Shown piece by piece: positions 1 through 64,000 of a DNA stretch of 64,000 nt. Each line of letters opens with the position of its first letter. Position 1 is the first letter of the stretch. The notes under the pieces were generated by a model, which was not told the origin of the DNA, made no database searches, and was given only the letters and a program-made list of their open reading frames with translations. The translations under genes were made by a program, and so were the position numbers. This DNA is from a bacterium (GTDB lineage Bacteria; Electryoneota; Electryoneia; Electryoneales; Electryoneaceae), in assembly GCA_963675295.2 (NCBI GenBank), contig CAXXKJ010000002.1:3840001-3904000 (forward strand). The letters are read 5' to 3'.

Positions 1-1
1 C

Positions 2-235
2 ACGGAGGATGCGGTCAAATCGCGTGGCAACCTGCGCTTCACCTATGGCCTGATCGCTGCGATTGCCGTGTTTCCTCTTGTGATCGGGATGGACATCGTG
101 CTCTCACCAGCGTCCGAGAACCCCGTGCTGGAAAAAATCTGGCTGATCCCGGCGCTGATTGTGATGCTGGTCGGGAATTACCTGCTGCAACGCCGCACGA
201 TCAAGGGCTACCGCAAGGGCGACGTGTTCAAGTAA
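2..235 (+). CDS. 3' part of a small membrane protein, paralogue of 272..679 (runs off the window start)
   Basis: Frame 2 is open from base 2 to TAA at 233-235: TEDAVKSRGNLRFTYGLIAAIAVF...LLQRRTIKGYRKGDVFK. It aligns by eye with EDAFLSRADFSFSYHL...SRHSIKGYSRNEVFD of the next gene. Confidence 0.75.
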   Translation, partial: TEDAVKSRGNLRFTYGLIAAIAVFPLVIGMDIVLSPASENPVLEKIWLIPALIVMLVGNYLLQRRTIKGYRKGDVFK

Positions 236-271
236 ACCGCAATTCGATGTCAATACGAGTGAGATACCCCC

Positions 272-679
272 ATGTTCAAACTGACTCGCAACCTGAAAAT
301 CTTCGCCGCGGTCGCACTGCTGGCGACCGTTGCTTTCCATTCGACACTCAGCTGGTTGCTGATCGAGCAGCTGTATGTCTGGATCTGGCCACTGGCCGGA
401 GCGTACTGCGTGACGATGTTCTTTAACGGTCTGCTCAACGGACGCCGGGAGGACGCATTCCTCTCCCGCGCCGACTTCAGCTTCAGCTATCACCTGATGA
501 CGTACATCGTCGTCGTGCCGGTGTGGCTGCCGTTCATCATCACCCGTCCGACCGTCGACACTGGCAGCAAGATCGCGGAGTTCCTCGGCATGCTCGGCTG
601 GGGTGTCGGCCTCTTGATCCATTATTTCGTCAGCCGGCACTCGATCAAGGGCTACAGCCGGAACGAGGTGTTTGATTAG
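272..679 (+). CDS. hypothetical integral membrane protein (about 4 TM)
   Basis: 135 aa ORF with four hydrophobic stretches and GC3-biased codons. Confidence 0.8.
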   Translation: MFKLTRNLKIFAAVALLATVAFHSTLSWLLIEQLYVWIWPLAGAYCVTMFFNGLLNGRREDAFLSRADFSFSYHLMTYIVVVPVWLPFIITRPTVDTGSKIAEFLGMLGWGVGLLIHYFVSRHSIKGYSRNEVFD

Positions 680-764
680 ATTCGACACGCCACCGTGTTG
701 AGTGCGGGCGGGAGGACGTCTATATTCCACGAACTCAAACATCCACCCCACCTGTCGAGGTTTT

Positions 765-2210
765 ATGAGCGACGGCCGTCCGTCCAACGACTCTCCGACG
801 CAGAAGGATGCGCTCGCCGAAGGTGAAGCAAAGCAGCAGGCAGCGGAAGAAGAGCTGAACAAAGAAGATCTTTCGCTACTCGATAATTTCAAGATCCTGT
901 TCGGTGCGTCCCGCGGCTTCTGGCTGGTCAATCAGGTCAACTTCCTCGATGGGATCGCGTATTTCGGCATCCTCCACCTGCTCACGTTGTTCATCACCCG
1001 TGACGTCGGCCTCTCGATCAACGCGACGACCATCGCGGTCTCGACGTTTACCGGCCTCGTCACCCTGTTCATGTTCGGCGGCGGTTTTGTTTCGGACGCG
1101 CTCGGTGTCCGCCGTGCAATTTCCCTGTGTCTGATGGGACTGCTGGTCGGCCGGACGATGCTGCTCGCTTCGCCGGTGGTTGGCGGACCGGTCATGATGT
1201 GGGGCGGTTTGCTGCTGATGGCGATCGCGACCGGTATTCTGCAACCGGCATTGTACGCGGGCGTCAAGGAATACTCCGACCCCCGTACCGCGACCATCGG
1301 CTACAGCCTGCTGTATTCGATCATGAACCTCGGCATCGTCGCGGAAGCGTTTGTCAGCCCGGTGATCCGTGAGGTCTCACGCGAGGGCGCGTTTGACAAC
1401 ACCCCGTTCGCCCCGCTGGTCAACCCTGAGAACGGGATCGGCGGTGTCTACATCGCGCTGGTCGGGATCACCATCCTGATGTTCCTGCTGCACACGTCGA
1501 TGTTCAGCAAGAAGGTTGAGGATCGTGATCGCTGGGTAAAGGAAGAGGAGAAGCCGAGGGACGCGGTGAAGAAACCGCTGTTGCAGAGGATGAAGGAGCT
1601 GCCGTTCCTCGACGCCCGCTTCATCTTCTTCATCTTCATTCTGCTCCCGGTGCGGACGTTGTTCGCGCATCAATTCCTCACCCTGCCGGAATACATTTTC
1701 CGAGCCTACCCGGAAGCTGTCGCAGATAAGCTTGAGTGGTTCCAGGGCTTGAATCCCCTGATCATCGTCATCTTCGTGCCGCTGATTGCGATGTTCACGC
1801 GCAAGGTCGGTGTGGTCAAGATGATGATCTGGGGCACCGCATTATCGGCGATCACCACCTTCATCCTCGTGCCGGGACCGGATGTGACCCGGCTGATCAT
1901 TTACGTCGTGATGTTCAGCTTCGGCGAGGCAATCTGGTCCAGCCGTTTCCTCGAATATGTCGCGGACCTCGCCCCGGCTGGCAAGGTGGGCGCGTACATG
2001 GGCCTGGCGGGGATCCCGTGGTTCCTCGCGAAGGCGACAACGGGCTGGTATGCTGGCTCGATGATCGACAAATTTATCCCGGTCGGCGGAACGGAAGCCT
2101 CCGGAACCATGTGGCTGGTCTATGGGTTCATCGCCTGCATCAGCCCGATCGGGTTGCTGATCGGGTACAAGTGGGTGACCCAGGGCGCACACACCGGTCA
2201 CGACAAGTAA
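765..2210 (+). CDS. MFS transporter, POT/PTR peptide-transporter-like
   Basis: About 12 TM segments; GGFVSDALGVRR (MFS motif A-like) and GYSLLYSIMNLG (PTR-like). ATG 765 chosen because of a GAGG RBS; the ORF track starts at 702. Confidence 0.85.
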   Translation: MSDGRPSNDSPTQKDALAEGEAKQQAAEEELNKEDLSLLDNFKILFGASRGFWLVNQVNFLDGIAYFGILHLLTLFITRDVGLSINATTIAVSTFTGLVTLFMFGGGFVSDALGVRRAISLCLMGLLVGRTMLLASPVVGGPVMMWGGLLLMAIATGILQPALYAGVKEYSDPRTATIGYSLLYSIMNLGIVAEAFVSPVIREVSREGAFDNTPFAPLVNPENGIGGVYIALVGITILMFLLHTSMFSKKVEDRDRWVKEEEKPRDAVKKPLLQRMKELPFLDARFIFFIFILLPVRTLFAHQFLTLPEYIFRAYPEAVADKLEWFQGLNPLIIVIFVPLIAMFTRKVGVVKMMIWGTALSAITTFILVPGPDVTRLIIYVVMFSFGEAIWSSRFLEYVADLAPAGKVGAYMGLAGIPWFLAKATTGWYAGSMIDKFIPVGGTEASGTMWLVYGFIACISPIGLLIGYKWVTQGAHTGHDK

Positions 2211-2298
2211 ACCACGACGAGTCTGCCACCGTGAAACCGTTCCCGGTGGACGGACGTGCGAAGGAAGTCAGGGAAGTCTTACAGCCTGGAGCAAATCG

Positions 2299-2589
2299 TT
2301 GGCGGGTGAACAACCAAAGAAGAGTTTCCTTGGAAAGGTGCTGAGCCTGTTTCGGCGCGGCAAATTGCGCTGTCCGATCTGCCGCTCGACCAACATCCGC
2401 CGCAGCACACGCCGTGGATGGTTGGAGACGGACGCGTTGCCGTGGATTCACGCCTACCCGTACCGCTGCCGCGACTGCGACAATCGGTTCTTCCTCCATG
2501 TCCGTCAGCATCGGGACGCCATCTCCAAGACACGTTTCGCGGACGCATCCGAGCTGCTTCGTGCCGACCCTGAAAAGAAGGAAGAGTGA
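2299..2589 (+). CDS. small zinc-ribbon protein
   Basis: CPICRSTNIRRS...YPYRCRDC, two CxxC pairs; GGAG upstream. Confidence 0.7.
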   Translation: MAGEQPKKSFLGKVLSLFRRGKLRCPICRSTNIRRSTRRGWLETDALPWIHAYPYRCRDCDNRFFLHVRQHRDAISKTRFADASELLRADPEKKEE

Positions 2590-2610
2590 CTCCACTCTCT
2601 CACGAGAATC

Positions 2611-2647
2611 AAACCTCCCCACGATTTGTTTGCGGGGAGGTTTTGTT
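2611..2647 (+). terminator. intrinsic terminator
   Basis: aaacctcccc...ggggaggttttgtt hairpin with T-tract after the 2589 stop. Confidence 0.65.
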
Positions 2648-2759
2648 ATATTTATCAGATCCTGAGTCCTTGTTATTTTTGGTAGTTAGCCTCTATTTCT
2701 TCCGTACGAATCCACTACTCAAGTATACGTCACCATGAATTGAATGCCTGAGGGCGCAA

Positions 2760-2963
2760 ATGCGTCTGCCGACCGACTATTTCCACAAGCAGTGTCCGTT
2801 CTGCGGATCGGATCGCATCCGCCGCACTGCACGGCACGGCTTCTTCGAACGCAGCATCTACCCAATGCTGAATGCCTACCCCTATCGTTGCGAAAAGTGT
2901 TCCCACCGAATGCTGATGTTCATCGGCCGCCAAGGTGTGATCGAACTGACGGAGAGCCGGTAG
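2760..2963 (+). CDS. small zinc-ribbon protein, paralogue of 2299..2589
   Basis: CPFCGSDRIRRT...YPYRCEKC; GAGG RBS upstream. Confidence 0.75.
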   Translation: MRLPTDYFHKQCPFCGSDRIRRTARHGFFERSIYPMLNAYPYRCEKCSHRMLMFIGRQGVIELTESR

Positions 2964-2970
2964 TCTTTGA

Positions 2971-3017
2971 TCACCGCGTAGCGGTGACGCGAGTTAGCGT
3001 GTGGCTTCAGCCACACG
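2971..3017. repeat. REP-like palindromic repeat family A, single copy
   Basis: tcaccgcgtagcggtga...ttagcgtgtggcttcagccacacg matches the units at 7326-7529. Confidence 0.8.
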
Positions 3018-3143
3018 GACAGGCCGTACCCCACCCCATTTTTTCGCAGTCTGATCCTCTGACCGGCGTCCTGTAGGGCCGCCGCAAATACGTTGCTTCG
3101 TTTCTACAACAGACCACCAGTCACAGCCGCCCACAGCTTTCAG

Positions 3144-3178
3144 TTACCGATAACCGACCACCGACCACCGATTACCGC
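3144..3178. repeat. heptamer tandem tract (NNACCGA)
   Basis: ttaccga taaccga ccaccga ccaccga ttaccgc, directly after the yjbQ stop. Confidence 0.75.
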
Positions 3179-3181
3179 CAT

Positions 3182-3601
3182 TCACTCTCCGATAACCTTC
3201 ACCAGCACCCGTTTCCGTCGGCGTCCATCAAACTCGCCGTAGAAGATCTGCTCCCACGTGCCGAAATCCAGCCGTCCGTCGGTGATCGCGACCACCACCT
3301 CGCGCCCCATCAGCTGGCGTTTCATGTGCGCATCGGCGTTGTCTTCGCCGGTGTCGTTGTGCCGGTACTGGCTGACCGGAGCATGCGGCGCCAGGCCCTC
3401 CAGCCATTTCTCGTAATCCTGGTGCAAGCCGTGCTCGTCGTCGTTGATGAACACCGAGGCCGTGATGTGCATCGCGTTGACCAGCACCAGCCCTTCACGC
3501 ACTCCGGACTTGCGCACTGCATCTTCCACCTGCGGCGTAATGTTGATGAACGCCCGGCGTGTCGGAATATCAAACCACAGTTCTTCACGATGGGATTTCA
3601 T
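3182..3601 (-). CDS. yjbQ: YjbQ/UPF0047 family protein (secondary thiamine-phosphate synthase)
   Basis: [26 protein letters not shown] and [18 protein letters not shown] are typical UPF0047 motifs. Confidence 0.92.
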
Positions 3602-3716
3602 GGCTTCCTCAGGTATTGGGCTATAGGCTGTGGGCCATGGGCGATTGATTTCAATAATCTTGCCCGTGTTGGCTCAGACAACTCGGGTAATCAGCACAAG
3701 TCCCTTGCAGTCTGTC

Positions 3717-4322
3717 CTACGCCTCTTCCACCAGCAGCAGCACCCGTTCCACCCCGCGACCGTCGTCGACAAATGTCGCGTGCAGACGGATTTCATTTCC
3801 GCTGATATCGATATCTTCGCGCAGGTTCATGCACTGGCTCAGCGCTTCTTTTTCGGCGGGCGTGATCATCAGCGGCGCATTGAACCCGTCCGAGTTAACC
3901 CGCCGGTTGACCTTCCCGTTGTCCATCACCGTCAGCACGCCGGGCACAAACTGCAGCCGCCGCCGCGCGATCGCTTCGAACGAGGCGTGCGGAAACGCGT
4001 CTTTCAGTTCACGCAGGGTCTGGTACGCGAGGTCGGAAAACGGTGGGTCGGGCAGCAACAACTCGGACGCCAGCTTGTTCGCCTCGAACTCTTCGTCCGG
4101 GCTGAGGTCGCCGCGGTGGTCGAGCAGCACATGCGCGGCTTCGTGCGCCAGCGAAAAATGCTGCCGTTCCGGGGGCATCGATTCGTCCAGCACCACAATC
4201 GAGGCGCCGGACGCATCCTCATACTTGTACGCCGGCACACCTCCGGGCAGTGGGGTATCATAGACGATGGTCAGCCCGTGCTTGTCCGCGAACTCGGCTG
4301 CCCAGTCGGACATCTGGCTCAT
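3717..4322 (-). CDS. ImmA/IrrE family Zn metallopeptidase
   Basis: ERQHFSLAHEAAHVLL (HExxH) and EEFEANKLASELLLP; ATGA overlap with the upstream gene. Confidence 0.88.
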   Translation of the reverse strand: MSQMSDWAAEFADKHGLTIVYDTPLPGGVPAYKYEDASGASIVVLDESMPPERQHFSLAHEAAHVLLDHRGDLSPDEEFEANKLASELLLPDPPFSDLAYQTLRELKDAFPHASFEAIARRRLQFVPGVLTVMDNGKVNRRVNSDGFNAPLMITPAEKEALSQCMNLREDIDISGNEIRLHATFVDDGRGVERVLLLVEEA

Positions 4323-5869
4323 TCGGAATCGTCCCCGTCCTCGTCCTCAGTTGGGGTGTGAATGCCGTATTTCTCGAGCTGACGGTACAGCGTCGCTCGT
4401 CCGAGCCCGAGCTTCTTCGCGGTCAGGCTGATATTGTGGTTGCATGCCTCGTACGCCTGCCGGGTGATCCACGCCTTCACCTCTTCCAGCGTCGGGACAT
4501 CGTCCGCGCTGTCATACGTCGGCCACGCTCCGGACGGCTTGTACTGCACCGCCGCCGCGGACGCTTCCGATTCCGGCCGGTGGATCGGGGCAACATCGAG
4601 CACATCCTCGTCGTAATCCTCGCTCTCGACCACCACCATCTCCACCTCGACCGCTTCCGCCGGGGCTTTCGCGCGAATGTCCTCGGAGACATCGTTCAGC
4701 GTGATCACATCCTTCTCCGCCAGCACCATCGCGCGCGTGATCACATTTTCCAGCTGCCGCACATTGCCCGGCCACTCGTACTTCTTCATCGCCTCGAGCG
4801 TCGCCGGCGAGAACCCGCGCAAATCTTCCCGTCCCAACGATTTGGCGTGCTTGTCGAGGAAATGGCCGCACAGCAGCGCAATATCGTCGCCACGCTTGTT
4901 CAACTGCGGCATGTGAATCGGGTACGGGTTGATACGATAGTACAGGTCTTCACGGAACCGCCCCTCGCGCACTTCCTTCTCAAGGTTCCGCTGCGTCGCG
5001 CACACCAGCCGCACATCCACCTGGATCGTCTTGTTGCCGCCGACACGCTCGATCTCCCGCTCCTGCAACGCACGCAGCAGCTTCGCCTGCACCGACTGGT
5101 CAAGCTCGCCGATTTCGTCGAGGAACAACGTGCCGCCGTTCGCCTGTTCGAACTTGCCGATCTTGCGGTCGATCGCGCCGGTGAACGACCCCTTCTCATG
5201 GCCGAACAGTTCCGATTCGACCAGCTCTTTCGGGATCGCTGCGCAGTTCACCGTCACCAGCGCCTTGTCGGACCGCGTGCCGTTGTAGTGGATCGCCCGC
5301 GCGACCAGCTCCTTGCCGGTGCCGGACTCGCCGAGGATCAGCACCGCAATGTCGTTGGTCAATGTGCGTTCGATCAGCTTGAACACCTTGCGCATCGGTT
5401 CACTGCGGCCGATCAGCTTGTCGAACGTATACGCTTGCCGCACCTCACGCCGCAGCCGGGTCAGCTCCAGCGACACCTGGCGCTGCGACACCGCGTGCCG
5501 CACCGTCGCCGTCAATCCTTCTTCGCCGACAGGTTTGATCAGGTAGTCGTACGCGCCCTCACGGATCGTCTCAATCGCGGTCGACACCTTGTCCTGCCCG
5601 CTGACCACGATCACCGGCAGATTCGAATCGAACTTGCGGATGCGTTTCAGCGTTTCGAGGCCGCCGATGCCCGGCATGATCAAGTCCAGCACCACCACAT
5701 GTGGCAGCATGCCTTGATCGATCGCGGACAGGCATTCTTCTCCCGAACCGAAGATTTCGCAGGAGAATCCAGCCCGGTTCAGCCGCAGTTTCTGGTTCTT
5801 CGCGAGGAACGGATCGTCTTCCACCAGGAAAATCCGTGCGCCGGTGGTGTCGTCAAACATTTCGCTCAT
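4319..5869 (-). CDS. sigma54-dependent response regulator (NtrC family: receiver, AAA+, Fis HTH)
   Basis: Receiver LVEDD...LDLIMP, Walker A GESGTGKE, GSFTGA, Walker B LFLDEIGE, WPGNVRQL, HTH TAKKLGLGRATLYRQL. Confidence 0.95.
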   Translation of the reverse strand: MSEMFDDTTGARIFLVEDDPFLAKNQKLRLNRAGFSCEIFGSGEECLSAIDQGMLPHVVVLDLIMPGIGGLETLKRIRKFDSNLPVIVVSGQDKVSTAIETIREGAYDYLIKPVGEEGLTATVRHAVSQRQVSLELTRLRREVRQAYTFDKLIGRSEPMRKVFKLIERTLTNDIAVLILGESGTGKELVARAIHYNGTRSDKALVTVNCAAIPKELVESELFGHEKGSFTGAIDRKIGKFEQANGGTLFLDEIGELDQSVQAKLLRALQEREIERVGGNKTIQVDVRLVCATQRNLEKEVREGRFREDLYYRINPYPIHMPQLNKRGDDIALLCGHFLDKHAKSLGREDLRGFSPATLEAMKKYEWPGNVRQLENVITRAMVLAEKDVITLNDVSEDIRAKAPAEAVEVEMVVVESEDYDEDVLDVAPIHRPESEASAAAVQYKPSGAWPTYDSADDVPTLEEVKAWITRQAYEACNHNISLTAKKLGLGRATLYRQLEKYGIHTPTEDEDGDDSE

Positions 5870-6202
5870 TGGTCACCTTGGTTCGGGGGGTGAGGGGACA
5901 CGTTCCGCCAGCCGATACTGGGAAACGCCGGACATCTGATACACTTGCATTGTATCACTGTGGTACACCGGAAGGTAGCGTGGAACAGCCGTTTTGACAA
6001 GTCTCGGAGACGAGCCATCGCCAGAGAGACCCTCGGGCTGTACATCAAACTCGTTTCGCATTCGGCGTTTTCCCGCGAAAGATCGCCGCGAAGCGTGGAA
6101 CGGGCACGGCATTGGCGGGTACCACAACCGGACTGGGTCCAGCGTTGATCGCGCCTGATAAGGCACCAAACACGCCGAGATTAACCTGAAATTGAGGATA
6201 GC

Positions 6203-7267
6203 ATGGAACGCAACGCCGTACATACTCAGCAGATTCGGAACCTGTTGACTCAACCGGACGCCTTTTCACGCGAAAATGAAGCGGACGACGCCCTGTTCTA
6301 CACACGGCCTCGCATGGTGCAACATCTCGACTCCACCGCCCTGGAAACCGTTGCGGAGCTGATCGGCGCGTTGGCGGTTCGCGAGCATCCGGATGTGCTC
6401 GACCTCATGGCCAGCATCGACACTCACTTGCCCGACTCGTTCGAAGCGGGACGTGTCGCCGGCCTCGGCATGAACGCCGACGAGCTCGCTGCGAACCCGA
6501 AGCTCGATGAGCGCGTGGTCCATGATCTCAACGCCACCCCCACCCTGCCGTTCCCGGACAACAGCTTCGACATCGTGCTCAACACGCTGTCAGTGCAATA
6601 CCTGACGCATCCCGTCGAAATCTTCCGCGAGGTGAACCGTGTGCTGCGGGACGGCGGCCTGCACCTCGTCATCTTCTCCAACCGCACCTTCGCACCGAAA
6701 GCGGTCACCATCTGGACGCAACTCACTGAATCGGAGCGCCTGGAACTGCTGCGGATCTATTTCGCGGACGCCGGTGGGTTCACGCAGCCGGACACCTTCA
6801 TCGTGATGGGCCGCCCTCGCCCGCACGGTGACAAGTACGAATCCACCGGCGTGCCCAGCGATCCGGTGTACGCGGTCTACGCGGAGAAAGGCGATCCGGC
6901 GTCGCACGCTGACCGTCGTCACGCGCCGCCTGTTGAGTCCGAACACCCCGACCACGATGAGATCGAGCGGCGCAAGGCGGAGTTTGTGCACACCGGCAAG
7001 TGCCCGTACTGCGGCGAGCCGATGCACCTCTGGGCGGTGACGGAAAATCCGATGACGACCTGGAATCACGACTTTTACGTTTGCATCAACGACGAGTGTC
7101 CGTATGTCGTGCGCGGCTGGCGGGTGATGTACGAACAGGGCAATCCGGGCCTGTCCTACCGGCTCTGCTTCGATCCGGTCTCGAAGACGTTCAGCTCACT
7201 GAGTGTCCCTAGCCTCAGCGCGATTAAGAGCCAGATCAAGGACGAGGTTTACGAACCGGAGGAGTGA
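6203..7267 (+). CDS. class I SAM methyltransferase fused to a C-terminal zinc-ribbon domain
   Basis: DALFYTRPRMVQHLD, VLDLMAS, LPFPDNSFD, FSNR; C-terminal CPYC...CINDEC; GAGGA RBS. Confidence 0.85.
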   Translation: MERNAVHTQQIRNLLTQPDAFSRENEADDALFYTRPRMVQHLDSTALETVAELIGALAVREHPDVLDLMASIDTHLPDSFEAGRVAGLGMNADELAANPKLDERVVHDLNATPTLPFPDNSFDIVLNTLSVQYLTHPVEIFREVNRVLRDGGLHLVIFSNRTFAPKAVTIWTQLTESERLELLRIYFADAGGFTQPDTFIVMGRPRPHGDKYESTGVPSDPVYAVYAEKGDPASHADRRHAPPVESEHPDHDEIERRKAEFVHTGKCPYCGEPMHLWAVTENPMTTWNHDFYVCINDECPYVVRGWRVMYEQGNPGLSYRLCFDPVSKTFSSLSVPSLSAIKSQIKDEVYEPEE

Positions 7268-7325
7268 AGTGGGGGCGTCTATCGCGAACCAGCGGTGAAT
7301 CTAGATCGAAAACTACGCTTTTTGT

Positions 7326-7529
7326 CACCGCGTAGCGGTGAAGGGTGGTTAGCGTGTGGTTTCAACCACACGTGCGGGAACCCACCTTCCCATCCCTTTG
7401 TCCTCACCGCGTAGCGGTGAAGGGTGGTTAGAGTGTGGCTTCAGCCACACGAGCGGGCGTCCACTTCCCATCCCTTTGTCCCCACCGCGTTGCGGTGAAG
7501 GGTGGTTAGCGTGTGGTTTCAACCACACG
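7326..7529. repeat. REP-like family A, three tandem units (period 78-79 bp)
   Basis: caccgcgtagcggtgaagggtggttagcgtgtggtttcaaccacacg at about 7326, 7405 and 7483; two hairpins per unit; linkers similar to each other. Confidence 0.9.
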
Positions 7530-7697
7530 AAAACGTGCCCACCCAATATCATTATGACCCGCAACAAATGCCCCTGTGACCTGCCGCCAAGCGGTTCGCA
7601 GGGTTCATCCGCACCATGAAAACCTGGATCGCTCATGCCCCAGACATTCATGTCTGGGCTGATCCGCCCGTTCCACTGAACCACACCACGAATTCAC

Positions 7698-8843
7698 CTA
7701 CTCATCCCGTTCCTTCAACCGCAACGCCATCGCGGCAATATCCGAGACCGGCACACGATCAAACCGCACCTTCGCGCTGTCGCCGACTTGTCCACGGAAC
7801 ACCGCCGCGCCTTTCTGCGCCCGGGGCCAACTCCGCCACGGGTGCGGATTGACGGTCAGCAGCACTACCGGCGTATCCAGCGCCGCCGCAAGGTGCAGGA
7901 GGCCGTTGTCAATTCCGGCGACCAGCGCCGCCGTCGCCAGCATATCCATCAACTTCGGCACCGGCACATTGTCGTAAAACGCGCAGTCCAACGCCTCCGC
8001 CACCGGCTTCGCGCGCTCGCTGTCGCCCGGTCCCGCGACGACCACATAGTCCAGGTCACCCATCGTCCGCGCGAGGTCGATGAACACGTCCGCCGGCCAC
8101 CCGTAGCTGTGCCCATCCCACCCCGGTAGCAGGATCACCGGACGCTCGATATCCCTGTCGCGCCACAGTTTTCGTCCACGCTCCAGCCGGTCGAACCCGT
8201 GCGGCAGGCTCGGCGTCCGCCCAACCACCTCCGTGCCGATCAGCTCCGTCAGCTGCAGGTAATAATCGGCCATGTGATCGTTCAGCATCGCGGGGACTGC
8301 CGGAATGTTGTAAAACGGTCCACGTCCGCCGAGATTCACCCCCAGCCGGTGGGAAAAACGCGCCCGCCGCAACAATTTCGCGCGTTCGTACTCGGCTTCA
8401 TACGTCAGGTCGAGAACGATGCAACTCTCGTCCTTACCCTGAGTTTCGTTCGTCAATTCCGCCAATGGCCTGACATCTCCCCACCCCGTCCCGGCAAACA
8501 ATTCCGTCGCGTAGTTCGGCGCATACAGCACCCGTTTCGCCTTCGCAAAGCGCAGTCGCAACGCGCGCAGCGCCGGCTCCGCGAAGACCAGTTCGCGCAA
8601 CGGGCCGGGATGGATCACGATGATCCGCTCAACGTGCTCCCGGGCAGGCATCAGCGGAACCGGCCGTCGTGGATGCCGCATCGCGATCCAGAGCCGGTGC
8701 AGCCTTCGTTTGAAGCCACGTTCGGCGTGCCGCGCCTCCGGCGAGAAGACGACGTCCGGTGAGATTGGCAACGGATCGCCCAGCGTTTCCGGCAGCGCCT
8801 CGCGTGAAGCGCCTTCCATATTTTCCCACGCCGATCCGATCAT
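7698..8843 (-). CDS. glycosyltransferase family 9 (heptosyltransferase-like)
   Basis: PALRALR, HMADYYL, WPADVF, GIDNGLLHLAAALDTPVV; ATG 8843 overlaps the upstream TGA (ATGA). Confidence 0.82.
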   Translation of the reverse strand: MIGSAWENMEGASREALPETLGDPLPISPDVVFSPEARHAERGFKRRLHRLWIAMRHPRRPVPLMPAREHVERIIVIHPGPLRELVFAEPALRALRLRFAKAKRVLYAPNYATELFAGTGWGDVRPLAELTNETQGKDESCIVLDLTYEAEYERAKLLRRARFSHRLGVNLGGRGPFYNIPAVPAMLNDHMADYYLQLTELIGTEVVGRTPSLPHGFDRLERGRKLWRDRDIERPVILLPGWDGHSYGWPADVFIDLARTMGDLDYVVVAGPGDSERAKPVAEALDCAFYDNVPVPKLMDMLATAALVAGIDNGLLHLAAALDTPVVLLTVNPHPWRSWPRAQKGAAVFRGQVGDSAKVRFDRVPVSDIAAMALRLKERDE

Positions 8844-9274
8844 CTCACCGACCCGGATATCGCCTCGATCCGCCGCACCGCTTCCGCGCACACCGACGCC
8901 ATGTGATCGCCAGGATCGTTCGCGTGCACCATCAGCGACGCCACATGCGGCGCGACAACGTCCACCCGCACCTCCGCGATTGCTGCCAGAGCAAGCGACG
9001 CGTTCGGACAATGATTGCCGGACTCGTCGTTCAGCATCCACATCAGTTTGCGCGCGAGGTCACGCACACGTTCGTCTTGCAGGGTATCCGCGAGCACGGT
9101 GAACGCGTGCAACGTGGGCTCGAGCCGCTCGCTGTCGGTTTCGTGCAACGCCGAGATCAGCGCGCGTTGCAGGCCCGGCTTTGAAGAGAGCATCGTGCGT
9201 ACCTGCTCCCACTCCCCCGCCGCAATCGCCTGCAGCAAGGCGGCCCGGTTGGCTGTCCTCTGGTTTGCTTCCAT
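8840..9274 (-). CDS. helical HEAT-like protein resembling the DVU0298 family
   Basis: ARKLMWMLNDESGN resembles the family motif RRLMWxLNDESG (recalled, not searched). Confidence 0.6.
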   Translation of the reverse strand: MEANQRTANRAALLQAIAAGEWEQVRTMLSSKPGLQRALISALHETDSERLEPTLHAFTVLADTLQDERVRDLARKLMWMLNDESGNHCPNASLALAAIAEVRVDVVAPHVASLMVHANDPGDHMASVCAEAVRRIEAISGSVR

Positions 9275-9444
9275 GGCGGAAAGATAGACGGACGCGTGCT
9301 CTCGCGCCAGCGTGGAACTCAGAAAGCATCGGCCCCCGAATGCCCCCGCTGGGGATTTTCGGTTTTTTCTCCAACAATCAACTCTACCCTCCCATTCGAC
9401 GGAGCAGGCTTGTATCTTCGGCGACGGAGTTTTCAGGAGGTGGA

Positions 9445-10761
9445 GTGCGTCGTATCGCAGTCATTGGGGGAGGTGTCGCCGGCATCGCGGCGGCGTTGTC
9501 AGCGTCCGGACGGGACACACAGGTGACCCTGTTCGAGTCGTTGCCACGTCTCGGCGGGCGTGCGGCTGGTGCGGACGGTGTCGACACCGGCCGTCACCTC
9601 GTGCTTTCCAGCTACGTCTACTTCCTCGATCTGCTGAAACGGCTGGGTTCGCACGACGAAATCCACTTCACGCCACTGCATTTCACCGCCCTCGACGGGG
9701 ACGCGGCCTACGAACTCCCGTTCCACACCGGCATCCTTTCCGGTGCCCTGGCCGCCGGATTCGGGCTGATGGTGCGAAATTTCCTCCCACCCGCAAGCCG
9801 CGCTGCCGCTGTCACCGCTTTAGCCCGCACCGCCGCCTCCGCGCCCGGCGAACCGCACGACCACCAGCTCGCCGGTGACGGAAGCCAGCGCCGCTTCCGC
9901 CGCTCCGGGCTGATCTCGGTGGCCGATCTCTTTGACCGCCTCGGCTGGCCAGTCCCGTTGATCGAACGCCTCGGTGAACCGCTCGCACTCGCGATGGGAA
10001 ACGCGTCATCGCTCGACCTCGCGGCGGGGATGTACCTGAACGCGCTCGCCCGCGTTTTGGCCGACACCGACCCGCGTTCCGGCTGGGTCACCGGCGAACG
10101 CTACGGCTCCGTGCTCAGCGACCCGGCGTTGTGGACATTGAAGGACCGCGGGGTCGACATCCGGCTCGGGGAGGGCGTGCGCTGGGTGGAACGTACCGGC
10201 GACAAATGGCGGCTGGTTTCCGCCATCGCGGAACGCTTCGACCGGGTGATCGTTACCGCCACCCCGCCGCGCCTCAACATCCTCGACGGTGTCCCGGAAG
10301 CCGCGCCGTTGCTGGCGTGGTCGCGACGCATGTCTGGCCGTGCGATCCTCACCATCCGCGCCCGGGTGTACGGCCCGGTTCAAGCTTCCGGCCCGATCGC
10401 CGAAACCACCCCGCCGCACGGCATCTGGTTCCGCGAGTGGCATCCGGACGGCGGCGTGCTGCTCGAACGCGTCATCTCCAACATGGCGAACGACGCCGAC
10501 CTCGACCTCGACCACACCATCATGTCGTTCGCCCAGCATGCGCAGCAATGGTTCAACGCGAAGGTCAACGAGGAAAACGTGGTCGTGCGCTTCTACCCGG
10601 ACGCGACCATGACCATCGCGCCGCAGATGTTGCGTCCGACCGTCCGCCAGGGTCCGGGCCTGTACTACGCGTCCGACCTCTCCGCCACCGGCCTGCCCGC
10701 CACGCTCGAGTCCGCCGCACGAGCCGGATCGCTCGCCGGCAAACTCGCCACGACAGATTAG
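9445..10761 (+). CDS. FAD-dependent oxidoreductase, HpnE/amine-oxidase-like
   Basis: IAVIGGGVAGIAAA, LFESLPRLGGRA, DTGRH, TGLPATLESAARAG; GTG 9445 after GGAGG. Confidence 0.8.
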   Translation: MRRIAVIGGGVAGIAAALSASGRDTQVTLFESLPRLGGRAAGADGVDTGRHLVLSSYVYFLDLLKRLGSHDEIHFTPLHFTALDGDAAYELPFHTGILSGALAAGFGLMVRNFLPPASRAAAVTALARTAASAPGEPHDHQLAGDGSQRRFRRSGLISVADLFDRLGWPVPLIERLGEPLALAMGNASSLDLAAGMYLNALARVLADTDPRSGWVTGERYGSVLSDPALWTLKDRGVDIRLGEGVRWVERTGDKWRLVSAIAERFDRVIVTATPPRLNILDGVPEAAPLLAWSRRMSGRAILTIRARVYGPVQASGPIAETTPPHGIWFREWHPDGGVLLERVISNMANDADLDLDHTIMSFAQHAQQWFNAKVNEENVVVRFYPDATMTIAPQMLRPTVRQGPGLYYASDLSATGLPATLESAARAGSLAGKLATTD

Positions 10762-10774
10762 TGGACAGTCGGTA

Positions 10775-10852
10775 GTTGTCAGATGTCAGTTGTCAGTTGT
10801 CAGTTGTCAGGTCTCAGGTCTCAAGTCTCAGGTCTCAGGTCTCAGGTCTCAG
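10775..10852. repeat. heptamer tandem tract (GTTGTCA then GGTCTCA)
   Basis: About 11 consecutive 7-bp units just after the 10761 stop. Confidence 0.9.
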
Positions 10853-10875
10853 TTTTGAGTGGTCAGTGAAAACTC

Positions 10876-10905
10876 GCTTGCCACGGACTTTTGTCCGTGG
10901 CAAGC
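10876..10905. repeat. palindromic repeat family C (ccacggac...gtccgtgg)
   Basis: gcttgccacggac-tttt-gtccgtggcaagc perfect hairpin; related copies at 56296 and 56341. Confidence 0.8.
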
Positions 10906-10975
10906 AATACCTCACACCTGTTTTAAGCCGTCAGTAACTCACGACTCAATACTCATCACTCACAACTGGTTTTCC

Positions 10976-11190
10976 AGGGTGTCATCCTGAACGCAGTGAA
11001 GGATCTAGATTCCTTATGGTCCTCACTTGAATGGAATATCATCCTGAACGCAGTGAAGGGTCTAGGTTCCAGATGATCTGCACCTGAATAGTACGTCATT
11101 CTGAACGAAGTGAAGAAGATCGGGCTTCGTTGACCGTTATCGAGGCTGAATCTTCTTCATTCCTCTTCGTTCCATTCAGAATGACACCCT
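10976..11190. repeat. REP/MITE-like family B cluster (gtcatcctgaacgcagtgaaggatct)
   Basis: Direct copies at about 10981, 11039 and 11095; inverted end attcagaatgacaccct at about 11174-11190; related copy at 56451. Confidence 0.8.
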
Positions 11191-11205
11191 CGTACCTTCC
11201 ATCCT

Positions 11206-11261
11206 TTACCGATTACCGATTACCGAAAACCGACAACCGTTTACCGACCACCGCTTACCGC
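11206..11261. repeat. heptamer tandem tract (TTACCGA-like)
   Basis: Eight 7-bp units abutting the stop of 11255..12727. Confidence 0.85.
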
Positions 11262-12727
11262 CCCTCCACCTCAAACCACAAACTATCACCCGGCACGAAG
11301 CCGTAGCCTGCCGCGCCGGCACGAACCGTCATCCTGTACTCTCCGGCGGGCAACCCGCCGGGAACTGTCAGGCCGAGATCGGGCCAGGTCAGCCACTCGC
11401 CGTTGGTGACCGTCATACGGCGGTGCCAGACACGGGCGCTGTTGCCGTTCGGACCGGTGACGTCGGCCCAGAGATGGCCGTTTATCGGTTGCGGGAACTG
11501 GTTGTAGACCATGCCGTCGAAGACGACCTCGCCACCGGCGGACGGAACCGTCGTCTGACGCGGAACCAAGCGGATGATGAACTGCGGCGGGTCGTTGGTC
11601 GGGTTTTCGTACCAGTAGACGTGCTCGTTGAACAGGTCGACGTCGCCGTCGTTGTCGATGTCAGCTTTTTCGAGAATGTCCCACAGATAGGGATCATCCT
11701 GGGAATACTGTTCCTGGACAAAGTCGTCGTTATTTCCCTGATTGATGAAGAAGATACCAGAAACCGCAACGTCCATGTCGCCATCGCCATCTACATCCAG
11801 CACGCGAATCGGTTGGGAAGCTCCCAACTCTGTCATTCCAATCGGACCGTAGATCACGTGACGGACGAATGTTGTCCCGCCCTGATGTTCCCACCAGTTG
11901 ATCTGGCCTACATAATCGGGATCCCAGCCACGGATTGTAGCGAAATCCAGATCGCCGTCGCCGTCGAAATCGTCGATATCGAAGTAGGAATATCCGTTTC
12001 CGTACGGTTCGGGAAGCACATCAAGCATCGTATAGACCCACTCACTTCCTGTCCAGGAATAGACAGCGAGGCCGTTGATGCGGGAGGCGATGAATTCAAG
12101 CAGGCCGTCCCCGTTGAAATCCACCAGATCGGAGGGGAAAGACAGGGCATCAAATTCAGGATATACCTGCAAATCAAAGCTGCCATCCGGTTGCTGCCAC
12201 CAGGTGTGCAGGTAGAAGTGGGTATTGGAATTGGGACCATACATGGTGATGAAATCCACGTCGCCGTCGTTGTCAATGTCGCCGGCACTCAGCGGGCCGC
12301 TGTTTGCCACATGTGCTATGAAATGAAGCCGATACTCTGGGTATCCAAGATTTTCCAACCAACCAACGGCGTCTGAAGTCGGATCGGGAGAATCAAGCAT
12401 CCAGCCGCTGAAAATATAATCTTGGTCACCGTCTAAATCGAGATCGGTCGCTGCTGAATGGAAGAAGTAAGCAGAATCCGAGATCTCGGTGTCATGGTGA
12501 AGTACCCATTCCTCGGGTATCATGTTTTCCACAATCCGGAATACGGAGCATAAAACGAGAGGATCTAAGTCGCCATCAAAATCAACATCGTTCATGCCTA
12601 GAAACCCACCAACTACACCAGCTGCACCGGTGGGTAACTCGTGTCGCTCCCACTGGGCGTGGGATGGCAGGGACAGCGACAGGGTGATCAGCAGGATGAG
12701 GGGAAGGGTGAGCAGGTAACGTGTCAT
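11255..12727 (-). CDS. secreted FG-GAP/VCBS-repeat protein with C-terminal Ig-like domain
   Basis: Signal peptide; seven DxDxDGDxD-type repeats (e.g. DIDNDGDVDF); GAGG RBS. Confidence 0.88.
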   Translation of the reverse strand: MTRYLLTLPLILLITLSLSLPSHAQWERHELPTGAAGVVGGFLGMNDVDFDGDLDPLVLCSVFRIVENMIPEEWVLHHDTEISDSAYFFHSAATDLDLDGDQDYIFSGWMLDSPDPTSDAVGWLENLGYPEYRLHFIAHVANSGPLSAGDIDNDGDVDFITMYGPNSNTHFYLHTWWQQPDGSFDLQVYPEFDALSFPSDLVDFNGDGLLEFIASRINGLAVYSWTGSEWVYTMLDVLPEPYGNGYSYFDIDDFDGDGDLDFATIRGWDPDYVGQINWWEHQGGTTFVRHVIYGPIGMTELGASQPIRVLDVDGDGDMDVAVSGIFFINQGNNDDFVQEQYSQDDPYLWDILEKADIDNDGDVDLFNEHVYWYENPTNDPPQFIIRLVPRQTTVPSAGGEVVFDGMVYNQFPQPINGHLWADVTGPNGNSARVWHRRMTVTNGEWLTWPDLGLTVPGGLPAGEYRMTVRAGAAGYGFVPGDSLWFEVEGR

Positions 12728-12881
12728 TGCGGACCTCGGTGGAATCGTGATTCGGCAATATACGACGGGAGAGTGGGCGCTGGTGCCCGTGATTGACCGT
12801 CACGTGTGTTTGTGACGGCTATCGCGGGTCATCCGAAAGCGGATCATCCCGCCTGGCAAAGCCATCCGGGGCACGTAGATT

Positions 12882-12933
12882 CCCGCAACCCGCCGCCCGC
12901 CACCCATAGCCCATATCCTGCAGCCCATCGCCT
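12882..12933. repeat. degenerate heptamer tract (CCCRYNN)
   Basis: cccgcaa cccgccg cccgcca cccatag cccatat cctgcag cccatcg after the gdh stop. Confidence 0.65.
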
Positions 12934-12936
12934 GTC

Positions 12937-14346
12937 TTACGGGAAGATCCCAAGTTCGAGGTAGTTGTACGCGATCTTGTCGATGGCTTCGAGCATCGCG
13001 GCGGTGCGCAGATCGTCAACTTTGTCCTCGCCACGCATCCGCGCCAGCACCCGGTGGAACGAGTCGGTCATCGTCTGATCAAGTCCGGAATCGACCAGTT
13101 CCCATTCCCCGCCACCCGCGAGGATCGCCCGTTTGTCCTCCGGATTCAGCCAGTGGCCGGACGCCCGTTCCATCGCGTCGATCACATTGCCCAGCATGCT
13201 CTTTTCGTGCTTCTGCGTCATCCGTCCGAACCGCATATGCGACAGGTTCTTCAGCCATTCAAAGTAGGAAACGGTCACGCCGCCGGCATTCGCGACAATC
13301 CCCGGCACGATCAGCACCCCCTTCTCACGCAGGATCGTCTCCGCGTCACAGGTCACCGGCCCGTTCGCCCCTTCCACGATGATTTTCGCCTTGATCGCCG
13401 GCGCAACCTCCGCCGTAATCACCGCTTCCGTCGCCGCGGGGACGATAATGTCGCAGTCAGCACCGAACACCGCATTCGAATCACCGAGTTGTTTCGTGTT
13501 GGCGAAATTGAGGATACTGCCGGTCTCTTCACGGTGCTGATGCAACGCCTTGACGTCAATCCCGCCGGGATGGTAGATCGTGCCCTCGATCTCGGAGACC
13601 GCCACGACTTTCGCGTCATATTCCTCGAATGTCAGCCCCGCATTGTAGCCGACATTCCCGAACCCCTGGATCGCGATCCGTTTGCCCACCAGCCCCCGGT
13701 TGCAGCCGATGGACTGCATCAGCTCCCGGTCGTCACACAGCTCGCGGGTGACAAACACCAGCCCGCGCCCTGTCGCCTCGATCCGGCCACGGATCCCGCC
13801 GACAGCCAGCGGTTTGCCGGTGACGCACGCGCTGCCGTCGATATCGTCCCCGCGCAACGTCACGTACGTGTCCATGATCCAGCCCATCTCACGCGGGCCG
13901 GTGCCCATGTCCGGCGCGGGCACATCAATCGCCGGACCGATGAAATCCTTCTTCGCCAGTTCCGCTGTGAACCGCCGCGTGACCGCCTGCAGGTCGTCCA
14001 CGCTGTACTTGCGCGGATCGATCGCCAGCCCGCCGTTCGCCCCACCGAACGGGATCTCCGCGATCGCGCACTTGTACGTCATTAACGCCGAGATCGCACT
14101 GACCGAATCCTCGTTCACATTCGGGTTGAACCGGATCCCGCCCTTCACCGGTGTCTTGTGGTGCGAGTGTTCCGCCCGCCAGCTGTGGATGACTTCGTAC
14201 CCCCGTTCCGTCTGCAACGGAAAACGCACATGCAGCACGGAGTTCACACCCCGAATCTGCTCGAGCAATCCCTGCGGGTGGTCGGTCAGTGCCGCCGCGG
14301 TCGCAAACCGGCGGTCAATGTCCTGGCGAAAGGTCGTACTGGGCAT
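12937..14346 (-). CDS. gdhA: Glu/Leu/Phe/Val dehydrogenase (glutamate dehydrogenase homologue, catalytic Lys replaced by Asn)
   Basis: KGGIRF, MTYKCA, DVPAPD, GRIEATGRG, QGFGNVG, EGANGP, NAGGVTVSYFEW; GGANGG in place of GGAKGG. Confidence 0.9.
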   Translation of the reverse strand: MPSTTFRQDIDRRFATAAALTDHPQGLLEQIRGVNSVLHVRFPLQTERGYEVIHSWRAEHSHHKTPVKGGIRFNPNVNEDSVSAISALMTYKCAIAEIPFGGANGGLAIDPRKYSVDDLQAVTRRFTAELAKKDFIGPAIDVPAPDMGTGPREMGWIMDTYVTLRGDDIDGSACVTGKPLAVGGIRGRIEATGRGLVFVTRELCDDRELMQSIGCNRGLVGKRIAIQGFGNVGYNAGLTFEEYDAKVVAVSEIEGTIYHPGGIDVKALHQHREETGSILNFANTKQLGDSNAVFGADCDIIVPAATEAVITAEVAPAIKAKIIVEGANGPVTCDAETILREKGVLIVPGIVANAGGVTVSYFEWLKNLSHMRFGRMTQKHEKSMLGNVIDAMERASGHWLNPEDKRAILAGGGEWELVDSGLDQTMTDSFHRVLARMRGEDKVDDLRTAAMLEAIDKIAYNYLELGIFP

Positions 14347-14489
14347 GGGTTCCTCACGGTGAAGGTGATCGTGGGGGTGTGTGCGTGCAAAGGTACGTCA
14401 CCCGCGCGAACGTCTCAACGCTCCCACAGTGAGAATTGCCCAACCGGAAGGGGCGCAGCTACTCGCCACGCCCCTCCTGCACAATCTTA

Positions 14490-14978
14490 CTAGTCGCCCG
14501 GCATGTAGGGAACCGGCGGCGTCTTCTGCAACGCACGGATGTACACCGTCAACGCGCCGCGATGGTGCGCCGTGTGATCCTGGATACCGTACAGGCAAAT
14601 GAACCGCGGGAATTGCCCCATCAGCGACGTTTCCGGCATCACCTCCAGCAACTCCTCGTCCGTGCGCTTCCCGAAATTCTCGATCGCACGGTCGAACGAC
14701 TCGTCGAACCACTTGCGCGCGGCAGCCAACGACGTCACCGTCAGCACCCGGTTGTTGTGATCCTCCAACGCATTTTCGTCCCACCCGGGCCCGGTTTCGC
14801 TGAACGCGCTGTCGCTGAACCAGTCAACCGTGTGCGCGGCATGCGCCACCTGCTGCGCCACCGTGTACATCTCATCCTGCGGCTTGAACAGCGAGTCGTC
14901 CTCGGTCAACGGCTTGGTCGACCGGTTGAAGAAAAGGCGGGCCCTTTCCAACTCCATCTTGAACACATCTGCCAGCAT
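14490..14978 (-). CDS. DinB family protein
   Basis: TVAQQVAHAA and DHTAHHRGALTVYIR His triad. Confidence 0.88.
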   Translation of the reverse strand: MLADVFKMELERARLFFNRSTKPLTEDDSLFKPQDEMYTVAQQVAHAAHTVDWFSDSAFSETGPGWDENALEDHNNRVLTVTSLAAARKWFDESFDRAIENFGKRTDEELLEVMPETSLMGQFPRFICLYGIQDHTAHHRGALTVYIRALQKTPPVPYMPGD

Positions 14979-15367
14979 GGTTCCCCTCGTGTGCTACGTG
15001 ATTTTCGATCCAATCTGTACATCGACGCCCGGAATCTACTCCACCCCAACCCGCCGCACAAGGAAAATCTGAACATTTGTTCATACCGGAGCTATAAAGT
15101 GCCTCTCCGTCCAGAATTCACACCCCGGCTGACAATCGTTTGATCATCGCCAAACGCTTACCATATTCCGTAGATCGCGGCTCAGGGCTGATACCACCGA
15201 GTGCAAAGTAGAACTATTCCCGGCGAAATAACATTGCTCCGGAATTTTCGGATAAAAGGGAGGTTTGTACAAAAATCGGATTGATCAGTTTACCTTTCTG
15301 AAGTACATTGAAAATGCACATGTTCCGCACGTCGATTGAGAATGATTCGTTTTACCACCGGGACCTG

Positions 15368-15832
15368 ATGAACACGATCACCTGCACCACGGAAATCGAG
15401 GCTCCACGCGAACAGGTTTTCGACCTGATCCAGGACGAAAGCAAGGTCGGCCTCTGGATGGAGGGCGTGGAACAGCTCGTGTTTCAGGAAAATGAGAAGC
15501 AGGTCGGCGTACATTTCACGCAGCATGTCCGCGAGGGCCGTCACCTGCACAGCTACTCCGGCGAAATCATCCAGTACGATCCCCCGCGCGAATTCGGCAT
15601 CTGGGTCGGCAATGAAGCCTTCATGATGCAGGCGCTGTACTCCCTCGAGGATTCCGGCAACGGCTGCACCCTCACTTACGAAGCGCGCATCATCCAGGCG
15701 AACTGGTTCGTCGGCCTGCTCGCCGGCCTGTTCAAGTACATGACCAAACGCCTGCTCCACCGTCACATGGCCAACCTCAAGCAGCTCGCGGAAAACGGAT
15801 TCGTCGAAGAGTCCGTCCCCGCCTTGTCCTGA
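15368..15832 (+). CDS. SRPBCC/START-like domain protein
   Basis: TEIEAPREQVFDLI...W and C-terminal helix MANLKQLAE; start uncertain (15308 or 15368). Confidence 0.8.
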   Translation: MNTITCTTEIEAPREQVFDLIQDESKVGLWMEGVEQLVFQENEKQVGVHFTQHVREGRHLHSYSGEIIQYDPPREFGIWVGNEAFMMQALYSLEDSGNGCTLTYEARIIQANWFVGLLAGLFKYMTKRLLHRHMANLKQLAENGFVEESVPALS

Positions 15833-15972
15833 TCTCACACGCCCCGGTTGACATCTCACATGTGCCCCGGATGGCTCCGCCAGCCGGGATTATCCGAGGC
15901 TCAAGTATCCGGACCGCGTTGCCCGGCATGGTGCCGTTGCCATCTCGGTTTTCATGGATTCGCCACTAACCC

Positions 15973-17604
15973 TCACCTCGCACGGTTCACCCGCCTGACT
16001 CGCGGCTGCCACGCGTCAACACTCGCCGTCGTATCGGTCACGCCGAGCATACGGAACATCTCCGCACGATCCGTCGCCAGTTCTTCATCGGACGGAATCG
16101 GCGTCGCGACCAGTTCCCGCTGTTGATGCACCGGCGCAAAGTGGCGGTCGGGCGGGGGTTCGCCGCCCTCGACCATCACCGTGAACCACGCTTCATAGTC
16201 GTACAGCGGGAAATCTCCGACACGCAGCAGCAGGTTGTGCGGACCGTTGTGGGCGGTCGCGGGCACGGTCAACGTGACATCCGCGCTGACCGAATCGCCG
16301 CCTGCCACGGTGACGTCGTCCCAGCGACGCAAGGAGTTGGTAATGTTGTAGTTCGGGCCGCGTGCCTGCACCCAGATGTCGGTGCTTTGGTCGTCGGCGA
16401 GCGTGTTGCGGACCGTCCCGGTCCAGGTGAAGGGCTGGCCGGCCTGAACCGTGATCGTGTCAGCGCCGGCGTCGGCACTCAGCACCCACGGCGGTGTCCA
16501 CGAGTCCAGCCGCGCTAGGAAGGCGTGTTTGATGATGTCCGGGTAGTTGACATTGCGCACCGTTGAGCCGAAGACGGGACTCTCGCCGGGCAGCATCGCG
16601 AGCATGGGCTCGAAACCGCCAATATGCTGCGGATTGAACCCGATGAGCCTTTGATACAGCATCTCGCCGTTGGCATTCAAACGCCCGACAGCGCAGTATT
16701 CAATCCCGATGGTGCAGACGAAGTAGCCTCCATCCTTCGCTGGCAATACATCTGCATAGTACAGGTTCGGGGTGGACCAGGCAGCGCGCACGGTCCACTT
16801 GACATCACCGTTGTTCTGAATGCGTACCAGGTTGAGCGTGTCGCCATTGGTGGTGAAAAATGGTCCGCCGAGCGTGAAACCCCCATCCGGGTGATGCATG
16901 GCGCGATTCGTTGAGTAGGGGACTCTGCCGTCCGGATCCCATTGCAGGTATCGCAGGATCTCACCGTCCTGATCGATTTCAGCCAGCATCATCCAAGTTT
17001 CTTCCTCGCTGGTCGTCCAGGATGGCCGGCCGGAACCAGCGACGAACATCCCCCCCTGGTTGGTATGAAAGATGCCGTCCGGCAGATGACTTCCCTCGTA
17101 CTCGGGATAATCCCAGTAAAACTCCTCGACACCAGGTTCGGCAATACCCCGGATTGCAAAATTGCCAACATCCAGACTCTGGTCAAAACCCGCGAGTGCG
17201 TATACTCCCGATGATATTTCGAGAATTGCGTGTGTCCAGAAGTCAACGGGTTCATCATTGCCATTTGGAAATGTCCAGTTCCAGCTTAGATCACGATATC
17301 TTTTCCGATGATCAACATTTGGGGAAGTGCAAAAAAAGCCATTATCCAGTGTTTGGAGTTCCGTTAACTGCGCGCTGGATCCTGTGTTAACGACTTCGCC
17401 ATTCTCATCGTATTCGCGGGAACCCGTGCCTGAGCCCTCGACCAGAAACGTTCCTTCTCGGGTGGTAAACATATTTTCTACGATCATGTACGAGGAATCG
17501 GTCAAGTACATCTGCCAGATCACTTCCGGCGGTGGCTGCGCGATCACGCTCAGGACGGGGAGGAACAGCAATGCGGCGGTCAGGAAAGAATGTCTCATGG
17601 TCAT
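15973..17604 (-). CDS. secreted beta-propeller-like protein with C-terminal Ig-like domain
   Basis: Signal peptide, DGG[YF] and GxxxW repeats, C-terminal domain similar to that of 11255..12727. Confidence 0.8.
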   Translation of the reverse strand: MTMRHSFLTAALLFLPVLSVIAQPPPEVIWQMYLTDSSYMIVENMFTTREGTFLVEGSGTGSREYDENGEVVNTGSSAQLTELQTLDNGFFCTSPNVDHRKRYRDLSWNWTFPNGNDEPVDFWTHAILEISSGVYALAGFDQSLDVGNFAIRGIAEPGVEEFYWDYPEYEGSHLPDGIFHTNQGGMFVAGSGRPSWTTSEEETWMMLAEIDQDGEILRYLQWDPDGRVPYSTNRAMHHPDGGFTLGGPFFTTNGDTLNLVRIQNNGDVKWTVRAAWSTPNLYYADVLPAKDGGYFVCTIGIEYCAVGRLNANGEMLYQRLIGFNPQHIGGFEPMLAMLPGESPVFGSTVRNVNYPDIIKHAFLARLDSWTPPWVLSADAGADTITVQAGQPFTWTGTVRNTLADDQSTDIWVQARGPNYNITNSLRRWDDVTVAGGDSVSADVTLTVPATAHNGPHNLLLRVGDFPLYDYEAWFTVMVEGGEPPPDRHFAPVHQQRELVATPIPSDEELATDRAEMFRMLGVTDTTASVDAWQPRVRRVNRAR

Positions 17605-17989
17605 GCCCTCGGCTGATTGATCTGTAATATACGGTCATTGCACGGCGATGCAACGGATTTCACGGTAACGCGACGGTTATCACGACTGCGCTGCGGAATT
17701 TGTAGACCCGAACCCGTATGCTTCAGACGATCCTTGCTCGGATTACAGCACACGACAACGCGGCTCATCCACCCTTGACAACGCGAGTCCTGTTTCGTAC
17801 TATTGAACATTCGTTCACGATCAGAACGGATGCCTTCACCCACCACCGCCGTTTCACGTCATGCCACCTTCGCATTCCACACTGCCGAATCTGTCAAACC
17901 GATACCGCCCGTGGTTTCATCTCCACAGACTGGTTCGTCTGGCGTGCGCCCTGGTTTCACGGTTGCGGCGGCGAACTCTGCGTTTCCCG

Positions 17990-18185
17990 ACCCCGACGGG
18001 GTGGCATCCCGAGCCCAGAGCCCAGAGCCCGAGGCCCGCTTCACCGCTCACCCCGAAGGGGTGGCATCTGACTAGCTCCGGGTGTCAACCCGGGGAGACG
18101 GATCATCCCCCCTCCCCCGCTGCACCGCCCACTCCAACGGGGTGGCATCCCGAGCCCAGAGCCCAGAGCCCCGAGCCCGCTTCAC
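17990..18185. repeat. REP-like cluster (ccccgaaggggtggcatc) with GAGCCCA heptamers
   Basis: Three ggggtggcatc units, two gagcccagagcccagagccc tracts and a ccgggtgtcaacccgg hairpin. Confidence 0.75.
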
Positions 18186-18539
18186 TACCCACCGGCCAAC
18201 CGGTCCCACCGGAACTCCTCGACGAATACGGCCGTCTCAAACGTCCCAAACCCAAACCCCGCAAACGGTACAAGCCGGGTCATGGTCCAGGCGGACCCGG
18301 CGGCGGCTGGAACCGGGGCCTGAAACACACCCTCAAACCCGACCGCGGCCGGTTGATTTACCCCGAACTGATCTGGCGTGAGAACCACGGCTACCGATCC
18401 GCGTACGCCGGCTTTGTCCGCTACAACCATACCCCCACGGTCTCCGCCACATCGAGCTTGCACGCTTCCCCGCATCGCCCCATCTTCCCGCCATGCGAAC
18501 AGGTTGCTTCGACATTGCCCCATCCGGCACGGACCGTCC

Positions 18540-19583
18540 ATGGACCTGCTGACCGGAATTCCGGCCTTCGCCGCCGTGCTCGCGGCGGGCGTGGTGCTCG
18601 CGCTGTGGACAGCGTGGTTCGCGTCCCGCGTGCGCCGCTGGGCGTTGCAGGAGAATCTGCTGGACGTGCCCAACGAACGGTCCGGCCACACGAAAGCGGT
18701 GCCACGTGTCGGCGGGCTGTCGATCGTGCTCACCGTCCTGCTCGGGCTGCTCGCCTTCGGGCTGCTGATCCCGCTGGAGACGCCGTGGTTCTGGATTCTC
18801 TACGTCAGCGGCACGTTGATCATCGGCGCCGGGCTGATCGACGACCTGGCGCACCTCTCCGCCCGCACCCGCTTCATCATTCACATCGTCGCGGCAGTGG
18901 TGATCGTCTTGTGGATCGGCAACGAGCTGACCATCGTCTTTCCCCGCGCGGTGAATGTGACCGGTCCGGTGGCGTTGATCGGGATCGTGGTGTTCGTCGT
19001 CTGGAACATCAACGCGTACAACTTCATGGACGGGATCGACGGCCTCGCGGCGGCGCAGGCGGTGGTCGTCGGGCTGGTACTCGGTGGAATCGCGTGGTTC
19101 AACGGGAACGCGCCGCTCGCGCTGACCTGGCTGCTGGTGGCGTCCGCCTCGGCCGGATTCCTGCGTTGGAACTGGATGCCGGCGAAGATCTTCATGGGCG
19201 ACCTCTGCAGCGGCTTTCTCGGGATTACGTTCGCCGTTCTTGCGTTGTGGGGCAAGCTGACGGAAACCGTGCCGACCACCGCGTTTCTCATCCTGATGGC
19301 GATTTTCTACACCGATCCGGCCCTGACCGTTCTCTTCCGTCTCTTCGCCGGGAAGAACATTTTCCAGGCTCACCGCGACTTCGGCTTCCACCACGCGGTG
19401 CGCAAAGGCTACAGCCACGGCCGGGTCACAACCGCGATTCTGCTGATCGAAGTCCTGTACCTCACCCCGCTTGCGATCACCGCGACGGTACTCGCGTCCA
19501 CCTGGTCGCTGCTCACCTTGGCGGCCGCCTACCTCCCCACAATCGCGCTCGCTCTGTACTGGAAGGCCGGGCGCGAAATGTGA
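18540..19583 (+). CDS. MraY/WecA-family (Glycos_transf_4) polyprenyl-phosphate HexNAc-1-P transferase
   Basis: DVPNERSGH, PRVGG, GLIDD, NAYNFMDGIDGL, KIFMGD; multiple TM segments. Confidence 0.92.
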   Translation: MDLLTGIPAFAAVLAAGVVLALWTAWFASRVRRWALQENLLDVPNERSGHTKAVPRVGGLSIVLTVLLGLLAFGLLIPLETPWFWILYVSGTLIIGAGLIDDLAHLSARTRFIIHIVAAVVIVLWIGNELTIVFPRAVNVTGPVALIGIVVFVVWNINAYNFMDGIDGLAAAQAVVVGLVLGGIAWFNGNAPLALTWLLVASASAGFLRWNWMPAKIFMGDLCSGFLGITFAVLALWGKLTETVPTTAFLILMAIFYTDPALTVLFRLFAGKNIFQAHRDFGFHHAVRKGYSHGRVTTAILLIEVLYLTPLAITATVLASTWSLLTLAAAYLPTIALALYWKAGREM

Positions 19584-19862
19584 CTCCGCTCACTCACTTT
19601 TTTGCTGCTTTACGCTACCTTTTAGCGTTTCAGCATTGCATACTAGCCGAGGTACAAGGGGAGAACCTGATTCGTTTCTTGCACGGCACTCATGGTTCTG
19701 CAATCTGAGACCGTTTACTTGGCGCGGAACGGATTACACAGGGTGATCGCATGATTTTGTCGATGGCGTTTCGTCGTCTGGTCAATTTCCTTTTCCGGAT
19801 TGATCCGCTTCCCAACTGATGGGTCACGACGGCGAAGCACGGGAATAGGTTGTACTTCAGAG

Positions 19863-19894
19863 CGAACCGCCCGGCCAGCAGGCCGGGCGGTTCG
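19863..19894 (-). terminator. strong hairpin downstream of hsp20
   Basis: cgaaccgcccggcc-agca-ggccgggcggttcg, 14-bp stem, weak T-tract. Confidence 0.55.
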
Positions 19895-19947
19895 TGGTTT
19901 CGGTCAGGCGTGGTCAGCACCTGAATTGGGTGTGGGTCAGATCCGGA

Positions 19948-20388
19948 TCAGGAACCCTGAATCGCGATCTTCTTCGGCTTCTTCTGTTCCGCTTTCGGCA
20001 GGCTGAGGCTCAGCACACCGTCCTTGAACGAAGCCTTGATTTTATCCGTGTTCACGGAGTTGTTGAGGCGGAAGCTGCGGACGAAACGGCCATGGGCGCG
20101 TTCCATCACACGGACGGCATCCTTCGAATCCTCCCGTTCCAGCTTCCGTTCACCGCTGATCCGCAGTTCACCGTCCTCGAGGGTGATATCGATATCATCC
20201 CGTTTCATACCGGGGAGATCGGCGGTCAGCGTATACTCGTTGTCGCTCTCGAGGATATCGACACGGGGCGACCAGACGGTCTGCACGACTTCATCGTTCT
20301 CTTCGTTCCACATCCGCTTCCACAGTTCATCGAACACGTTATCGGTGCGGAACATCGAGTGCATCGGGGTCCAACGTACGAGGCTCAT
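19948..20388 (-). CDS. Hsp20/alpha-crystallin small heat-shock protein
   Basis: WSPRVDILE, ADLPG, ERAHGRFVRSFRL, ASFKDGVLSLSLPK; GGAGG RBS. Confidence 0.95.
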   Translation of the reverse strand: MSLVRWTPMHSMFRTDNVFDELWKRMWNEENDEVVQTVWSPRVDILESDNEYTLTADLPGMKRDDIDITLEDGELRISGERKLEREDSKDAVRVMERAHGRFVRSFRLNNSVNTDKIKASFKDGVLSLSLPKAEQKKPKKIAIQGS

Positions 20389-20483
20389 GGTTCGTCCTCC
20401 TCTTTTTGTGTTGTTTGTTGATCTCTGTTTTCGGTCGCGGCGGCGGTGTGTTCACGCCAGGCGTCGCAACTCGCGAAGTTGAA

Positions 20484-20501
20484 ATGCAACGGCTGTGCCA
20501 A
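20484..20501 (-). promoter_or_regulatory. sigma54 (-24/-12) promoter for hsp20
   Basis: Minus strand reads TTGGCACAGCCGTTGCAT (GG-N10-GC), about 95 bp upstream of the ATG. Confidence 0.8.
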
Positions 20502-21049
20502 TTCGAGTAGTGACAGGATAAAGTCCAGTTATGGAAACAAGATCGGCGTCTCCGACTTAGAGACGGCAGGGCATATGAGTCCCTGCGCCGTCAATTGTAT
20601 GCCACTTTTGCAGGCATCGGCTTGCCGAATTGACAGCCTCAATTCAAACAATAATCGAGTAACCCGGGGAGTTGATTCTCTCTGGGCCTCAACCCCCGGG
20701 CGTTGCCTCTCCCGAGTTCTTCACTGGTTGCGGCCATTTTTCGCTGAAGTCGGTTCAGGCAAGGTGTTTGGAGCGAGCTAAGAATCGGCCGGGAGCCGCT
20801 GCCGGTGTGTCATCCGTCACTTTCTCGCCAACATTCGCTGCGTAGACTGAGGCAGTTGGAACGCCCTTCCAGGCATGGGCAGCAGCGGTCTCCTCCCGTT
20901 TGCTGAGTGTGGTTTAAGGCACATGAGTCTTAGTTGGAACAAAGTATCTTGTTGTACGTGCAATATCCGAAAAGTTCTCATGAAGAGTGTAAGATTTACA
21001 TATTAGGCAGTAAGAATAAACAGCTTAAATCAAGAGTTGCGAACACGAG

Positions 21050-22579
21050 ATGGACATGCGACAGCACAAGACGACACAGCTTACCGGCACGCGCTCACAG
21101 ACCGGACCTCCGGCGGAGGGTTCTCCCTCCTCCCGTCCGGATTCTGTCGCGGAACTTGACCAGATTTTCAGCGAACCCTATCGCGCGATATTTGAAGCGA
21201 CAGGCAACGCAACAATCATCGCCGACGCAGACACCACGATACGGCTGGCAAACCGGCGTTTCCTGGAGCTGAGCGGCCTGAACCGGGAAGATGTGGAGAA
21301 CGCCTGCAGCTACCTGGATTTCGTAGATCCGTCCGATGTTGATCGGATCACCGGGTATCATAACGCCCGGCGTGAATCTGAAGACGGCATCCCCACCGAG
21401 TACGACTTCACCTTCCTTGGCAAGGACAAGAAGCGGCTGCGTGCTCATTTGACGGTCCAGATGATTCCGGGCACGAAGCTCAGTGTTGTCAGCATTGCGG
21501 ACCTGAGCCGGGTAGAAGAAACTCGTCACCGTCTCAACCAGAGCGAGCAACGCTACAGTACCGTGGCAGAGTACGCTCATGAAATCCTGCTGGTGATGGA
21601 GCCGGACGGCACGATTACGTTTGCGAATCCCGCGGCGTACAAGGCGGCCGGGATCGAAGCGTTGCAGGAACGGTGGGAGAATGTTTACGGCTGGATAAAG
21701 CCCGGCGACCACGAAACGTTCAAACAAACGTTGCAGCAGCGTGTGGACGACGATGCCGAAGCGGAAATCATTGAAGTCGAGATGTGTACTGAAGCCGGTG
21801 GGCTGAGGCCTGTTGAGGTTTCGGTCGTCGCGGTTCCACGTCACTGGCGCGAGCCTGAGTTCCTGGTCATCGCGCGTGATATCACTCGGCAGAAGGAGAT
21901 GATGAACCGGTTGCGGGAAGGGTATGATCATCTCGAGCAGGTGATCGAGTCCGCGAACGCGTTCATTGCTTTTTTCGATCATGACGCCCGATTCACGTTG
22001 ATCAATCAGCGTTTTGCCGATGCGTTGAACCGTCCCCAGAGCGATCTCATGGGACAGCACCCGGCTGGGTTGCTGTCTGAACCGATGGCGAGCTCCGTCG
22101 ATCGGCGGTTGAAGAAAGCCATGCGTGGCAAGCAGGTTTCGTTTGAAGAGAAGATGGAATTCCCGGGCATCGGAAAGCCGCGCTGGTACAACGGTACCTA
22201 CAACCCGATTTTCGACGAACAGGGCAAGCTGCATGGCTTTGTCATGATCATGCTGGATATCACCGCTCAGAAGGAAGCGAGCGAGACACGGCTCGAGCGT
22301 GAACGGCTGGAAATCGCCCGCAAATTGGCGCGGACCGTCGCGCACGAGTTCCGGCAGCCATTGACCGCGCTGCGGTTGATCTCGGAAATCGCGATGATGA
22401 ACAACCGGGATGAAGCTTTCCTACTGCGCAATTTCGACAAGATTCCGGACCTGGTGGACCGCCTGGACGATCTTGTCTCCCGGTTGCTGTTGATCACCGG
22501 CCTGCAGTCGAAACCGTACCTGCAGAATACGGAAATCCTGGATCTCAAGGCTTCCGTCGACCAGGCCAATATCAACTGA
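21050..22579 (+). CDS. cytoplasmic 3xPAS + HisKA protein lacking an HATPase domain
   Basis: Three PAS repeats (…ANRRF, …FANPAA…ARDIT, …INQRF…LDIT); H-box TVAHEFRQPL; stop about 75 aa later. Confidence 0.85.
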   Translation: MDMRQHKTTQLTGTRSQTGPPAEGSPSSRPDSVAELDQIFSEPYRAIFEATGNATIIADADTTIRLANRRFLELSGLNREDVENACSYLDFVDPSDVDRITGYHNARRESEDGIPTEYDFTFLGKDKKRLRAHLTVQMIPGTKLSVVSIADLSRVEETRHRLNQSEQRYSTVAEYAHEILLVMEPDGTITFANPAAYKAAGIEALQERWENVYGWIKPGDHETFKQTLQQRVDDDAEAEIIEVEMCTEAGGLRPVEVSVVAVPRHWREPEFLVIARDITRQKEMMNRLREGYDHLEQVIESANAFIAFFDHDARFTLINQRFADALNRPQSDLMGQHPAGLLSEPMASSVDRRLKKAMRGKQVSFEEKMEFPGIGKPRWYNGTYNPIFDEQGKLHGFVMIMLDITAQKEASETRLERERLEIARKLARTVAHEFRQPLTALRLISEIAMMNNRDEAFLLRNFDKIPDLVDRLDDLVSRLLLITGLQSKPYLQNTEILDLKASVDQANIN

Positions 22580-22611
22580 CCGCCCGGGACCCAGGTTTAC
22601 TGTTGCCCTTC

Positions 22612-22641
22612 GCCCGTGAGACGAATCGTTTCACGGGCTTT
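22612..22641 (+). terminator. intrinsic terminator
   Basis: gcccgtgagacg-aat-cgtttcacgggc-ttt. Confidence 0.7.
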
Positions 22642-22782
22642 CTCATAATATCTGTCTCCGGTATTGTTGCTAAATTGAGTTCTCGTTCGCATTTAGACTG
22701 GCGCGGGGGCCTGTTCTCATCTATGTTATATACAATCACTCAGTGAACACGGTGTTCGCGGTACGCAATCGAAGGAGGATGT

Positions 22783-24000
22783 ATGAAATTGTCTGTGAGA
22801 TTCTTTCGCCCTGCTCTCTTGTTGTATTCCCTGTTGTTTGTTCTGACCTCAACCGCGTTTGCCATCGATCCACCTCAGATTCGCTGGTATCACACCTACG
22901 GCCGCGAGTTCAAGGAAGACGCCCGCATGGTGGTCTCTGACCGGGCCGGGGGATATGTCGCTGCCGGGATGAGCAGCCCGGAAGACACGACCGACGCGAG
23001 CATCTATCTGGTACATGTGGACGGTGTCGGCGAAATCATCTGGGAGCGGTTCTACAATTACGGCTCGCAGACGAAAGCGAAAGACATCAAACGGTTTCCT
23101 GGTGACGGGTATCTGGTAACGGGATACCGTCTGAACAACGACGGGACGGGAATGGATGGTCTCGTGATGCGGCTTAACAATCAGGGCCACCTGATCTGGG
23201 ATTTCATCCTGGAAGGTCCTCGTGATGATGTCGCCTGGCGTTCGTTCCGAGTGGAAGATGGCTACATCACGGTCGGTATTACCGAAAGCACGCCCGGCGA
23301 GCAGAAGGACGCATTCGTCCTGCGACTCAACGAAGACGGCGAGCAGGTGTGGATGCAAACGTTCGGCTCTGAACGGGTCGAACGCGCGACATCGGCGGTG
23401 CTGCTACCCGATGAAGGGCTAGTGCTGGCGGGGTTGACACGAAACAATCCGACCGGCAACGACGACGGCTGGATGTTGCGGATCGATGCTGCCGGTAACA
23501 TCCTTTGGTGGCGACAGTATGGCGGCGAGGAAGATGACGAATTCCACTGGGTCGAGCAGACGGGAGATGGTGGATTCATCCTCTGCGGACGATCAAAATC
23601 CTATCGTCCACCCACCGTAGACTACAACACATGGCTGGTGAAAACCGACGCCGAAGGCAATGAGATATGGAACAACGTTTATGGGCCGTCGTCAGTGTCC
23701 GACTGGGCACAGATGGTACAGATCATTCCGGATGGCTACATCATGACCGGGTCCGCATACTCGGGTGATAATGGCTTCCAGATCGCGCTTGTCCGTGTCA
23801 ATGAGGACGGTGAGCTGGTCTATTTCAGCGGTCGCGGATTTGAAGGCTATGACATCGGGTACGCCATCCGTGTCACACCGGACGGCGGCTACATCATCGC
23901 AGGCAAGATGCTGATGCCGGGGCAGGACTATAACGATCTGATCATCGGACGGACCCGACCGGATGTGACGTTGCCGCGCAACAAGAATATTTTCAAGTAG
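22783..24000 (+). CDS. secreted beta-propeller protein (DGG / GxxxW repeats)
   Basis: AAGGAGG RBS, signal peptide, about 7 repeats such as TGDGGFILCG...WLVKTDAEGNEIW. Confidence 0.85.
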   Translation: MKLSVRFFRPALLLYSLLFVLTSTAFAIDPPQIRWYHTYGREFKEDARMVVSDRAGGYVAAGMSSPEDTTDASIYLVHVDGVGEIIWERFYNYGSQTKAKDIKRFPGDGYLVTGYRLNNDGTGMDGLVMRLNNQGHLIWDFILEGPRDDVAWRSFRVEDGYITVGITESTPGEQKDAFVLRLNEDGEQVWMQTFGSERVERATSAVLLPDEGLVLAGLTRNNPTGNDDGWMLRIDAAGNILWWRQYGGEEDDEFHWVEQTGDGGFILCGRSKSYRPPTVDYNTWLVKTDAEGNEIWNNVYGPSSVSDWAQMVQIIPDGYIMTGSAYSGDNGFQIALVRVNEDGELVYFSGRGFEGYDIGYAIRVTPDGGYIIAGKMLMPGQDYNDLIIGRTRPDVTLPRNKNIFK

Positions 24001-24266
24001 CAACGGGTGGATTTGAGCAGGTCCAGATGAGGTCTCTCCACGAATTCGAGGCAATAGCCTTGAGATTCAGCTAAAACTGACAATTAAGGTGTTAAGAACT
24101 CCTAACTTCTGTTTGTAGTTCGCTGCCAGTTGGTTATGGCAGTGGGCTATTTTGTCTAACTCTGAACTATAGCAAACGTTGCACAATTTGTTTGCTCTGT
24201 TGCAGGTGGCCAGGGTACGCTGTACGTAATCGGCCAGCTGGAATGAACAATCTCAAGGAGTTGTCT

Positions 24267-25523
24267 ATGTCAGCCCCCCGTAGGAAAAGGTTGATTTTCA
24301 CTGGACTCGTTATCGCCGTTGTCGTCGCATTTCCCACTTTCAGCCACGCGCAGCAGCCCCCGGAGATACGTTGGGTGCATCTCATCGGTGGTGAGTTCAA
24401 CGACGATTCCCGCATGCTGATTGATGATGGGAACAACGGAATCGTGGCTGTTGGATTCACCGGGCAGGCTATGGAAGCGGAGTCAAGCTTGTTCTGCGTG
24501 CACGTGGACAGTGCTGGCGCGTTGGTCTGGTATCGTGTTTTCGATTACGGACAAGTAACGAAAGCAAAGGATATCATTCGACTTGACAGTGGTGGCTATC
24601 TCATCACCGGGTACCGGCTCGACAACGATGGAACCGGAATGGATGCGTTGCTGCTCCGTCTGGATGCAAATGGCAACCTGATTTGGGACAGGTTGATCGA
24701 AGGCTCGGAGGATGATGTTGCGTGGCGGTCTTGCCAGGTGCATCAGGGATTTGTGGTGATCGGGATTACCGAGAGCAATCCTACACAGCAGAAAAACTCG
24801 TTCTTTGCGAAGCTCAATATCCAGGGCGAAGTCCAATGGGTCCGCCAGCATGGCAGCGAGTATGCGGATCGGACAACTACGATGACACGGACAGCCGATG
24901 GTGGTTTCGCACTGGCCGGGATGACCCGGAACACATCGAATCAGCTGGACAATGGTTGGCTGGTCCGTACTGATTCCAACGGAAACGTACTCTGGGAACG
25001 CCAGTACGGTGGTGAGCGCACCGATGAATTCCACTGGGTGGAAGCGTTGACGGATGGTGGCTTCATCCTCTGCGGGCGTACAATGTCCAATCATGATCGT
25101 GAGGATTTTGATCACTGGGTGGTGCGTACCGATGCGGATGGAAATGAGCTCGCAAGCTTCAGCGGTGGTGTAAATGAAGCGAACGACTGGGCGCAGATGG
25201 TTCAACCATTGGGAACAGGATTTATCGTGACCGGCCGAGGACATGACGCGCAAAACGGGAAACAGGTTAGCCTTGGTTATTTCACCTCAAACCTGAGTGA
25301 AGTGTACCTTGTGGATCGAGGCTATCCTTCCATTGACATGGCGTATGCCGTGCGTGTGATGGACGATGGCGGGCTGGCGATTTCCGGCAAAGCGACCCAG
25401 CCGGATGCGGAGTTCACGGATTTGTTGATTGCTCGGACCGAACCCCATATCTACTCACCTGAAAACCTGCAACGAGACGGTCAACGCGGAGCCTTCCGGG
25501 TGATCCTAAGCCGCGTGGACTAG
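24267..25523 (+). CDS. secreted beta-propeller protein, tandem paralogue of 22783..24000
   Basis: AAGGAG RBS before ATG 24267; shared blocks TKAKDI, GYRLxNDGTGMD, DDVAWRS, DEFHWVE, DWAQMVQ. Confidence 0.85.
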   Translation: MSAPRRKRLIFTGLVIAVVVAFPTFSHAQQPPEIRWVHLIGGEFNDDSRMLIDDGNNGIVAVGFTGQAMEAESSLFCVHVDSAGALVWYRVFDYGQVTKAKDIIRLDSGGYLITGYRLDNDGTGMDALLLRLDANGNLIWDRLIEGSEDDVAWRSCQVHQGFVVIGITESNPTQQKNSFFAKLNIQGEVQWVRQHGSEYADRTTTMTRTADGGFALAGMTRNTSNQLDNGWLVRTDSNGNVLWERQYGGERTDEFHWVEALTDGGFILCGRTMSNHDREDFDHWVVRTDADGNELASFSGGVNEANDWAQMVQPLGTGFIVTGRGHDAQNGKQVSLGYFTSNLSEVYLVDRGYPSIDMAYAVRVMDDGGLAISGKATQPDAEFTDLLIARTEPHIYSPENLQRDGQRGAFRVILSRVD

Positions 25524-26995
25524 AACTGGAAGTAAATGTAGGCCACACGTTCACTGGGCCACAGCGCGAACAGGGCGAATCCCGCCGTGAAGTAGATCAG
25601 CCAGCGGACAGCGGCGGGGCGTTCATCCAGCCAGCCCGCGAATCCGCCGACGCGGTACGAGAACCAGTGCAGCAGGATAAAGGCGCCCGTGATCACGGCG
25701 ACGAGGAACGGGTTCGCCTGGGCCAGGCCCCACGATCCGAGCGTGAAATCGAAATCGAAGACGATGTACTTCTTGACGGAGTAGATCAGGTCCTGCGTAT
25801 CCTGCACGCGGAAGAAGATGCACGACAACATGCGCAGGTACATGAATAGCAGCCACTTGAACGTGCTGACGGTGAAGACACGGGCACGTGCCCTGCCCCG
25901 CAGCGTCATGCCCCACGGGTCCGGATCGCCGATCGCGGTGCGCCAGCGTGTCGCGCGTTCGATCACCATCACCACGCCGTTGAACAGGCCGTACATGACG
26001 AAATTCCAGCCCGCGCCGTGCCAGATCCCCATCAGCAGCATTGTGATCAGCAGGTTGATGTAGGTTCGGGCAATCCCTTTACGGCTGCCACCGAGCGGAA
26101 AGTAGAGATAGTCACGCACCCAGGTGGAGAGGGAAATATGCCAGCGTGTCCAGAACTCAGAGATGCTGCGTGAGAAATTCGGGTAACGGAAGTTGGCCGG
26201 GATGTGGAAGCCCATCATCCGCGCGACACCGATCGCCATGTCGCTGTAGGCGGAGAAATCGGCATAGATCTGGATTGCGAACGCGAACGCACCCAGCGCG
26301 ATCACCGGGCTCGGCAGGCCCTGCGGCAGGTCGAAGATGAGATCGACCAGCCGTCCCACCTGATCCGCGACCAGCATTTTCTTTACCAGACCGTTCAGAA
26401 AGAGGTGAAATCCGCTGCGCAGGTTGGCGGCTTTCAGGTTGATCACCTTGCCGCGCAGTTGTGGCAGGAAGTCGGTGCTGCGCAGGATCGGTCCGGCGAC
26501 CAGTTGCGGGAAAAAGGCGACATAGGTGGCGAAACGGACGACGGACCGTTCGGCCTCGGTGACCCCGCGGTAAACGTCGATGGTGTAGCTCATCGACTGG
26601 AAGGTGTAGAACGAAATGCCGACCGGCAGCAGAACGTTCAGGTACGGCAAGGCGGCGGTGACGCCGAGTTGTTGCAGGCCGACGTTGATCTCACCGGCGA
26701 AAAAGTTGAAGTACTTGAAGGTGCCGAGCAGGCCGAGGTTGGTGATGACGCTGAACCACAGCCATTTCTTGCGTTTCCGGTCGCCCAGCTCGCGCAGGCC
26801 CATGCGGTAGCCGGAAACGTAATCGACCAAGGTCGATCCCACAATCAGCAGGATGTAGAGCGGATTCCACCACATATAGAACACGTACGACGCGGCGAGC
26901 AGCATAAACAGTTGCAGCGTGTGCGTGCGCAGCAGGATGATCAGCACCAGCACGACAGCGAGCAAGACACCGAAGTCGAGAGTCTGGAAGAGCAT
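25520..26995 (-). CDS. algI: MBOAT O-acyltransferase, AlgI/DltB/PatA-like
   Basis: LPVGISFYTFQSMSYTIDVYRG, FFPQLVAGPI, EFWTRWHISLSTW, GIWHGA. Confidence 0.92.
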   Translation of the reverse strand: MLFQTLDFGVLLAVVLVLIILLRTHTLQLFMLLAASYVFYMWWNPLYILLIVGSTLVDYVSGYRMGLRELGDRKRKKWLWFSVITNLGLLGTFKYFNFFAGEINVGLQQLGVTAALPYLNVLLPVGISFYTFQSMSYTIDVYRGVTEAERSVVRFATYVAFFPQLVAGPILRSTDFLPQLRGKVINLKAANLRSGFHLFLNGLVKKMLVADQVGRLVDLIFDLPQGLPSPVIALGAFAFAIQIYADFSAYSDMAIGVARMMGFHIPANFRYPNFSRSISEFWTRWHISLSTWVRDYLYFPLGGSRKGIARTYINLLITMLLMGIWHGAGWNFVMYGLFNGVVMVIERATRWRTAIGDPDPWGMTLRGRARARVFTVSTFKWLLFMYLRMLSCIFFRVQDTQDLIYSVKKYIVFDFDFTLGSWGLAQANPFLVAVITGAFILLHWFSYRVGGFAGWLDERPAAVRWLIYFTAGFALFALWPSERVAYIYFQF

Positions 26996-28168
26996 CTAGC
27001 GTCCCCCGCCCGTGTCGCCGGTTCCGGTCCCGGAGGGGACACTTTCGGAGAAAGTGTCCCCTCTGGCACCGTCCACGTCGCCGGTTTCGCTGCTGCCAGT
27101 ACGAACCATCTCGCCGAGATCCGTTGCCAGTTTTTCCGACCATTTGATCCGGCCCGGTTCGTACGGGTGGACGTGGTCGGCGTAATCGGACTCATCGAGC
27201 AGCGTGCGATGGTCGAGCAGCGGCGTGTTGGTACGATCGGCCAAGGCGCTCAGCTGCGTCATCACGCGCTCGGTTTCCTCGTCGCCGAACGCACGGGCCA
27301 GGCGTGGGTTGACCGGCGCGACCACCATCGCGCAGCTCACATCCTTGTCCGCGAACCAGCCGATCAGTTCGTCGATCATCGCGATCTGCTCGTCCATCGC
27401 CTGTTGATCCTGGGCGGAAGCCTTGTTCACCTTGTCGGTGATCCAGCGTTCGGTGGAGGCATCTGAAACGCGGGTTTTGCGCACCCACGGGTTCTTGAAG
27501 TTGGTGGTGTAGCCATCGTAGCGCAGCCCCGGCTTCGAGACTTCGCGCATGTACATATCGAACGCGCCGATGGGAAAGACGCGGAAGTCGAGCAGGCTGG
27601 CGATGTCGGATTTATCCAGCGCGGCCAGCTGTTCCGGGGTGAAGTATTGTGCGAAGCGGTCGTGCGCGGCGGGAGTGAAGAAATTCCAGTACTCGGCGAT
27701 GGCCATCCCTTCTTCGGGTATTTTCTGCAGGCCGGTGACGCCGGTAAGGTCAATGGTCATGATGACCCAGGCGGGCTGGGTTTGCCGGAGGGCGTCCGCG
27801 ATCAGCATCCACTGCGGCGCGCCGGCGCCCATCAACGCGAGGTTGTAGCTCTGGGTGCCGTCGGGCAAGACCGGGTCGATCATCGTGCAGTCGACGCCTT
27901 CGAGTAGTACGGAGGAGCCGAGGAAATAGAGGTCGCCGGTGTGACTTTCCGCGGCCTGATCAGTGAGGAACTCGTGCACTTCGACGAGGCGGGCGCGGGT
28001 AACCGGCATCACACGGAGATCCACCACCAGCCAGTGGATGACGAGGAGAAACGCGACTCCGGCGAGCAGCGTGAAGAACAGTCCGTCAACCAGCGCGAGC
28101 AGCGCGCGCAGGTTGGCCGAACGCGGAGTCGGTGATGTGGTGTTGGCTTCGATGCGTTCCGCCGGCAT
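26996..28168 (-). CDS. membrane-anchored SGNH-like partner (AlgJ/DltD-like)
   Basis: N-terminal TM, FLGSS block I, C-terminal DHVH (DxxH); its stop abuts the MBOAT ATG. Confidence 0.7.
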   Translation of the reverse strand: MPAERIEANTTSPTPRSANLRALLALVDGLFFTLLAGVAFLLVIHWLVVDLRVMPVTRARLVEVHEFLTDQAAESHTGDLYFLGSSVLLEGVDCTMIDPVLPDGTQSYNLALMGAGAPQWMLIADALRQTQPAWVIMTIDLTGVTGLQKIPEEGMAIAEYWNFFTPAAHDRFAQYFTPEQLAALDKSDIASLLDFRVFPIGAFDMYMREVSKPGLRYDGYTTNFKNPWVRKTRVSDASTERWITDKVNKASAQDQQAMDEQIAMIDELIGWFADKDVSCAMVVAPVNPRLARAFGDEETERVMTQLSALADRTNTPLLDHRTLLDESDYADHVHPYEPGRIKWSEKLATDLGEMVRTGSSETGDVDGARGDTFSESVPSGTGTGDTGGGR

Positions 28169-28186
28169 GGACGTGCACGAGTAATT

Positions 28187-28217
28187 CTGGGCGAACTGAC
28201 AATTTCAGTTCGCCCAG
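28187..28217. terminator. 13-bp-stem hairpin between genes
   Basis: ctgggcgaactga-caatt-tcagttcgcccag. Confidence 0.5.
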
Positions 28218-28249
28218 TTTACACTCCGCAATCGCCGTGAACAAGGGAC

Positions 28250-29779
28250 TCAGCGCACGAGAACCAGCTTCTGGACAGCGACCGGCTGACCGGTTGCCTG
28301 TGCCCGGACGAAGTAGGTGCCGCTGGCGAGGTTGCCGGCGTCCACCGGAATCCGGAAACTGCCGGCGTTCATCGACGCAGCCAGCAACGTCCGCACGACA
28401 CGTCCCTCGAGGTTGATGAGGTCAACGTTCAGCTGCGCCGGATGCGGCAGGTTCAACGCGATGGATGTGAACGCGTTGAACGGGTTCGGAAATGCCGTCT
28501 CCAGCAGCGAGGAGCCGTCAACGCCGGGGATGCTGTAATCCATGTACTCCCCGTCAACACCGGTGAGTGTGTTGCCGCTGTGATTGAATTCGGAGTCCGG
28601 GCCGTACTTGGCGACCAGGAAGCGCTGCGGTTCGACAGATCGTGTAAAGCCGGTCACCGCGAAGCCGCCGTCCGCCGTCTGGCATACTCCCCACGAGTCT
28701 TCCATCTCTGGCCCGCCGAGTGTTGTCGTCCATTCCCAGAATCCGTCCTCATCCGCTTTGGCGAGCAGAATCTGGTTGCCCGCGCTGGGGATGTTGGTCA
28801 CACCGGACATGATGTAGCCGCCGTCCGAAGTGCAGCAGACACTGCGACCGAACTCGAGGCGGTGTCCGCCCCACATTGTCATCCACAGCAGGTCGCCGCG
28901 CTGGTTGTAGCGCAGCAGCCACGCGTCCCCCTCGCCGAGGTCGAACGATTCGGTTTTGCCGGTGCAGATGAAGCCGCCGTCCGGGGTTTCCTTGAACTCG
29001 TAGATATGGTCCTTTTCCTCGCCGCCGTAGGTGACCGCACCGAGGAAATCGCCGTCCGGGTTGACTTTGCAGATGAAGGCGTCGCGTCCACCGGCACCGT
29101 ACGACCACGTGCGGCCGGCGAAGGCGTAGTTGCCATCCTGCAGGACTTCGAGTGTCCACGCCTGTTCCTTGACGCCGCCGTCGTAGGTCCGTTGCCAGAT
29201 CACCGAACCGTCATTCGGGTTGAGTTTCGCCAATACGGCCTTCATCCGGCTGGGGTCAAGTTCGGTCCAGCCGCAGACGAGGATGTCGTCTTCATGAGTA
29301 ACAGACACATCGCGGCCGAAGTCAGGGTGCGGAGATGGCAGACTGGTCGCCCACTGGAGGTTTCCGTCGCAATCGGTCTTGATCACGCCGATGTCGGAGT
29401 TGTTGCCGATGACCTGCGTGCTGGCCGCGATGACGAAGCCGCCGTCCGGGGTTGACTCGACCCCGTAGCCCATCTGGCGTTGCTCGTCCCCGTATTTCTG
29501 CTGCCACAGGAGGTGACCACTCGGGTCGAATTTGACCAGCCAGACGTCGCGGTCGTAGGTCTCGGTGGTATCGTACCCGAAGGTACCGCAGGCGACGATA
29601 CAGCCGTCCGCGAGTGGTTCGACGTCAAATCCCTGCGAGCAACCGAGACGATTGCCGCCGTAGCGAACCCAGAGCGAGTCCGGTGCTGTGCCGGCAAGGC
29701 ATGAAAGGGAACTGCACACGAGGAGAGTCGCCGCGAATGCGACAAGAAAACGACCACGTTTCATAGTCATGATGAGCAC
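28250..29779 (-). CDS. beta-propeller protein with T9SS type-A C-terminal sorting domain
   Basis: TPDGGF repeats; C-terminus AFPNPFN...LASGTYFVR...KLVLVR. Confidence 0.9.
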   Translation of the reverse strand: MLIMTMKRGRFLVAFAATLLVCSSLSCLAGTAPDSLWVRYGGNRLGCSQGFDVEPLADGCIVACGTFGYDTTETYDRDVWLVKFDPSGHLLWQQKYGDEQRQMGYGVESTPDGGFVIAASTQVIGNNSDIGVIKTDCDGNLQWATSLPSPHPDFGRDVSVTHEDDILVCGWTELDPSRMKAVLAKLNPNDGSVIWQRTYDGGVKEQAWTLEVLQDGNYAFAGRTWSYGAGGRDAFICKVNPDGDFLGAVTYGGEEKDHIYEFKETPDGGFICTGKTESFDLGEGDAWLLRYNQRGDLLWMTMWGGHRLEFGRSVCCTSDGGYIMSGVTNIPSAGNQILLAKADEDGFWEWTTTLGGPEMEDSWGVCQTADGGFAVTGFTRSVEPQRFLVAKYGPDSEFNHSGNTLTGVDGEYMDYSIPGVDGSSLLETAFPNPFNAFTSIALNLPHPAQLNVDLINLEGRVVRTLLAASMNAGSFRIPVDAGNLASGTYFVRAQATGQPVAVQKLVLVR

Positions 29780-29979
29780 CTGCTTGTATGTAATAATCCG
29801 TTCGATATTTGGAACAACGTCTATAACCTAGGGGTCGAACCGGGCGTTGTAAAGTGGGAGTGAGCAATCTTCCTGTTTCGCGGTGGAGCCAGCGGATAAT
29901 CCCTTGTGTTTGATATGGATAAACTTAAGCCGCTCCCGAGACGGAAGCGGCTTGCGGATACGACGAATCGTCCCGGGGT

Positions 29980-30579
29980 CTACTTCCGTAGCGGCATGCG
30001 TGGCAAGTGCAGCCCATGCCACAGCTTCACTTTGCTCTTGGACGGCGGGAAGACCCCTTCCTGAGCAAATCGAATGTCTTCCACGATGTAGAACGCGTTC
30101 GGGTTGTAGTGTTTGATCACGTCGATCAAATCGCCGAGACGGATGCGTTTAACCAGGGTGTAGATGACGCTCACCGGGCCGGTTGATCCTTCACCGAGCA
30201 CGCTGGTAACGCCGTAGTTTTTCTCGCGCAAGGCGTTAATCAGTTCAGTCGCGTCCTGGCGGGTGATGATGCGGACGCTGACAATCCCCAACGCCAGCCG
30301 TTGCTCGATCTGCATCCCGACGAAGGTTCCCGCCGCAAACCCACCGGCATATGCGATGTAGTAAATCGGTGCGGTCAGGTTCTGCATGATCTGGCCGATC
30401 GCCACGATCCAGACCAGCACCTCGACAAAACCGAGCAGCGGCGCAAGCGCCTTCATTCCGCGGGCAATGAAGATCACGCGGATGGTTCCGATGCTGACAT
30501 CGACGACACGGGCGAGGAAGATCAGGATCGGCAGAATCACCATCGTGAAAAGGGTGGAATCGGTACTCACGAGGTCCAT
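29980..30579 (-). CDS. UPF0316 (DUF5698/DUF2179) membrane protein
   Basis: ARVVDVSIGTIR, GFVEVLVW, YAGGFAAG, GEGSTG; start at MDLVST is approximate. Confidence 0.85.
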   Translation of the reverse strand: MDLVSTDSTLFTMVILPILIFLARVVDVSIGTIRVIFIARGMKALAPLLGFVEVLVWIVAIGQIMQNLTAPIYYIAYAGGFAAGTFVGMQIEQRLALGIVSVRIITRQDATELINALREKNYGVTSVLGEGSTGPVSVIYTLVKRIRLGDLIDVIKHYNPNAFYIVEDIRFAQEGVFPPSKSKVKLWHGLHLPRMPLRK

Positions 30580-30792
30580 GAAAACGTCAACTTTCCGGTT
30601 CTGTTGTGATCGGTATATCGAACGGAACATAGCGGGCGAATATACACCGATCCAATTGGATGTGGGTACGATCCCTGCTCGTAAAGACCCGGCTTTCCGG
30701 GCACTCAAAATCGGCTGAACGCAGCTCCATCCGCCGTCCCGGAACGCTACCTTTGCTCACCATCAATGCAATCATTTTAGGAGGAGCACACC

Positions 30793-32634
30793 ATGTCGCT
30801 GATGCACGAACTCCGCGACCAGTTCATGTCGTTGCATGAACGCAAGGAAAGCCTGTATTGGCAGAAAGCGATGAACCTTTCCGGCTACCAGGTGGGAAGT
30901 TGGGAGAAGGCCGACATCGAAATGAAACGATTCACCACCAACCCGGACTGGCTGAAGCAGGTACGCAAAGAGCTGGAGCGCAGCGGCCTGTCGGACACAG
31001 AGAAGCGTGTGCTGAACGGCTGGCGACGTTTCTTTGAAGCCAATGTGATCGAGAAAGCGCATGGTCGTGAACTGCAGGAACAGATGATCGGGATGGAGAG
31101 CGAGCTTGCTCGCAAGAAGATGGATGCCCATCTCGGCTACACCGATCCACATACGGGCGAACACCTGCAGGCAAGCCCGGTCAAGTTGCGGCTGATGGTG
31201 TTGACCAACGACGACGAGGCAATGCGCAAGGCAGCGTGGGAAGGCCTGCACGAAATCGAGGGTTGGCTGCTCGACCATGGCATGCTCGACATCATCGCCA
31301 AGCGTAACGAAATCGGACGAGCACTGGGCTACGACGATTTCTATTCCTGGCGGGTGCAGATGAACGAGGGCATCTCGAAGGAAGTCGTCTTCGAGAAGCT
31401 CGGCGACCTCGAACAAAACACGCGTGAAGCCTGCCGCCGGATCGTGGAAAACGTGAAGAAGGCACACGGTGAGGAAGGCGCGCGGCCGTGGAATTTCGAT
31501 TACCTGACCCGCGGTGACCTGACCAAGCAGCGCGCGCCGTATCTCAGTTTCGAGACCGCTGTCGAACGCTGGGGCCGCAGTTTCGCCGCGCTGGGAATCA
31601 ACCTCAACCATGCGAAGTTGCAGCTTGATCTCGTGGATCGAAGCGGCAAGTACGAAAACGGCTTCATGCATTCACCGCGGCCATCGTTCCTCGATGAAGG
31701 CACGCATCGGCCCGCAGAGATCAACTTCACCGCGAATGCTGTCCCCGGCCAGCCGGGCTCGGGCCAACGCGCACTGGAAACCCTGTTCCACGAGGGCGGG
31801 CACGCGGCCCACTTCGCGAACGTGATGATGCCGGCGCCGTGCTTCGGGCAGGAGTATGCGCCGACCTCGATTGCATTGGCGGAAACTCAGTCGATGTTCA
31901 TGGACAACTTCATCAGCGATCCGGACTGGTTGCAGCGATACGCACTCGACGCCAATGGCAAGACGATGCCGGCGGAATTGATCCACGCTACGGTCGAGGA
32001 AGAGCTGAAGCTGATGGCGCATCAGCTGCGCGGCATGATGTGTGTCCCGTTCTTCGAGAAGGAAGTGTACGAGATGCTGGACCTGGAACGTTCGACCGAT
32101 CGTGTGATGGACACCGCGCGCAAGATCGAGAAGCGGATGTCGTTCCAGCCGGCGCTTGCGCGTCCGACCTTGTCCGTGCCGCACCTGCAGGATAACGAGT
32201 CCAGCGCGTATTATCACGCCTACATCCTCGCTCAGATGGCGGTGTATCAACTGCGGGCGTTCTTCCGCAAGCGGGACGGGCACCTGCTCGACAACCCGAA
32301 GATCGGCAAGGATCTTGCTGAAGTGATCTGGGAACGTGGCAACGAGAAGAACTTCCTCGAATACATCAAGGATCTCACCGGCGAGGAATTCAGCGCGCAG
32401 GCGACGGTCGATCTTGTCAACAAGGACCTCGACACGATTCACCGTGAGGTGGACGAAGCCCTGTCGAAGGAAAAGACCATCCCGCGTCACGAGGGCCCGG
32501 TCGAGCTGCACCACGACATCACGATGATTTACGGTGACAAACAGGTCGCCCATTCGGACAGCGCGGCTACCTTCGAGACGATGGCGAAGGCGTACGGTGA
32601 GTGGATCCGTGAGATGGAATCCGCGGCGGAGTAA
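30793..32634 (+). CDS. M3 family metallopeptidase
   Basis: DRSGKY, TLFHEGGHAAH, AETQSMFMD; GGAGGAG RBS. Confidence 0.9.
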   Translation: MSLMHELRDQFMSLHERKESLYWQKAMNLSGYQVGSWEKADIEMKRFTTNPDWLKQVRKELERSGLSDTEKRVLNGWRRFFEANVIEKAHGRELQEQMIGMESELARKKMDAHLGYTDPHTGEHLQASPVKLRLMVLTNDDEAMRKAAWEGLHEIEGWLLDHGMLDIIAKRNEIGRALGYDDFYSWRVQMNEGISKEVVFEKLGDLEQNTREACRRIVENVKKAHGEEGARPWNFDYLTRGDLTKQRAPYLSFETAVERWGRSFAALGINLNHAKLQLDLVDRSGKYENGFMHSPRPSFLDEGTHRPAEINFTANAVPGQPGSGQRALETLFHEGGHAAHFANVMMPAPCFGQEYAPTSIALAETQSMFMDNFISDPDWLQRYALDANGKTMPAELIHATVEEELKLMAHQLRGMMCVPFFEKEVYEMLDLERSTDRVMDTARKIEKRMSFQPALARPTLSVPHLQDNESSAYYHAYILAQMAVYQLRAFFRKRDGHLLDNPKIGKDLAEVIWERGNEKNFLEYIKDLTGEEFSAQATVDLVNKDLDTIHREVDEALSKEKTIPRHEGPVELHHDITMIYGDKQVAHSDSAATFETMAKAYGEWIREMESAAE

Positions 32635-32641
32635 GGTAGTT

Positions 32642-32669
32642 TGCCCCGACGAGCTTGCTGGTCGGGATT
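32642..32669 (-). repeat. palindromic repeat family D, inverted copy
   Basis: Reverse complement aatcccgaccagcaagctcgtcggggca, one mismatch to the copies at 46417 and 56496. Confidence 0.85.
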
Positions 32670-32696
32670 CTCAGCGTTCAAATACCAACATCAAAC

Positions 32697-32724
32697 GGCC
32701 CGCGCATTCATGCACGGGCCTTTT
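32697..32724 (+). terminator. intrinsic terminator
   Basis: ggcccgcgca-ttca-tgcacgggcc-tttt. Confidence 0.65.
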
Positions 32725-32788
32725 CACTTGGTCTCACTCTTGCACGTGTTGGCTCCGCCAACGCGGGTATTCCTATGCGGACACGTCG

Positions 32789-33709
32789 CTACCGTTTCCG
32801 CAGCAACCGCTCATAGAAGTCGGCGTGTTGTTCGTTGGGATCGAGCGACGCCAGTTTCGACAACGGGCTCCACTCCTCGTATTCCGATAACGCGCTGGCG
32901 TAGTTGTAATAGTTGAGGTCGTAGAACCGCTTCAACTTGGCGGTATCCCGGATCTTGTCGAGCTGCTTGATCGCGTACAGCAGGTACTGTTTCGCGGTCT
33001 CGCGGTCGCGTTCGGTGTAGTATAACCACTCGCCGGTGTAGTACAGGAAGTTGAGGTAGCGGATGTAATCGTTCTGCGGGTCGGTGATCTCCTCGACCCA
33101 CTCCTCACGCTTGTCCCAACCGAGGAAATAGCGGCTGGATAGCCGTGCCTGCGACGCGATCTGCCGTGCGCGCTCGTAATACGGTTCCCCGCCGAACTTC
33201 TTCACCTTGTCGTGTTCGAAACCGAGCGCCATGAAGGTGTAAAAGTCGATCGCGCTGCGGAATGAATCGAACTGATCATTGAAGAACAGCTGTGTGCCCG
33301 GATCGTACGCGAACTGCCAGCGCGGGTCTGAATACTGCATGTTGCTGCGGTTTGAAACCACGATCTGCGCTTTGTAGCGGTCCTCGAACTCGACATCGAG
33401 GACTTCGTCAAAGTAAATCTCGACGTCAAACTCGAGATTGTACTTGTAATCGTTCGGCCCCCACTCCCGCTGGTTGAGGTAATTCTCGACGATCCGGTCG
33501 AGGCCGTTCAGCTTGTTCTGGTTCTCCTGCGGCATCTTGTCGGTGTTGATCTTGACATACGACACCAACCGCTGCGCCGATGCGGGCAGGGTGATCAAGG
33601 TCAACAGGAGCAGAACGAGCACGGCCATGCGTGCGGCGGATGCGCCTCGTGGGGCGGAAGTTTTCACTGCGTTGTGTCGGGCGAACGTCATCGTGCGTCT
33701 ATCCACCAA
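32789..33709 (-). CDS. porD: DUF4835 family / T9SS PorD-like protein
   Basis: Signal peptide, VKIN...YLNQREW, IDFYTFMALG.EHD...GGEPYYERARQI resemble DUF4835; start uncertain. Confidence 0.65.
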   Translation of the reverse strand: MVDRRTMTFARHNAVKTSAPRGASAARMAVLVLLLLTLITLPASAQRLVSYVKINTDKMPQENQNKLNGLDRIVENYLNQREWGPNDYKYNLEFDVEIYFDEVLDVEFEDRYKAQIVVSNRSNMQYSDPRWQFAYDPGTQLFFNDQFDSFRSAIDFYTFMALGFEHDKVKKFGGEPYYERARQIASQARLSSRYFLGWDKREEWVEEITDPQNDYIRYLNFLYYTGEWLYYTERDRETAKQYLLYAIKQLDKIRDTAKLKRFYDLNYYNYASALSEYEEWSPLSKLASLDPNEQHADFYERLLRKR

Positions 33710-33799
33710 TCGTTTGGGACGGTCGTTCGGTCGATCAGAAGGTAGGCTCTCGAACTGGAAGAGTCACGTGCTCACGGTGCGGCTGGTTCCATCGGGGCT

Positions 33800-34543
33800 C
33801 TACGCGGCGGTGCGGTTGTCTGCGGACCAGATTCGGTAGGAATCGGGCATGTTGTCGTAGGTGGTGCCGTTTAACGTGCGTCCGGCCGCCTTCTTGTTTC
33901 GTCCGCCCCACTGCTTGAAGAAGAACGGCACGCGGGCGGCTTTGCATTGATGTAAGATATCCTGCACCCACTCGGGATCCATCGGACGCGCCTTCGGGCC
34001 AGATTCGCCGCCGACGATCACCCAGTCGATGCCGTCGAGGTTCATCGGGCCGGTGGGTCCGATCAACGGTTCGACGCTAAGGAATTTCGTTTTCGCCGGA
34101 GTGGCACGGAGGGAATCGATGCGTTTCACGACCTGGTAATTCTCGACGCTGACACCCATCCAGATATTGTCCGTCCACTCGAGCTCAGGCGCGAGTTTCG
34201 CCAAACGGCGGTCCCGTTTTGTCAGGATCTGGTAGAGGTGGGGTGTCTCGCGCATCACCTTGAAGACGGATTGGATGAACTCGAGCGGGACGTCCGGATG
34301 GAACAGGTCGGACATCGAGTTGACGAAGATGATCTGTGGTTTCTTCCACGAACGCGGCTTGTCGACCACCTCAGGATGGACACGGACAGAGAATCCCGCC
34401 TGGTAATTCGGCTGCCCCATCGCCTTGAGTCGCCGGGTCATCGTCTCGGCGTAACAGTAGCGGCAACCCTCACTCACCTTGCTGCAACCGGTGACCGGGT
34501 TCCATGTGGATTCGGTCCACTCTATTCGAGATGCGATGGCCAT
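33800..34543 (-). CDS. DUF5131 (phage Gp37/Gp68) three-Cys radical-SAM-like protein
   Basis: IEWTESTWNPVTGCSKVSEGCRYCYA, FVNSMSDLFH, WVIVGGESG, FFFKQWGG. Confidence 0.93.
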   Translation of the reverse strand: MAIASRIEWTESTWNPVTGCSKVSEGCRYCYAETMTRRLKAMGQPNYQAGFSVRVHPEVVDKPRSWKKPQIIFVNSMSDLFHPDVPLEFIQSVFKVMRETPHLYQILTKRDRRLAKLAPELEWTDNIWMGVSVENYQVVKRIDSLRATPAKTKFLSVEPLIGPTGPMNLDGIDWVIVGGESGPKARPMDPEWVQDILHQCKAARVPFFFKQWGGRNKKAAGRTLNGTTYDNMPDSYRIWSADNRTAA

Positions 34544-34546
34544 GGC

Positions 34547-35605
34547 TTAGAACCTAAACGTAACATAGCATTCAGAAGGGTAGTTTACCTCCGGCACCTT
34601 TCGTGGATAGGTTTCTGTGTGTTTTTCAAGCAGCCCCTCACTCAGTAACTTTCTAAAAGTGTAATTCAAATGTTTAGGCAAGAATCGAGTATCATCTTCG
34701 ACATATCCACGTATATCGCCGACCATTATTCTATTCAATGATCCATATTTTGTCTTCAATATATCAATCAAACTATCATAAACATAATCCGACTCAAACA
34801 TTCCAAGTTGATCAGGATTTTTTCTATCAGAAAAATGATAACCATATACAGGATCAGCTTTCCAATAGGCATCCTTCATCTTATGAAATCCTCTGACATG
34901 ATTAGTAAAATGAATCAAATGATAAATTACTTGATTAGATTTTCCAACAATTTCAAATGGGAGTATTTTCATATTCGGTTTTATATTTCTCATTTTTGAT
35001 ATATATTTTTTCAGCAAATATTCCTTTTCATCTCTTATATCATTAGGTATCTGCATCATTTCACCAAAATAATCTTCTATAAGTTCTTTATTTCTATTCA
35101 AACCTTGAATATTAAAATTTAGGAGAATTTCAACGGAATCAAGCTCTAATAACTTAATAATATCTGAAAAGTAAATATCTTTGAATCCAAATGGATCTAA
35201 GAATATAAATCCCGCCGTATTCTTATCAGCGAGCTCATCTATAACAGTTTTGATAAAATCGGACCAATTTTGATTGATTATATCTACATGTAAATATTTA
35301 TAATTAGCCTTAGAATATAATTTGTTTAAATGTGCGATACACTTAGCATCTGCATCGTTGAAGTAGAATTTATTAGCTGCCTCAGTTATTCTTGGAGACT
35401 TATTCGCCTCGATCAAGGCTGCTAATGGTGAACCATAATTATAATTAGTATATTCTCCTGGTCCACACATTCCATCGATATAAACAATAGAATCGAACTG
35501 ACGACAACAAATAGGAAACCATGCTTTCAAATAGTTTCTTAGAATTTGTATCTTGATTTTGGTATGTTCGTCAGCTTCCCAAGGGATAGAGTGATTCTTC
35601 GACAT
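34547..35605 (-). CDS. tcmP: three-Cys-motif partner protein TcmP (SAM-methyltransferase-like), AT-rich
   Basis: HTKIKIQILRNYLKAW, YIDGMCGPG, GSPL, FIFLDPFG; AAGGAG RBS before ATG 35605; adjacent to DUF5131. Confidence 0.88.
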   Translation of the reverse strand: MSKNHSIPWEADEHTKIKIQILRNYLKAWFPICCRQFDSIVYIDGMCGPGEYTNYNYGSPLAALIEANKSPRITEAANKFYFNDADAKCIAHLNKLYSKANYKYLHVDIINQNWSDFIKTVIDELADKNTAGFIFLDPFGFKDIYFSDIIKLLELDSVEILLNFNIQGLNRNKELIEDYFGEMMQIPNDIRDEKEYLLKKYISKMRNIKPNMKILPFEIVGKSNQVIYHLIHFTNHVRGFHKMKDAYWKADPVYGYHFSDRKNPDQLGMFESDYVYDSLIDILKTKYGSLNRIMVGDIRGYVEDDTRFLPKHLNYTFRKLLSEGLLEKHTETYPRKVPEVNYPSECYVTFRF

Positions 35606-35669
35606 TCTGGCCTTCTCCTTTCTAAGACTGAACAAAAGTACAGCCCACAGAGAAGAAATGCAAGTACTT

Positions 35670-36179
35670 TCACTGTATCTCCACCAACGGCACGTTCGCG
35701 TCAACCTGATCGCCCTCGGCGCAGTCGAGTGTGACGATCTCGCCTGACATCGGGGCGCGGAGGGTGTGTTCCATCTTCATCGCTTCGACGATCAGCACCG
35801 GCGCGCCTTCCTCAATCGTGTCGCCGACCTTCGCGAATACCTTGATCACTTTGCCGGGCATCGGTGCGGCGACCATATTCTCGGCGACGGCTGCGGCTCC
35901 GCCGTCATCGTCGGAAACGCTGGTGAAGCGGTAGATGCGGCCGTCCACGGCGGCCCAGACGGTCCCGTTGCGTTCTTTTGCGGCGGCGACGGCGTGACGG
36001 CTGCCCCCCTCCACGCGCCACAGGCCGGCCTGCGCGGCGGTGGGTGTGAATTCGCCCTGCAGAGTGACGGGCTGGGAGTCGTCACCGTCCGGTGTGAGCT
36101 CGGCGCTGAGGTACGTTTCGCTGCGTTGCGCCTTGACGGTTACGGTCGTGTCACTGGTCTTGTAGGCTCGTTTCTTCAT
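35670..36179 (-). CDS. biotin carboxyl carrier protein with N-terminal BT-like domain
   Basis: APMPGKV and EAMKME biotinylation motif; GAGG RBS. Confidence 0.9.
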   Translation of the reverse strand: MKKRAYKTSDTTVTVKAQRSETYLSAELTPDGDDSQPVTLQGEFTPTAAQAGLWRVEGGSRHAVAAAKERNGTVWAAVDGRIYRFTSVSDDDGGAAAVAENMVAAPMPGKVIKVFAKVGDTIEEGAPVLIVEAMKMEHTLRAPMSGEIVTLDCAEGDQVDANVPLVEIQ

Positions 36180-36214
36180 CGTCTATGCCTCAAATCGTGT
36201 GATATCAACGTTGA

Positions 36215-37735
36215 TTACACCTTCACCCCGATGCGCCACGGTCCGGCGGTGGTCCATGGGCTCGGGATGCCGCCCGTGCCTTCGAAACCGGCGGCGTCAC
36301 CGTTCGTGGCCGCGGCTCCGCTTGACTCGCCCAATCCGGCCGCGACGGCGAGCGCGACCTGTTCGGTTTGCAGATCGTGCCCGGTCCAGCCGTCGAAATG
36401 GGTCGGAATGAAGTCGGTGTAGGTGCGTCCGGCGATGAATTCCGGGTGCGCGAGGACGTCCCGCAGGAACGGCGCGGTGGTCGGCACGCCGAGTGCGATG
36501 TAGCGTTCGAGGGCGTGGATCAGGCGGACGCGAGCGGCTTCACGATCATGCCCGAAGCCGATCACTTTCGCCATGATCGGGTCGTAGAAGATGGGCACGT
36601 CCACGCCTTCCGCGACGCCACCGTCCACACGGATGCCCGGGCCGCTGGGTTCACGCAGGTACAGCAACGGTCCCGCCGCCGGAAGGAAGCCGGCCGCCGG
36701 ATCCTCGGCATAGATTCGGGCCTGGATCGCGTGGCCGTGTTGCTTCAGATCTTCCTGTTTCCACGGCAATTTTTCGCCCGCCGCGACACGGAATTGTTGT
36801 GCGACGAGGTCGAGGCCGGTGGTTTCCTCTGTGACCGGATGCTCGACCTGGATGCGGGTGTTGACCTCGAGGAAGTAGAACTCCTGGCGCGGGTCGTCGA
36901 AGAGGAACTCGACCGTGCCGGCGTTGATGTAGTCGGACGCTTTCACTGCTTCGACCGCCGCCGCGCCCATTTTCGCGCGCATCTCGGGGGTCAGCGCGGT
37001 GGACGGTGTCTCCTCGACGACTTTCTGGTGCCGGCGCTGGATCGAGCATTCGCGTTCGAAGACGTGGACGGCGTTGCCGTGCTGGTCGGCGAACACCTGG
37101 AACTCGATGTGGCGTGGCTTCTCGACGTAGCGTTCGATGAACACGCGGGCGTCGCCGAAGGCACCCTTCGCCTCACGGGCCGCGCCCTCGATGGCTTCCG
37201 CGAACTGGGCGGGATCGCGCACGATGCGCATGCCCTTGCCGCCACCGCCCGCCGCCGCCTTGATCAGCACCGGGTAGCCGATTTTCTCCGCTTCGGCCTG
37301 GTAGGTGGCGAGGTCAACGTCACCCTCGCCTGCATAACCCGGGGTGACCGGCACACCGGCCTTTTCCATCGTGATCCGGCTGGCGACCTTGTCACCGAGG
37401 TGCGTGATGGCCGCGGGAGGCGGTCCGATCCAGGTGAGGCCGGCGTCCATGACCGCCTTCGCGAAGACCGCTCGTTCCGAGAGGAAGCCGTATCCCGGGT
37501 GGACGCAGTCGCAGCCGCTGGTGCGTGCGGCGTCGATCAGGCGTTCGATGTCGAGGTACGATTGCGCGGCCTCGGCGGGTCCGATGTGGACGGCGTCATC
37601 GGCGGAACGGACGTGCAACGCGCGCGAATCGGCGTCACTGTAGACGGCGACCGGACTGATGCCGAGGGTACGGGCTGCACGGATGATGCGGACGGCGATT
37701 TCGCCACGGTTGGCCACCAGCACTCGTTTGAACAT
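36215..37735 (-). CDS. accC: biotin carboxylase (acyl-CoA/methylcrotonyl-CoA carboxylase alpha, BC part)
   Basis: MFKRVLVANRGEIA, HPGYGFLSE, GGGGKGMR, ERECSIQRRHQK, EVNTRIQVEHPVTE. Confidence 0.92.
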   Translation of the reverse strand: MFKRVLVANRGEIAVRIIRAARTLGISPVAVYSDADSRALHVRSADDAVHIGPAEAAQSYLDIERLIDAARTSGCDCVHPGYGFLSERAVFAKAVMDAGLTWIGPPPAAITHLGDKVASRITMEKAGVPVTPGYAGEGDVDLATYQAEAEKIGYPVLIKAAAGGGGKGMRIVRDPAQFAEAIEGAAREAKGAFGDARVFIERYVEKPRHIEFQVFADQHGNAVHVFERECSIQRRHQKVVEETPSTALTPEMRAKMGAAAVEAVKASDYINAGTVEFLFDDPRQEFYFLEVNTRIQVEHPVTEETTGLDLVAQQFRVAAGEKLPWKQEDLKQHGHAIQARIYAEDPAAGFLPAAGPLLYLREPSGPGIRVDGGVAEGVDVPIFYDPIMAKVIGFGHDREAARVRLIHALERYIALGVPTTAPFLRDVLAHPEFIAGRTYTDFIPTHFDGWTGHDLQTEQVALAVAAGLGESSGAAATNGDAAGFEGTGGIPSPWTTAGPWRIGVKV

Positions 37736-38017
37736 GGATCTCCCCTGTCTGGCGATGGTGTTTCGGAAGATTAGGAAGGTGCGGCGCGAAAGATGGGATC
37801 GCAAGCGGGAGCGGGGCGGAAATACCGTGCACTGTCCGGCGAAGCTCCAGTCTCGTGAGCATTGTACGATGCGGTAAGACGCCAGTCTCTTCAGGATGAT
37901 TTGAACTCTGAGAAAATTTTTGTCCATGCACCGACGAAATGTGCGCGGGACAATTGTTTGTTGTAGTTTGTTGTTTGCTACGTTTATCGCCAGCAGTTCA
38001 AATGAATGGGGAAAATC

Positions 38018-39760
38018 ATGAAAACCACTTTGGCATGTGTCCTGCTGTTGTTCGCCTTCACAGTCAGCGCCCAACCACCCGCTATCGACTGGGAACTCAC
38101 GTTCGACTTCGGTGATACCACGAGCACCTTTGATCCGCACGAATCCTTCCTCGGGGTTCGTGGACTGGATGACGGAGGGTACATCCTCTGCGGCTATACG
38201 GACCACGGGTCCGTCGAAGAACGCGGGTTGGTCATGCGGATGAACGTTCAGGGTGAAGTGTTGTGGACTGCTGAGATCGACCGCTCACCAAACCCGATTT
38301 CCTGGGAGCAACGGATCTTCGACATTGTCCCCACCCGGGACGGCGGATTCGCTGCGGTCGGTCACACCGATAATTCGCCAAATCAAGACAATTTCGTGGC
38401 CAAATTCAGCGACACCGGATTTCAGGAATGGATGACAGCTAGCTGGGACGGGTTCGTGAAAATCCGGGAGCGACCGGATGGTGTCCTCGTCGTCGCTGAA
38501 AAAGGGGGCATTGACACCTACCACCAGATTTTTAACTACTCAAGCGAAGGTGACTTGTTGTCCTCTTCCACTGGAATCAGTGGTGGCTTGTACGACCTCG
38601 AAATCGATGCCGATGGCAATTATGTGACCACCGGCCGTGATCGATACAGTTATGATGGTGCTGAATTCCGAATGACCAAACTCACCCCTCCGGGCCAGAT
38701 TGCCTGGGGTATTCCTTGTTTTGATGGTCTGCTGGGAGTGGGACATGACGTCGAGGTTGCCGCCGACGGCAACTATGTCGCGTGTGGGTCCTACGGTTCA
38801 AACACCGGCGGTTGGCATACTGCGCTGGTAAAGGTTTCGCCGGACGGCACCATCTTGTGGCATAGAGGGCAACCGGGCGGTTGGCGTCTCGTTGAGATGG
38901 GTGACCGGGGATTTGTTGTTGCCGGTTTTGAAGCAGATGGCCTCGTGTTGTATCGAACAGGGTCGTTCGGAAATCCGTTGTGGTCAACCATTGTCGATTC
39001 CACAATGAAATTGGAGGCGATGGACGTCTCACGTGACGGGGGTATCATCCTTGCCGGCAGCGCTCTTGATGCTGATGGTTTTTGGGACATGAAGGTCATC
39101 AAGTTCATGCCGGAAGCCAACATCCTGCTTGAACCGGACACTCAGGTTGTCCCGTCGGGTGGCGGAATGATTCAGCTGGATGTGACGATTACACATCGCC
39201 TTCTGCGCGAGACAACCTTGCCCGGCATGCTGCAAGCGGTGCTGCCCAATGGCCACCGAATCGAGATTCAGTCATTTGATCTTGCACTCATACCGGACGA
39301 GGATATCCAGGTCAGCGACTATCCGGTTCAGATTCCAGCGAGCGCACCCTCCGGAATCTACACTCTTGAAGCAACGTTGGGCGATCCGGACACTGAACAT
39401 GCGCTTGGGTTTGCTTCAGTCACGTTTGAAAAGCTGTCAACAGCCGCGGACAATGGCGGTATCCCGGCAGAGGATTCCGAACTGATACTGAAGAGTCGGG
39501 ACAAGCTGCAACTCAACGCCTCACCGAACCCGTTCAACCCGGCGACAACGATCTCGCTGGCGTTGCCCGACGCTGGTGAGGTGATGGTGCGTGTACTGAA
39601 CGTGCTCGGGCAGCAGGTGGCGACGGTTCAGGACGGCGTGTTGCCGGCGGGTTCGCACAGGTTCGTGTTTGACGGGTCGGCGTTGAGCAGCGGCGTGTAT
39701 TTCGTCCAAGTGCAGGCGGGTAGCGAAAGCCTGATCCGCAAGGTGCTGTTGACCCGGTAA
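38018..39760 (+). CDS. secreted beta-propeller + Ig-like protein with T9SS type-A sorting domain
   Basis: Signal peptide, DGG repeats; C-terminus ASPNPFNP...LSSGVYFVQ...RKVLLTR. Confidence 0.9.
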   Translation: MKTTLACVLLLFAFTVSAQPPAIDWELTFDFGDTTSTFDPHESFLGVRGLDDGGYILCGYTDHGSVEERGLVMRMNVQGEVLWTAEIDRSPNPISWEQRIFDIVPTRDGGFAAVGHTDNSPNQDNFVAKFSDTGFQEWMTASWDGFVKIRERPDGVLVVAEKGGIDTYHQIFNYSSEGDLLSSSTGISGGLYDLEIDADGNYVTTGRDRYSYDGAEFRMTKLTPPGQIAWGIPCFDGLLGVGHDVEVAADGNYVACGSYGSNTGGWHTALVKVSPDGTILWHRGQPGGWRLVEMGDRGFVVAGFEADGLVLYRTGSFGNPLWSTIVDSTMKLEAMDVSRDGGIILAGSALDADGFWDMKVIKFMPEANILLEPDTQVVPSGGGMIQLDVTITHRLLRETTLPGMLQAVLPNGHRIEIQSFDLALIPDEDIQVSDYPVQIPASAPSGIYTLEATLGDPDTEHALGFASVTFEKLSTAADNGGIPAEDSELILKSRDKLQLNASPNPFNPATTISLALPDAGEVMVRVLNVLGQQVATVQDGVLPAGSHRFVFDGSALSSGVYFVQVQAGSESLIRKVLLTR

Positions 39761-39783
39761 AGCCGTGTACAAAGCCAGGCGAT

Positions 39784-39826
39784 ATCCCCGTGGATTGCGT
39801 CATGGTCCACGGGGATTCTGTTTTTG
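39784..39826 (+). terminator. intrinsic terminator
   Basis: atccccgtgga...tccacggggat followed by tctgtttttt. Confidence 0.7.
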
Positions 39827-40097
39827 ATTCGGCTGCTGAGAATCATCTGGAACACGCGTGATTTGTAGTCGCGAAGGGTTTCAGGGAGGCCCTCGAATCC
39901 CAGGCAGAGATCTTGCTGATCGTGTCAGGAATGTGTTTCATTTACAGTAGGACGTGTCCCAATACAACTTGTCATCACACTTCGGGCGTTTTGGTTCTTC
40001 CGGGAGCGAGCGGCTTTCCGCGCAATGGGCCAGGCAGATTCAGACGAGTATCAGCGAGTGACCACATCATTCACGCGTGCACTGGAAAGGTCATGAA

Positions 40098-41087
40098 ATG
40101 AGCAACGATGTTGATCTGAAGCCTGTCCCTCTCGAGTCGCTGCAGAAAGCCATCGCGAGCACCCTCGATTGGCCCAGAACTGGTATCAAATGGTCCCGGA
40201 TGCGCACGTCCAGCGTGAACTATGTCTACCGTGCCCGATATGGCAAAGATTCTGTTGTTATCAAGCATTCCGATAATACCGTCATCAAGACCCATTGGGA
40301 CATTCCGCCAAACCATCTGCACAACGAATACACGTTTCTCAAGTTGGGGCAGACATCCGAGGTGCTCGCTCCTCATCTGCCGCAGCCGCTGGCGTTCCTC
40401 GAGGATGAGAACGTGCTCATCATGTCCGACGTCGGCCGGACGCGTTTTCTGATTCACCATGGATTCCCGTGGTTCCGCAGCAAGCGGGAGATCTTCGGGC
40501 AGACCGGGCGTGTGCTGGCTACGATTCACGGATTTGATTACCCTGACACCTTCCGCCGGAACATCGACCTCGAGGAGATCTACAGTCTGGTGACACGGTT
40601 CAAGCTGGAACCGCTGCTGCATGAGGAGTGGGATTATCTTGCGGACTTCCGGCCTGGTGCGGAGCGGGAGTTTGTGCTGCTCGACTTTTCACCGCGTAAC
40701 ATCCTGCACAATCGGATCAGCTTTCACCTGATCGATTTCGACCTGATCACTGTTGGCTATCAACTGTTCGACGTGGCTCATTTTATCAGCTATGTCACGC
40801 AGATCGCGTTCCGTCGTGACGACCGCAAACTGATGGCGGCGTTGAAGTGTTTCCTTACCGGGTATTGCCAGGAACGTGATAATGGACTGGATGCGGATCG
40901 TGTGATCTCGGATGAGAAGTTCCTCAAGTATTTTACGGGGATGTTTTTCCACAAGCTTTCGCACACCCGGCTGAAGCTGAAGGAAGACATCATCCGAGCG
41001 TTTCTGATCGATTTCAGCCAGCGCAGGTTTGATTCGTGGGCCGACTTCAGTAGCCAGTTGTTCGCCCTGCGGAAAAAGCTACGCTGA
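40098..41087 (+). CDS. APH/choline/methylthioribose-kinase-like phosphotransferase
   Basis: SVNYVYR, VVIKH, LLDFSPRNIL, LIDFD, FDVAHF. Confidence 0.7.
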   Translation: MSNDVDLKPVPLESLQKAIASTLDWPRTGIKWSRMRTSSVNYVYRARYGKDSVVIKHSDNTVIKTHWDIPPNHLHNEYTFLKLGQTSEVLAPHLPQPLAFLEDENVLIMSDVGRTRFLIHHGFPWFRSKREIFGQTGRVLATIHGFDYPDTFRRNIDLEEIYSLVTRFKLEPLLHEEWDYLADFRPGAEREFVLLDFSPRNILHNRISFHLIDFDLITVGYQLFDVAHFISYVTQIAFRRDDRKLMAALKCFLTGYCQERDNGLDADRVISDEKFLKYFTGMFFHKLSHTRLKLKEDIIRAFLIDFSQRRFDSWADFSSQLFALRKKLR

Positions 41088-41305
41088 CCGCGCTGGGCGT
41101 ATTGTGCGTCCTGCTGTGAATCCGGCGGCAATCAACCTTCAGCTTAGCATTTCCGGTGCCCTGTACAACCCGTTTTCCGGGTGTCTTCGAGTTTGAACTC
41201 CCGGCTGCAGCGCTTACATTTGTGCCCAATCTTTCAGCGGCGCCTCGGGAACCGTGTATCCGATCCACGGGCTTTTCGATCGCCGCACAACCAGGCAGGG
41301 ATTCC

Positions 41306-42244
41306 ATGAACGTGTTGCTGACCGGCGGCGCCGGTTTCATCGGATCGCACATCGCCGACCATTTGCTGGCGGCGGGGCATGACGTTTTCGTGATCGACAA
41401 CTTGTCCAGCGGACGGCGCTCGAATGTGCCGGATGGCGCGGTTTTCCGCGAGATGGACATCCGTTCGGATGAAGTGGAAGCGCTGTGGGCGGAGCACAAG
41501 TTCGACACGATGGTGCATTTCGCGGCGCAGATCAATGTGCGGTCCAGCGTCGAGGATCCGAAGAACGATTGCGACATCAACCTGATGGGCATCCTGAACC
41601 TGCTGGAAGCGGGCCGTCGCCACGGGTTGAAGCGGGTCGTGTTCGCCGGTTCCGGCGGCGCGGCGTTCAATGATGACGTTCCGTTCCCGACGCCGGAAAC
41701 GGTTCCGGGCGTGCCGATGTCGCAGTATGGTGTCGCCAAGATCACGTCCGAACATTATCTGCGCGTCTACCGTGCGGCGTACGGAATCAACTACACGGTG
41801 ATGCGGATCGGGAACGCGTACGGTCCGCGGCAGAACCCGCACGGCGAGGCGGGCGTGATCGCCATCTTCAGCCAGAAGATGCTGAACGGCGAGACGCCGG
41901 TGATTTACGGCACCGGTTTGCAGACGCGTGACTATGTGTTCTGCGAGGATCTGGCGCGGCTGTGCGTGATCGCGCTGGAGAAGATGAATGATCGCATCTA
42001 CCACGCTGGTACGGGCCGTGAGACAAACGTCGTGCAGCTGTACGAAACGATCCGGGACGCGGTCGGTTGCGAGATCGAAGCGGAATTCCAGCCGGCGAAA
42101 ACGGGTGAGGTGATGCGTTCCTGCCTCGACTCCAGCCGTGCAAAGGAAGAGCTTGGCTGGTCGCCGGAGGTCACTTTGGAAGAGGGGCTGCAGAAGACGG
42201 TTGACTTTTTCCGGCGTCAGATGAAAGACCCGGACGCTCGGTAA
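41306..42244 (+). CDS. NAD-dependent sugar epimerase/dehydratase (GalE-like)
   Basis: TGGAGFIGSH, YGVAK (YxxxK), YGPRQNPHGEAGV, QTRDYV. Confidence 0.93.
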   Translation: MNVLLTGGAGFIGSHIADHLLAAGHDVFVIDNLSSGRRSNVPDGAVFREMDIRSDEVEALWAEHKFDTMVHFAAQINVRSSVEDPKNDCDINLMGILNLLEAGRRHGLKRVVFAGSGGAAFNDDVPFPTPETVPGVPMSQYGVAKITSEHYLRVYRAAYGINYTVMRIGNAYGPRQNPHGEAGVIAIFSQKMLNGETPVIYGTGLQTRDYVFCEDLARLCVIALEKMNDRIYHAGTGRETNVVQLYETIRDAVGCEIEAEFQPAKTGEVMRSCLDSSRAKEELGWSPEVTLEEGLQKTVDFFRRQMKDPDAR

Positions 42245-42512
42245 AAGATTGTCCGTTGTGACCTGTGTCACGCGAACGTATCAAGTTTTTTCAGACAATT
42301 GCCGACGTAACGTACAGGACCTTGAGTTCCACCCGGATGTTTCGATACACGGTTTTTGGCGCGAAATCGTGAAACCGCATGTATAGCTAGTATCTACGGG
42401 CTTTGACCGGTGTGGGCGGACTGCTCGCACCTTGCAACCTTGATCGCGGCTACAGTGGGCCCACCGTTTGTTCGTTCGTAAGTTGTGGGATTCGTTTCTG
42501 GCGTGAACTCCA

Positions 42513-42531
42513 AACTTGATGGCATCAAGTT
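42513..42531. promoter_or_regulatory. palindromic candidate operator
   Basis: aacttgatg-g-catcaagtt, perfect 9-bp inverted repeat about 100 bp upstream of the CapD-like gene. Confidence 0.4.
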
Positions 42532-42627
42532 GCAACCGGAACAGGTGTTCCGGGAACGGATCCATGTGAGCATGGGGGACTGCGGTATGAGTCGCAGCCA
42601 CGGGTCCGCAACGTTCGGATCCGCTGT

Positions 42628-44580
42628 ATGATCATGTACATCCACTACATCACCAGCAAGCGCCATATGAGCGCGGTGGTGAAGTACTCCATCGATACGG
42701 TGGCGATCATCCTCGCGTTTTCCATCGCGGCGTTGATCGTGCCCGCCTCGTTGTGGACCGTTCAGACGGTGTGGTCGTTTGTGCTGTACACCGCTGTCCT
42801 GATCGCCTACCGTCATCTCAGCTTTCTGATCCTGCGGAATCATACGTCGATCTGGCGCTATTCAAGTATCGTCGACCTGTACAAGTTGATGCAGGGCGCG
42901 GCGATGGGGTCGTTGCTGTTTTACATCACCGACCTGTTCACGTTGCCGCATGAAGTTCCGCCGCTGGTGCTGTTCATTGAGCTGCTGTTGTTTCTGTTCT
43001 TCAGCGGCGGTGCACGGGTGTTGATCCGCCGCATCTTCGAGTTGTACATCGAGCATCCGGAGGGAACATCCAGCACGCAGAACGTGCTGATTTACGGCGC
43101 GGGGCGTGCGGGTGAACTGCTGATCCGCAACATCAAGACCTCGAAAAACATCGGGATCAACCTCGTCGGGATCGTGGACGATGACCCGTTCAAGCGAGGG
43201 CGTCGCATCCACAACGTGCCGGTGATCGGCACGGGCACCGACATCAAGCGGCTGGCGGACGAGTACAAGATTCACGAGATCTACTTCGCGGTTGCGTCGT
43301 TGAACGGTGTGCAGACGCGGCGTTTACTGAAGCTGATCGATGATCAGGTCCGGGACGGTGTGAAGGTCAAGATCATGCCGGGCCTGAAGGATCTCGTCGG
43401 TGGCCGGGTGACGGTCAATCAGTTGCGTAACGTCGAGATCAAGGACTTGTTGCGCCGCAGTCCGGTCGAACTGGACAAAACGCCGGTCCTGCGGATGATC
43501 AAGGACCAGAAGATCCTGATCGTTGGCGGTGGCGGCAGCATCGGCAGCGAACTCTGCCGGCAGGTGGCTTCGGCCAACCCGAAAGAGCTGCTGATCATGG
43601 ATTCCAGCGAGTTTTCCGTATACCAGATCACGGAACAATTGCTGCAATCCCACCCGCAGGTGCGTGTGCATCCGATCGTGCTGGACGCCTGCCGTGAGCC
43701 GCAGGTACGCAAGATGTTCGAGTTGCATCGCCCGGATCACGTTTTCCACGCGGCGGCGTACAAGCACGTCCCGTTGATGGAAGCGAACGTGATGTCGGCG
43801 GTGTACAACAACGTCAAGGCGACGATTGTGCTCAGCAAGATCGCGGTTGACTTCGGCGTCAAGCGGTTTGTGCTGATTTCATCGGACAAGGCGGTTCAGC
43901 CGACGAACGTGATGGGCGCGACGAAGCGGATGTGCGAGCTGGTAGTGCTGAACGCGAGCGCGGCGCAGTCGACGAAGTTCATGGCGGTGCGGTTCGGGAA
44001 CGTGCTTGGCAGTTCGGGCAGCGTGATCCCGAAATTCAAGGAGCAAATCGCCAAGGGCGGGCCGGTGACGGTCACCCATCCAGAGATCACACGGTACTTC
44101 ATGCTGATCCCGGAGGCGGTTGAATTGGTGCTTCAGGCTGGCGCGATTGGAGAAAATTCGAGCATCTATGTGCTCGACATGGGCGAGCCGATCCGGATCC
44201 ACGATCTCGCCGAATACATGATCAAGTTGTCCGGCCTGACTCCGGGTGAGGACATTAAGATCGACTACACCGGGCTCCGTCCTGGTGAGAAGATGCACGA
44301 ATCGTTGCATCTGGACGGCGAGGAGTGCAACACCAGCATTCCGGACCTGATGATTCTCCGGTCGGCGCATCTGCCGGACGATTCGTTCCTGCAACGTGTG
44401 GACGAATATGCCGAGCAGTGCATGACGATCGACGAGAAGACCGCTCGGGCGCGATTGAAGGAATTCGTGCCGGAATACAGCGCTCCGGTGCCTGCGATCA
44501 AGCTGACCAGCCAGGTTCGTGTTCCGGTTCCGGACACCAATGGTGGCAGCAACGGCGGGCATCATGCCGGGCTGAATTGA
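42628..44580 (+). CDS. membrane-anchored UDP-GlcNAc 4,6-dehydratase (CapD/PglF/WbpM family)
   Basis: 4 TM, YGAGRAG, GGGGSIGSELCRQ, HAAAYKHVPLME, SSDKAVQPTNVMGATKR, GLRPGEK. Confidence 0.93.
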   Translation: MIMYIHYITSKRHMSAVVKYSIDTVAIILAFSIAALIVPASLWTVQTVWSFVLYTAVLIAYRHLSFLILRNHTSIWRYSSIVDLYKLMQGAAMGSLLFYITDLFTLPHEVPPLVLFIELLLFLFFSGGARVLIRRIFELYIEHPEGTSSTQNVLIYGAGRAGELLIRNIKTSKNIGINLVGIVDDDPFKRGRRIHNVPVIGTGTDIKRLADEYKIHEIYFAVASLNGVQTRRLLKLIDDQVRDGVKVKIMPGLKDLVGGRVTVNQLRNVEIKDLLRRSPVELDKTPVLRMIKDQKILIVGGGGSIGSELCRQVASANPKELLIMDSSEFSVYQITEQLLQSHPQVRVHPIVLDACREPQVRKMFELHRPDHVFHAAAYKHVPLMEANVMSAVYNNVKATIVLSKIAVDFGVKRFVLISSDKAVQPTNVMGATKRMCELVVLNASAAQSTKFMAVRFGNVLGSSGSVIPKFKEQIAKGGPVTVTHPEITRYFMLIPEAVELVLQAGAIGENSSIYVLDMGEPIRIHDLAEYMIKLSGLTPGEDIKIDYTGLRPGEKMHESLHLDGEECNTSIPDLMILRSAHLPDDSFLQRVDEYAEQCMTIDEKTARARLKEFVPEYSAPVPAIKLTSQVRVPVPDTNGGSNGGHHAGLN

Positions 44581-44811
44581 GCGGAGTTTTCAGGCTGATT
44601 TTGACGTCAACAAGAAGTGTGGATCATCGTGCGAACTGCCCGCTGATCCGGAAAATCCGAAGAAGTTCCTAGTGTTTCGGGGTTTGCTGGTGAGGCGCAA
44701 GACCGGGCCTCGGATGCATCTTGCATCTTGATCCTGAGCGCTGAGGGTGTTAACCTTCGGAATCATTCATACATTTGTACCGACACAGTACATGTCTGGA
44801 AGGAAATCGAG

Positions 44812-46299
44812 ATGAAGAGGGGTCTCCGTACGGTGCGCGGTTGGAACGGGCCTTTGGCGGCGCTGATGCTGGTCATGTTCCTGCTGATGCTCACGCTGCC
44901 GGCGGCATGGGCTCAAGGCAGCTCGAAAATGGTGTACCTCCGGGGACAGGTTCGTGACCCCGGCGAGCACCCGATCTCCCAGAACCCGACGCTCTACCAA
45001 CTGCTCATCAACCACTCGGGCTTGACGGATGACAGGTTCCGCGAAGAGGTGTACGAATCTCGCGGGGAAGTTGTCCGCACGACAGAGGGTGACGAAGGGC
45101 CGGAGATCATCTCTTTCAGTGTGATCGACGTGTTGAACCAGGAACCGGGCAGCAACATCCCGTTGCAGCCGCAGGACATGGTTCGCATTTACAAGAAAGA
45201 GGTGACGAAGGCTTTTGAGAACTACGTCTGGATCACCGGGTATGTGAAATACCCCGGCCGGTACGAAATGACGCGCGACATGTCGCTCGCTGACCTGCTG
45301 CTGCGGGCTGGTGGGTTCGCGCCGGAAGCGTACATGCTGGACGCCGAGGTGAGCCGTGTCGAGTTGCACGGGATTCCGGGCGATACGTTGAACCGGACGT
45401 TTGACGTTCAGATGCTGCACACGTACAACGTGGTGCAGAACCCGGAAGACGTGCTTTCGTTGATCTACCAGGGCGCGACTCCGGCATCGAACTTCAAGAT
45501 GCAGGCGTACGACCAGGTTCATGTCCGTCGCAGTCCGGATATCACGTTGCCGAACAACGTCGTGATCGAGGGCCAGGTGCTGTACCCGGGGACGTACACG
45601 CTGGAACGGCGTGACGAAACTCTGAGCGAGATCATTGACCGTGCGGGTGGGTTGACATCCGATGCTTACATGGCCGGTGGGCAGTTGCTGCGTGCCGCGC
45701 CTGATGAAGGGCTCGACCTGACCATCGAGGAATTGCGCAAGGAAGTGAAGAACGCGCGCGAGGAGATGGAAATCCGTGAGCGTGCGGTGCGTACCATGTC
45801 CGGTGGCGGTGTTACCGGCAACACGCAGGCGCAGGGTGGCTTCCCGTTGCTGAACAACAGCCGTCTGGGTGATGCGACCGCCGAGATCCTCGAATCGTAC
45901 GAGTTCGCGATCCGCCGTTACCAGGACGCCAAGGAGAACTACGAAGCGGCGATGGCGTTGAAGCGTGGCATGAAGCGCATCAACGTCGACTTCTACGCCC
46001 TGCTGCAGAAGGGTGACATGAAGCAGGACGTCGTGCTGATGGAAGGCGACAAGATCATCATCCCGAAGGCACCGGGCACAGTCACCGTGCTGGGCCAGGT
46101 GAACAACCCGGGTATCTACGATCACGCCCCCGGCAAGACGATGGAATACTACATCATGATCGCCGGTGGAAAAACCGACATCGCGGGCGATGCGGTGCTG
46201 ACGCAACCGTCCGGCTACAGCTACTCGCTCGACTTCCTCAGCAACCCGAATGTGCAGGAAGGCGCGGTGGTTCGTGTGCTGCGTGATCGGCCGAACTGA
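44812..46299 (+). CDS. SLBB-repeat polysaccharide export protein (Wza/KpsD-like)
   Basis: Signal peptide and repeated GxVxxPGxY...AGG motifs; AAGGA RBS. Confidence 0.85.
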   Translation: MKRGLRTVRGWNGPLAALMLVMFLLMLTLPAAWAQGSSKMVYLRGQVRDPGEHPISQNPTLYQLLINHSGLTDDRFREEVYESRGEVVRTTEGDEGPEIISFSVIDVLNQEPGSNIPLQPQDMVRIYKKEVTKAFENYVWITGYVKYPGRYEMTRDMSLADLLLRAGGFAPEAYMLDAEVSRVELHGIPGDTLNRTFDVQMLHTYNVVQNPEDVLSLIYQGATPASNFKMQAYDQVHVRRSPDITLPNNVVIEGQVLYPGTYTLERRDETLSEIIDRAGGLTSDAYMAGGQLLRAAPDEGLDLTIEELRKEVKNAREEMEIRERAVRTMSGGGVTGNTQAQGGFPLLNNSRLGDATAEILESYEFAIRRYQDAKENYEAAMALKRGMKRINVDFYALLQKGDMKQDVVLMEGDKIIIPKAPGTVTVLGQVNNPGIYDHAPGKTMEYYIMIAGGKTDIAGDAVLTQPSGYSYSLDFLSNPNVQEGAVVRVLRDRPN

Positions 46300-46324
46300 T
46301 CGGCTGACACGTTGTGAGACTTCA

Positions 46325-46351
46325 AAGCCCCGGAAAATTCCGGGGCTTTTT
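46325..46351 (+). terminator. intrinsic (possibly bidirectional) terminator
   Basis: aaagccccggaa-aa-ttccggggcttttt. Confidence 0.8.
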
Positions 46352-46416
46352 CATGGCGTGTGACGGTTCAAGTGCGGACAGCGTTTTTCTTGTTATGCTG
46401 CATTTCAAGTGCGGAC

Positions 46417-46444
46417 AATCCCGACCAGCAAGCTGGTCGGGGCA
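46417..46444 (+). repeat. palindromic repeat family D
   Basis: aatcccgaccagcaagctggtcggggca, identical to 56496..56523. Confidence 0.88.
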
Positions 46445-46580
46445 CACGCGAACAGGGGTCATCCGTCATCCCCGTTCCGCGGCAACGAAGCTTCCGCGGG
46501 CATCGTCCCGGCTCCCTCCGCAGAAGCGGTTTCTGCCTCGCGGGCACCATGTGACGGCCACGATCAACCGTGGCACGTGC

Positions 46581-47630
46581 CTACTCCTCCAACCGCGCCT
46601 TGAGCGTGTCGATGGTCGGGATTGGGGATGGGTCCACCCCCTGCGCCAACGCCAGCCAGTAGCTCAGCCAGTCGCCGATCACGGTCAGCTCCATCATCCG
46701 CGCGAGGGTACTCTGCGTGCGTGGCGTAATGGTCTGCGCGGTCCACCCGGCGGCGCGCGCGAGCTCAGCGGTAAGCGGGATGCGTTTGCGGACATCAGCG
46801 GGTGCGTCCGGATCGTCCAGCAGGATCACGTCGTACCACTGCCCCCACTCCCCGCCTTCGACGTACGGCACCACCTCGTTGTGGTTCATCTCCGGCATCA
46901 CGCCCCATTGCGCCGCACGTTTGGCGTTCTCGTTGATCTGCGCCGCCCAGCGACGTGCGACGGGGACAAGCGTCCCGCTGCCGTAAATCATAGGGTGCTT
47001 CTTCAACGTCTCGGTGAGGAAGCCGTACACCGGGTGGTCGATCCCCTCCGGCGCAACGGACAGCGTGTCGGTCAGTTCGTTGATGACCTGCAGCGTTTCC
47101 TTGTACGCTTCGTCCGTGATCGTAACCCAGCCATGCTGCTGGAACGCACCCAGCGCGGTCGAGAACGCTTCGCCGAGAGCCGCGCGTGGCATGCGGCCAC
47201 CATGCACGGTCCATGTCTCAAAGCCGATCTCCTTCGCCATCGCCGCCAGTTTGCCGCCGGAGGTGAGGGCGTAGAGGGTGCAACCGCGGTCGATTGCTTC
47301 CTGTGCGGTGGCAAGGGTTTCCGCGGTGTTGCCGGAATAGCTGGCGAGGATGACAGCGGTGCCGGAGCCTGCCCATTTCGGCAACGGGCCGCCGCGATGA
47401 ACGGTCAACGGGAACGGCGCGGAGTCGCTGAGCAATCCCGCGAGGAAGTCGCCGCCGATGGCGCTGCCGCCCATGCCGGCCCAGATGACGGCGGATGGAA
47501 CGGGTGCGTCCGGGTAAGCTTTCGCCGCTTCCTGTCCCTGCGCCCAGCCGGTGCGGACCTGATCGGGCCAGGAGAGGATGTCGGCGTGCATATTTCGAGC
47601 ATCCACATCCCGTTTCTCGCTGAACTCCAT
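46581..47630 (-). CDS. bifunctional phosphoglucose/phosphomannose isomerase (PGI/PMI)
   Basis: GMGGSAIGGD, SYSGNTAET, TSGGKL, PRAAL, QINENAK, PEMNHNE, GVDPSP; GGAGG RBS. Confidence 0.92.
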   Translation of the reverse strand: MEFSEKRDVDARNMHADILSWPDQVRTGWAQGQEAAKAYPDAPVPSAVIWAGMGGSAIGGDFLAGLLSDSAPFPLTVHRGGPLPKWAGSGTAVILASYSGNTAETLATAQEAIDRGCTLYALTSGGKLAAMAKEIGFETWTVHGGRMPRAALGEAFSTALGAFQQHGWVTITDEAYKETLQVINELTDTLSVAPEGIDHPVYGFLTETLKKHPMIYGSGTLVPVARRWAAQINENAKRAAQWGVMPEMNHNEVVPYVEGGEWGQWYDVILLDDPDAPADVRKRIPLTAELARAAGWTAQTITPRTQSTLARMMELTVIGDWLSYWLALAQGVDPSPIPTIDTLKARLEE

Positions 47631-48268
47631 CCTTCCTCCGAGATTTGTATGACAATTGTGTGTCTCTTGCACTCATCTTCCGCGCTGCAACGGATTCCTG
47701 GTTTTCATCCAGGCTCGTTCCAGCGGAGTGGTAAGCTACGGAAATCGTGTACGCCAAGGTGCGGCAAACTCAGTCCTCTCACAGTCTCTCAGCGATTCCG
47801 ATTTGATGCCGAGTTGACCGGTCTGTGCCGTATGCGTATGTTTGCAAGCCCTAACTTTGATCGATACGTGAGAATCAGCCTGCGAGAGGGTGGAATTGAA
47901 ACGCTCGTTTAAAACTCGCGATTGAAAGCGTTTCCGGCGGGTTGTAGGTCCGTCAACGAGAAGTAGCGGGTCTGTTGAAAACGGGGTCAGCGAAAAGCAG
48001 CGTCTTGTCCGGTGCTGCCGGATTCGTAACCCGTTGATAATCAAGTGTGAATTCGGAGCCAATGCGAGCTTGATGCGACCTGCGTCACAGTACTCCGACC
48101 TTTTGATTATCACTTTCGCAGCCGTGCATCTTACGGTTGAAACATATTGATTTCAGTCAGTCTGCGGCTTTGGCTGGATGTGGAGAAATGACACATCGAT
48201 CCCGTGCAGATGCGGACAATTTTCGATACTTCCCGGGTGGATGACCCGGTCAGCAAAGGATTGCTTAC

Positions 48269-51200
48269 ATGTCGTTGAATCGGTTTGAACGGATCACTTT
48301 GAGCCCTCTCGGTTTGCGTGAGCCTGGTGTCGCGATCTCCGCGGCGAAGGCTGGATTCACCGGTTTGCTGGACGCCGAGTTCTGCGTTGACGCTGATCGT
48401 GCGCGTGTGTCGCTGGAGATGTTGCTGAAGCGCACGGCGAACGCCACCGGTCGCATCGGGCTCCGTCTGCATGCGGATCAGGTGAAGCCGTTGCAGCCGC
48501 TGCTTGAGATGCTTGCCGATCAGGATCACATCGTGCTGCTGGCTGGCGTGTCCGCGAAGAATCACGCCGACGTGTTAAAAGCGCTACCGAAGGCTGACCA
48601 ACGCTCGATCTGGCTGGAAATTCTCGATTCTCAGGTCGCGACGGAGCTGCTGAAGCAGAAACAGCAGCCGGAAGCGTGGGTGATGAAGGGCCATGAGGGC
48701 GCGGGCTGGGTTGGTGACGACACGACGTACATCCTGCTGCAGAAGCTGGCGAAGTTGGAGAAGACGCCGCCGGTGTATGTCCAAGGCGGTCTGGGTGTGC
48801 ATGCCGCTGCGGCGTGCAAGGTTGCCGGCGCGGACGGGATCGTGCTCGACGACCAGTTGTTGCTGATGCCGGAATCGCCGTTGCCGTTGTCCTGGAAGCA
48901 GTATTTCGAGGGGCTGAACGGCAAGGAAGCGGTTGCGTACGGTGAGCGTCTGCTCGCGCCGGTGCGGGTGTTCGCGCGTCCCGGGTTCCCGGTTAACGAC
49001 GACCTGATGGCGCAGGCGGACGCGCTTGAGGTTGAGAATGACCTGACGGAAAATGGTGTTGCCAAGTGGCGCGGGATTGCGTCCGAGCGGATCGGCTGGG
49101 GCGAACCGGGCGTGCTCGGCTGGCCGGTCGGGCAGGGCATCGGGTTCGCTGCACGCTACCGTGACAAATACAAAAGCGTCGCCAAGCTGTTGCGTGTGAT
49201 CGGCAACGAGATCGACGACCACATTCGTGCGGCGAAAGAGCAGCAGACGATGGCGCCGGACTCGCCGTTGGCGAAGCGGCACCGGACGAAATATCCGTTG
49301 GTTCAGGGCCCGATGAGCCGTGTCAGCGACCGGGCGGAGATGTCGGATGTGATCAGCCGGGAAGGTGCATTGCCGACGCATGCCCTCGGCACGATGCCGC
49401 CGCAGGTTGTCGCTGATTTGCTGAAGAAGAGTGTCGAGCTGCACGGCGACCGGTCGTGGGGTGTTGGCTTCATCGGCTTTTTACCGCAGGAGCTGTACGA
49501 CCAGCAGTTGGCAGAGGTAATCAAGGTCAAGCCGCCGTTCGCGATTATCGCCGGCGGACGTCCCGACCAGGCGAACAAGCTGGAAGAGCACGGGATTTCG
49601 ACGTACATCCATGCGCCGACGCCTGAACTGTTGAAGATGTACTACGAGTCGGGCGCGCGGAAATTCATCTTCGAGGGGCGGGAGTGCGGCGGCCACATCG
49701 GGCCGTTGTGCAGCTTCCCGTTGTGGGAATCGGTGATTGACGCATTCCTCGAGATGGTGCCAAAGGGCAAGGAAGCAGACGTCCAGGTGTTGTTCGCCGG
49801 TGGTGTCAGTGACCGGCTGTCCTCCGCGATGGTCAGCGCGATGGCGTCGCCGCTGGTCGCGCGTGGGATGAATGTCGGCTGCCTCGTCGGTACCGCCTAC
49901 CTGTTCGCAAAGGAATCGGTGGACACAGGGACAATCACGAAGCTGTACCAGGACACGGCGATCAAGTGCGACCGGACGGTGAACATGGAAGTCGGTCCGG
50001 GTCACGCCAACCGTGCCTGCGACACCCCGCTCGCCAGTGAGTTCAATGCGACCCGCCGCCAGATGCTGAAAGACAAGCGTCCCGGCGCGGAAATCCGTGA
50101 AGAGTTGGACCGGTTCACGCTCGGAAGGCTCGCGATTGCGACCAAGGGCCAGCATTTCAGCGCCGAAGGCATCCGTGACGTCGACGACAAGGAGCAGTAC
50201 CAGACCGGCTTTTACATGATCGGGCAGGTGTGCACGATGCGTGACCGTGCGACGACGGTCCAGGAGCTGCACACCGAAATCTGTGATGGCGCGGTTGAAC
50301 AGCTCGACTCGTTCGTGTTGCCGGAACCGGTCAAAGTGCAGGCTGAACCAAACCCGTGCGACATCGCCATTGTTGGCATTGCCTCGACCATGCCGCAGGC
50401 GAAAACGATGGACGAGTTCTGGGAAAATGTGCTGACGCACAAAGATGTGATTGAGGAGATCCCGAAGCACCGTTGGGACCCGGAGATCTACTACGACCAG
50501 GACCGCACCGCGCGTGACCGCAGCTACTCGAAGTGGGGCGGATTTGTCCCGGAAATGGCGTTCAACCCGGTGGCGTACGGCATCGCGCCGATCTCGATGA
50601 GCAGCATCGAACCGATGCAGGTCATGTCGTTGGAGATGGCGAAGAAGGCGTTGGAAGACGCCGGATATGGCGATGGCAGTTACCCGCGTGAACGCACCGG
50701 TGTAATCCTTGGTGCGGCGGGATCGACGGGCGACTTTGGCCTGATGCTGACGGCTCGCACGACGATGGAGCGTTTCGTTCCCTATATCCCGGAGGATACG
50801 TGGGAACGGATGCCGGAGTGGACGGAGGAAGCGTTCGCTGGTGGATTGTACAACGTGACCGCCGGCCGGATTGCCAACCGACTCAATATGAGCGGGATCA
50901 ACTTCACGGTTGATTCGGCGTGTGCGTCCTCGTTGACCTCGGTCGCGATGGCGATCTCCGAACTGGAATTGGGCAACGCCGACATGATGATCACCGGCGG
51001 TGTTGACCTGCAGCAGCATATCGGCAGTTACATCAGCTTTGCGAAGACCCATGCCCTCTCGCCCACCGGCAAGAGCCGCTCGTTCGACAAGAACGCGGAC
51101 GGGATTGTGCTGGCGGAAGGTGTGACGGTGCTGGTGCTGAAGCGTCTGGCGGACGCTGAGCGCGACGGCGACCACATTTACGCCAAGATCAAGAGCTGGG

Positions 51201-54200
51201 GATCGTCCAGTGATGGCCGCGCGAAGTCAATGACCGCGCCGTTCCCGGCAGGGCAACTGCGCGCGTTGCAGCGGGCGTACGAGAAGGCTGGGATTACGCC
51301 GGATCAGGTGGGGATGATCGAGGCGCACGGGACGGGGACTGTCGCCGGTGATACCGCCGAGACGGAAACCGTGCTCTCCCTGTTGAAGGGAAACACGCCG
51401 CCCAAGTCGATCTCGCTGGGTTCGGTCAAGGCGCAGATCGGACACGCCAAGTCGGATGCCGGTGCGGCGGGGATTCTGCGTGCGGCGTTGTCGTTGTATC
51501 ACAAGGTGCTGCCACCGCATTGCCATATCGAGGATCCGATCGATCCGATCGCCGATCCGGAATCGCCGGTGTATGTGCTCAAGGACGGGCGGCCCTGGAT
51601 CAAGCATCCAGACCGGCCCCGGTACGCGGGTGTCAGCGCGTTCGGATTCGGCGGCACGAATTTCCACATGGTGCTGGAAGAGTATGTCGAGGGCGCGAAG
51701 AAAAATACCGCCGGTGCGAATTTCTGGCCGCAGGAATTGTTCGCCTGGCGTGCCGCGAACGACAAGGCGCTGCTGCGTTCGGTGAAGACGGTGCACAAAG
51801 CGTTGTCGGCGGGTGCCGAGCCGCGTTTGCGAGACCTCGCGTTTACGCTGGCGTTGCAGGCGGATGCCGCAGTTGGCAAGCCGGCGCTGTTGACCGTTGT
51901 CGCGAGCAGCCTCGACGAATTGAAGGGCACGCTGGAGAAGGTCATCCAGGAGCTGGACGGCGAGGAAAAATTCCAGCTCGGCCCGAACGTGCAGTTGGTG
52001 CTGGATGCGCCGAAGGATTCGCCGAAGATCGGGTTCCTCTTTCCTGGCCAGGGCTCGCAGTATGTGAACATGGGCCGTGAAGCGGCGATGTACCTGCACG
52101 AGGTGCGGGAAGCGGTGGAAGCCGCGGATGGGTTCACCCGTGACGCCTACCCGAAACTGCTGAGCCAGTTCATTTTCCCGCCGAGCGCGTTCACGAAGGA
52201 CGAGGAGAAGCAGCAGGTCGTCGAGCTGACGAACACGCATGTGACGCAGCCCGCGTTGGGTGCGTTGGCGACCGGTTACCATGATTTCGCGACACGGTTG
52301 GGCCTCAAGGCGGACGGTGTCGTCGGGCATTCGATCGGTGAGTATGTCGCGTTGCACGCCGCTGGTGTGCTGTCGCGCGAGCAGATGTTCCAGTTGATCG
52401 AAACTCGTGGCCACACAATGGCCGAAGCCGCGGCGGACAAGCCGGGCACGATGGCGGCGGTGAAGTTGGAACGCGAGAAGCTGCAGCCGTTGATCACCGA
52501 GTTTGAGGGCGTGGTGATCGCCAACCACAACGCGCCGGAACAGTCGGTGCTGAGTGGTCCGGTTGACGGCGTCAAGGCGGCGGTGAAGAAACTGACGGAC
52601 GACGGCATCACCGCGAAGCTGTTGACCGTGGCCGGTGCGTTCCACTCCAGCCTGTTCGAGCAGTCGCAGAAGCCGTTGGTCGAGGCGATTCAGGCGGCGG
52701 AAGTCAACGAACCGCTGATCCCGGTGTATTCGAACAAGAACGGGTCACCGTATCCGTCCGACCCGAACGCAATCAAGGAACAGCTTTCCGGCCATTTGTT
52801 GGGGCCGGTGGAATTTGTTTCGGCTATCAACACGATGCACGACGATGGCATCCGTGTGTTTGTCGAACTCGGACCGAAGAGTGTGCTGGGGTCGTTGACG
52901 AAGCAGATCCTCAAGGATGATCTCAGTGTCAGCACGGTCTCGTTTGACGCCAACGGCGCGGTGAAGGGCGTGTTGAAGGCGACGGGCCAGCTGCTTGCGG
53001 CTGGCGCGCATGTGAAGCTTTCGATGTTGCATGAGGGGCGCGACGTCAAGGCATTGAACCTCGGCAAGCTGCTGGAAACGAAACCGGCGGAGTTGCCGAA
53101 GACGGCGTGGCTGGTGTCGGGCGGCTGTTCACGTCCGCAGGGCCACCCGATGCACATCGTGGGCAAACTTCCCCCATTGGACAAAGAACTTGCAGATAAG
53201 AGAAGGAAGGAACTGATGGACGAGTTCAAACAGCAGGGCGCTCCGCAGGGAGTGCCGCCGCAGCAGCCGGGTCAGCCGCCGGTTGATCCGATGCAGGCGT
53301 ACCAGCAGAACATGGCGCGCTTCCAGCAGATGCAGCAGCAGTATGGCCCGCAGGGTCAGCCGCCGCAGCAGCCGGGGTATCCGCCGCAAGGCATGCCACA
53401 GCAGCCGGGCTACCCGCAGCAGGGTTACCCGCAGCAGCCGCAGGGTTATCCGCAGCCGGGTTATCCACCGCAGGGCATGCCGCAGCAGCCGGGTTACGGC
53501 CGTCCGCCGTACCCGCAGCAGGGTTATCCTCAGCCGGGGTATCCGCCGCAGCAGCCCGGGTATGGGCGTCCCCCGTATCCGCAGCAGCCGGGCTACCCGC
53601 CGCAGGGCATGCCGCCCCAGGGATACCCGCAACAGCAGCCGCAGGGGTATCCTCCCCAGCAGCAGCCTGGTTATCCGCCGCAGGGCATGCCGCAGCAGCC
53701 CCAGCAGCCACAGATACCACCGCAGCAGCAGGCTCCAGCCCAGGCTCCGGCTCAGCCGCAGCCCCAGGCCGCCGCACCGGCGCCCGCACCCGCCGTTGAA
53801 GCTCCAGCTGCCCCAGCTCCCGCTCCCGCTCCTGCTCCGGCTCCGGCCGCTGGTGGTGCGATGAGCAAGGACGATATCGCCGCGCAGTTGGTCGCGTTGG
53901 TCGCGGAACGGACAGGCTATCCAGAGGATATGCTCGACCTCAACGCCGACATGGAAGCGGATCTCGGCATCGACTCGATCAAGCGTGTCGAGGTGCTGGG
54001 TTCGTTGCAGAAGACGTTCCCGGAAGACCAGGCGGACTCGTTGCAAGCCGAACTTGAGGCGTTGACGCGTGTCAAGACGATGGCCGAGATGGTCGACATC
54101 CTGCAGGCGATGGGCCAGAAGGCCGGTGGTGCGGCTCCCGCACCTGCCGCCGCAGCACCAGCCCAACCCGCAGCCGCCCCGGCGGCAGCACCTGCTCCCG

Positions 54201-56185
54201 CTCCGGCTCCGGCACCCGCCGCAGGCGCACCTATGAGTAAGGACGACATCGCAGCGCAGTTGGTCGCGTTGGTTGCGGAACGGACGGGCTATCCCGAGGA
54301 TATGCTCGACCTGAACGCCGACATGGAAGCGGACCTCGGCATCGACTCGATCAAGCGTGTCGAGGTGCTGGGTTCGTTGCAGAAGACCTTCCCCGAGGAC
54401 AAGGCCGATTCATTGCAGGCTGAGCTTGAGGCGTTGACGCGTGTCAAGACGATGGCCGAGATGGTGGACATCCTCGAGAAGATGGGTCAGCAGGTTGGCG
54501 GAGACACGGTAAACCCTAAGATGGGAGGCGTGCAGCAGCCGCCGTCCAGCCCGGACACGCTCCAGGCCTCCCGGTCCAATGGCGGAGCGGCGGCCTCTGT
54601 CGCGGACGATAACGATTTCAGCGGTGTCGAACGGATCGGGCGGTACATCTTCGAACCGTTCGAGGAGGAACTGCCCCCGCGTGGTGAACTCCCGCAGGGG
54701 CTGATCCTCGTCACCGAAGATGCCGGCGGCATCGCGGCAAACACGATCAACTTCCTCGCGCAGGAAGGCGTGAAAACCGCGATGATCGAGCGAGCGACGC
54801 TGGTTGATCCGGCCCGTCTCGAGCAATTCATCACTGACCAGCGTGAGCAGCACGGTTCCATCAGCGGCGTCCTGCACCTGGCGACCCTCGGCACCGGCAA
54901 CTTGCCGGAAACGATGGATGAGCTGGCGCAGGTGTCGCAGGAGCATGTTTACAGCCTGTTCAAGATCCTGCAGATCGTTGAACTCGATCTGAAGGAGGCG
55001 GCGGACACCGGCGAAGCTCGTGTGCTGCTGGGTTCGACCATGGGCGGCTCGTTTGGTCGGCATGGCCAGTCGAAGGCCGTTCCGACAGCGGCGTCCGGCC
55101 TCGGCATTTTGAAGACGCTGGTCATCGAATGGCCGGGTGTGCGTGCCAAGGCGGTCGATTTTGACGACGCGCTCAGCCCGCCGGCGATTGCGAAGCAGTT
55201 GGTGGACGAGCTGCTCGCCGATGACGAACGGCAGGAAGTTGGGTATCCGGGTGGGACGCGGACCGCGTTCCGGCCGGTGGACCGTGCGATTGATCTCAAC
55301 AACGGCGCCGAACCGCTCAAGCTCGAGTCGGACTGGGTGGCAATTGTCACCGGTGGTGCGCGCGGTGTGACCGCGGAGTTGGCGTACGACCTCGCTCGCG
55401 CGGGGATGACGTTGATCCTCTGCGGACGCAGCCCGTTGCCGCAGCCGGAAGGTCCGGAAACGGCCAACCTGACCGAACTTGCCGACTTGCGCAAGCATTT
55501 CATGATGGCGGCGAAGGCGGCTGGCGAGAAGGTTCGCCCGGTCGACATCGAGAAGAAGGTCAACCGTCTGCTCGGTGCACGCGAAATGCTGCGCAACATC
55601 AAGCGGTTCCAGGATGCCGGCGCGACGGTGGAATACCTCAGTGTTGACGTGTCCGATCTTGACAAGTTCGGCGCGGCGCTTGACGGGGTGTATGAACGTC
55701 ACGGCCGCATCGACGCGTTGCTGCATGGTGCGGGTGTGATTGAGGACAAGCTGATCGCCGACAAGCCGATCGAGCAGTTCCACCGGGTGTTTGAGACCAA
55801 GGTCAAGAGCACGTGGATCCTGGCGAAGAAGCTGAAGCCGGAGCAGATGAAGCTGGCGGTGTTCTTCACCTCGATGGCCGGACGATTCGGCAACATGGGC
55901 CAGTCGGATTATGCGTCCGCGAACGAAGCGGTGAACCGGTTCGCGTGGATGCTGAACAACGGGTGGCCGAACGCCCGCATCATGTCGATCAACTGGGGTC
56001 CGTGGATCTCGGGCATGGTGACGGACGAGTTGATTGCAGCATTTGAAGCACGCGGTGTGATTCCGATTCCGCTCAAGGGTGGACGGCAGTTCTTCCTCGA
56101 CGAACTGACCCACGGCTCGAAGGATGAGGTGGAGTTGGTCGCGGGGTCCGGCCTGTGGTCGGCGGATGATCTGAACCGTGTGTGA
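48269..56185 (+). CDS. Pfa-like type I PKS/FAS subunit 1: ER'(degenerate)-ER(FabK/NMO-type)-KS-AT-low-complexity tract-ACP-ACP-KR
   Basis: [10 protein letters not shown] (FMN TIM-barrel reductase); KS DSACASS, EAHGTGT, IGHAK; AT GHSIG, AFHS; 2x [11 protein letters not shown]; [17 protein letters not shown]; AAAGGA RBS. Confidence 0.92.
53861..54480 (+). repeat. near-identical tandem ACP-coding duplication
   Basis: About 53861-54105 and 54233-54477 encode [10 protein letters not shown]...MAEMVDIL, differing at EDQ/EDK; other differences are synonymous. Confidence 0.9.
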
Positions 56186-56295
56186 CGGATGACGTTCGCC
56201 GGATCGCGCATGAGACGTGGCGGACGATGGTAACGAACGACAATGCGGAGAGGTCCGGTCCGTCACCGGCCCTCTCCTTCCTGTATTTTTTGAGC

Positions 56296-56560
56296 TACCA
56301 CGGACTGAAGTCCGTGGTAAGAACAACGAGCAGCTATAATTACCACGGACTTTAGTCCGTGGTTGGTCCGTGATACGCAGGATGTCACAGTGAACAAGTT
56401 GTCGTCCAGTGAAGGGTGAATTCCTGAGACGGATGTCATCCAGAACTTGGTGTCATCCTGAACGTGGTGAAGGATCTCGTAGTTCACTGGCGGAAAATCC
56501 CGACCAGCAAGCTGGTCGGGGCAGACTCAAATGATCATCCACGACATGAATGTCGTGGGC
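56296..56560. repeat. mosaic of repeat families B, C and D between the two PKS genes
   Basis: taccacggac..gtccgtggt at 56296 and 56341; tgtcatcctgaacgtggtgaaggatct at 56451; family D at 56496; ccacgacatgaatgtcgtgg at 56539. Confidence 0.8.
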
Positions 56561-56608
56561 ATGTTGTACACATCAGGACGATTCGTCCGGGCACAGTTGA
56601 AGGATACG

Positions 56609-59600
56609 ATGAGCTCAGTGAAACGCAACCCTGGCCAGCAGAACATCGCCATCGTGGGCATGGCGTCCGTCTTTCCGAAGGCGCATGACGTCCGTGAATA
56701 TTGGCAGAATCTCGTCGACAAGGTGGACGGGGTGACGGACGGCGTGCCGGAATGGACGCAGCACTATTACGATCCCGAGATGAAGGAAGTCGCCCGGATT
56801 TACACGAAGAAGGGCGGATTTGTCGATCGCGATCTTCCATTTGATCCGCTCGAGTTCGGCATCATGCCGAGCCAGGTTGACGGCACCACACCGGACCATT
56901 TCCTCGCGTTGAAAGCGTGCAAGGACGCGTTGATCGACGCCGGGTACTGGGACGGGATGAAGTCGTTCGACAAGACCCGTACCGGCGTCATTCTCGGCTA
57001 TGGTCCGAACGCCAACCGTGGCAACCTGCTCGCGTTCCAGCATGGCATGGTCGTCGATCAGACGATGGCGATTATCAAGAATCTGCTGCCGGACATGGAC
57101 GAACAGATGATCTATGACATTCGTCATGACATCATGGACGGCCTGCCGATGTTGCGTCCGGAAATCGTGCCCGGTTTTGTCGCGAACGTGCTCACCGGCC
57201 GGATCGCGAACCGTCTCGACCTGATGGGTCCGAACTACATCGTCGACGCGGCGTGTTCGGCGTCGTTCATCTCGCTGGATGCGTCGATCAAAGAACTGCG
57301 CAGCGGACGCAGCGACATGATCCTCGCCGGTGGTGTCAACATGTCGATGCCGCCGCAGATGATGATGGTCTTCTCGATTATTGAAGCGTTGACCCGTGAC
57401 ATCGTGCGCCCGTTCGACAAGCGGGCCTCCGGCGTGCTGCTCGGCGAGGGTATGGGCATCATGGTGCTGAAGCGGTTGGAAGACGCCGAGCGTGATGATG
57501 ACCGCATCTACGCCGTGATCAAGGGAATCTCGCTGGCGTCCGACGGCAAGTCCAAGGGCCTGCTCGCGCCGCGTTTTGAGGGCGAAGTGCTGGCGATGCA
57601 GCGAGCTTATGAGGAAACCGGCATCGACAAGCACACGATATCGTTGCTCGAAGCGCACGGTACCGGGATTCCACTCGGTGATGAGACCGAGGTCAAGTCG
57701 ATCAAGACGGTGTTCGGTGACCGTCCCGAAGACGGATTGCCGATTGGGCTTGGCGGCGTCAAGTCGATGCTCGGCCACTCGTTGATGGCGGCCGGTTCCG
57801 CGGGGATGATCAAAACGGTGCTCGGCCTGTATCACAAGTCGTTGCCGCCGACCTTGTGCGACGAAGTCAGCCCGGCGCTTGAGCTGGAAACGAGCCCGGT
57901 GTATGTGAACAACAAGATCCGTCCGTGGATCAACGGTCAGGATCATCCGCGCCGTGCCGGCGTAAACGCGTTCGGGTTCGGCGGGATCGACGGGCACTGC
58001 ATTGTGGAGGAGTACACCGGCCCCAGCGGCAAGGATCGTGTGAAGTTGCTGGACAAGGTGTGGCCGCATGAACTGCTGGTGTTCCACGGCCGTTCGCAGG
58101 ATGACGTCGTCGAGCAGGTGAACAACGTGATCGGTGTGATCCAGCACCCACGCAACTTCCTGCTGAAGGACATCGCCTATTCGTTGGTCGAGCACGCCAA
58201 GGGCCAGTACGGTCCGGTGCGTCTGGCGGTCTTGATCACGGACAACCGTGAGGACGCGGTCAAGCGTCTTAAGGACGCCATCGAAAAGATCAAATCGGGC
58301 AAGGCCGAACGGATGAAGGGCCGTGGCGGTATTTTCTTTGGCGACAAGGTCCGTGACGGCAAGATGGCGTTCATTTACCCCGGTCACGGCGCGCAGTATC
58401 CTGAGATGTTCGCCGACCTGTGCCGCTTCTTCCCGAAGGTGCGGGAGTGGTTCGATGTGATGGACAGGCTGTTCGTGAAGAACATGGGCATCCGTCCCAG
58501 CGACGCCCTGTACCCGAAGCCGACGGTGCTGACCGATGAAGAACGGGAAGCGCTGGCGAAGGAACTGTTCACCGGCGACTACAGCATCGCGATCACGAAC
58601 TACACCGCCGATGCGATGGATGAGTTGGTCCGTGACACGCTCGGCGTCAAGCCGGACGTGATGATCGGGCACAGTACGGGCGAATTGAACGCGGTGGGAT
58701 CGTCCGGCTATTTCAAGAAGCCGGGCAAGACTGAGCTCGATGAGCCGACGGAGCTGCTGGTTGATGTCTTCACCAGCTTCCGTGATGAACTGGGTGGCTA
58801 CCCGACCGGCGCGTTGCTCGCCGTCGGCGCGGCTGACCACAAGAAGGTGGAGAAAATCATCGCCGACTCGAAGGGCAAGCTGTCCTTCGTGCTCGACAAC
58901 TGCCCGAACCAGGTGCTGGTCTACGGCGCGGAAGAAGATGTGCTCAACGCCAAGCCGTTGTTCGAGAAGGCGGGCGGGATTTGCGAACGGATGCCGTTCG
59001 ACCGTGCCTTCCATACCCCGGAATTCAAGTTGGTCAGCGAGAAGCTGGCGAAGCGGTTCAAGACCGACTGGTTTGACAAGGGCCACACCAAGCTGTTCAG
59101 CGCGACCAAGGGTGATTACTACCCGGACGATCCGAAGAAGGTCCACCAGTGGGCGGCGGATCTGTGGTCGGAGCCGGTGATGTTCCGTGGCGCGATTGAG
59201 AAGCTGTACGAGGACGGTGTCCGCATCTTCGTCGAAGTCGGCGCGAATGCGAACCTGACAGCGTTTGTCAACGACACGCTGATGGGCAAGGACTACCTCG
59301 CGGTCGCGACGAACAACGCGCGCAAGGGCGACCTCGACCAGCTGAACACCATGCTCGCGCAGTTGTTCATCAACGGCCGCGTGCCGCGGTTCGAAGGCAT
59401 GTACGAGCACCGCGAGGTGACCCTCGTGCCGGTCAATCCGGCGGAGATCGAGCCGGAGAAGAAGCGTCCGACGAACCAGCGGCTGGTGCGTGATGTCGCC
59501 ACCATGCGACTCAGCGACAAGATGATGCAGCGTCTGAACGAGAAGTTCCCGCATCGTGGGTTGACCGGCGCAGGCGCAGCGAAGATCATCCCGGAAGCCG

Positions 59601-62600
59601 CTGAAGCGGCGAAGATACAAGATCAGGCAGCTCCGGAAGCGACTCCGGTTGCAAAGTCCGCCAATGGTCAGCCGGCCGCGGCTCCGCAGCCGCATGAGAT
59701 GGCTCCGCAGCAACCGCCAGCGTACGATCCGAGTGGCTACCCGCAGCAACAGCCGATGGTAGATCAGTGGGGCAACCCGTTGCCGCAGCAGCCGGGCTAT
59801 GACCCGTATGCGCAGCCGCAGCAGGCTCCGATGTATGATCCATATGGAAACGGTGGCTTTGATCCGTACACCGGGCAGCCGATCCCACAGCAGCCGTACC
59901 CGGTACAGCAGCAGTTCGACGCGTGGGGCAATCCAATCCCGCAGCCGGGATTTGATCCGTACGCTCCGCCCCCGCCGCCGTATGATCCGTACGCCGCGCA
60001 GATGGGCTATCCGCCCTATCCGCCGCAGCCGATGGTGGATCAATGGGGCAATCCATTGCCGCAGCAGCCGGGATTCGATCCGTACGCACAGCCACCGCAG
60101 CAGCAGTACGACGCCTGGGGCAACCCGATTCCGCAGGACCCGTACAACCCGCAACCGTGGGGACCGGATTTTTTCGTACCAGGCAGTCTGGGGGTTCCAC
60201 CACCTGACCCGTGGGGGTACCAGCCCCAGGCGCCGATGATGTTTGATGCGTATGGTAACCCGCTGCCAGCGGACCCGTACGGCATGATGCCGCCGTATGA
60301 TCCGTATGGCGCGCCGCCGTTTGACCCATACGCACCTCCTCCCCCGCCGGAGATGGGCATGATGCCGCCGTACGATCCGTACGCGCAGCCGATGATGCCG
60401 CCGCAGGGGTTCGATCCGAATGTGTCGCCGGCACCGATGGAGATGCAGGCCCCGCCTGCCCCGGTGATGGAACCGGCTCTGGAAACGGCACCTCCGCAGG
60501 CTGCCGTCGAAGCACCCGCTCCGCCGTCAGCACCGGAAGCCCAGGCTCCGGCCGCTCCCGCACCTGCCGTTCCGGCAAAAGCCGAACCGCAGGCGGATGT
60601 TGAGGCGTTGCGTGAACAGGCGCGTGCGGCGATGAACGCGCACGACATACCGTTCGGCAAGAAGCCGCCGGTATCGCAGGAGATGCTGGACGCGATGCTT
60701 TCCGACCCGTCCAACCCGGACGCGCCGGATCATCTGCTGAAGAAGATCGATCCGCAGGCGTCGTTGAGTGCGCCGAACTACCCGCGTCCGGCTTCGTCAG
60801 AGTTGCCGTTCGAGCAAGCGTACCCGATGCTTGGCAAGGTGGTCAGCAAGGATGAAAACCTGCTCGAATGTGAGCGGCACCTGAACGTCGAAACCGACCT
60901 CGTGCTCAAGTCGCATGCGTTCGGCGGACCGCCCAGCCGTCACCAGAAGCAGCTGCGTCCGATGGCGATTGTACCGTTCGTGATGAGCCTCGAGACGTGC
61001 GCCGAAGCGGCCACGTACCTGATGGACGGCACCAAGCACGTCAAGACGTTCAAGATGATCCGCGGCCACCGTTGGCTGGCGCTGACCGACGGCACGCTCG
61101 ACATCCTGATCAAGGCGAAGAAGCTGAAGGATCTTGAGGACGGCGACACGCTGGTCCGAGTCGAGATTTTCCAGTATCACAAGCACCGGGATGGCCGTGT
61201 CGAACCGCATCTGACGTTCGAAACGATGGCCATTGTCGGCGACAGGGAACACGATCCGGTCGCGCCGATGCCGTTCAAGGTGCCGAATCCGAAGTACTCG
61301 CATTTCACCACCGAGATGCTGTATAACGACGGCATCTTCTACAGCATGAATTATCCGGGCCGGTTCCACGGGCGTCACTTCCGTGCGATCCGGAACATCC
61401 GTCACGTCAGTCCGCACACGATCGAAGTCGATATCGAGGTACCGGACTGGGATGATTTGTTCGCAAACATCCAGGACCCGCAATTCCAGACGGACATTTT
61501 CGTGATGGACGCGGCGGTGTTGCAGGTAGGATTCTACTACACCGAAGTGTACGGGATGGACGCAAACCTCTTCCCGTTCATGATCAAGGAAGCGAGGTTC
61601 TTCGGCGGTCCGCCGCCGAAGGGCCGGAAGCTGATCGGGCGCGCGGTGATGCGTTTGACCGGAATCGGTGACATTGAGCTGGACAGCAACCCGTATTTCA
61701 ACTTCCAGGACAAAGATGGGAATGTCATCTACCAGATGGACGACCATTCGCTGGAAGGCTTCCACTTCCCGCCGGAATACTACAAGGCGGTGATGGTACC
61801 GAACATGGGCTGTCTTGAAGGCACAGTGGACATTATCGACGCCGAAACCGGGCACGTTTACACCCACATCGAAGGCTGGCAGAACAGGTACTTCGACATG
61901 CCGGTGCGGTTTGACACGGTGACGTTGTTCATGCACGACTTCACCCTGTCGGAACCGTGGCTGACGGAGAAGACCGGCCTGCGGATGCGGATCAACGAGC
62001 CGTTCGAGGAAGGCCTGCTCGAGGAATCATGGGGTGTCTGGGGCAGCAAGCTGGCGCACACGACGTTGACTGAGGCGGAGAAGAAACAGTATTACAGCTT
62101 CCCGGAAGGCAACCCGCGCCGTCAAGACTGGCTGATGGGCCGGATCGCGGCGAAGGAGCTGTTGATCGACTGGATCATGAAGGAGACGATCGAAGATCGG
62201 TACAACCCGATCGACATCGAGATCCGGATTGATGAGTACGGAAAGCCGTACGGTGTCTGCACTCCGTTGCCGGAGCTGAAGCTGCCGGACTTCTCGCTGT
62301 CGCATTCGAAGCGATACGCGGTGACGGTTGCCGCGAAGGATCTGGACACCGCCATCGGTATCGATTACGAGTGGCTGGACAGTTTCAACTACGACGACGT
62401 GCTCGCCGGCGGTTTCGCGAAGGAGACGATGGACGAGGTGCGTGCGTTACCGGAAGATCAGCGCACGCGTGCTACCGCCGCGCTCTGGTGCAGCAAAGAA
62501 GCGGTCGCCAAGGCGCTCGGCAGCGGGATGAACTACGAGCCGCGCGAATGGGCGATTGACTCGTACGATCTGACCGCCGGAACGGCGTCCGTGCGCTACC

Positions 62601-63910
62601 GGGACAAGTCGTACGGCACGCGTTTCTGGTTCACCGAAGCCGGTGAAGTGGTTGCGGTCTGCGAACTCAGTGGCCGGACGGTTGCGCGTGAATCCGACGA
62701 CAAGGAGGGTGATTCTCAAGCGCTGACAACCGCGCCATCTGAGCACCACTCCGCCCCATCCGCTGAGCAGTCGCCTGACAGCAACGGTTCATCTGCTCCG
62801 GCCGTCACGGAAGACAGCGCCGCTGTCCAGGATGATGGCATCGACTGGGATGATCCGGATCGTGAACCGACCGAACTGGAAGAACAGCTGATCGAGTTGT
62901 GGGAAGAGCTGCTCGATATCGACGACGTCGGGCTGCACGATGACTTCTTCGAACTCGGCGGTGAGTCAGTGCTGGCGGTACGGCTGATCGGACGCGTCGA
63001 GAAGCTGGTCGGGCGTTCGATTCCAGTGGCGAATTTCCTCAAGACGCGTACCGTCGCACAGATGGCGAAGATCCTCTCGGATGAGGATTGGGCGCCGGAC
63101 TGGTCGTCGCTAGTGCCGTTGCGCGCGACCGGCGAACGGCTGCCGTTGTTCTTCACGCATCCGGTCGGCGGGAACGTGCTCAAGTACCGTGAGCTGATCT
63201 CGTTCATTCCCGAGGAGCAGCCGCTGTATGCGTTGCAAGCGCGCGGTCTGGACGGTGAGGAAGAACCGTTCGACAACGTGCCCGAGATGGCGGAGTATTA
63301 CCTCAAGGGCATCCGTGCCGCGCAGGAAGAAGGACCGTACCTGCTGGCCGGTTTTTCCGGTGGTGGGGTGATCTCGTGGGAGATGGCCTTCCAGCTCGAA
63401 CAGGCCGGTGAAGAGGTCGCGATGCTGGCGTTGTTCGACACGTTTGGTCCAGGGTACTACACGTTCGAGATGGGCGGCAGCCGTCTGCCGCATCAGCTGG
63501 AGACGTTCCTCTGGCGGATCGAACTGCACCTGGAGACGATGGCAACGCTCAGCATGCCGCAGAAGATCGATTACATCAGGCGCAAGCTGAAGCACGGCAA
63601 CCGCAAGGGTCGTGGCGGCTCCGGCGGCACCATTCGCAAGGTCGAAGACATGACCTACGAGGCGGTGCTGAGTTACAAGCCGAAGAAGCTGGAGCATGTA
63701 CCGGTGCACCTGTTCCGTGCCAGCCATCAGCCGAAACAGTCCACCGGCGACGAGCTGCTGAACTGGGGACCGTATGTCGGGAAGGGCAACCTGTCGGTGC
63801 ACCAGGTACACGGCACTCACGGGCACCTGGTCGAACAGCCGCATGTGGACGGTTTGGCGAAGATCCTGAACGAAGTGCTCGACGGGACACACGCCCGGAT
63901 TGGCGGATAG
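56609..63910 (+). CDS. type I PKS subunit 2: KS-AT-low-complexity tract-DH-PPTase-carrier protein-thioesterase
   Basis: KS DAACSAS, EAHGTG, LGHSL; AT GHSTG, AFHT; DH SHAFGG...VP, FHG, MDAAVLQ; PPTase GRIAAKE, GKP, SLSHS, IGIDYE, WCSKEAVAKA; DDFFELGGES; TE GFSGG, GTHG; ATG 56609 after AAGGA. Confidence 0.92.
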   Translation: MSSVKRNPGQQNIAIVGMASVFPKAHDVREYWQNLVDKVDGVTDGVPEWTQHYYDPEMKEVARIYTKKGGFVDRDLPFDPLEFGIMPSQVDGTTPDHFLALKACKDALIDAGYWDGMKSFDKTRTGVILGYGPNANRGNLLAFQHGMVVDQTMAIIKNLLPDMDEQMIYDIRHDIMDGLPMLRPEIVPGFVANVLTGRIANRLDLMGPNYIVDAACSASFISLDASIKELRSGRSDMILAGGVNMSMPPQMMMVFSIIEALTRDIVRPFDKRASGVLLGEGMGIMVLKRLEDAERDDDRIYAVIKGISLASDGKSKGLLAPRFEGEVLAMQRAYEETGIDKHTISLLEAHGTGIPLGDETEVKSIKTVFGDRPEDGLPIGLGGVKSMLGHSLMAAGSAGMIKTVLGLYHKSLPPTLCDEVSPALELETSPVYVNNKIRPWINGQDHPRRAGVNAFGFGGIDGHCIVEEYTGPSGKDRVKLLDKVWPHELLVFHGRSQDDVVEQVNNVIGVIQHPRNFLLKDIAYSLVEHAKGQYGPVRLAVLITDNREDAVKRLKDAIEKIKSGKAERMKGRGGIFFGDKVRDGKMAFIYPGHGAQYPEMFADLCRFFPKVREWFDVMDRLFVKNMGIRPSDALYPKPTVLTDEEREALAKELFTGDYSIAITNYTADAMDELVRDTLGVKPDVMIGHSTGELNAVGSSGYFKKPGKTELDEPTELLVDVFTSFRDELGGYPTGALLAVGAADHKKVEKIIADSKGKLSFVLDNCPNQVLVYGAEEDVLNAKPLFEKAGGICERMPFDRAFHTPEFKLVSEKLAKRFKTDWFDKGHTKLFSATKGDYYPDDPKKVHQWAADLWSEPVMFRGAIEKLYEDGVRIFVEVGANANLTAFVNDTLMGKDYLAVATNNARKGDLDQLNTMLAQLFINGRVPRFEGMYEHREVTLVPVNPAEIEPEKKRPTNQRLVRDVATMRLSDKMMQRLNEKFPHRGLTGAGAAKIIPEAAEAAKIQDQAAPEATPVAKSANGQPAAAPQPHEMAPQQPPAYDPSGYPQQQPMVDQWGNPLPQQPGYDPYAQPQQAPMYDPYGNGGFDPYTGQPIPQQPYPVQQQFDAWGNPIPQPGFDPYAPPPPPYDPYAAQMGYPPYPPQPMVDQWGNPLPQQPGFDPYAQPPQQQYDAWGNPIPQDPYNPQPWGPDFFVPGSLGVPPPDPWGYQPQAPMMFDAYGNPLPADPYGMMPPYDPYGAPPFDPYAPPPPPEMGMMPPYDPYAQPMMPPQGFDPNVSPAPMEMQAPPAPVMEPALETAPPQAAVEAPAPPSAPEAQAPAAPAPAVPAKAEPQADVEALREQARAAMNAHDIPFGKKPPVSQEMLDAMLSDPSNPDAPDHLLKKIDPQASLSAPNYPRPASSELPFEQAYPMLGKVVSKDENLLECERHLNVETDLVLKSHAFGGPPSRHQKQLRPMAIVPFVMSLETCAEAATYLMDGTKHVKTFKMIRGHRWLALTDGTLDILIKAKKLKDLEDGDTLVRVEIFQYHKHRDGRVEPHLTFETMAIVGDREHDPVAPMPFKVPNPKYSHFTTEMLYNDGIFYSMNYPGRFHGRHFRAIRNIRHVSPHTIEVDIEVPDWDDLFANIQDPQFQTDIFVMDAAVLQVGFYYTEVYGMDANLFPFMIKEARFFGGPPPKGRKLIGRAVMRLTGIGDIELDSNPYFNFQDKDGNVIYQMDDHSLEGFHFPPEYYKAVMVPNMGCLEGTVDIIDAETGHVYTHIEGWQNRYFDMPVRFDTVTLFMHDFTLSEPWLTEKTGLRMRINEPFEEGLLEESWGVWGSKLAHTTLTEAEKKQYYSFPEGNPRRQDWLMGRIAAKELLIDWIMKETIEDRYNPIDIEIRIDEYGKPYGVCTPLPELKLPDFSLSHSKRYAVTVAAKDLDTAIGIDYEWLDSFNYDDVLAGGFAKETMDEVRALPEDQRTRATAALWCSKEAVAKALGSGMNYEPREWAIDSYDLTAGTASVRYRDKSYGTRFWFTEAGEVVAVCELSGRTVARESDDKEGDSQALTTAPSEHHSAPSAEQSPDSNGSSAPAVTEDSAAVQDDGIDWDDPDREPTELEEQLIELWEELLDIDDVGLHDDFFELGGESVLAVRLIGRVEKLVGRSIPVANFLKTRTVAQMAKILSDEDWAPDWSSLVPLRATGERLPLFFTHPVGGNVLKYRELISFIPEEQPLYALQARGLDGEEEPFDNVPEMAEYYLKGIRAAQEEGPYLLAGFSGGGVISWEMAFQLEQAGEEVAMLALFDTFGPGYYTFEMGGSRLPHQLETFLWRIELHLETMATLSMPQKIDYIRRKLKHGNRKGRGGSGGTIRKVEDMTYEAVLSYKPKKLEHVPVHLFRASHQPKQSTGDELLNWGPYVGKGNLSVHQVHGTHGHLVEQPHVDGLAKILNEVLDGTHARIGG

Positions 63911-64000
63911 GGTCAGGCTCGGCGCTCTGGACAGATATGTGGCCGTGTTAAAAATTTGCAGACGCGGACCTGGTTCTGGTTACTCAACTTGCCGGATCAG

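Follow-up and report, generated by a model that had tools for sequence, protein, structure and literature searches.

The window, that is, the whole stretch of 64,000 nucleotides of bacterial DNA analysed here, carries two large genes, A and B, whose products together hold the domains of a type I megasynthase (Table 1). Given their lengths and the scores of their domains, two such open reading frames (ORFs) are far beyond chance. The preliminary description had assigned to them an FMN-type enoyl reductase (ER), two KS with intact Cys-His-His, two malonyl-type ATs, two ACPs, a KR, a DH, a PPTase, a third carrier and a TE. Pfam searches and a motif check bore out both frames, these domains and the intact catalytic motifs, the DH being established by other means and one of the two AT labels calling for the reservation given below. 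The catalytic motifs recur across the five orthologue clusters, as far as each covers the region.

Table 1. Coordinates of the two synthase genes, their domains and the adjoining genes in the window
Feature	Position	Strand	Landmarks	Basis
SLBB-domain export-type protein	44728..46299	+	adjoining, co-inherited	Pfam SLBB
Phosphoglucose/phosphomannose-isomerase-type (PGI) gene	46581..47672	-	divergent from A; conserved neighbour	
Gene A	48269..56185	+	2638 aa; ER'-ER-KS-AT-(P/Q linker)-ACP-ACP-KR	ORF and translation, Pfam, NCBIfam
ER' (A 1-335), N-terminal FabK-like TIM barrel (predicted)	48269..49273	+		AF2 and Foldseek
ER (A 336-690), FMN-type enoyl reductase barrel (FabK/NMO-like)	49274..50338	+		Pfam, NCBIfam, PDB
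KS1 of A	50360..51688	+	698-1087; Cys885, His1020, His1059	Pfam KS
AT1 of A, malonyl-type	52034..52936	+	1256-1556; Gln, GHSIG Ser1355, Arg, GAFHS	Pfam AT; AT alignment
Pro/Gln-rich low-complexity linker (A 1640-1860)	53186..53848	+	30% P, 27% Q	
Two near-identical ACPs of A	53861..54478	+	[10 protein letters not shown] at Ser1903, Ser2027	Pfam PP-binding, two stretches
KR catalytic subdomain of A	55343..56005	+	2359-2579, 4.4e-35; GGARGV, Tyr2548	Pfam KR
Gene B	56531..63910	+	2459 aa; KS-AT-(P-rich linker)-DH-PPTase-PCP-TE	ORF and translation, Pfam
KS2 of B	56639..58015	+	37-442; Cys242, His376, His416	Pfam KS
AT2 of B	58370..59308	+	614-926, 8.5e-16; GHSTG Ser715, RAFHT	Pfam AT
Pro-rich low-complexity linker (B 1030-1390)	59618..60700	+		composition
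DH of B, PKS-type double hot-dog (predicted)	60821..62020	+	His1462, Asp1660; insertion of ~45 aa	alignment and fold
Sfp-type PPTase of B	62021..62710	+	1941-2043; GIDYE 1943, WCSKEA 1986	Pfam ACPS; NCBIfam
NRPS-type peptidyl carrier (PCP) of B	62858..63100	+	2118-2180; GGES, Ser2146	Pfam PP-binding
Alpha/beta-hydrolase TE of B	63143..63868	+	2205-2446, 4.7e-21; GFSGG Ser2276; GTHGH 2428-2432	Pfam Thioesterase

Gene A scored 1163.2 bits against the PfaA model TIGR02813 (NCBIfam cut-off, 1010.1), in agreement with the earlier view of a complete iterative reducing system; it is a fully reducing system of type I and is built of Pfa-like parts. The FMN-type ER already described matched Pfam NMO (residues 410-673, 8.4e-13) and the NCBIfam FabK model TIGR03151, its top PDB match being FabK 2z6i (1.2e-13). 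The 335 residues that precede it had no Pfam or NCBIfam match, and a PDB sequence search with residues 1-690 matched the second barrel alone, so that a fold comparison was required. The top Foldseek matches of the AF2 model of this segment (pLDDT 92.7) were FabK and nitronate monooxygenase (NMO; E 1e-13), and PfaD structures appeared only at ranks 46-48. The segment is kept across 36 aligned homologues, and its motif GHEGAGW occupies the position of ECGGH in the second barrel, the His of the latter being replaced by Trp. As judged from the predicted fold, gene A is opened by two tandem FabK-like barrels, against one in the first reading. In the remainder of the protein, degenerate tandem repeats lie within the Pro/Gln-rich linker (53350-53615, TRF); the ACP duplication of 372 nt is visible in the translation and was unreported by TRF, and a weak KR match (residues 2146-2269, about 54700-55075) marks a pseudo-KR 5' of the KR.

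Protein B has one KS only, with no second KS-like domain (Pfam). By its Cys-His-His residues, KS2 is a true KS and not a chain-length factor, and the motif is kept in those orthologue clusters that cover the region. The second AT keeps the GHS and AFH motifs but is without the Gln/Arg pair of malonyl-specific ATs, which AT1 has in the AT alignment; the criteria for this pair, and its absence from PfaB, have been published (PMC12895367). The malonyl-type label therefore stands for AT1 and is doubtful for AT2, although AT2, with GHSxG and AFH motifs typical of malonyl transferases, may instead simply load malonate. The DH segment gave no relevant Pfam, NCBIfam or PDB sequence match, loose thresholds included. 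However, it aligns with a Gloeobacter protein bearing Pfam PS-DH (29% identity, E 2e-54), its His and Asp are invariant in 36/36 aligned sequences, and its AF2 model (pLDDT 89) has PKS DH domains (PksJ, CurF) as top Foldseek matches (E 1e-13); by homology and predicted fold, this DH is genuine. PF01648 matched twice in the genome, in the PPTase of B and in a 154-aa ORF of AcpS size, and the former is the sole Sfp-type PPTase found in this 92.8%-complete genome, which agrees with the proposal that the system activates itself. Orthologue alignments begin at about residue 21-27 of B, and a start at Met27 (56609) is therefore possible. The Pro-rich linker of B is variable (34-85% identity among orthologue clusters).

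ArsA and ArsD have the domain orders ER-KS-AT-ACP-KR and KS-AT-DH-PPTase, respectively. In A we found the order ER-KS-AT-ACP(n)-KR of the ArsA/ArsD-like secondary lipid synthases (Pfam, NCBIfam, fold), and in B the order KS-AT-DH-PPTase with an active-type (Cys) KS. That related clusters of this composition exist had been anticipated. A database search with B returned 1060 matches; the 120 listed consist mostly of KS-AT-DH-PPTase proteins about 1600 aa long, Gloeobacter included. The search with residues 1-700 of A returned 2720, of which the 120 listed cover 91-100% of the query, all except the first with 43-50% identity. In the KS tree, B lies inside the B-like clade with a support of 100/100, and a related-locus search of the genome contigs gave a single near-identical locus. 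PfaA model TIGR02813 was the best NCBIfam match for the KS-AT regions of A, of B and of a third, paralogous gene discussed below; the PDB ranking of the first two regions gave generic PKS matches, in which Pfa and PKS were not separated.

The arrangement has also been described in print. In Shulse and Allen 2011, types M-P of the pfa-like clusters are termed "secondary lipid synthases" (PMC3098273), and a 2026 survey describes the same arrangement as fused pfaDA and pfaBC-PPTase in Aquimarina and Flavobacterium operons (PMC13291983). These operons, type M (Renibacterium/Frankia), type N (Chitinophaga/Chryseobacterium) and type O (Gloeobacter/Dinoroseobacter) are direct homologues of the present pair and are uncharacterised; the Gloeobacter proteins align over KS-AT-DH-PPTase of B and over ER-KS-AT-ACP-KR of A. 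The domain order can thus not be called unusual, as had been proposed: the core pair is a widespread, already published class, and the fused PCP-TE alone is rare. The earlier statement that no product has been characterised has to be divided in the same way. It fails for the class, since for one member, the ars system of Azotobacter vinelandii (type P), the product is known to be fatty acids of C22-C26, and it holds for the TE-fused form, for which the literature searched gave no characterised product.

The class is otherwise marked by having no integrated release domain and by passing its chain to a partner, a type III PKS in type P, whereas here the third carrier is an NRPS-type PCP and a TE follows it. 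This PCP-TE, fused behind the PPTase, occurred in 5/120 listed clusters and in 5/79 genomes of the phylum, and among the homologues listed it is confined to one small clade. B carries the NRPS termination pattern, with a type I TE (GxSxG) behind a PCP (GGxS), as do EntF and 4zxh, but unlike an NRPS termination module it has no condensation or adenylation domain (Pfam). The best PDB relatives of residues 2100-2459 are NRPS PCP-TE proteins, such as Acinetobacter ABBFA_003403 (4zxh, E 2.3e-31), and outside the clade the closest database relatives proved to be C-A-PCP-TE termination modules of NRPSs. One of these sits in the sister cluster of G010 and is 42% identical to the PCP-TE. The Flavobacteriales examples are tied to large PKS-NRPS lines (PMC13291983), whereas here the PCP-TE alone of such a line is present. 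As a side observation, and as a lead only, the nearest clusters in the ESM Atlas were DH-ACP-TE ends of PKSs, and none among the matches listed has the PPTase family.

We favour, with moderate confidence, the reading that the locus encodes a two-protein, iterative, fully reducing type I fatty-acid/polyketide synthase of the ArsA/ArsD-like class, the chain of which is released via the PCP-TE. AT1 of protein A would load malonyl units onto the two ACPs, KS1 would condense, and the KR and FabK-type ER of A would reduce. B would contribute the PKS-type dehydratase as well as KS2, which probably acts in the later rounds of elongation, and its PPTase would turn all three carriers holo. Once complete, the acyl chain, long and largely saturated, would then reach the PCP, either by the PfaB-like AT2 or by a last KS2 condensation on malonyl-PCP, and the TE would free it as an acid or pass it onto an acceptor. 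No tested precedent explains how an acyl chain could reach a PCP of NRPS type when a C domain is missing, and the TE could edit or transfer instead of hydrolysing. The product is most likely a long saturated acyl chain that the TE sets free. Saturation is indicated by the full complement of KR, DH and ER together with the absence of a FabA-type DH and of a chain-length factor, and a length of C22-C26 may be suggested by analogy with Ars.

The resemblance to Ars, which belongs to types M-P, lies in a two-protein iterative reducing synthase with a PPTase close by and in long saturated C22-C26 chains. Ars has one ACP, against two here, and its ACP-bound chain goes directly to a pair of type III PKSs whose genes lie between arsA and arsD. 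Here no type III PKS was found in the genome, and the second protein ends in a fused PCP-TE. PF00195 (type III PKS) and PF00668 (condensation domain) had no match in the genome, nor was an A-domain partner for the PCP-TE found there; at 92.8% completeness, such absences are not proof. On these grounds we rejected an Ars-like phenolic-lipid pathway, there being no type III PKS in the genome searched, and likewise a lipopeptide pathway, there being no condensation domain. Since the Ars chain passes straight from the ACP of ArsA to the type III PKSs, a TE is a plausible substitute where these are absent. In the genome searched, neither a type III PKS nor a condensation domain or CurM-type sulfotransferase turned up as another recipient of the chain.

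The system had been called self-contained in two genes. The part of this claim that concerns activation and release stands, as B carries its own PPTase and a fused TE that is conserved in the orthologue clusters. The sufficiency of two genes is doubtful, because a third, paralogous KS-AT gene without carrier, elsewhere in the genome at G000:C2:1436467-1439676, and the SLBB gene are confined to the same five genomes as the TE-fused pair; the two genes may thus not be the whole machine. A full-length SLBB orthologue is present in 5/16 family genomes, exactly those with the TE-fused pair, although the five genomes represent two genera only, so that the co-occurrence counts as roughly two independent cases. 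The gene adjoins A-B in both genera, and we count it tentatively as a member of the synthase system. The PGI-type gene is probably mere context. An ORF at 46314-47912 (+), considered as a conserved unknown, was rejected as a spurious antisense frame of the PGI-type gene.

This neighbourhood leads to a second reading, which extends the synthase explanation rather than excluding it: the synthase would supply the lipid portion of a glycoconjugate at the cell surface, either in a glycolipid or as a lipid anchor or acyl decoration on the sulfated polysaccharide whose genes surround it. The SLBB protein would export the product, and a sugar or some other acceptor, rather than water, may receive the chain from the TE. 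In the three genomes of genus g1 that were examined (G000, G002, G003), A-B lies within a polysaccharide locus, with epimerase, CapD-like and SLBB genes upstream and 5-6 sulfotransferases, GT4, Wzy, Wzx, Wzc, Wza and Wzi downstream. The block epimerase-CapD-SLBB-PGI-A-B is kept in the second genus (G007) with 60-67% identity. Moreover, the TE matches the Pks13 model along its whole length (70 bits), and the TE of Pks13 hands its product to a sugar. However, the downstream polysaccharide block of g1 is on the strand opposite to A-B, G007 has no Wzx/Wzy/sulfotransferase block beside the pair, the conserved part of the neighbourhood holds no glycosyltransferase, the variant cluster of G010 is joined to an NRPS and not to sugar genes, although that contig spans no more than 19.7 kb, and the few genera limit the weight of the SLBB co-occurrence as described above. 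Altogether, the product is possibly destined for a surface glycoconjugate, a reading that we hold with low confidence.

A still bolder scenario, which we consider unlikely, is that, by capture of an NRPS PCP-TE and duplication of its own KS-AT, an ArsAD-type synthase became in this clade a free-standing factory for very-long-chain lipids that primes itself and releases its own product. AT2 would carry the finished chain over from the ACPs onto the PCP, and the TE would pass it to a sugar-bearing acceptor. The result, a surface polymer with a lipid anchor (possibly sulfated) or a glycolipid, would leave via the SLBB protein. If true, this would be a new route to lipidated envelope glycans in FCB-group bacteria. 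The conserved tie to sugar-nucleotide and export genes suggests, as a concrete hypothesis, what such lipids could do in the cell envelope. Few megasynthases without a known product are as widespread as the ArsAD-like secondary lipid synthases, of which only the Azotobacter system has been studied. Because it has its own activation and release, the present variant is the easiest member for expression in a foreign host and could therefore reveal the chain built by the class, as well as the roles of the second KS, of the AT2 without Gln/Arg and of the double FabK-like barrels.

A different possibility is that the PCP-TE is the remnant of a lost NRPS module and acts at most as an editing TE, the chain leaving the ACPs otherwise, as in Ars. 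Its kinship with C-A-PCP-TE modules, that of G010 included, and the failure to find a C or A partner in the genome are what would be expected of such a remnant. On the other hand, the PCP and the TE rank among the best-conserved parts of B, above the PPTase (84-99% and 67-94% identity, respectively, among the five orthologue clusters), and Ser2146, Ser2276 and GTHGH are kept in 5/5 of these clusters, from two genera. We therefore hold a remnant to be improbable and retain release of the chain through the PCP-TE.

Release as a terminal alkene, in the manner of CurM and the olefin synthases (OLS), would require a sulfotransferase (ST) to sulfate a beta-hydroxyacyl-PCP before the TE hydrolyses and decarboxylates it to the olefin. 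The relative cluster of G010 does encode a carrier-ST fusion whose ST matches those of CurM (4gbm, E 3.6e-64) and of the olefin synthase (4gox, E 5e-57), and in G000 two sulfotransferase genes lie directly 3' of gene B. Yet both of these adjacent sulfotransferases match carbohydrate or cytosolic types (3rnl, heparan sulfate 3-O-sulfotransferases; PDB), and the one that was compared with the ST domain of G010 showed no similarity to it. When the G010 protein was used as a query against the whole genome, its carrier part alone was matched, so that no CurM-type ST was found there. Finally, the best solved relatives of the TE are the NRPS PCP-TEs, the CurM TE being absent among the best 60 of 91 PDB matches of the PCP-TE. 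On the ST types, the genome search and the TE matches, we rejected a CurM-like olefin release for the present genome as very improbable.

Least probable of all is a compact PUFA synthase: the locus resembles PfaABCDE in its PfaA-like KS-MAT-ACPn-KR core with above-cut-off PfaA score, in its tandem ACPs with the [10 protein letters not shown] motif, in its FMN-type ER and Sfp-type PPTase, and in a second AT that, as PfaB, is without the Gln/Arg pair, but it has two ACPs only, no KS-CLF pair (KS2 bearing Cys-His-His), a PKS-type double hot-dog as its sole DH in place of FabA-type DH/isomerase domains, no PfaD-family model on the ER at E <= 0.001 (NCBIfam), and an ER, PPTase and TE fused into the large proteins. 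The enediyne PKSE combines KS-AT-ACP-KR-DH-PPTase in one protein, has no ER and relies on a separate hot-dog thioesterase. The present pair shares with it the iterative type I character and a PPTase placed behind a PKS-type DH, C-terminal in PKSE, and differs from it by its two proteins, two ER-like barrels (the first by predicted fold), two KS-AT pairs and an alpha/beta-hydrolase TE that follows a PCP.

The two-gene megasynthase put forward in the preliminary description was confirmed by reading frames that agreed to the nucleotide, by Pfam domains and by a complete set of active-site motifs (table). In Pfam, A matched an NMO/FabK-type reductase, KS, AT, two PP-binding stretches and KR, and B matched KS, AT, an ACPS-type PPTase, PP-binding and Thioesterase. 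Motif scans located the catalytic residues of KS1 (Cys885/His1020/His1059) and KS2 (Cys242/His376/His416), the GHSIG and GAFHS motifs of AT1 and the GHSTG and RAFHT motifs of AT2. They also placed the active serines of the two ACPs of A (Ser1903 and Ser2027, each ACP carrying a 10-residue motif), the KR of A (GGARGV, Tyr2548), the PPTase of B (GIDYE, WCSKEA) and, at the C-terminal end of B, a carrier (GGES, Ser2146) followed by a thioesterase (GFSGG, Ser2276). The NCBIfam PfaA model was the top match for every KS-AT studied here, and its cut-off was passed on A. The low-complexity linkers of both proteins are encoded in part by degenerate repeats of 33-84 nt, and differ in length and sequence between orthologues.

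Coordinates of the synthase genes and associated features
Feature	Location	Strand	Remarks
Gene A (ER'-ER-KS-AT-ACP-ACP-KR)	window 48269..56185	+	2638 aa; ORF and translation
Gene B (KS-AT-DH-PPTase-PCP-TE)	window 56531..63910	+	2459 aa; ORF and translation
Linker in A	window 53186-53848		Pro/Gln/Tyr-rich, low complexity, ~220 aa
Linker in B	window 59618-60700		Pro/Gln/Tyr-rich, low complexity, ~360 aa
SLBB gene	window 44728..46299	+	
PGI/PMI-type isomerase	window 46581-47672	-	72% identical to G003 orthologue
Wzx/Wzy-type polysaccharide locus	L003 1204-16950 (G000:C2:3904204-3919950)		just past the window
Orphan KS-AT	G000:C2:1436467-1439676 (L015:10465-13677)	-	1070 aa, carrier-less; outside the window
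Split relative cluster	L024 (G010:C19:1-19694)		19.7-kb contig; same family, another genus

The dehydratase stretch of B (residues ~1431-1830) went unmatched in Pfam, NCBIfam and PDB sequence searches, loose thresholds included. However, it aligns with a Gloeobacter violaceus type I PKS (29% identity, E 2e-54) that itself has a Pfam PS-DH match, and across 35 aligned homologues His1462 and Asp1660 never vary. The AlphaFold2 model is a double hot-dog (pLDDT 89, pTM 0.90), and its top Foldseek matches are PKS dehydratases (PksJ DH1, CurF DH and others, E ~1e-13). These results bear out the dehydratase assigned earlier to B and show it to be of the PKS type and not of the FabA type. The N-terminal end of A (residues 1-335, window 48269-49273) likewise lacked any profile match in Pfam and NCBIfam. 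It was modeled as a TIM barrel (pLDDT 92.7), with FabK and nitronate monooxygenases as top Foldseek matches (E ~1e-13) and PfaD at ranks 46-48. By this model and its matches, A begins with a tandem pair of FabK-like barrels. Of the two, the second matches FabK by sequence and has an ECGGH stretch; in the homologue alignment the first shows GHEGAGW, with a nearly invariant Trp where the second has His, a position that we take to be the site of the FabK catalytic His. All 120 homologues listed, the best 120 of 2720 found with A 1-700, cover 91-100% of this query, and the double barrel is a trait of the whole homologue family.

Is this domain order unusual, as had been suggested? The core arrangement proved to be published and common. 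Pfa-like clusters have been sorted into types A-T (Shulse and Allen 2011, PMC3098273); passages of that paper place Gloeobacter violaceus in type O and the Azotobacter ars cluster in type P, describe a directly neighboring PPTase with a common motif for types M-P, and give the C22-C26 acyl chains of phenolic lipids as the type P product. A quoted passage on fused pfaDA and pfaBC-PPTase (PMC13291983) compares them to a Renibacterium cluster that is itself uncharacterised. B gave 1060 matches, the best 120 being mostly proteins of ~1500-1850 aa with KS, AT, PS-DH and ACPS; those listed come from cyanobacteria (Gloeobacter, Fischerella), Acidobacteriota, Scalindua and others. Given these published types and fused operons and the 1060 and 2720 homologues, the class is widespread, although poorly studied. 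The A and B system is real, intact and conserved, and it is a rare clade-specific variant that combines a fused NRPS-type PCP-TE, a co-inherited extra KS-AT and the SLBB gene. We found no characterised product for the TE-fused form in the literature searched.

Among the best 120 matches to PPTase-PCP-TE, ACPS and Thioesterase occur together in only five protein clusters (P0003-P0007, 61-92% identical). ACPS is absent from the other 115; these NRPS, PKS or hybrid proteins combine a carrier with a TE, in most cases as a C-A-PCP-TE termination module, and match at no more than 49% identity over at most 68% of the query. A full-length TE-fused match was present in 5 of 79 genomes of the phylum, all in one family: the source genome and three others of its genus (G000-G003), and one of a second genus (G007). 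PCP (84-99% identity) and TE (67-94%) rank with the most strongly conserved regions of B in orthologues, and every catalytic motif is kept; the fusion is therefore under selection. The nearest solved relatives of the PCP-TE are the NRPS PCP-TE di-domains 4zxh (E 2.3e-31) and EntF. In G010, the split relative cluster encodes ER-KS-AT, a separate KR, KS-AT-DH-PPTase, a carrier-sulfotransferase and a C-A-PCP-TE NRPS module (the last two at L024 13807-15303 and 15335-19606). The PCP-TE of this module shares 42% identity with the one in B, which suggests that B acquired its PCP-TE from such a module. The G010 sulfotransferase domain matches the CurM ST (PDB 4gbm, E 3.6e-64) and an olefin-synthase ST, and the cluster resembles a lipid-NRPS hybrid line in which sulfation takes place on the carrier. 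CurM-like olefin release, an idea raised by this domain, finds no support in the source genome: the two sulfotransferases directly after B have carbohydrate and cytosolic sulfotransferases as PDB matches, one of them showed no similarity to the G010 domain in a direct comparison, a search of the genome (92.8% complete) with the G010 protein returned no CurM-type ST, and the CurM TE is absent from the PDB matches listed for B's TE (best 60 of 91).

The two acyltransferases had both been described as malonyl-type from their GHS and AFH motifs. The organism's three AT domains were compared in an alignment with 4 A-like and 4 B-like homologues, those of 6 and 5 picked that fitted the search pattern. 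Two residues, the motif I Gln and the Arg that follows the serine, are present in AT1 and the A-like ATs and missing from AT2 and the B-like ATs, which nonetheless keep GHSTG and xAFH. According to passages of a 2026 structural paper on PfaB (PMC12895367), the Gln-Arg pair is required for malonyl specificity, and PfaB lacks it and handles long chains. The motifs thus stood for both domains, but the malonyl label is doubtful for AT2, which, lacking the pair as PfaB does, may be a long-chain acyl transferase. We propose that AT1 would load malonate, KS1 condense, and KR and ER reduce, on the two ACPs of A; B would supply the DH and the PPTase priming all three carriers. KS2 would act in the later rounds, in analogy to what the same paper (PMC12895367) states for PfaC. 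The finished chain would reach the PCP via AT2 or via one final condensation by KS2, to be released by the TE. In Ars, a review passage has the chain pass directly from the ACP to type III PKSs, whereas here the TE is proposed to take their place. Because KR, DH and ER are present and, unlike in PUFA synthases, there is neither a FabA-type DH nor a CLF, the likeliest product is a saturated long chain. In the source genome, at the same completeness, PF01648 matched nothing but the fused PPTase and an ORF of AcpS size, and neither a type III PKS N-terminal domain nor a condensation domain was detected.

The orphan KS-AT, 2.4 Mb from the pair, retains Cys-His-His and carries a GHSLG motif. Orthologues of it are present in 5 of the 16 genomes of the family, exactly the five with the TE-fused pair. 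In a tree of 23 KS sequences (4 of 18 picked homologues, not matching the active-site pattern, were dropped, and named Pfa, Hgl or PKSE references were not among the 23), the orphan KSs form one clade (100/100), sister to KS1 (97/95) inside the A-like clade; the second deep clade (100/100) is made up of B-like KSs. The orphan thus arose by lineage-specific duplication of the KS-AT of A, and it is a candidate for a third subunit. Its neighbors are EamA transporter and CpeT-like genes.

Upstream of the pair lie a kinase-like gene, an epimerase, a CapD-like dehydratase and an SLBB export-type protein (+), then the PGI-type gene (-). Downstream, on the minus strand, are five sulfotransferases, GT4, Wzy, a beta-helix protein, Wzx, Wzc, Wza and Wzi; the sulfotransferases are of the carbohydrate type, and the locus points to a sulfated surface polysaccharide. 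This layout is repeated in G002 and G003. G007 keeps epimerase-CapD-SLBB-PGI-A-B at 60-67% identity, and the downstream block is missing. A full-length SLBB orthologue occurs only in the five carrier genomes, with partial 44% matches in two more. Neighborhood and SLBB co-occurrence hint at a link between the synthase and a surface glycoconjugate, weakly, since the five genomes stem from only about two independent lineages. An ORF at window 46314-47912 (+) was rejected as a spurious antisense frame of the PGI/PMI-type gene; the same artefact occurs in G007. An AccC-type biotin carboxylase gene (window 36215-38206, -) precedes the synthase by about 10 kb, and its relative position is the same in G002 and G003; the called ORF is ~155 aa longer N-terminally than its orthologues. 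Farther out, ~20 kb upstream of the synthase, are a gene for a membrane O-acyltransferase of the MBOAT family and, next to it, an unknown 390-aa ORF (window 25520-28168, -). Finally, three proteins end in a type IX secretion sorting domain (Por_Secre_tail; window 28250-29779, -, and 38006-39760, +; L015 14655-16661, -), which places the organism in the FCB group.
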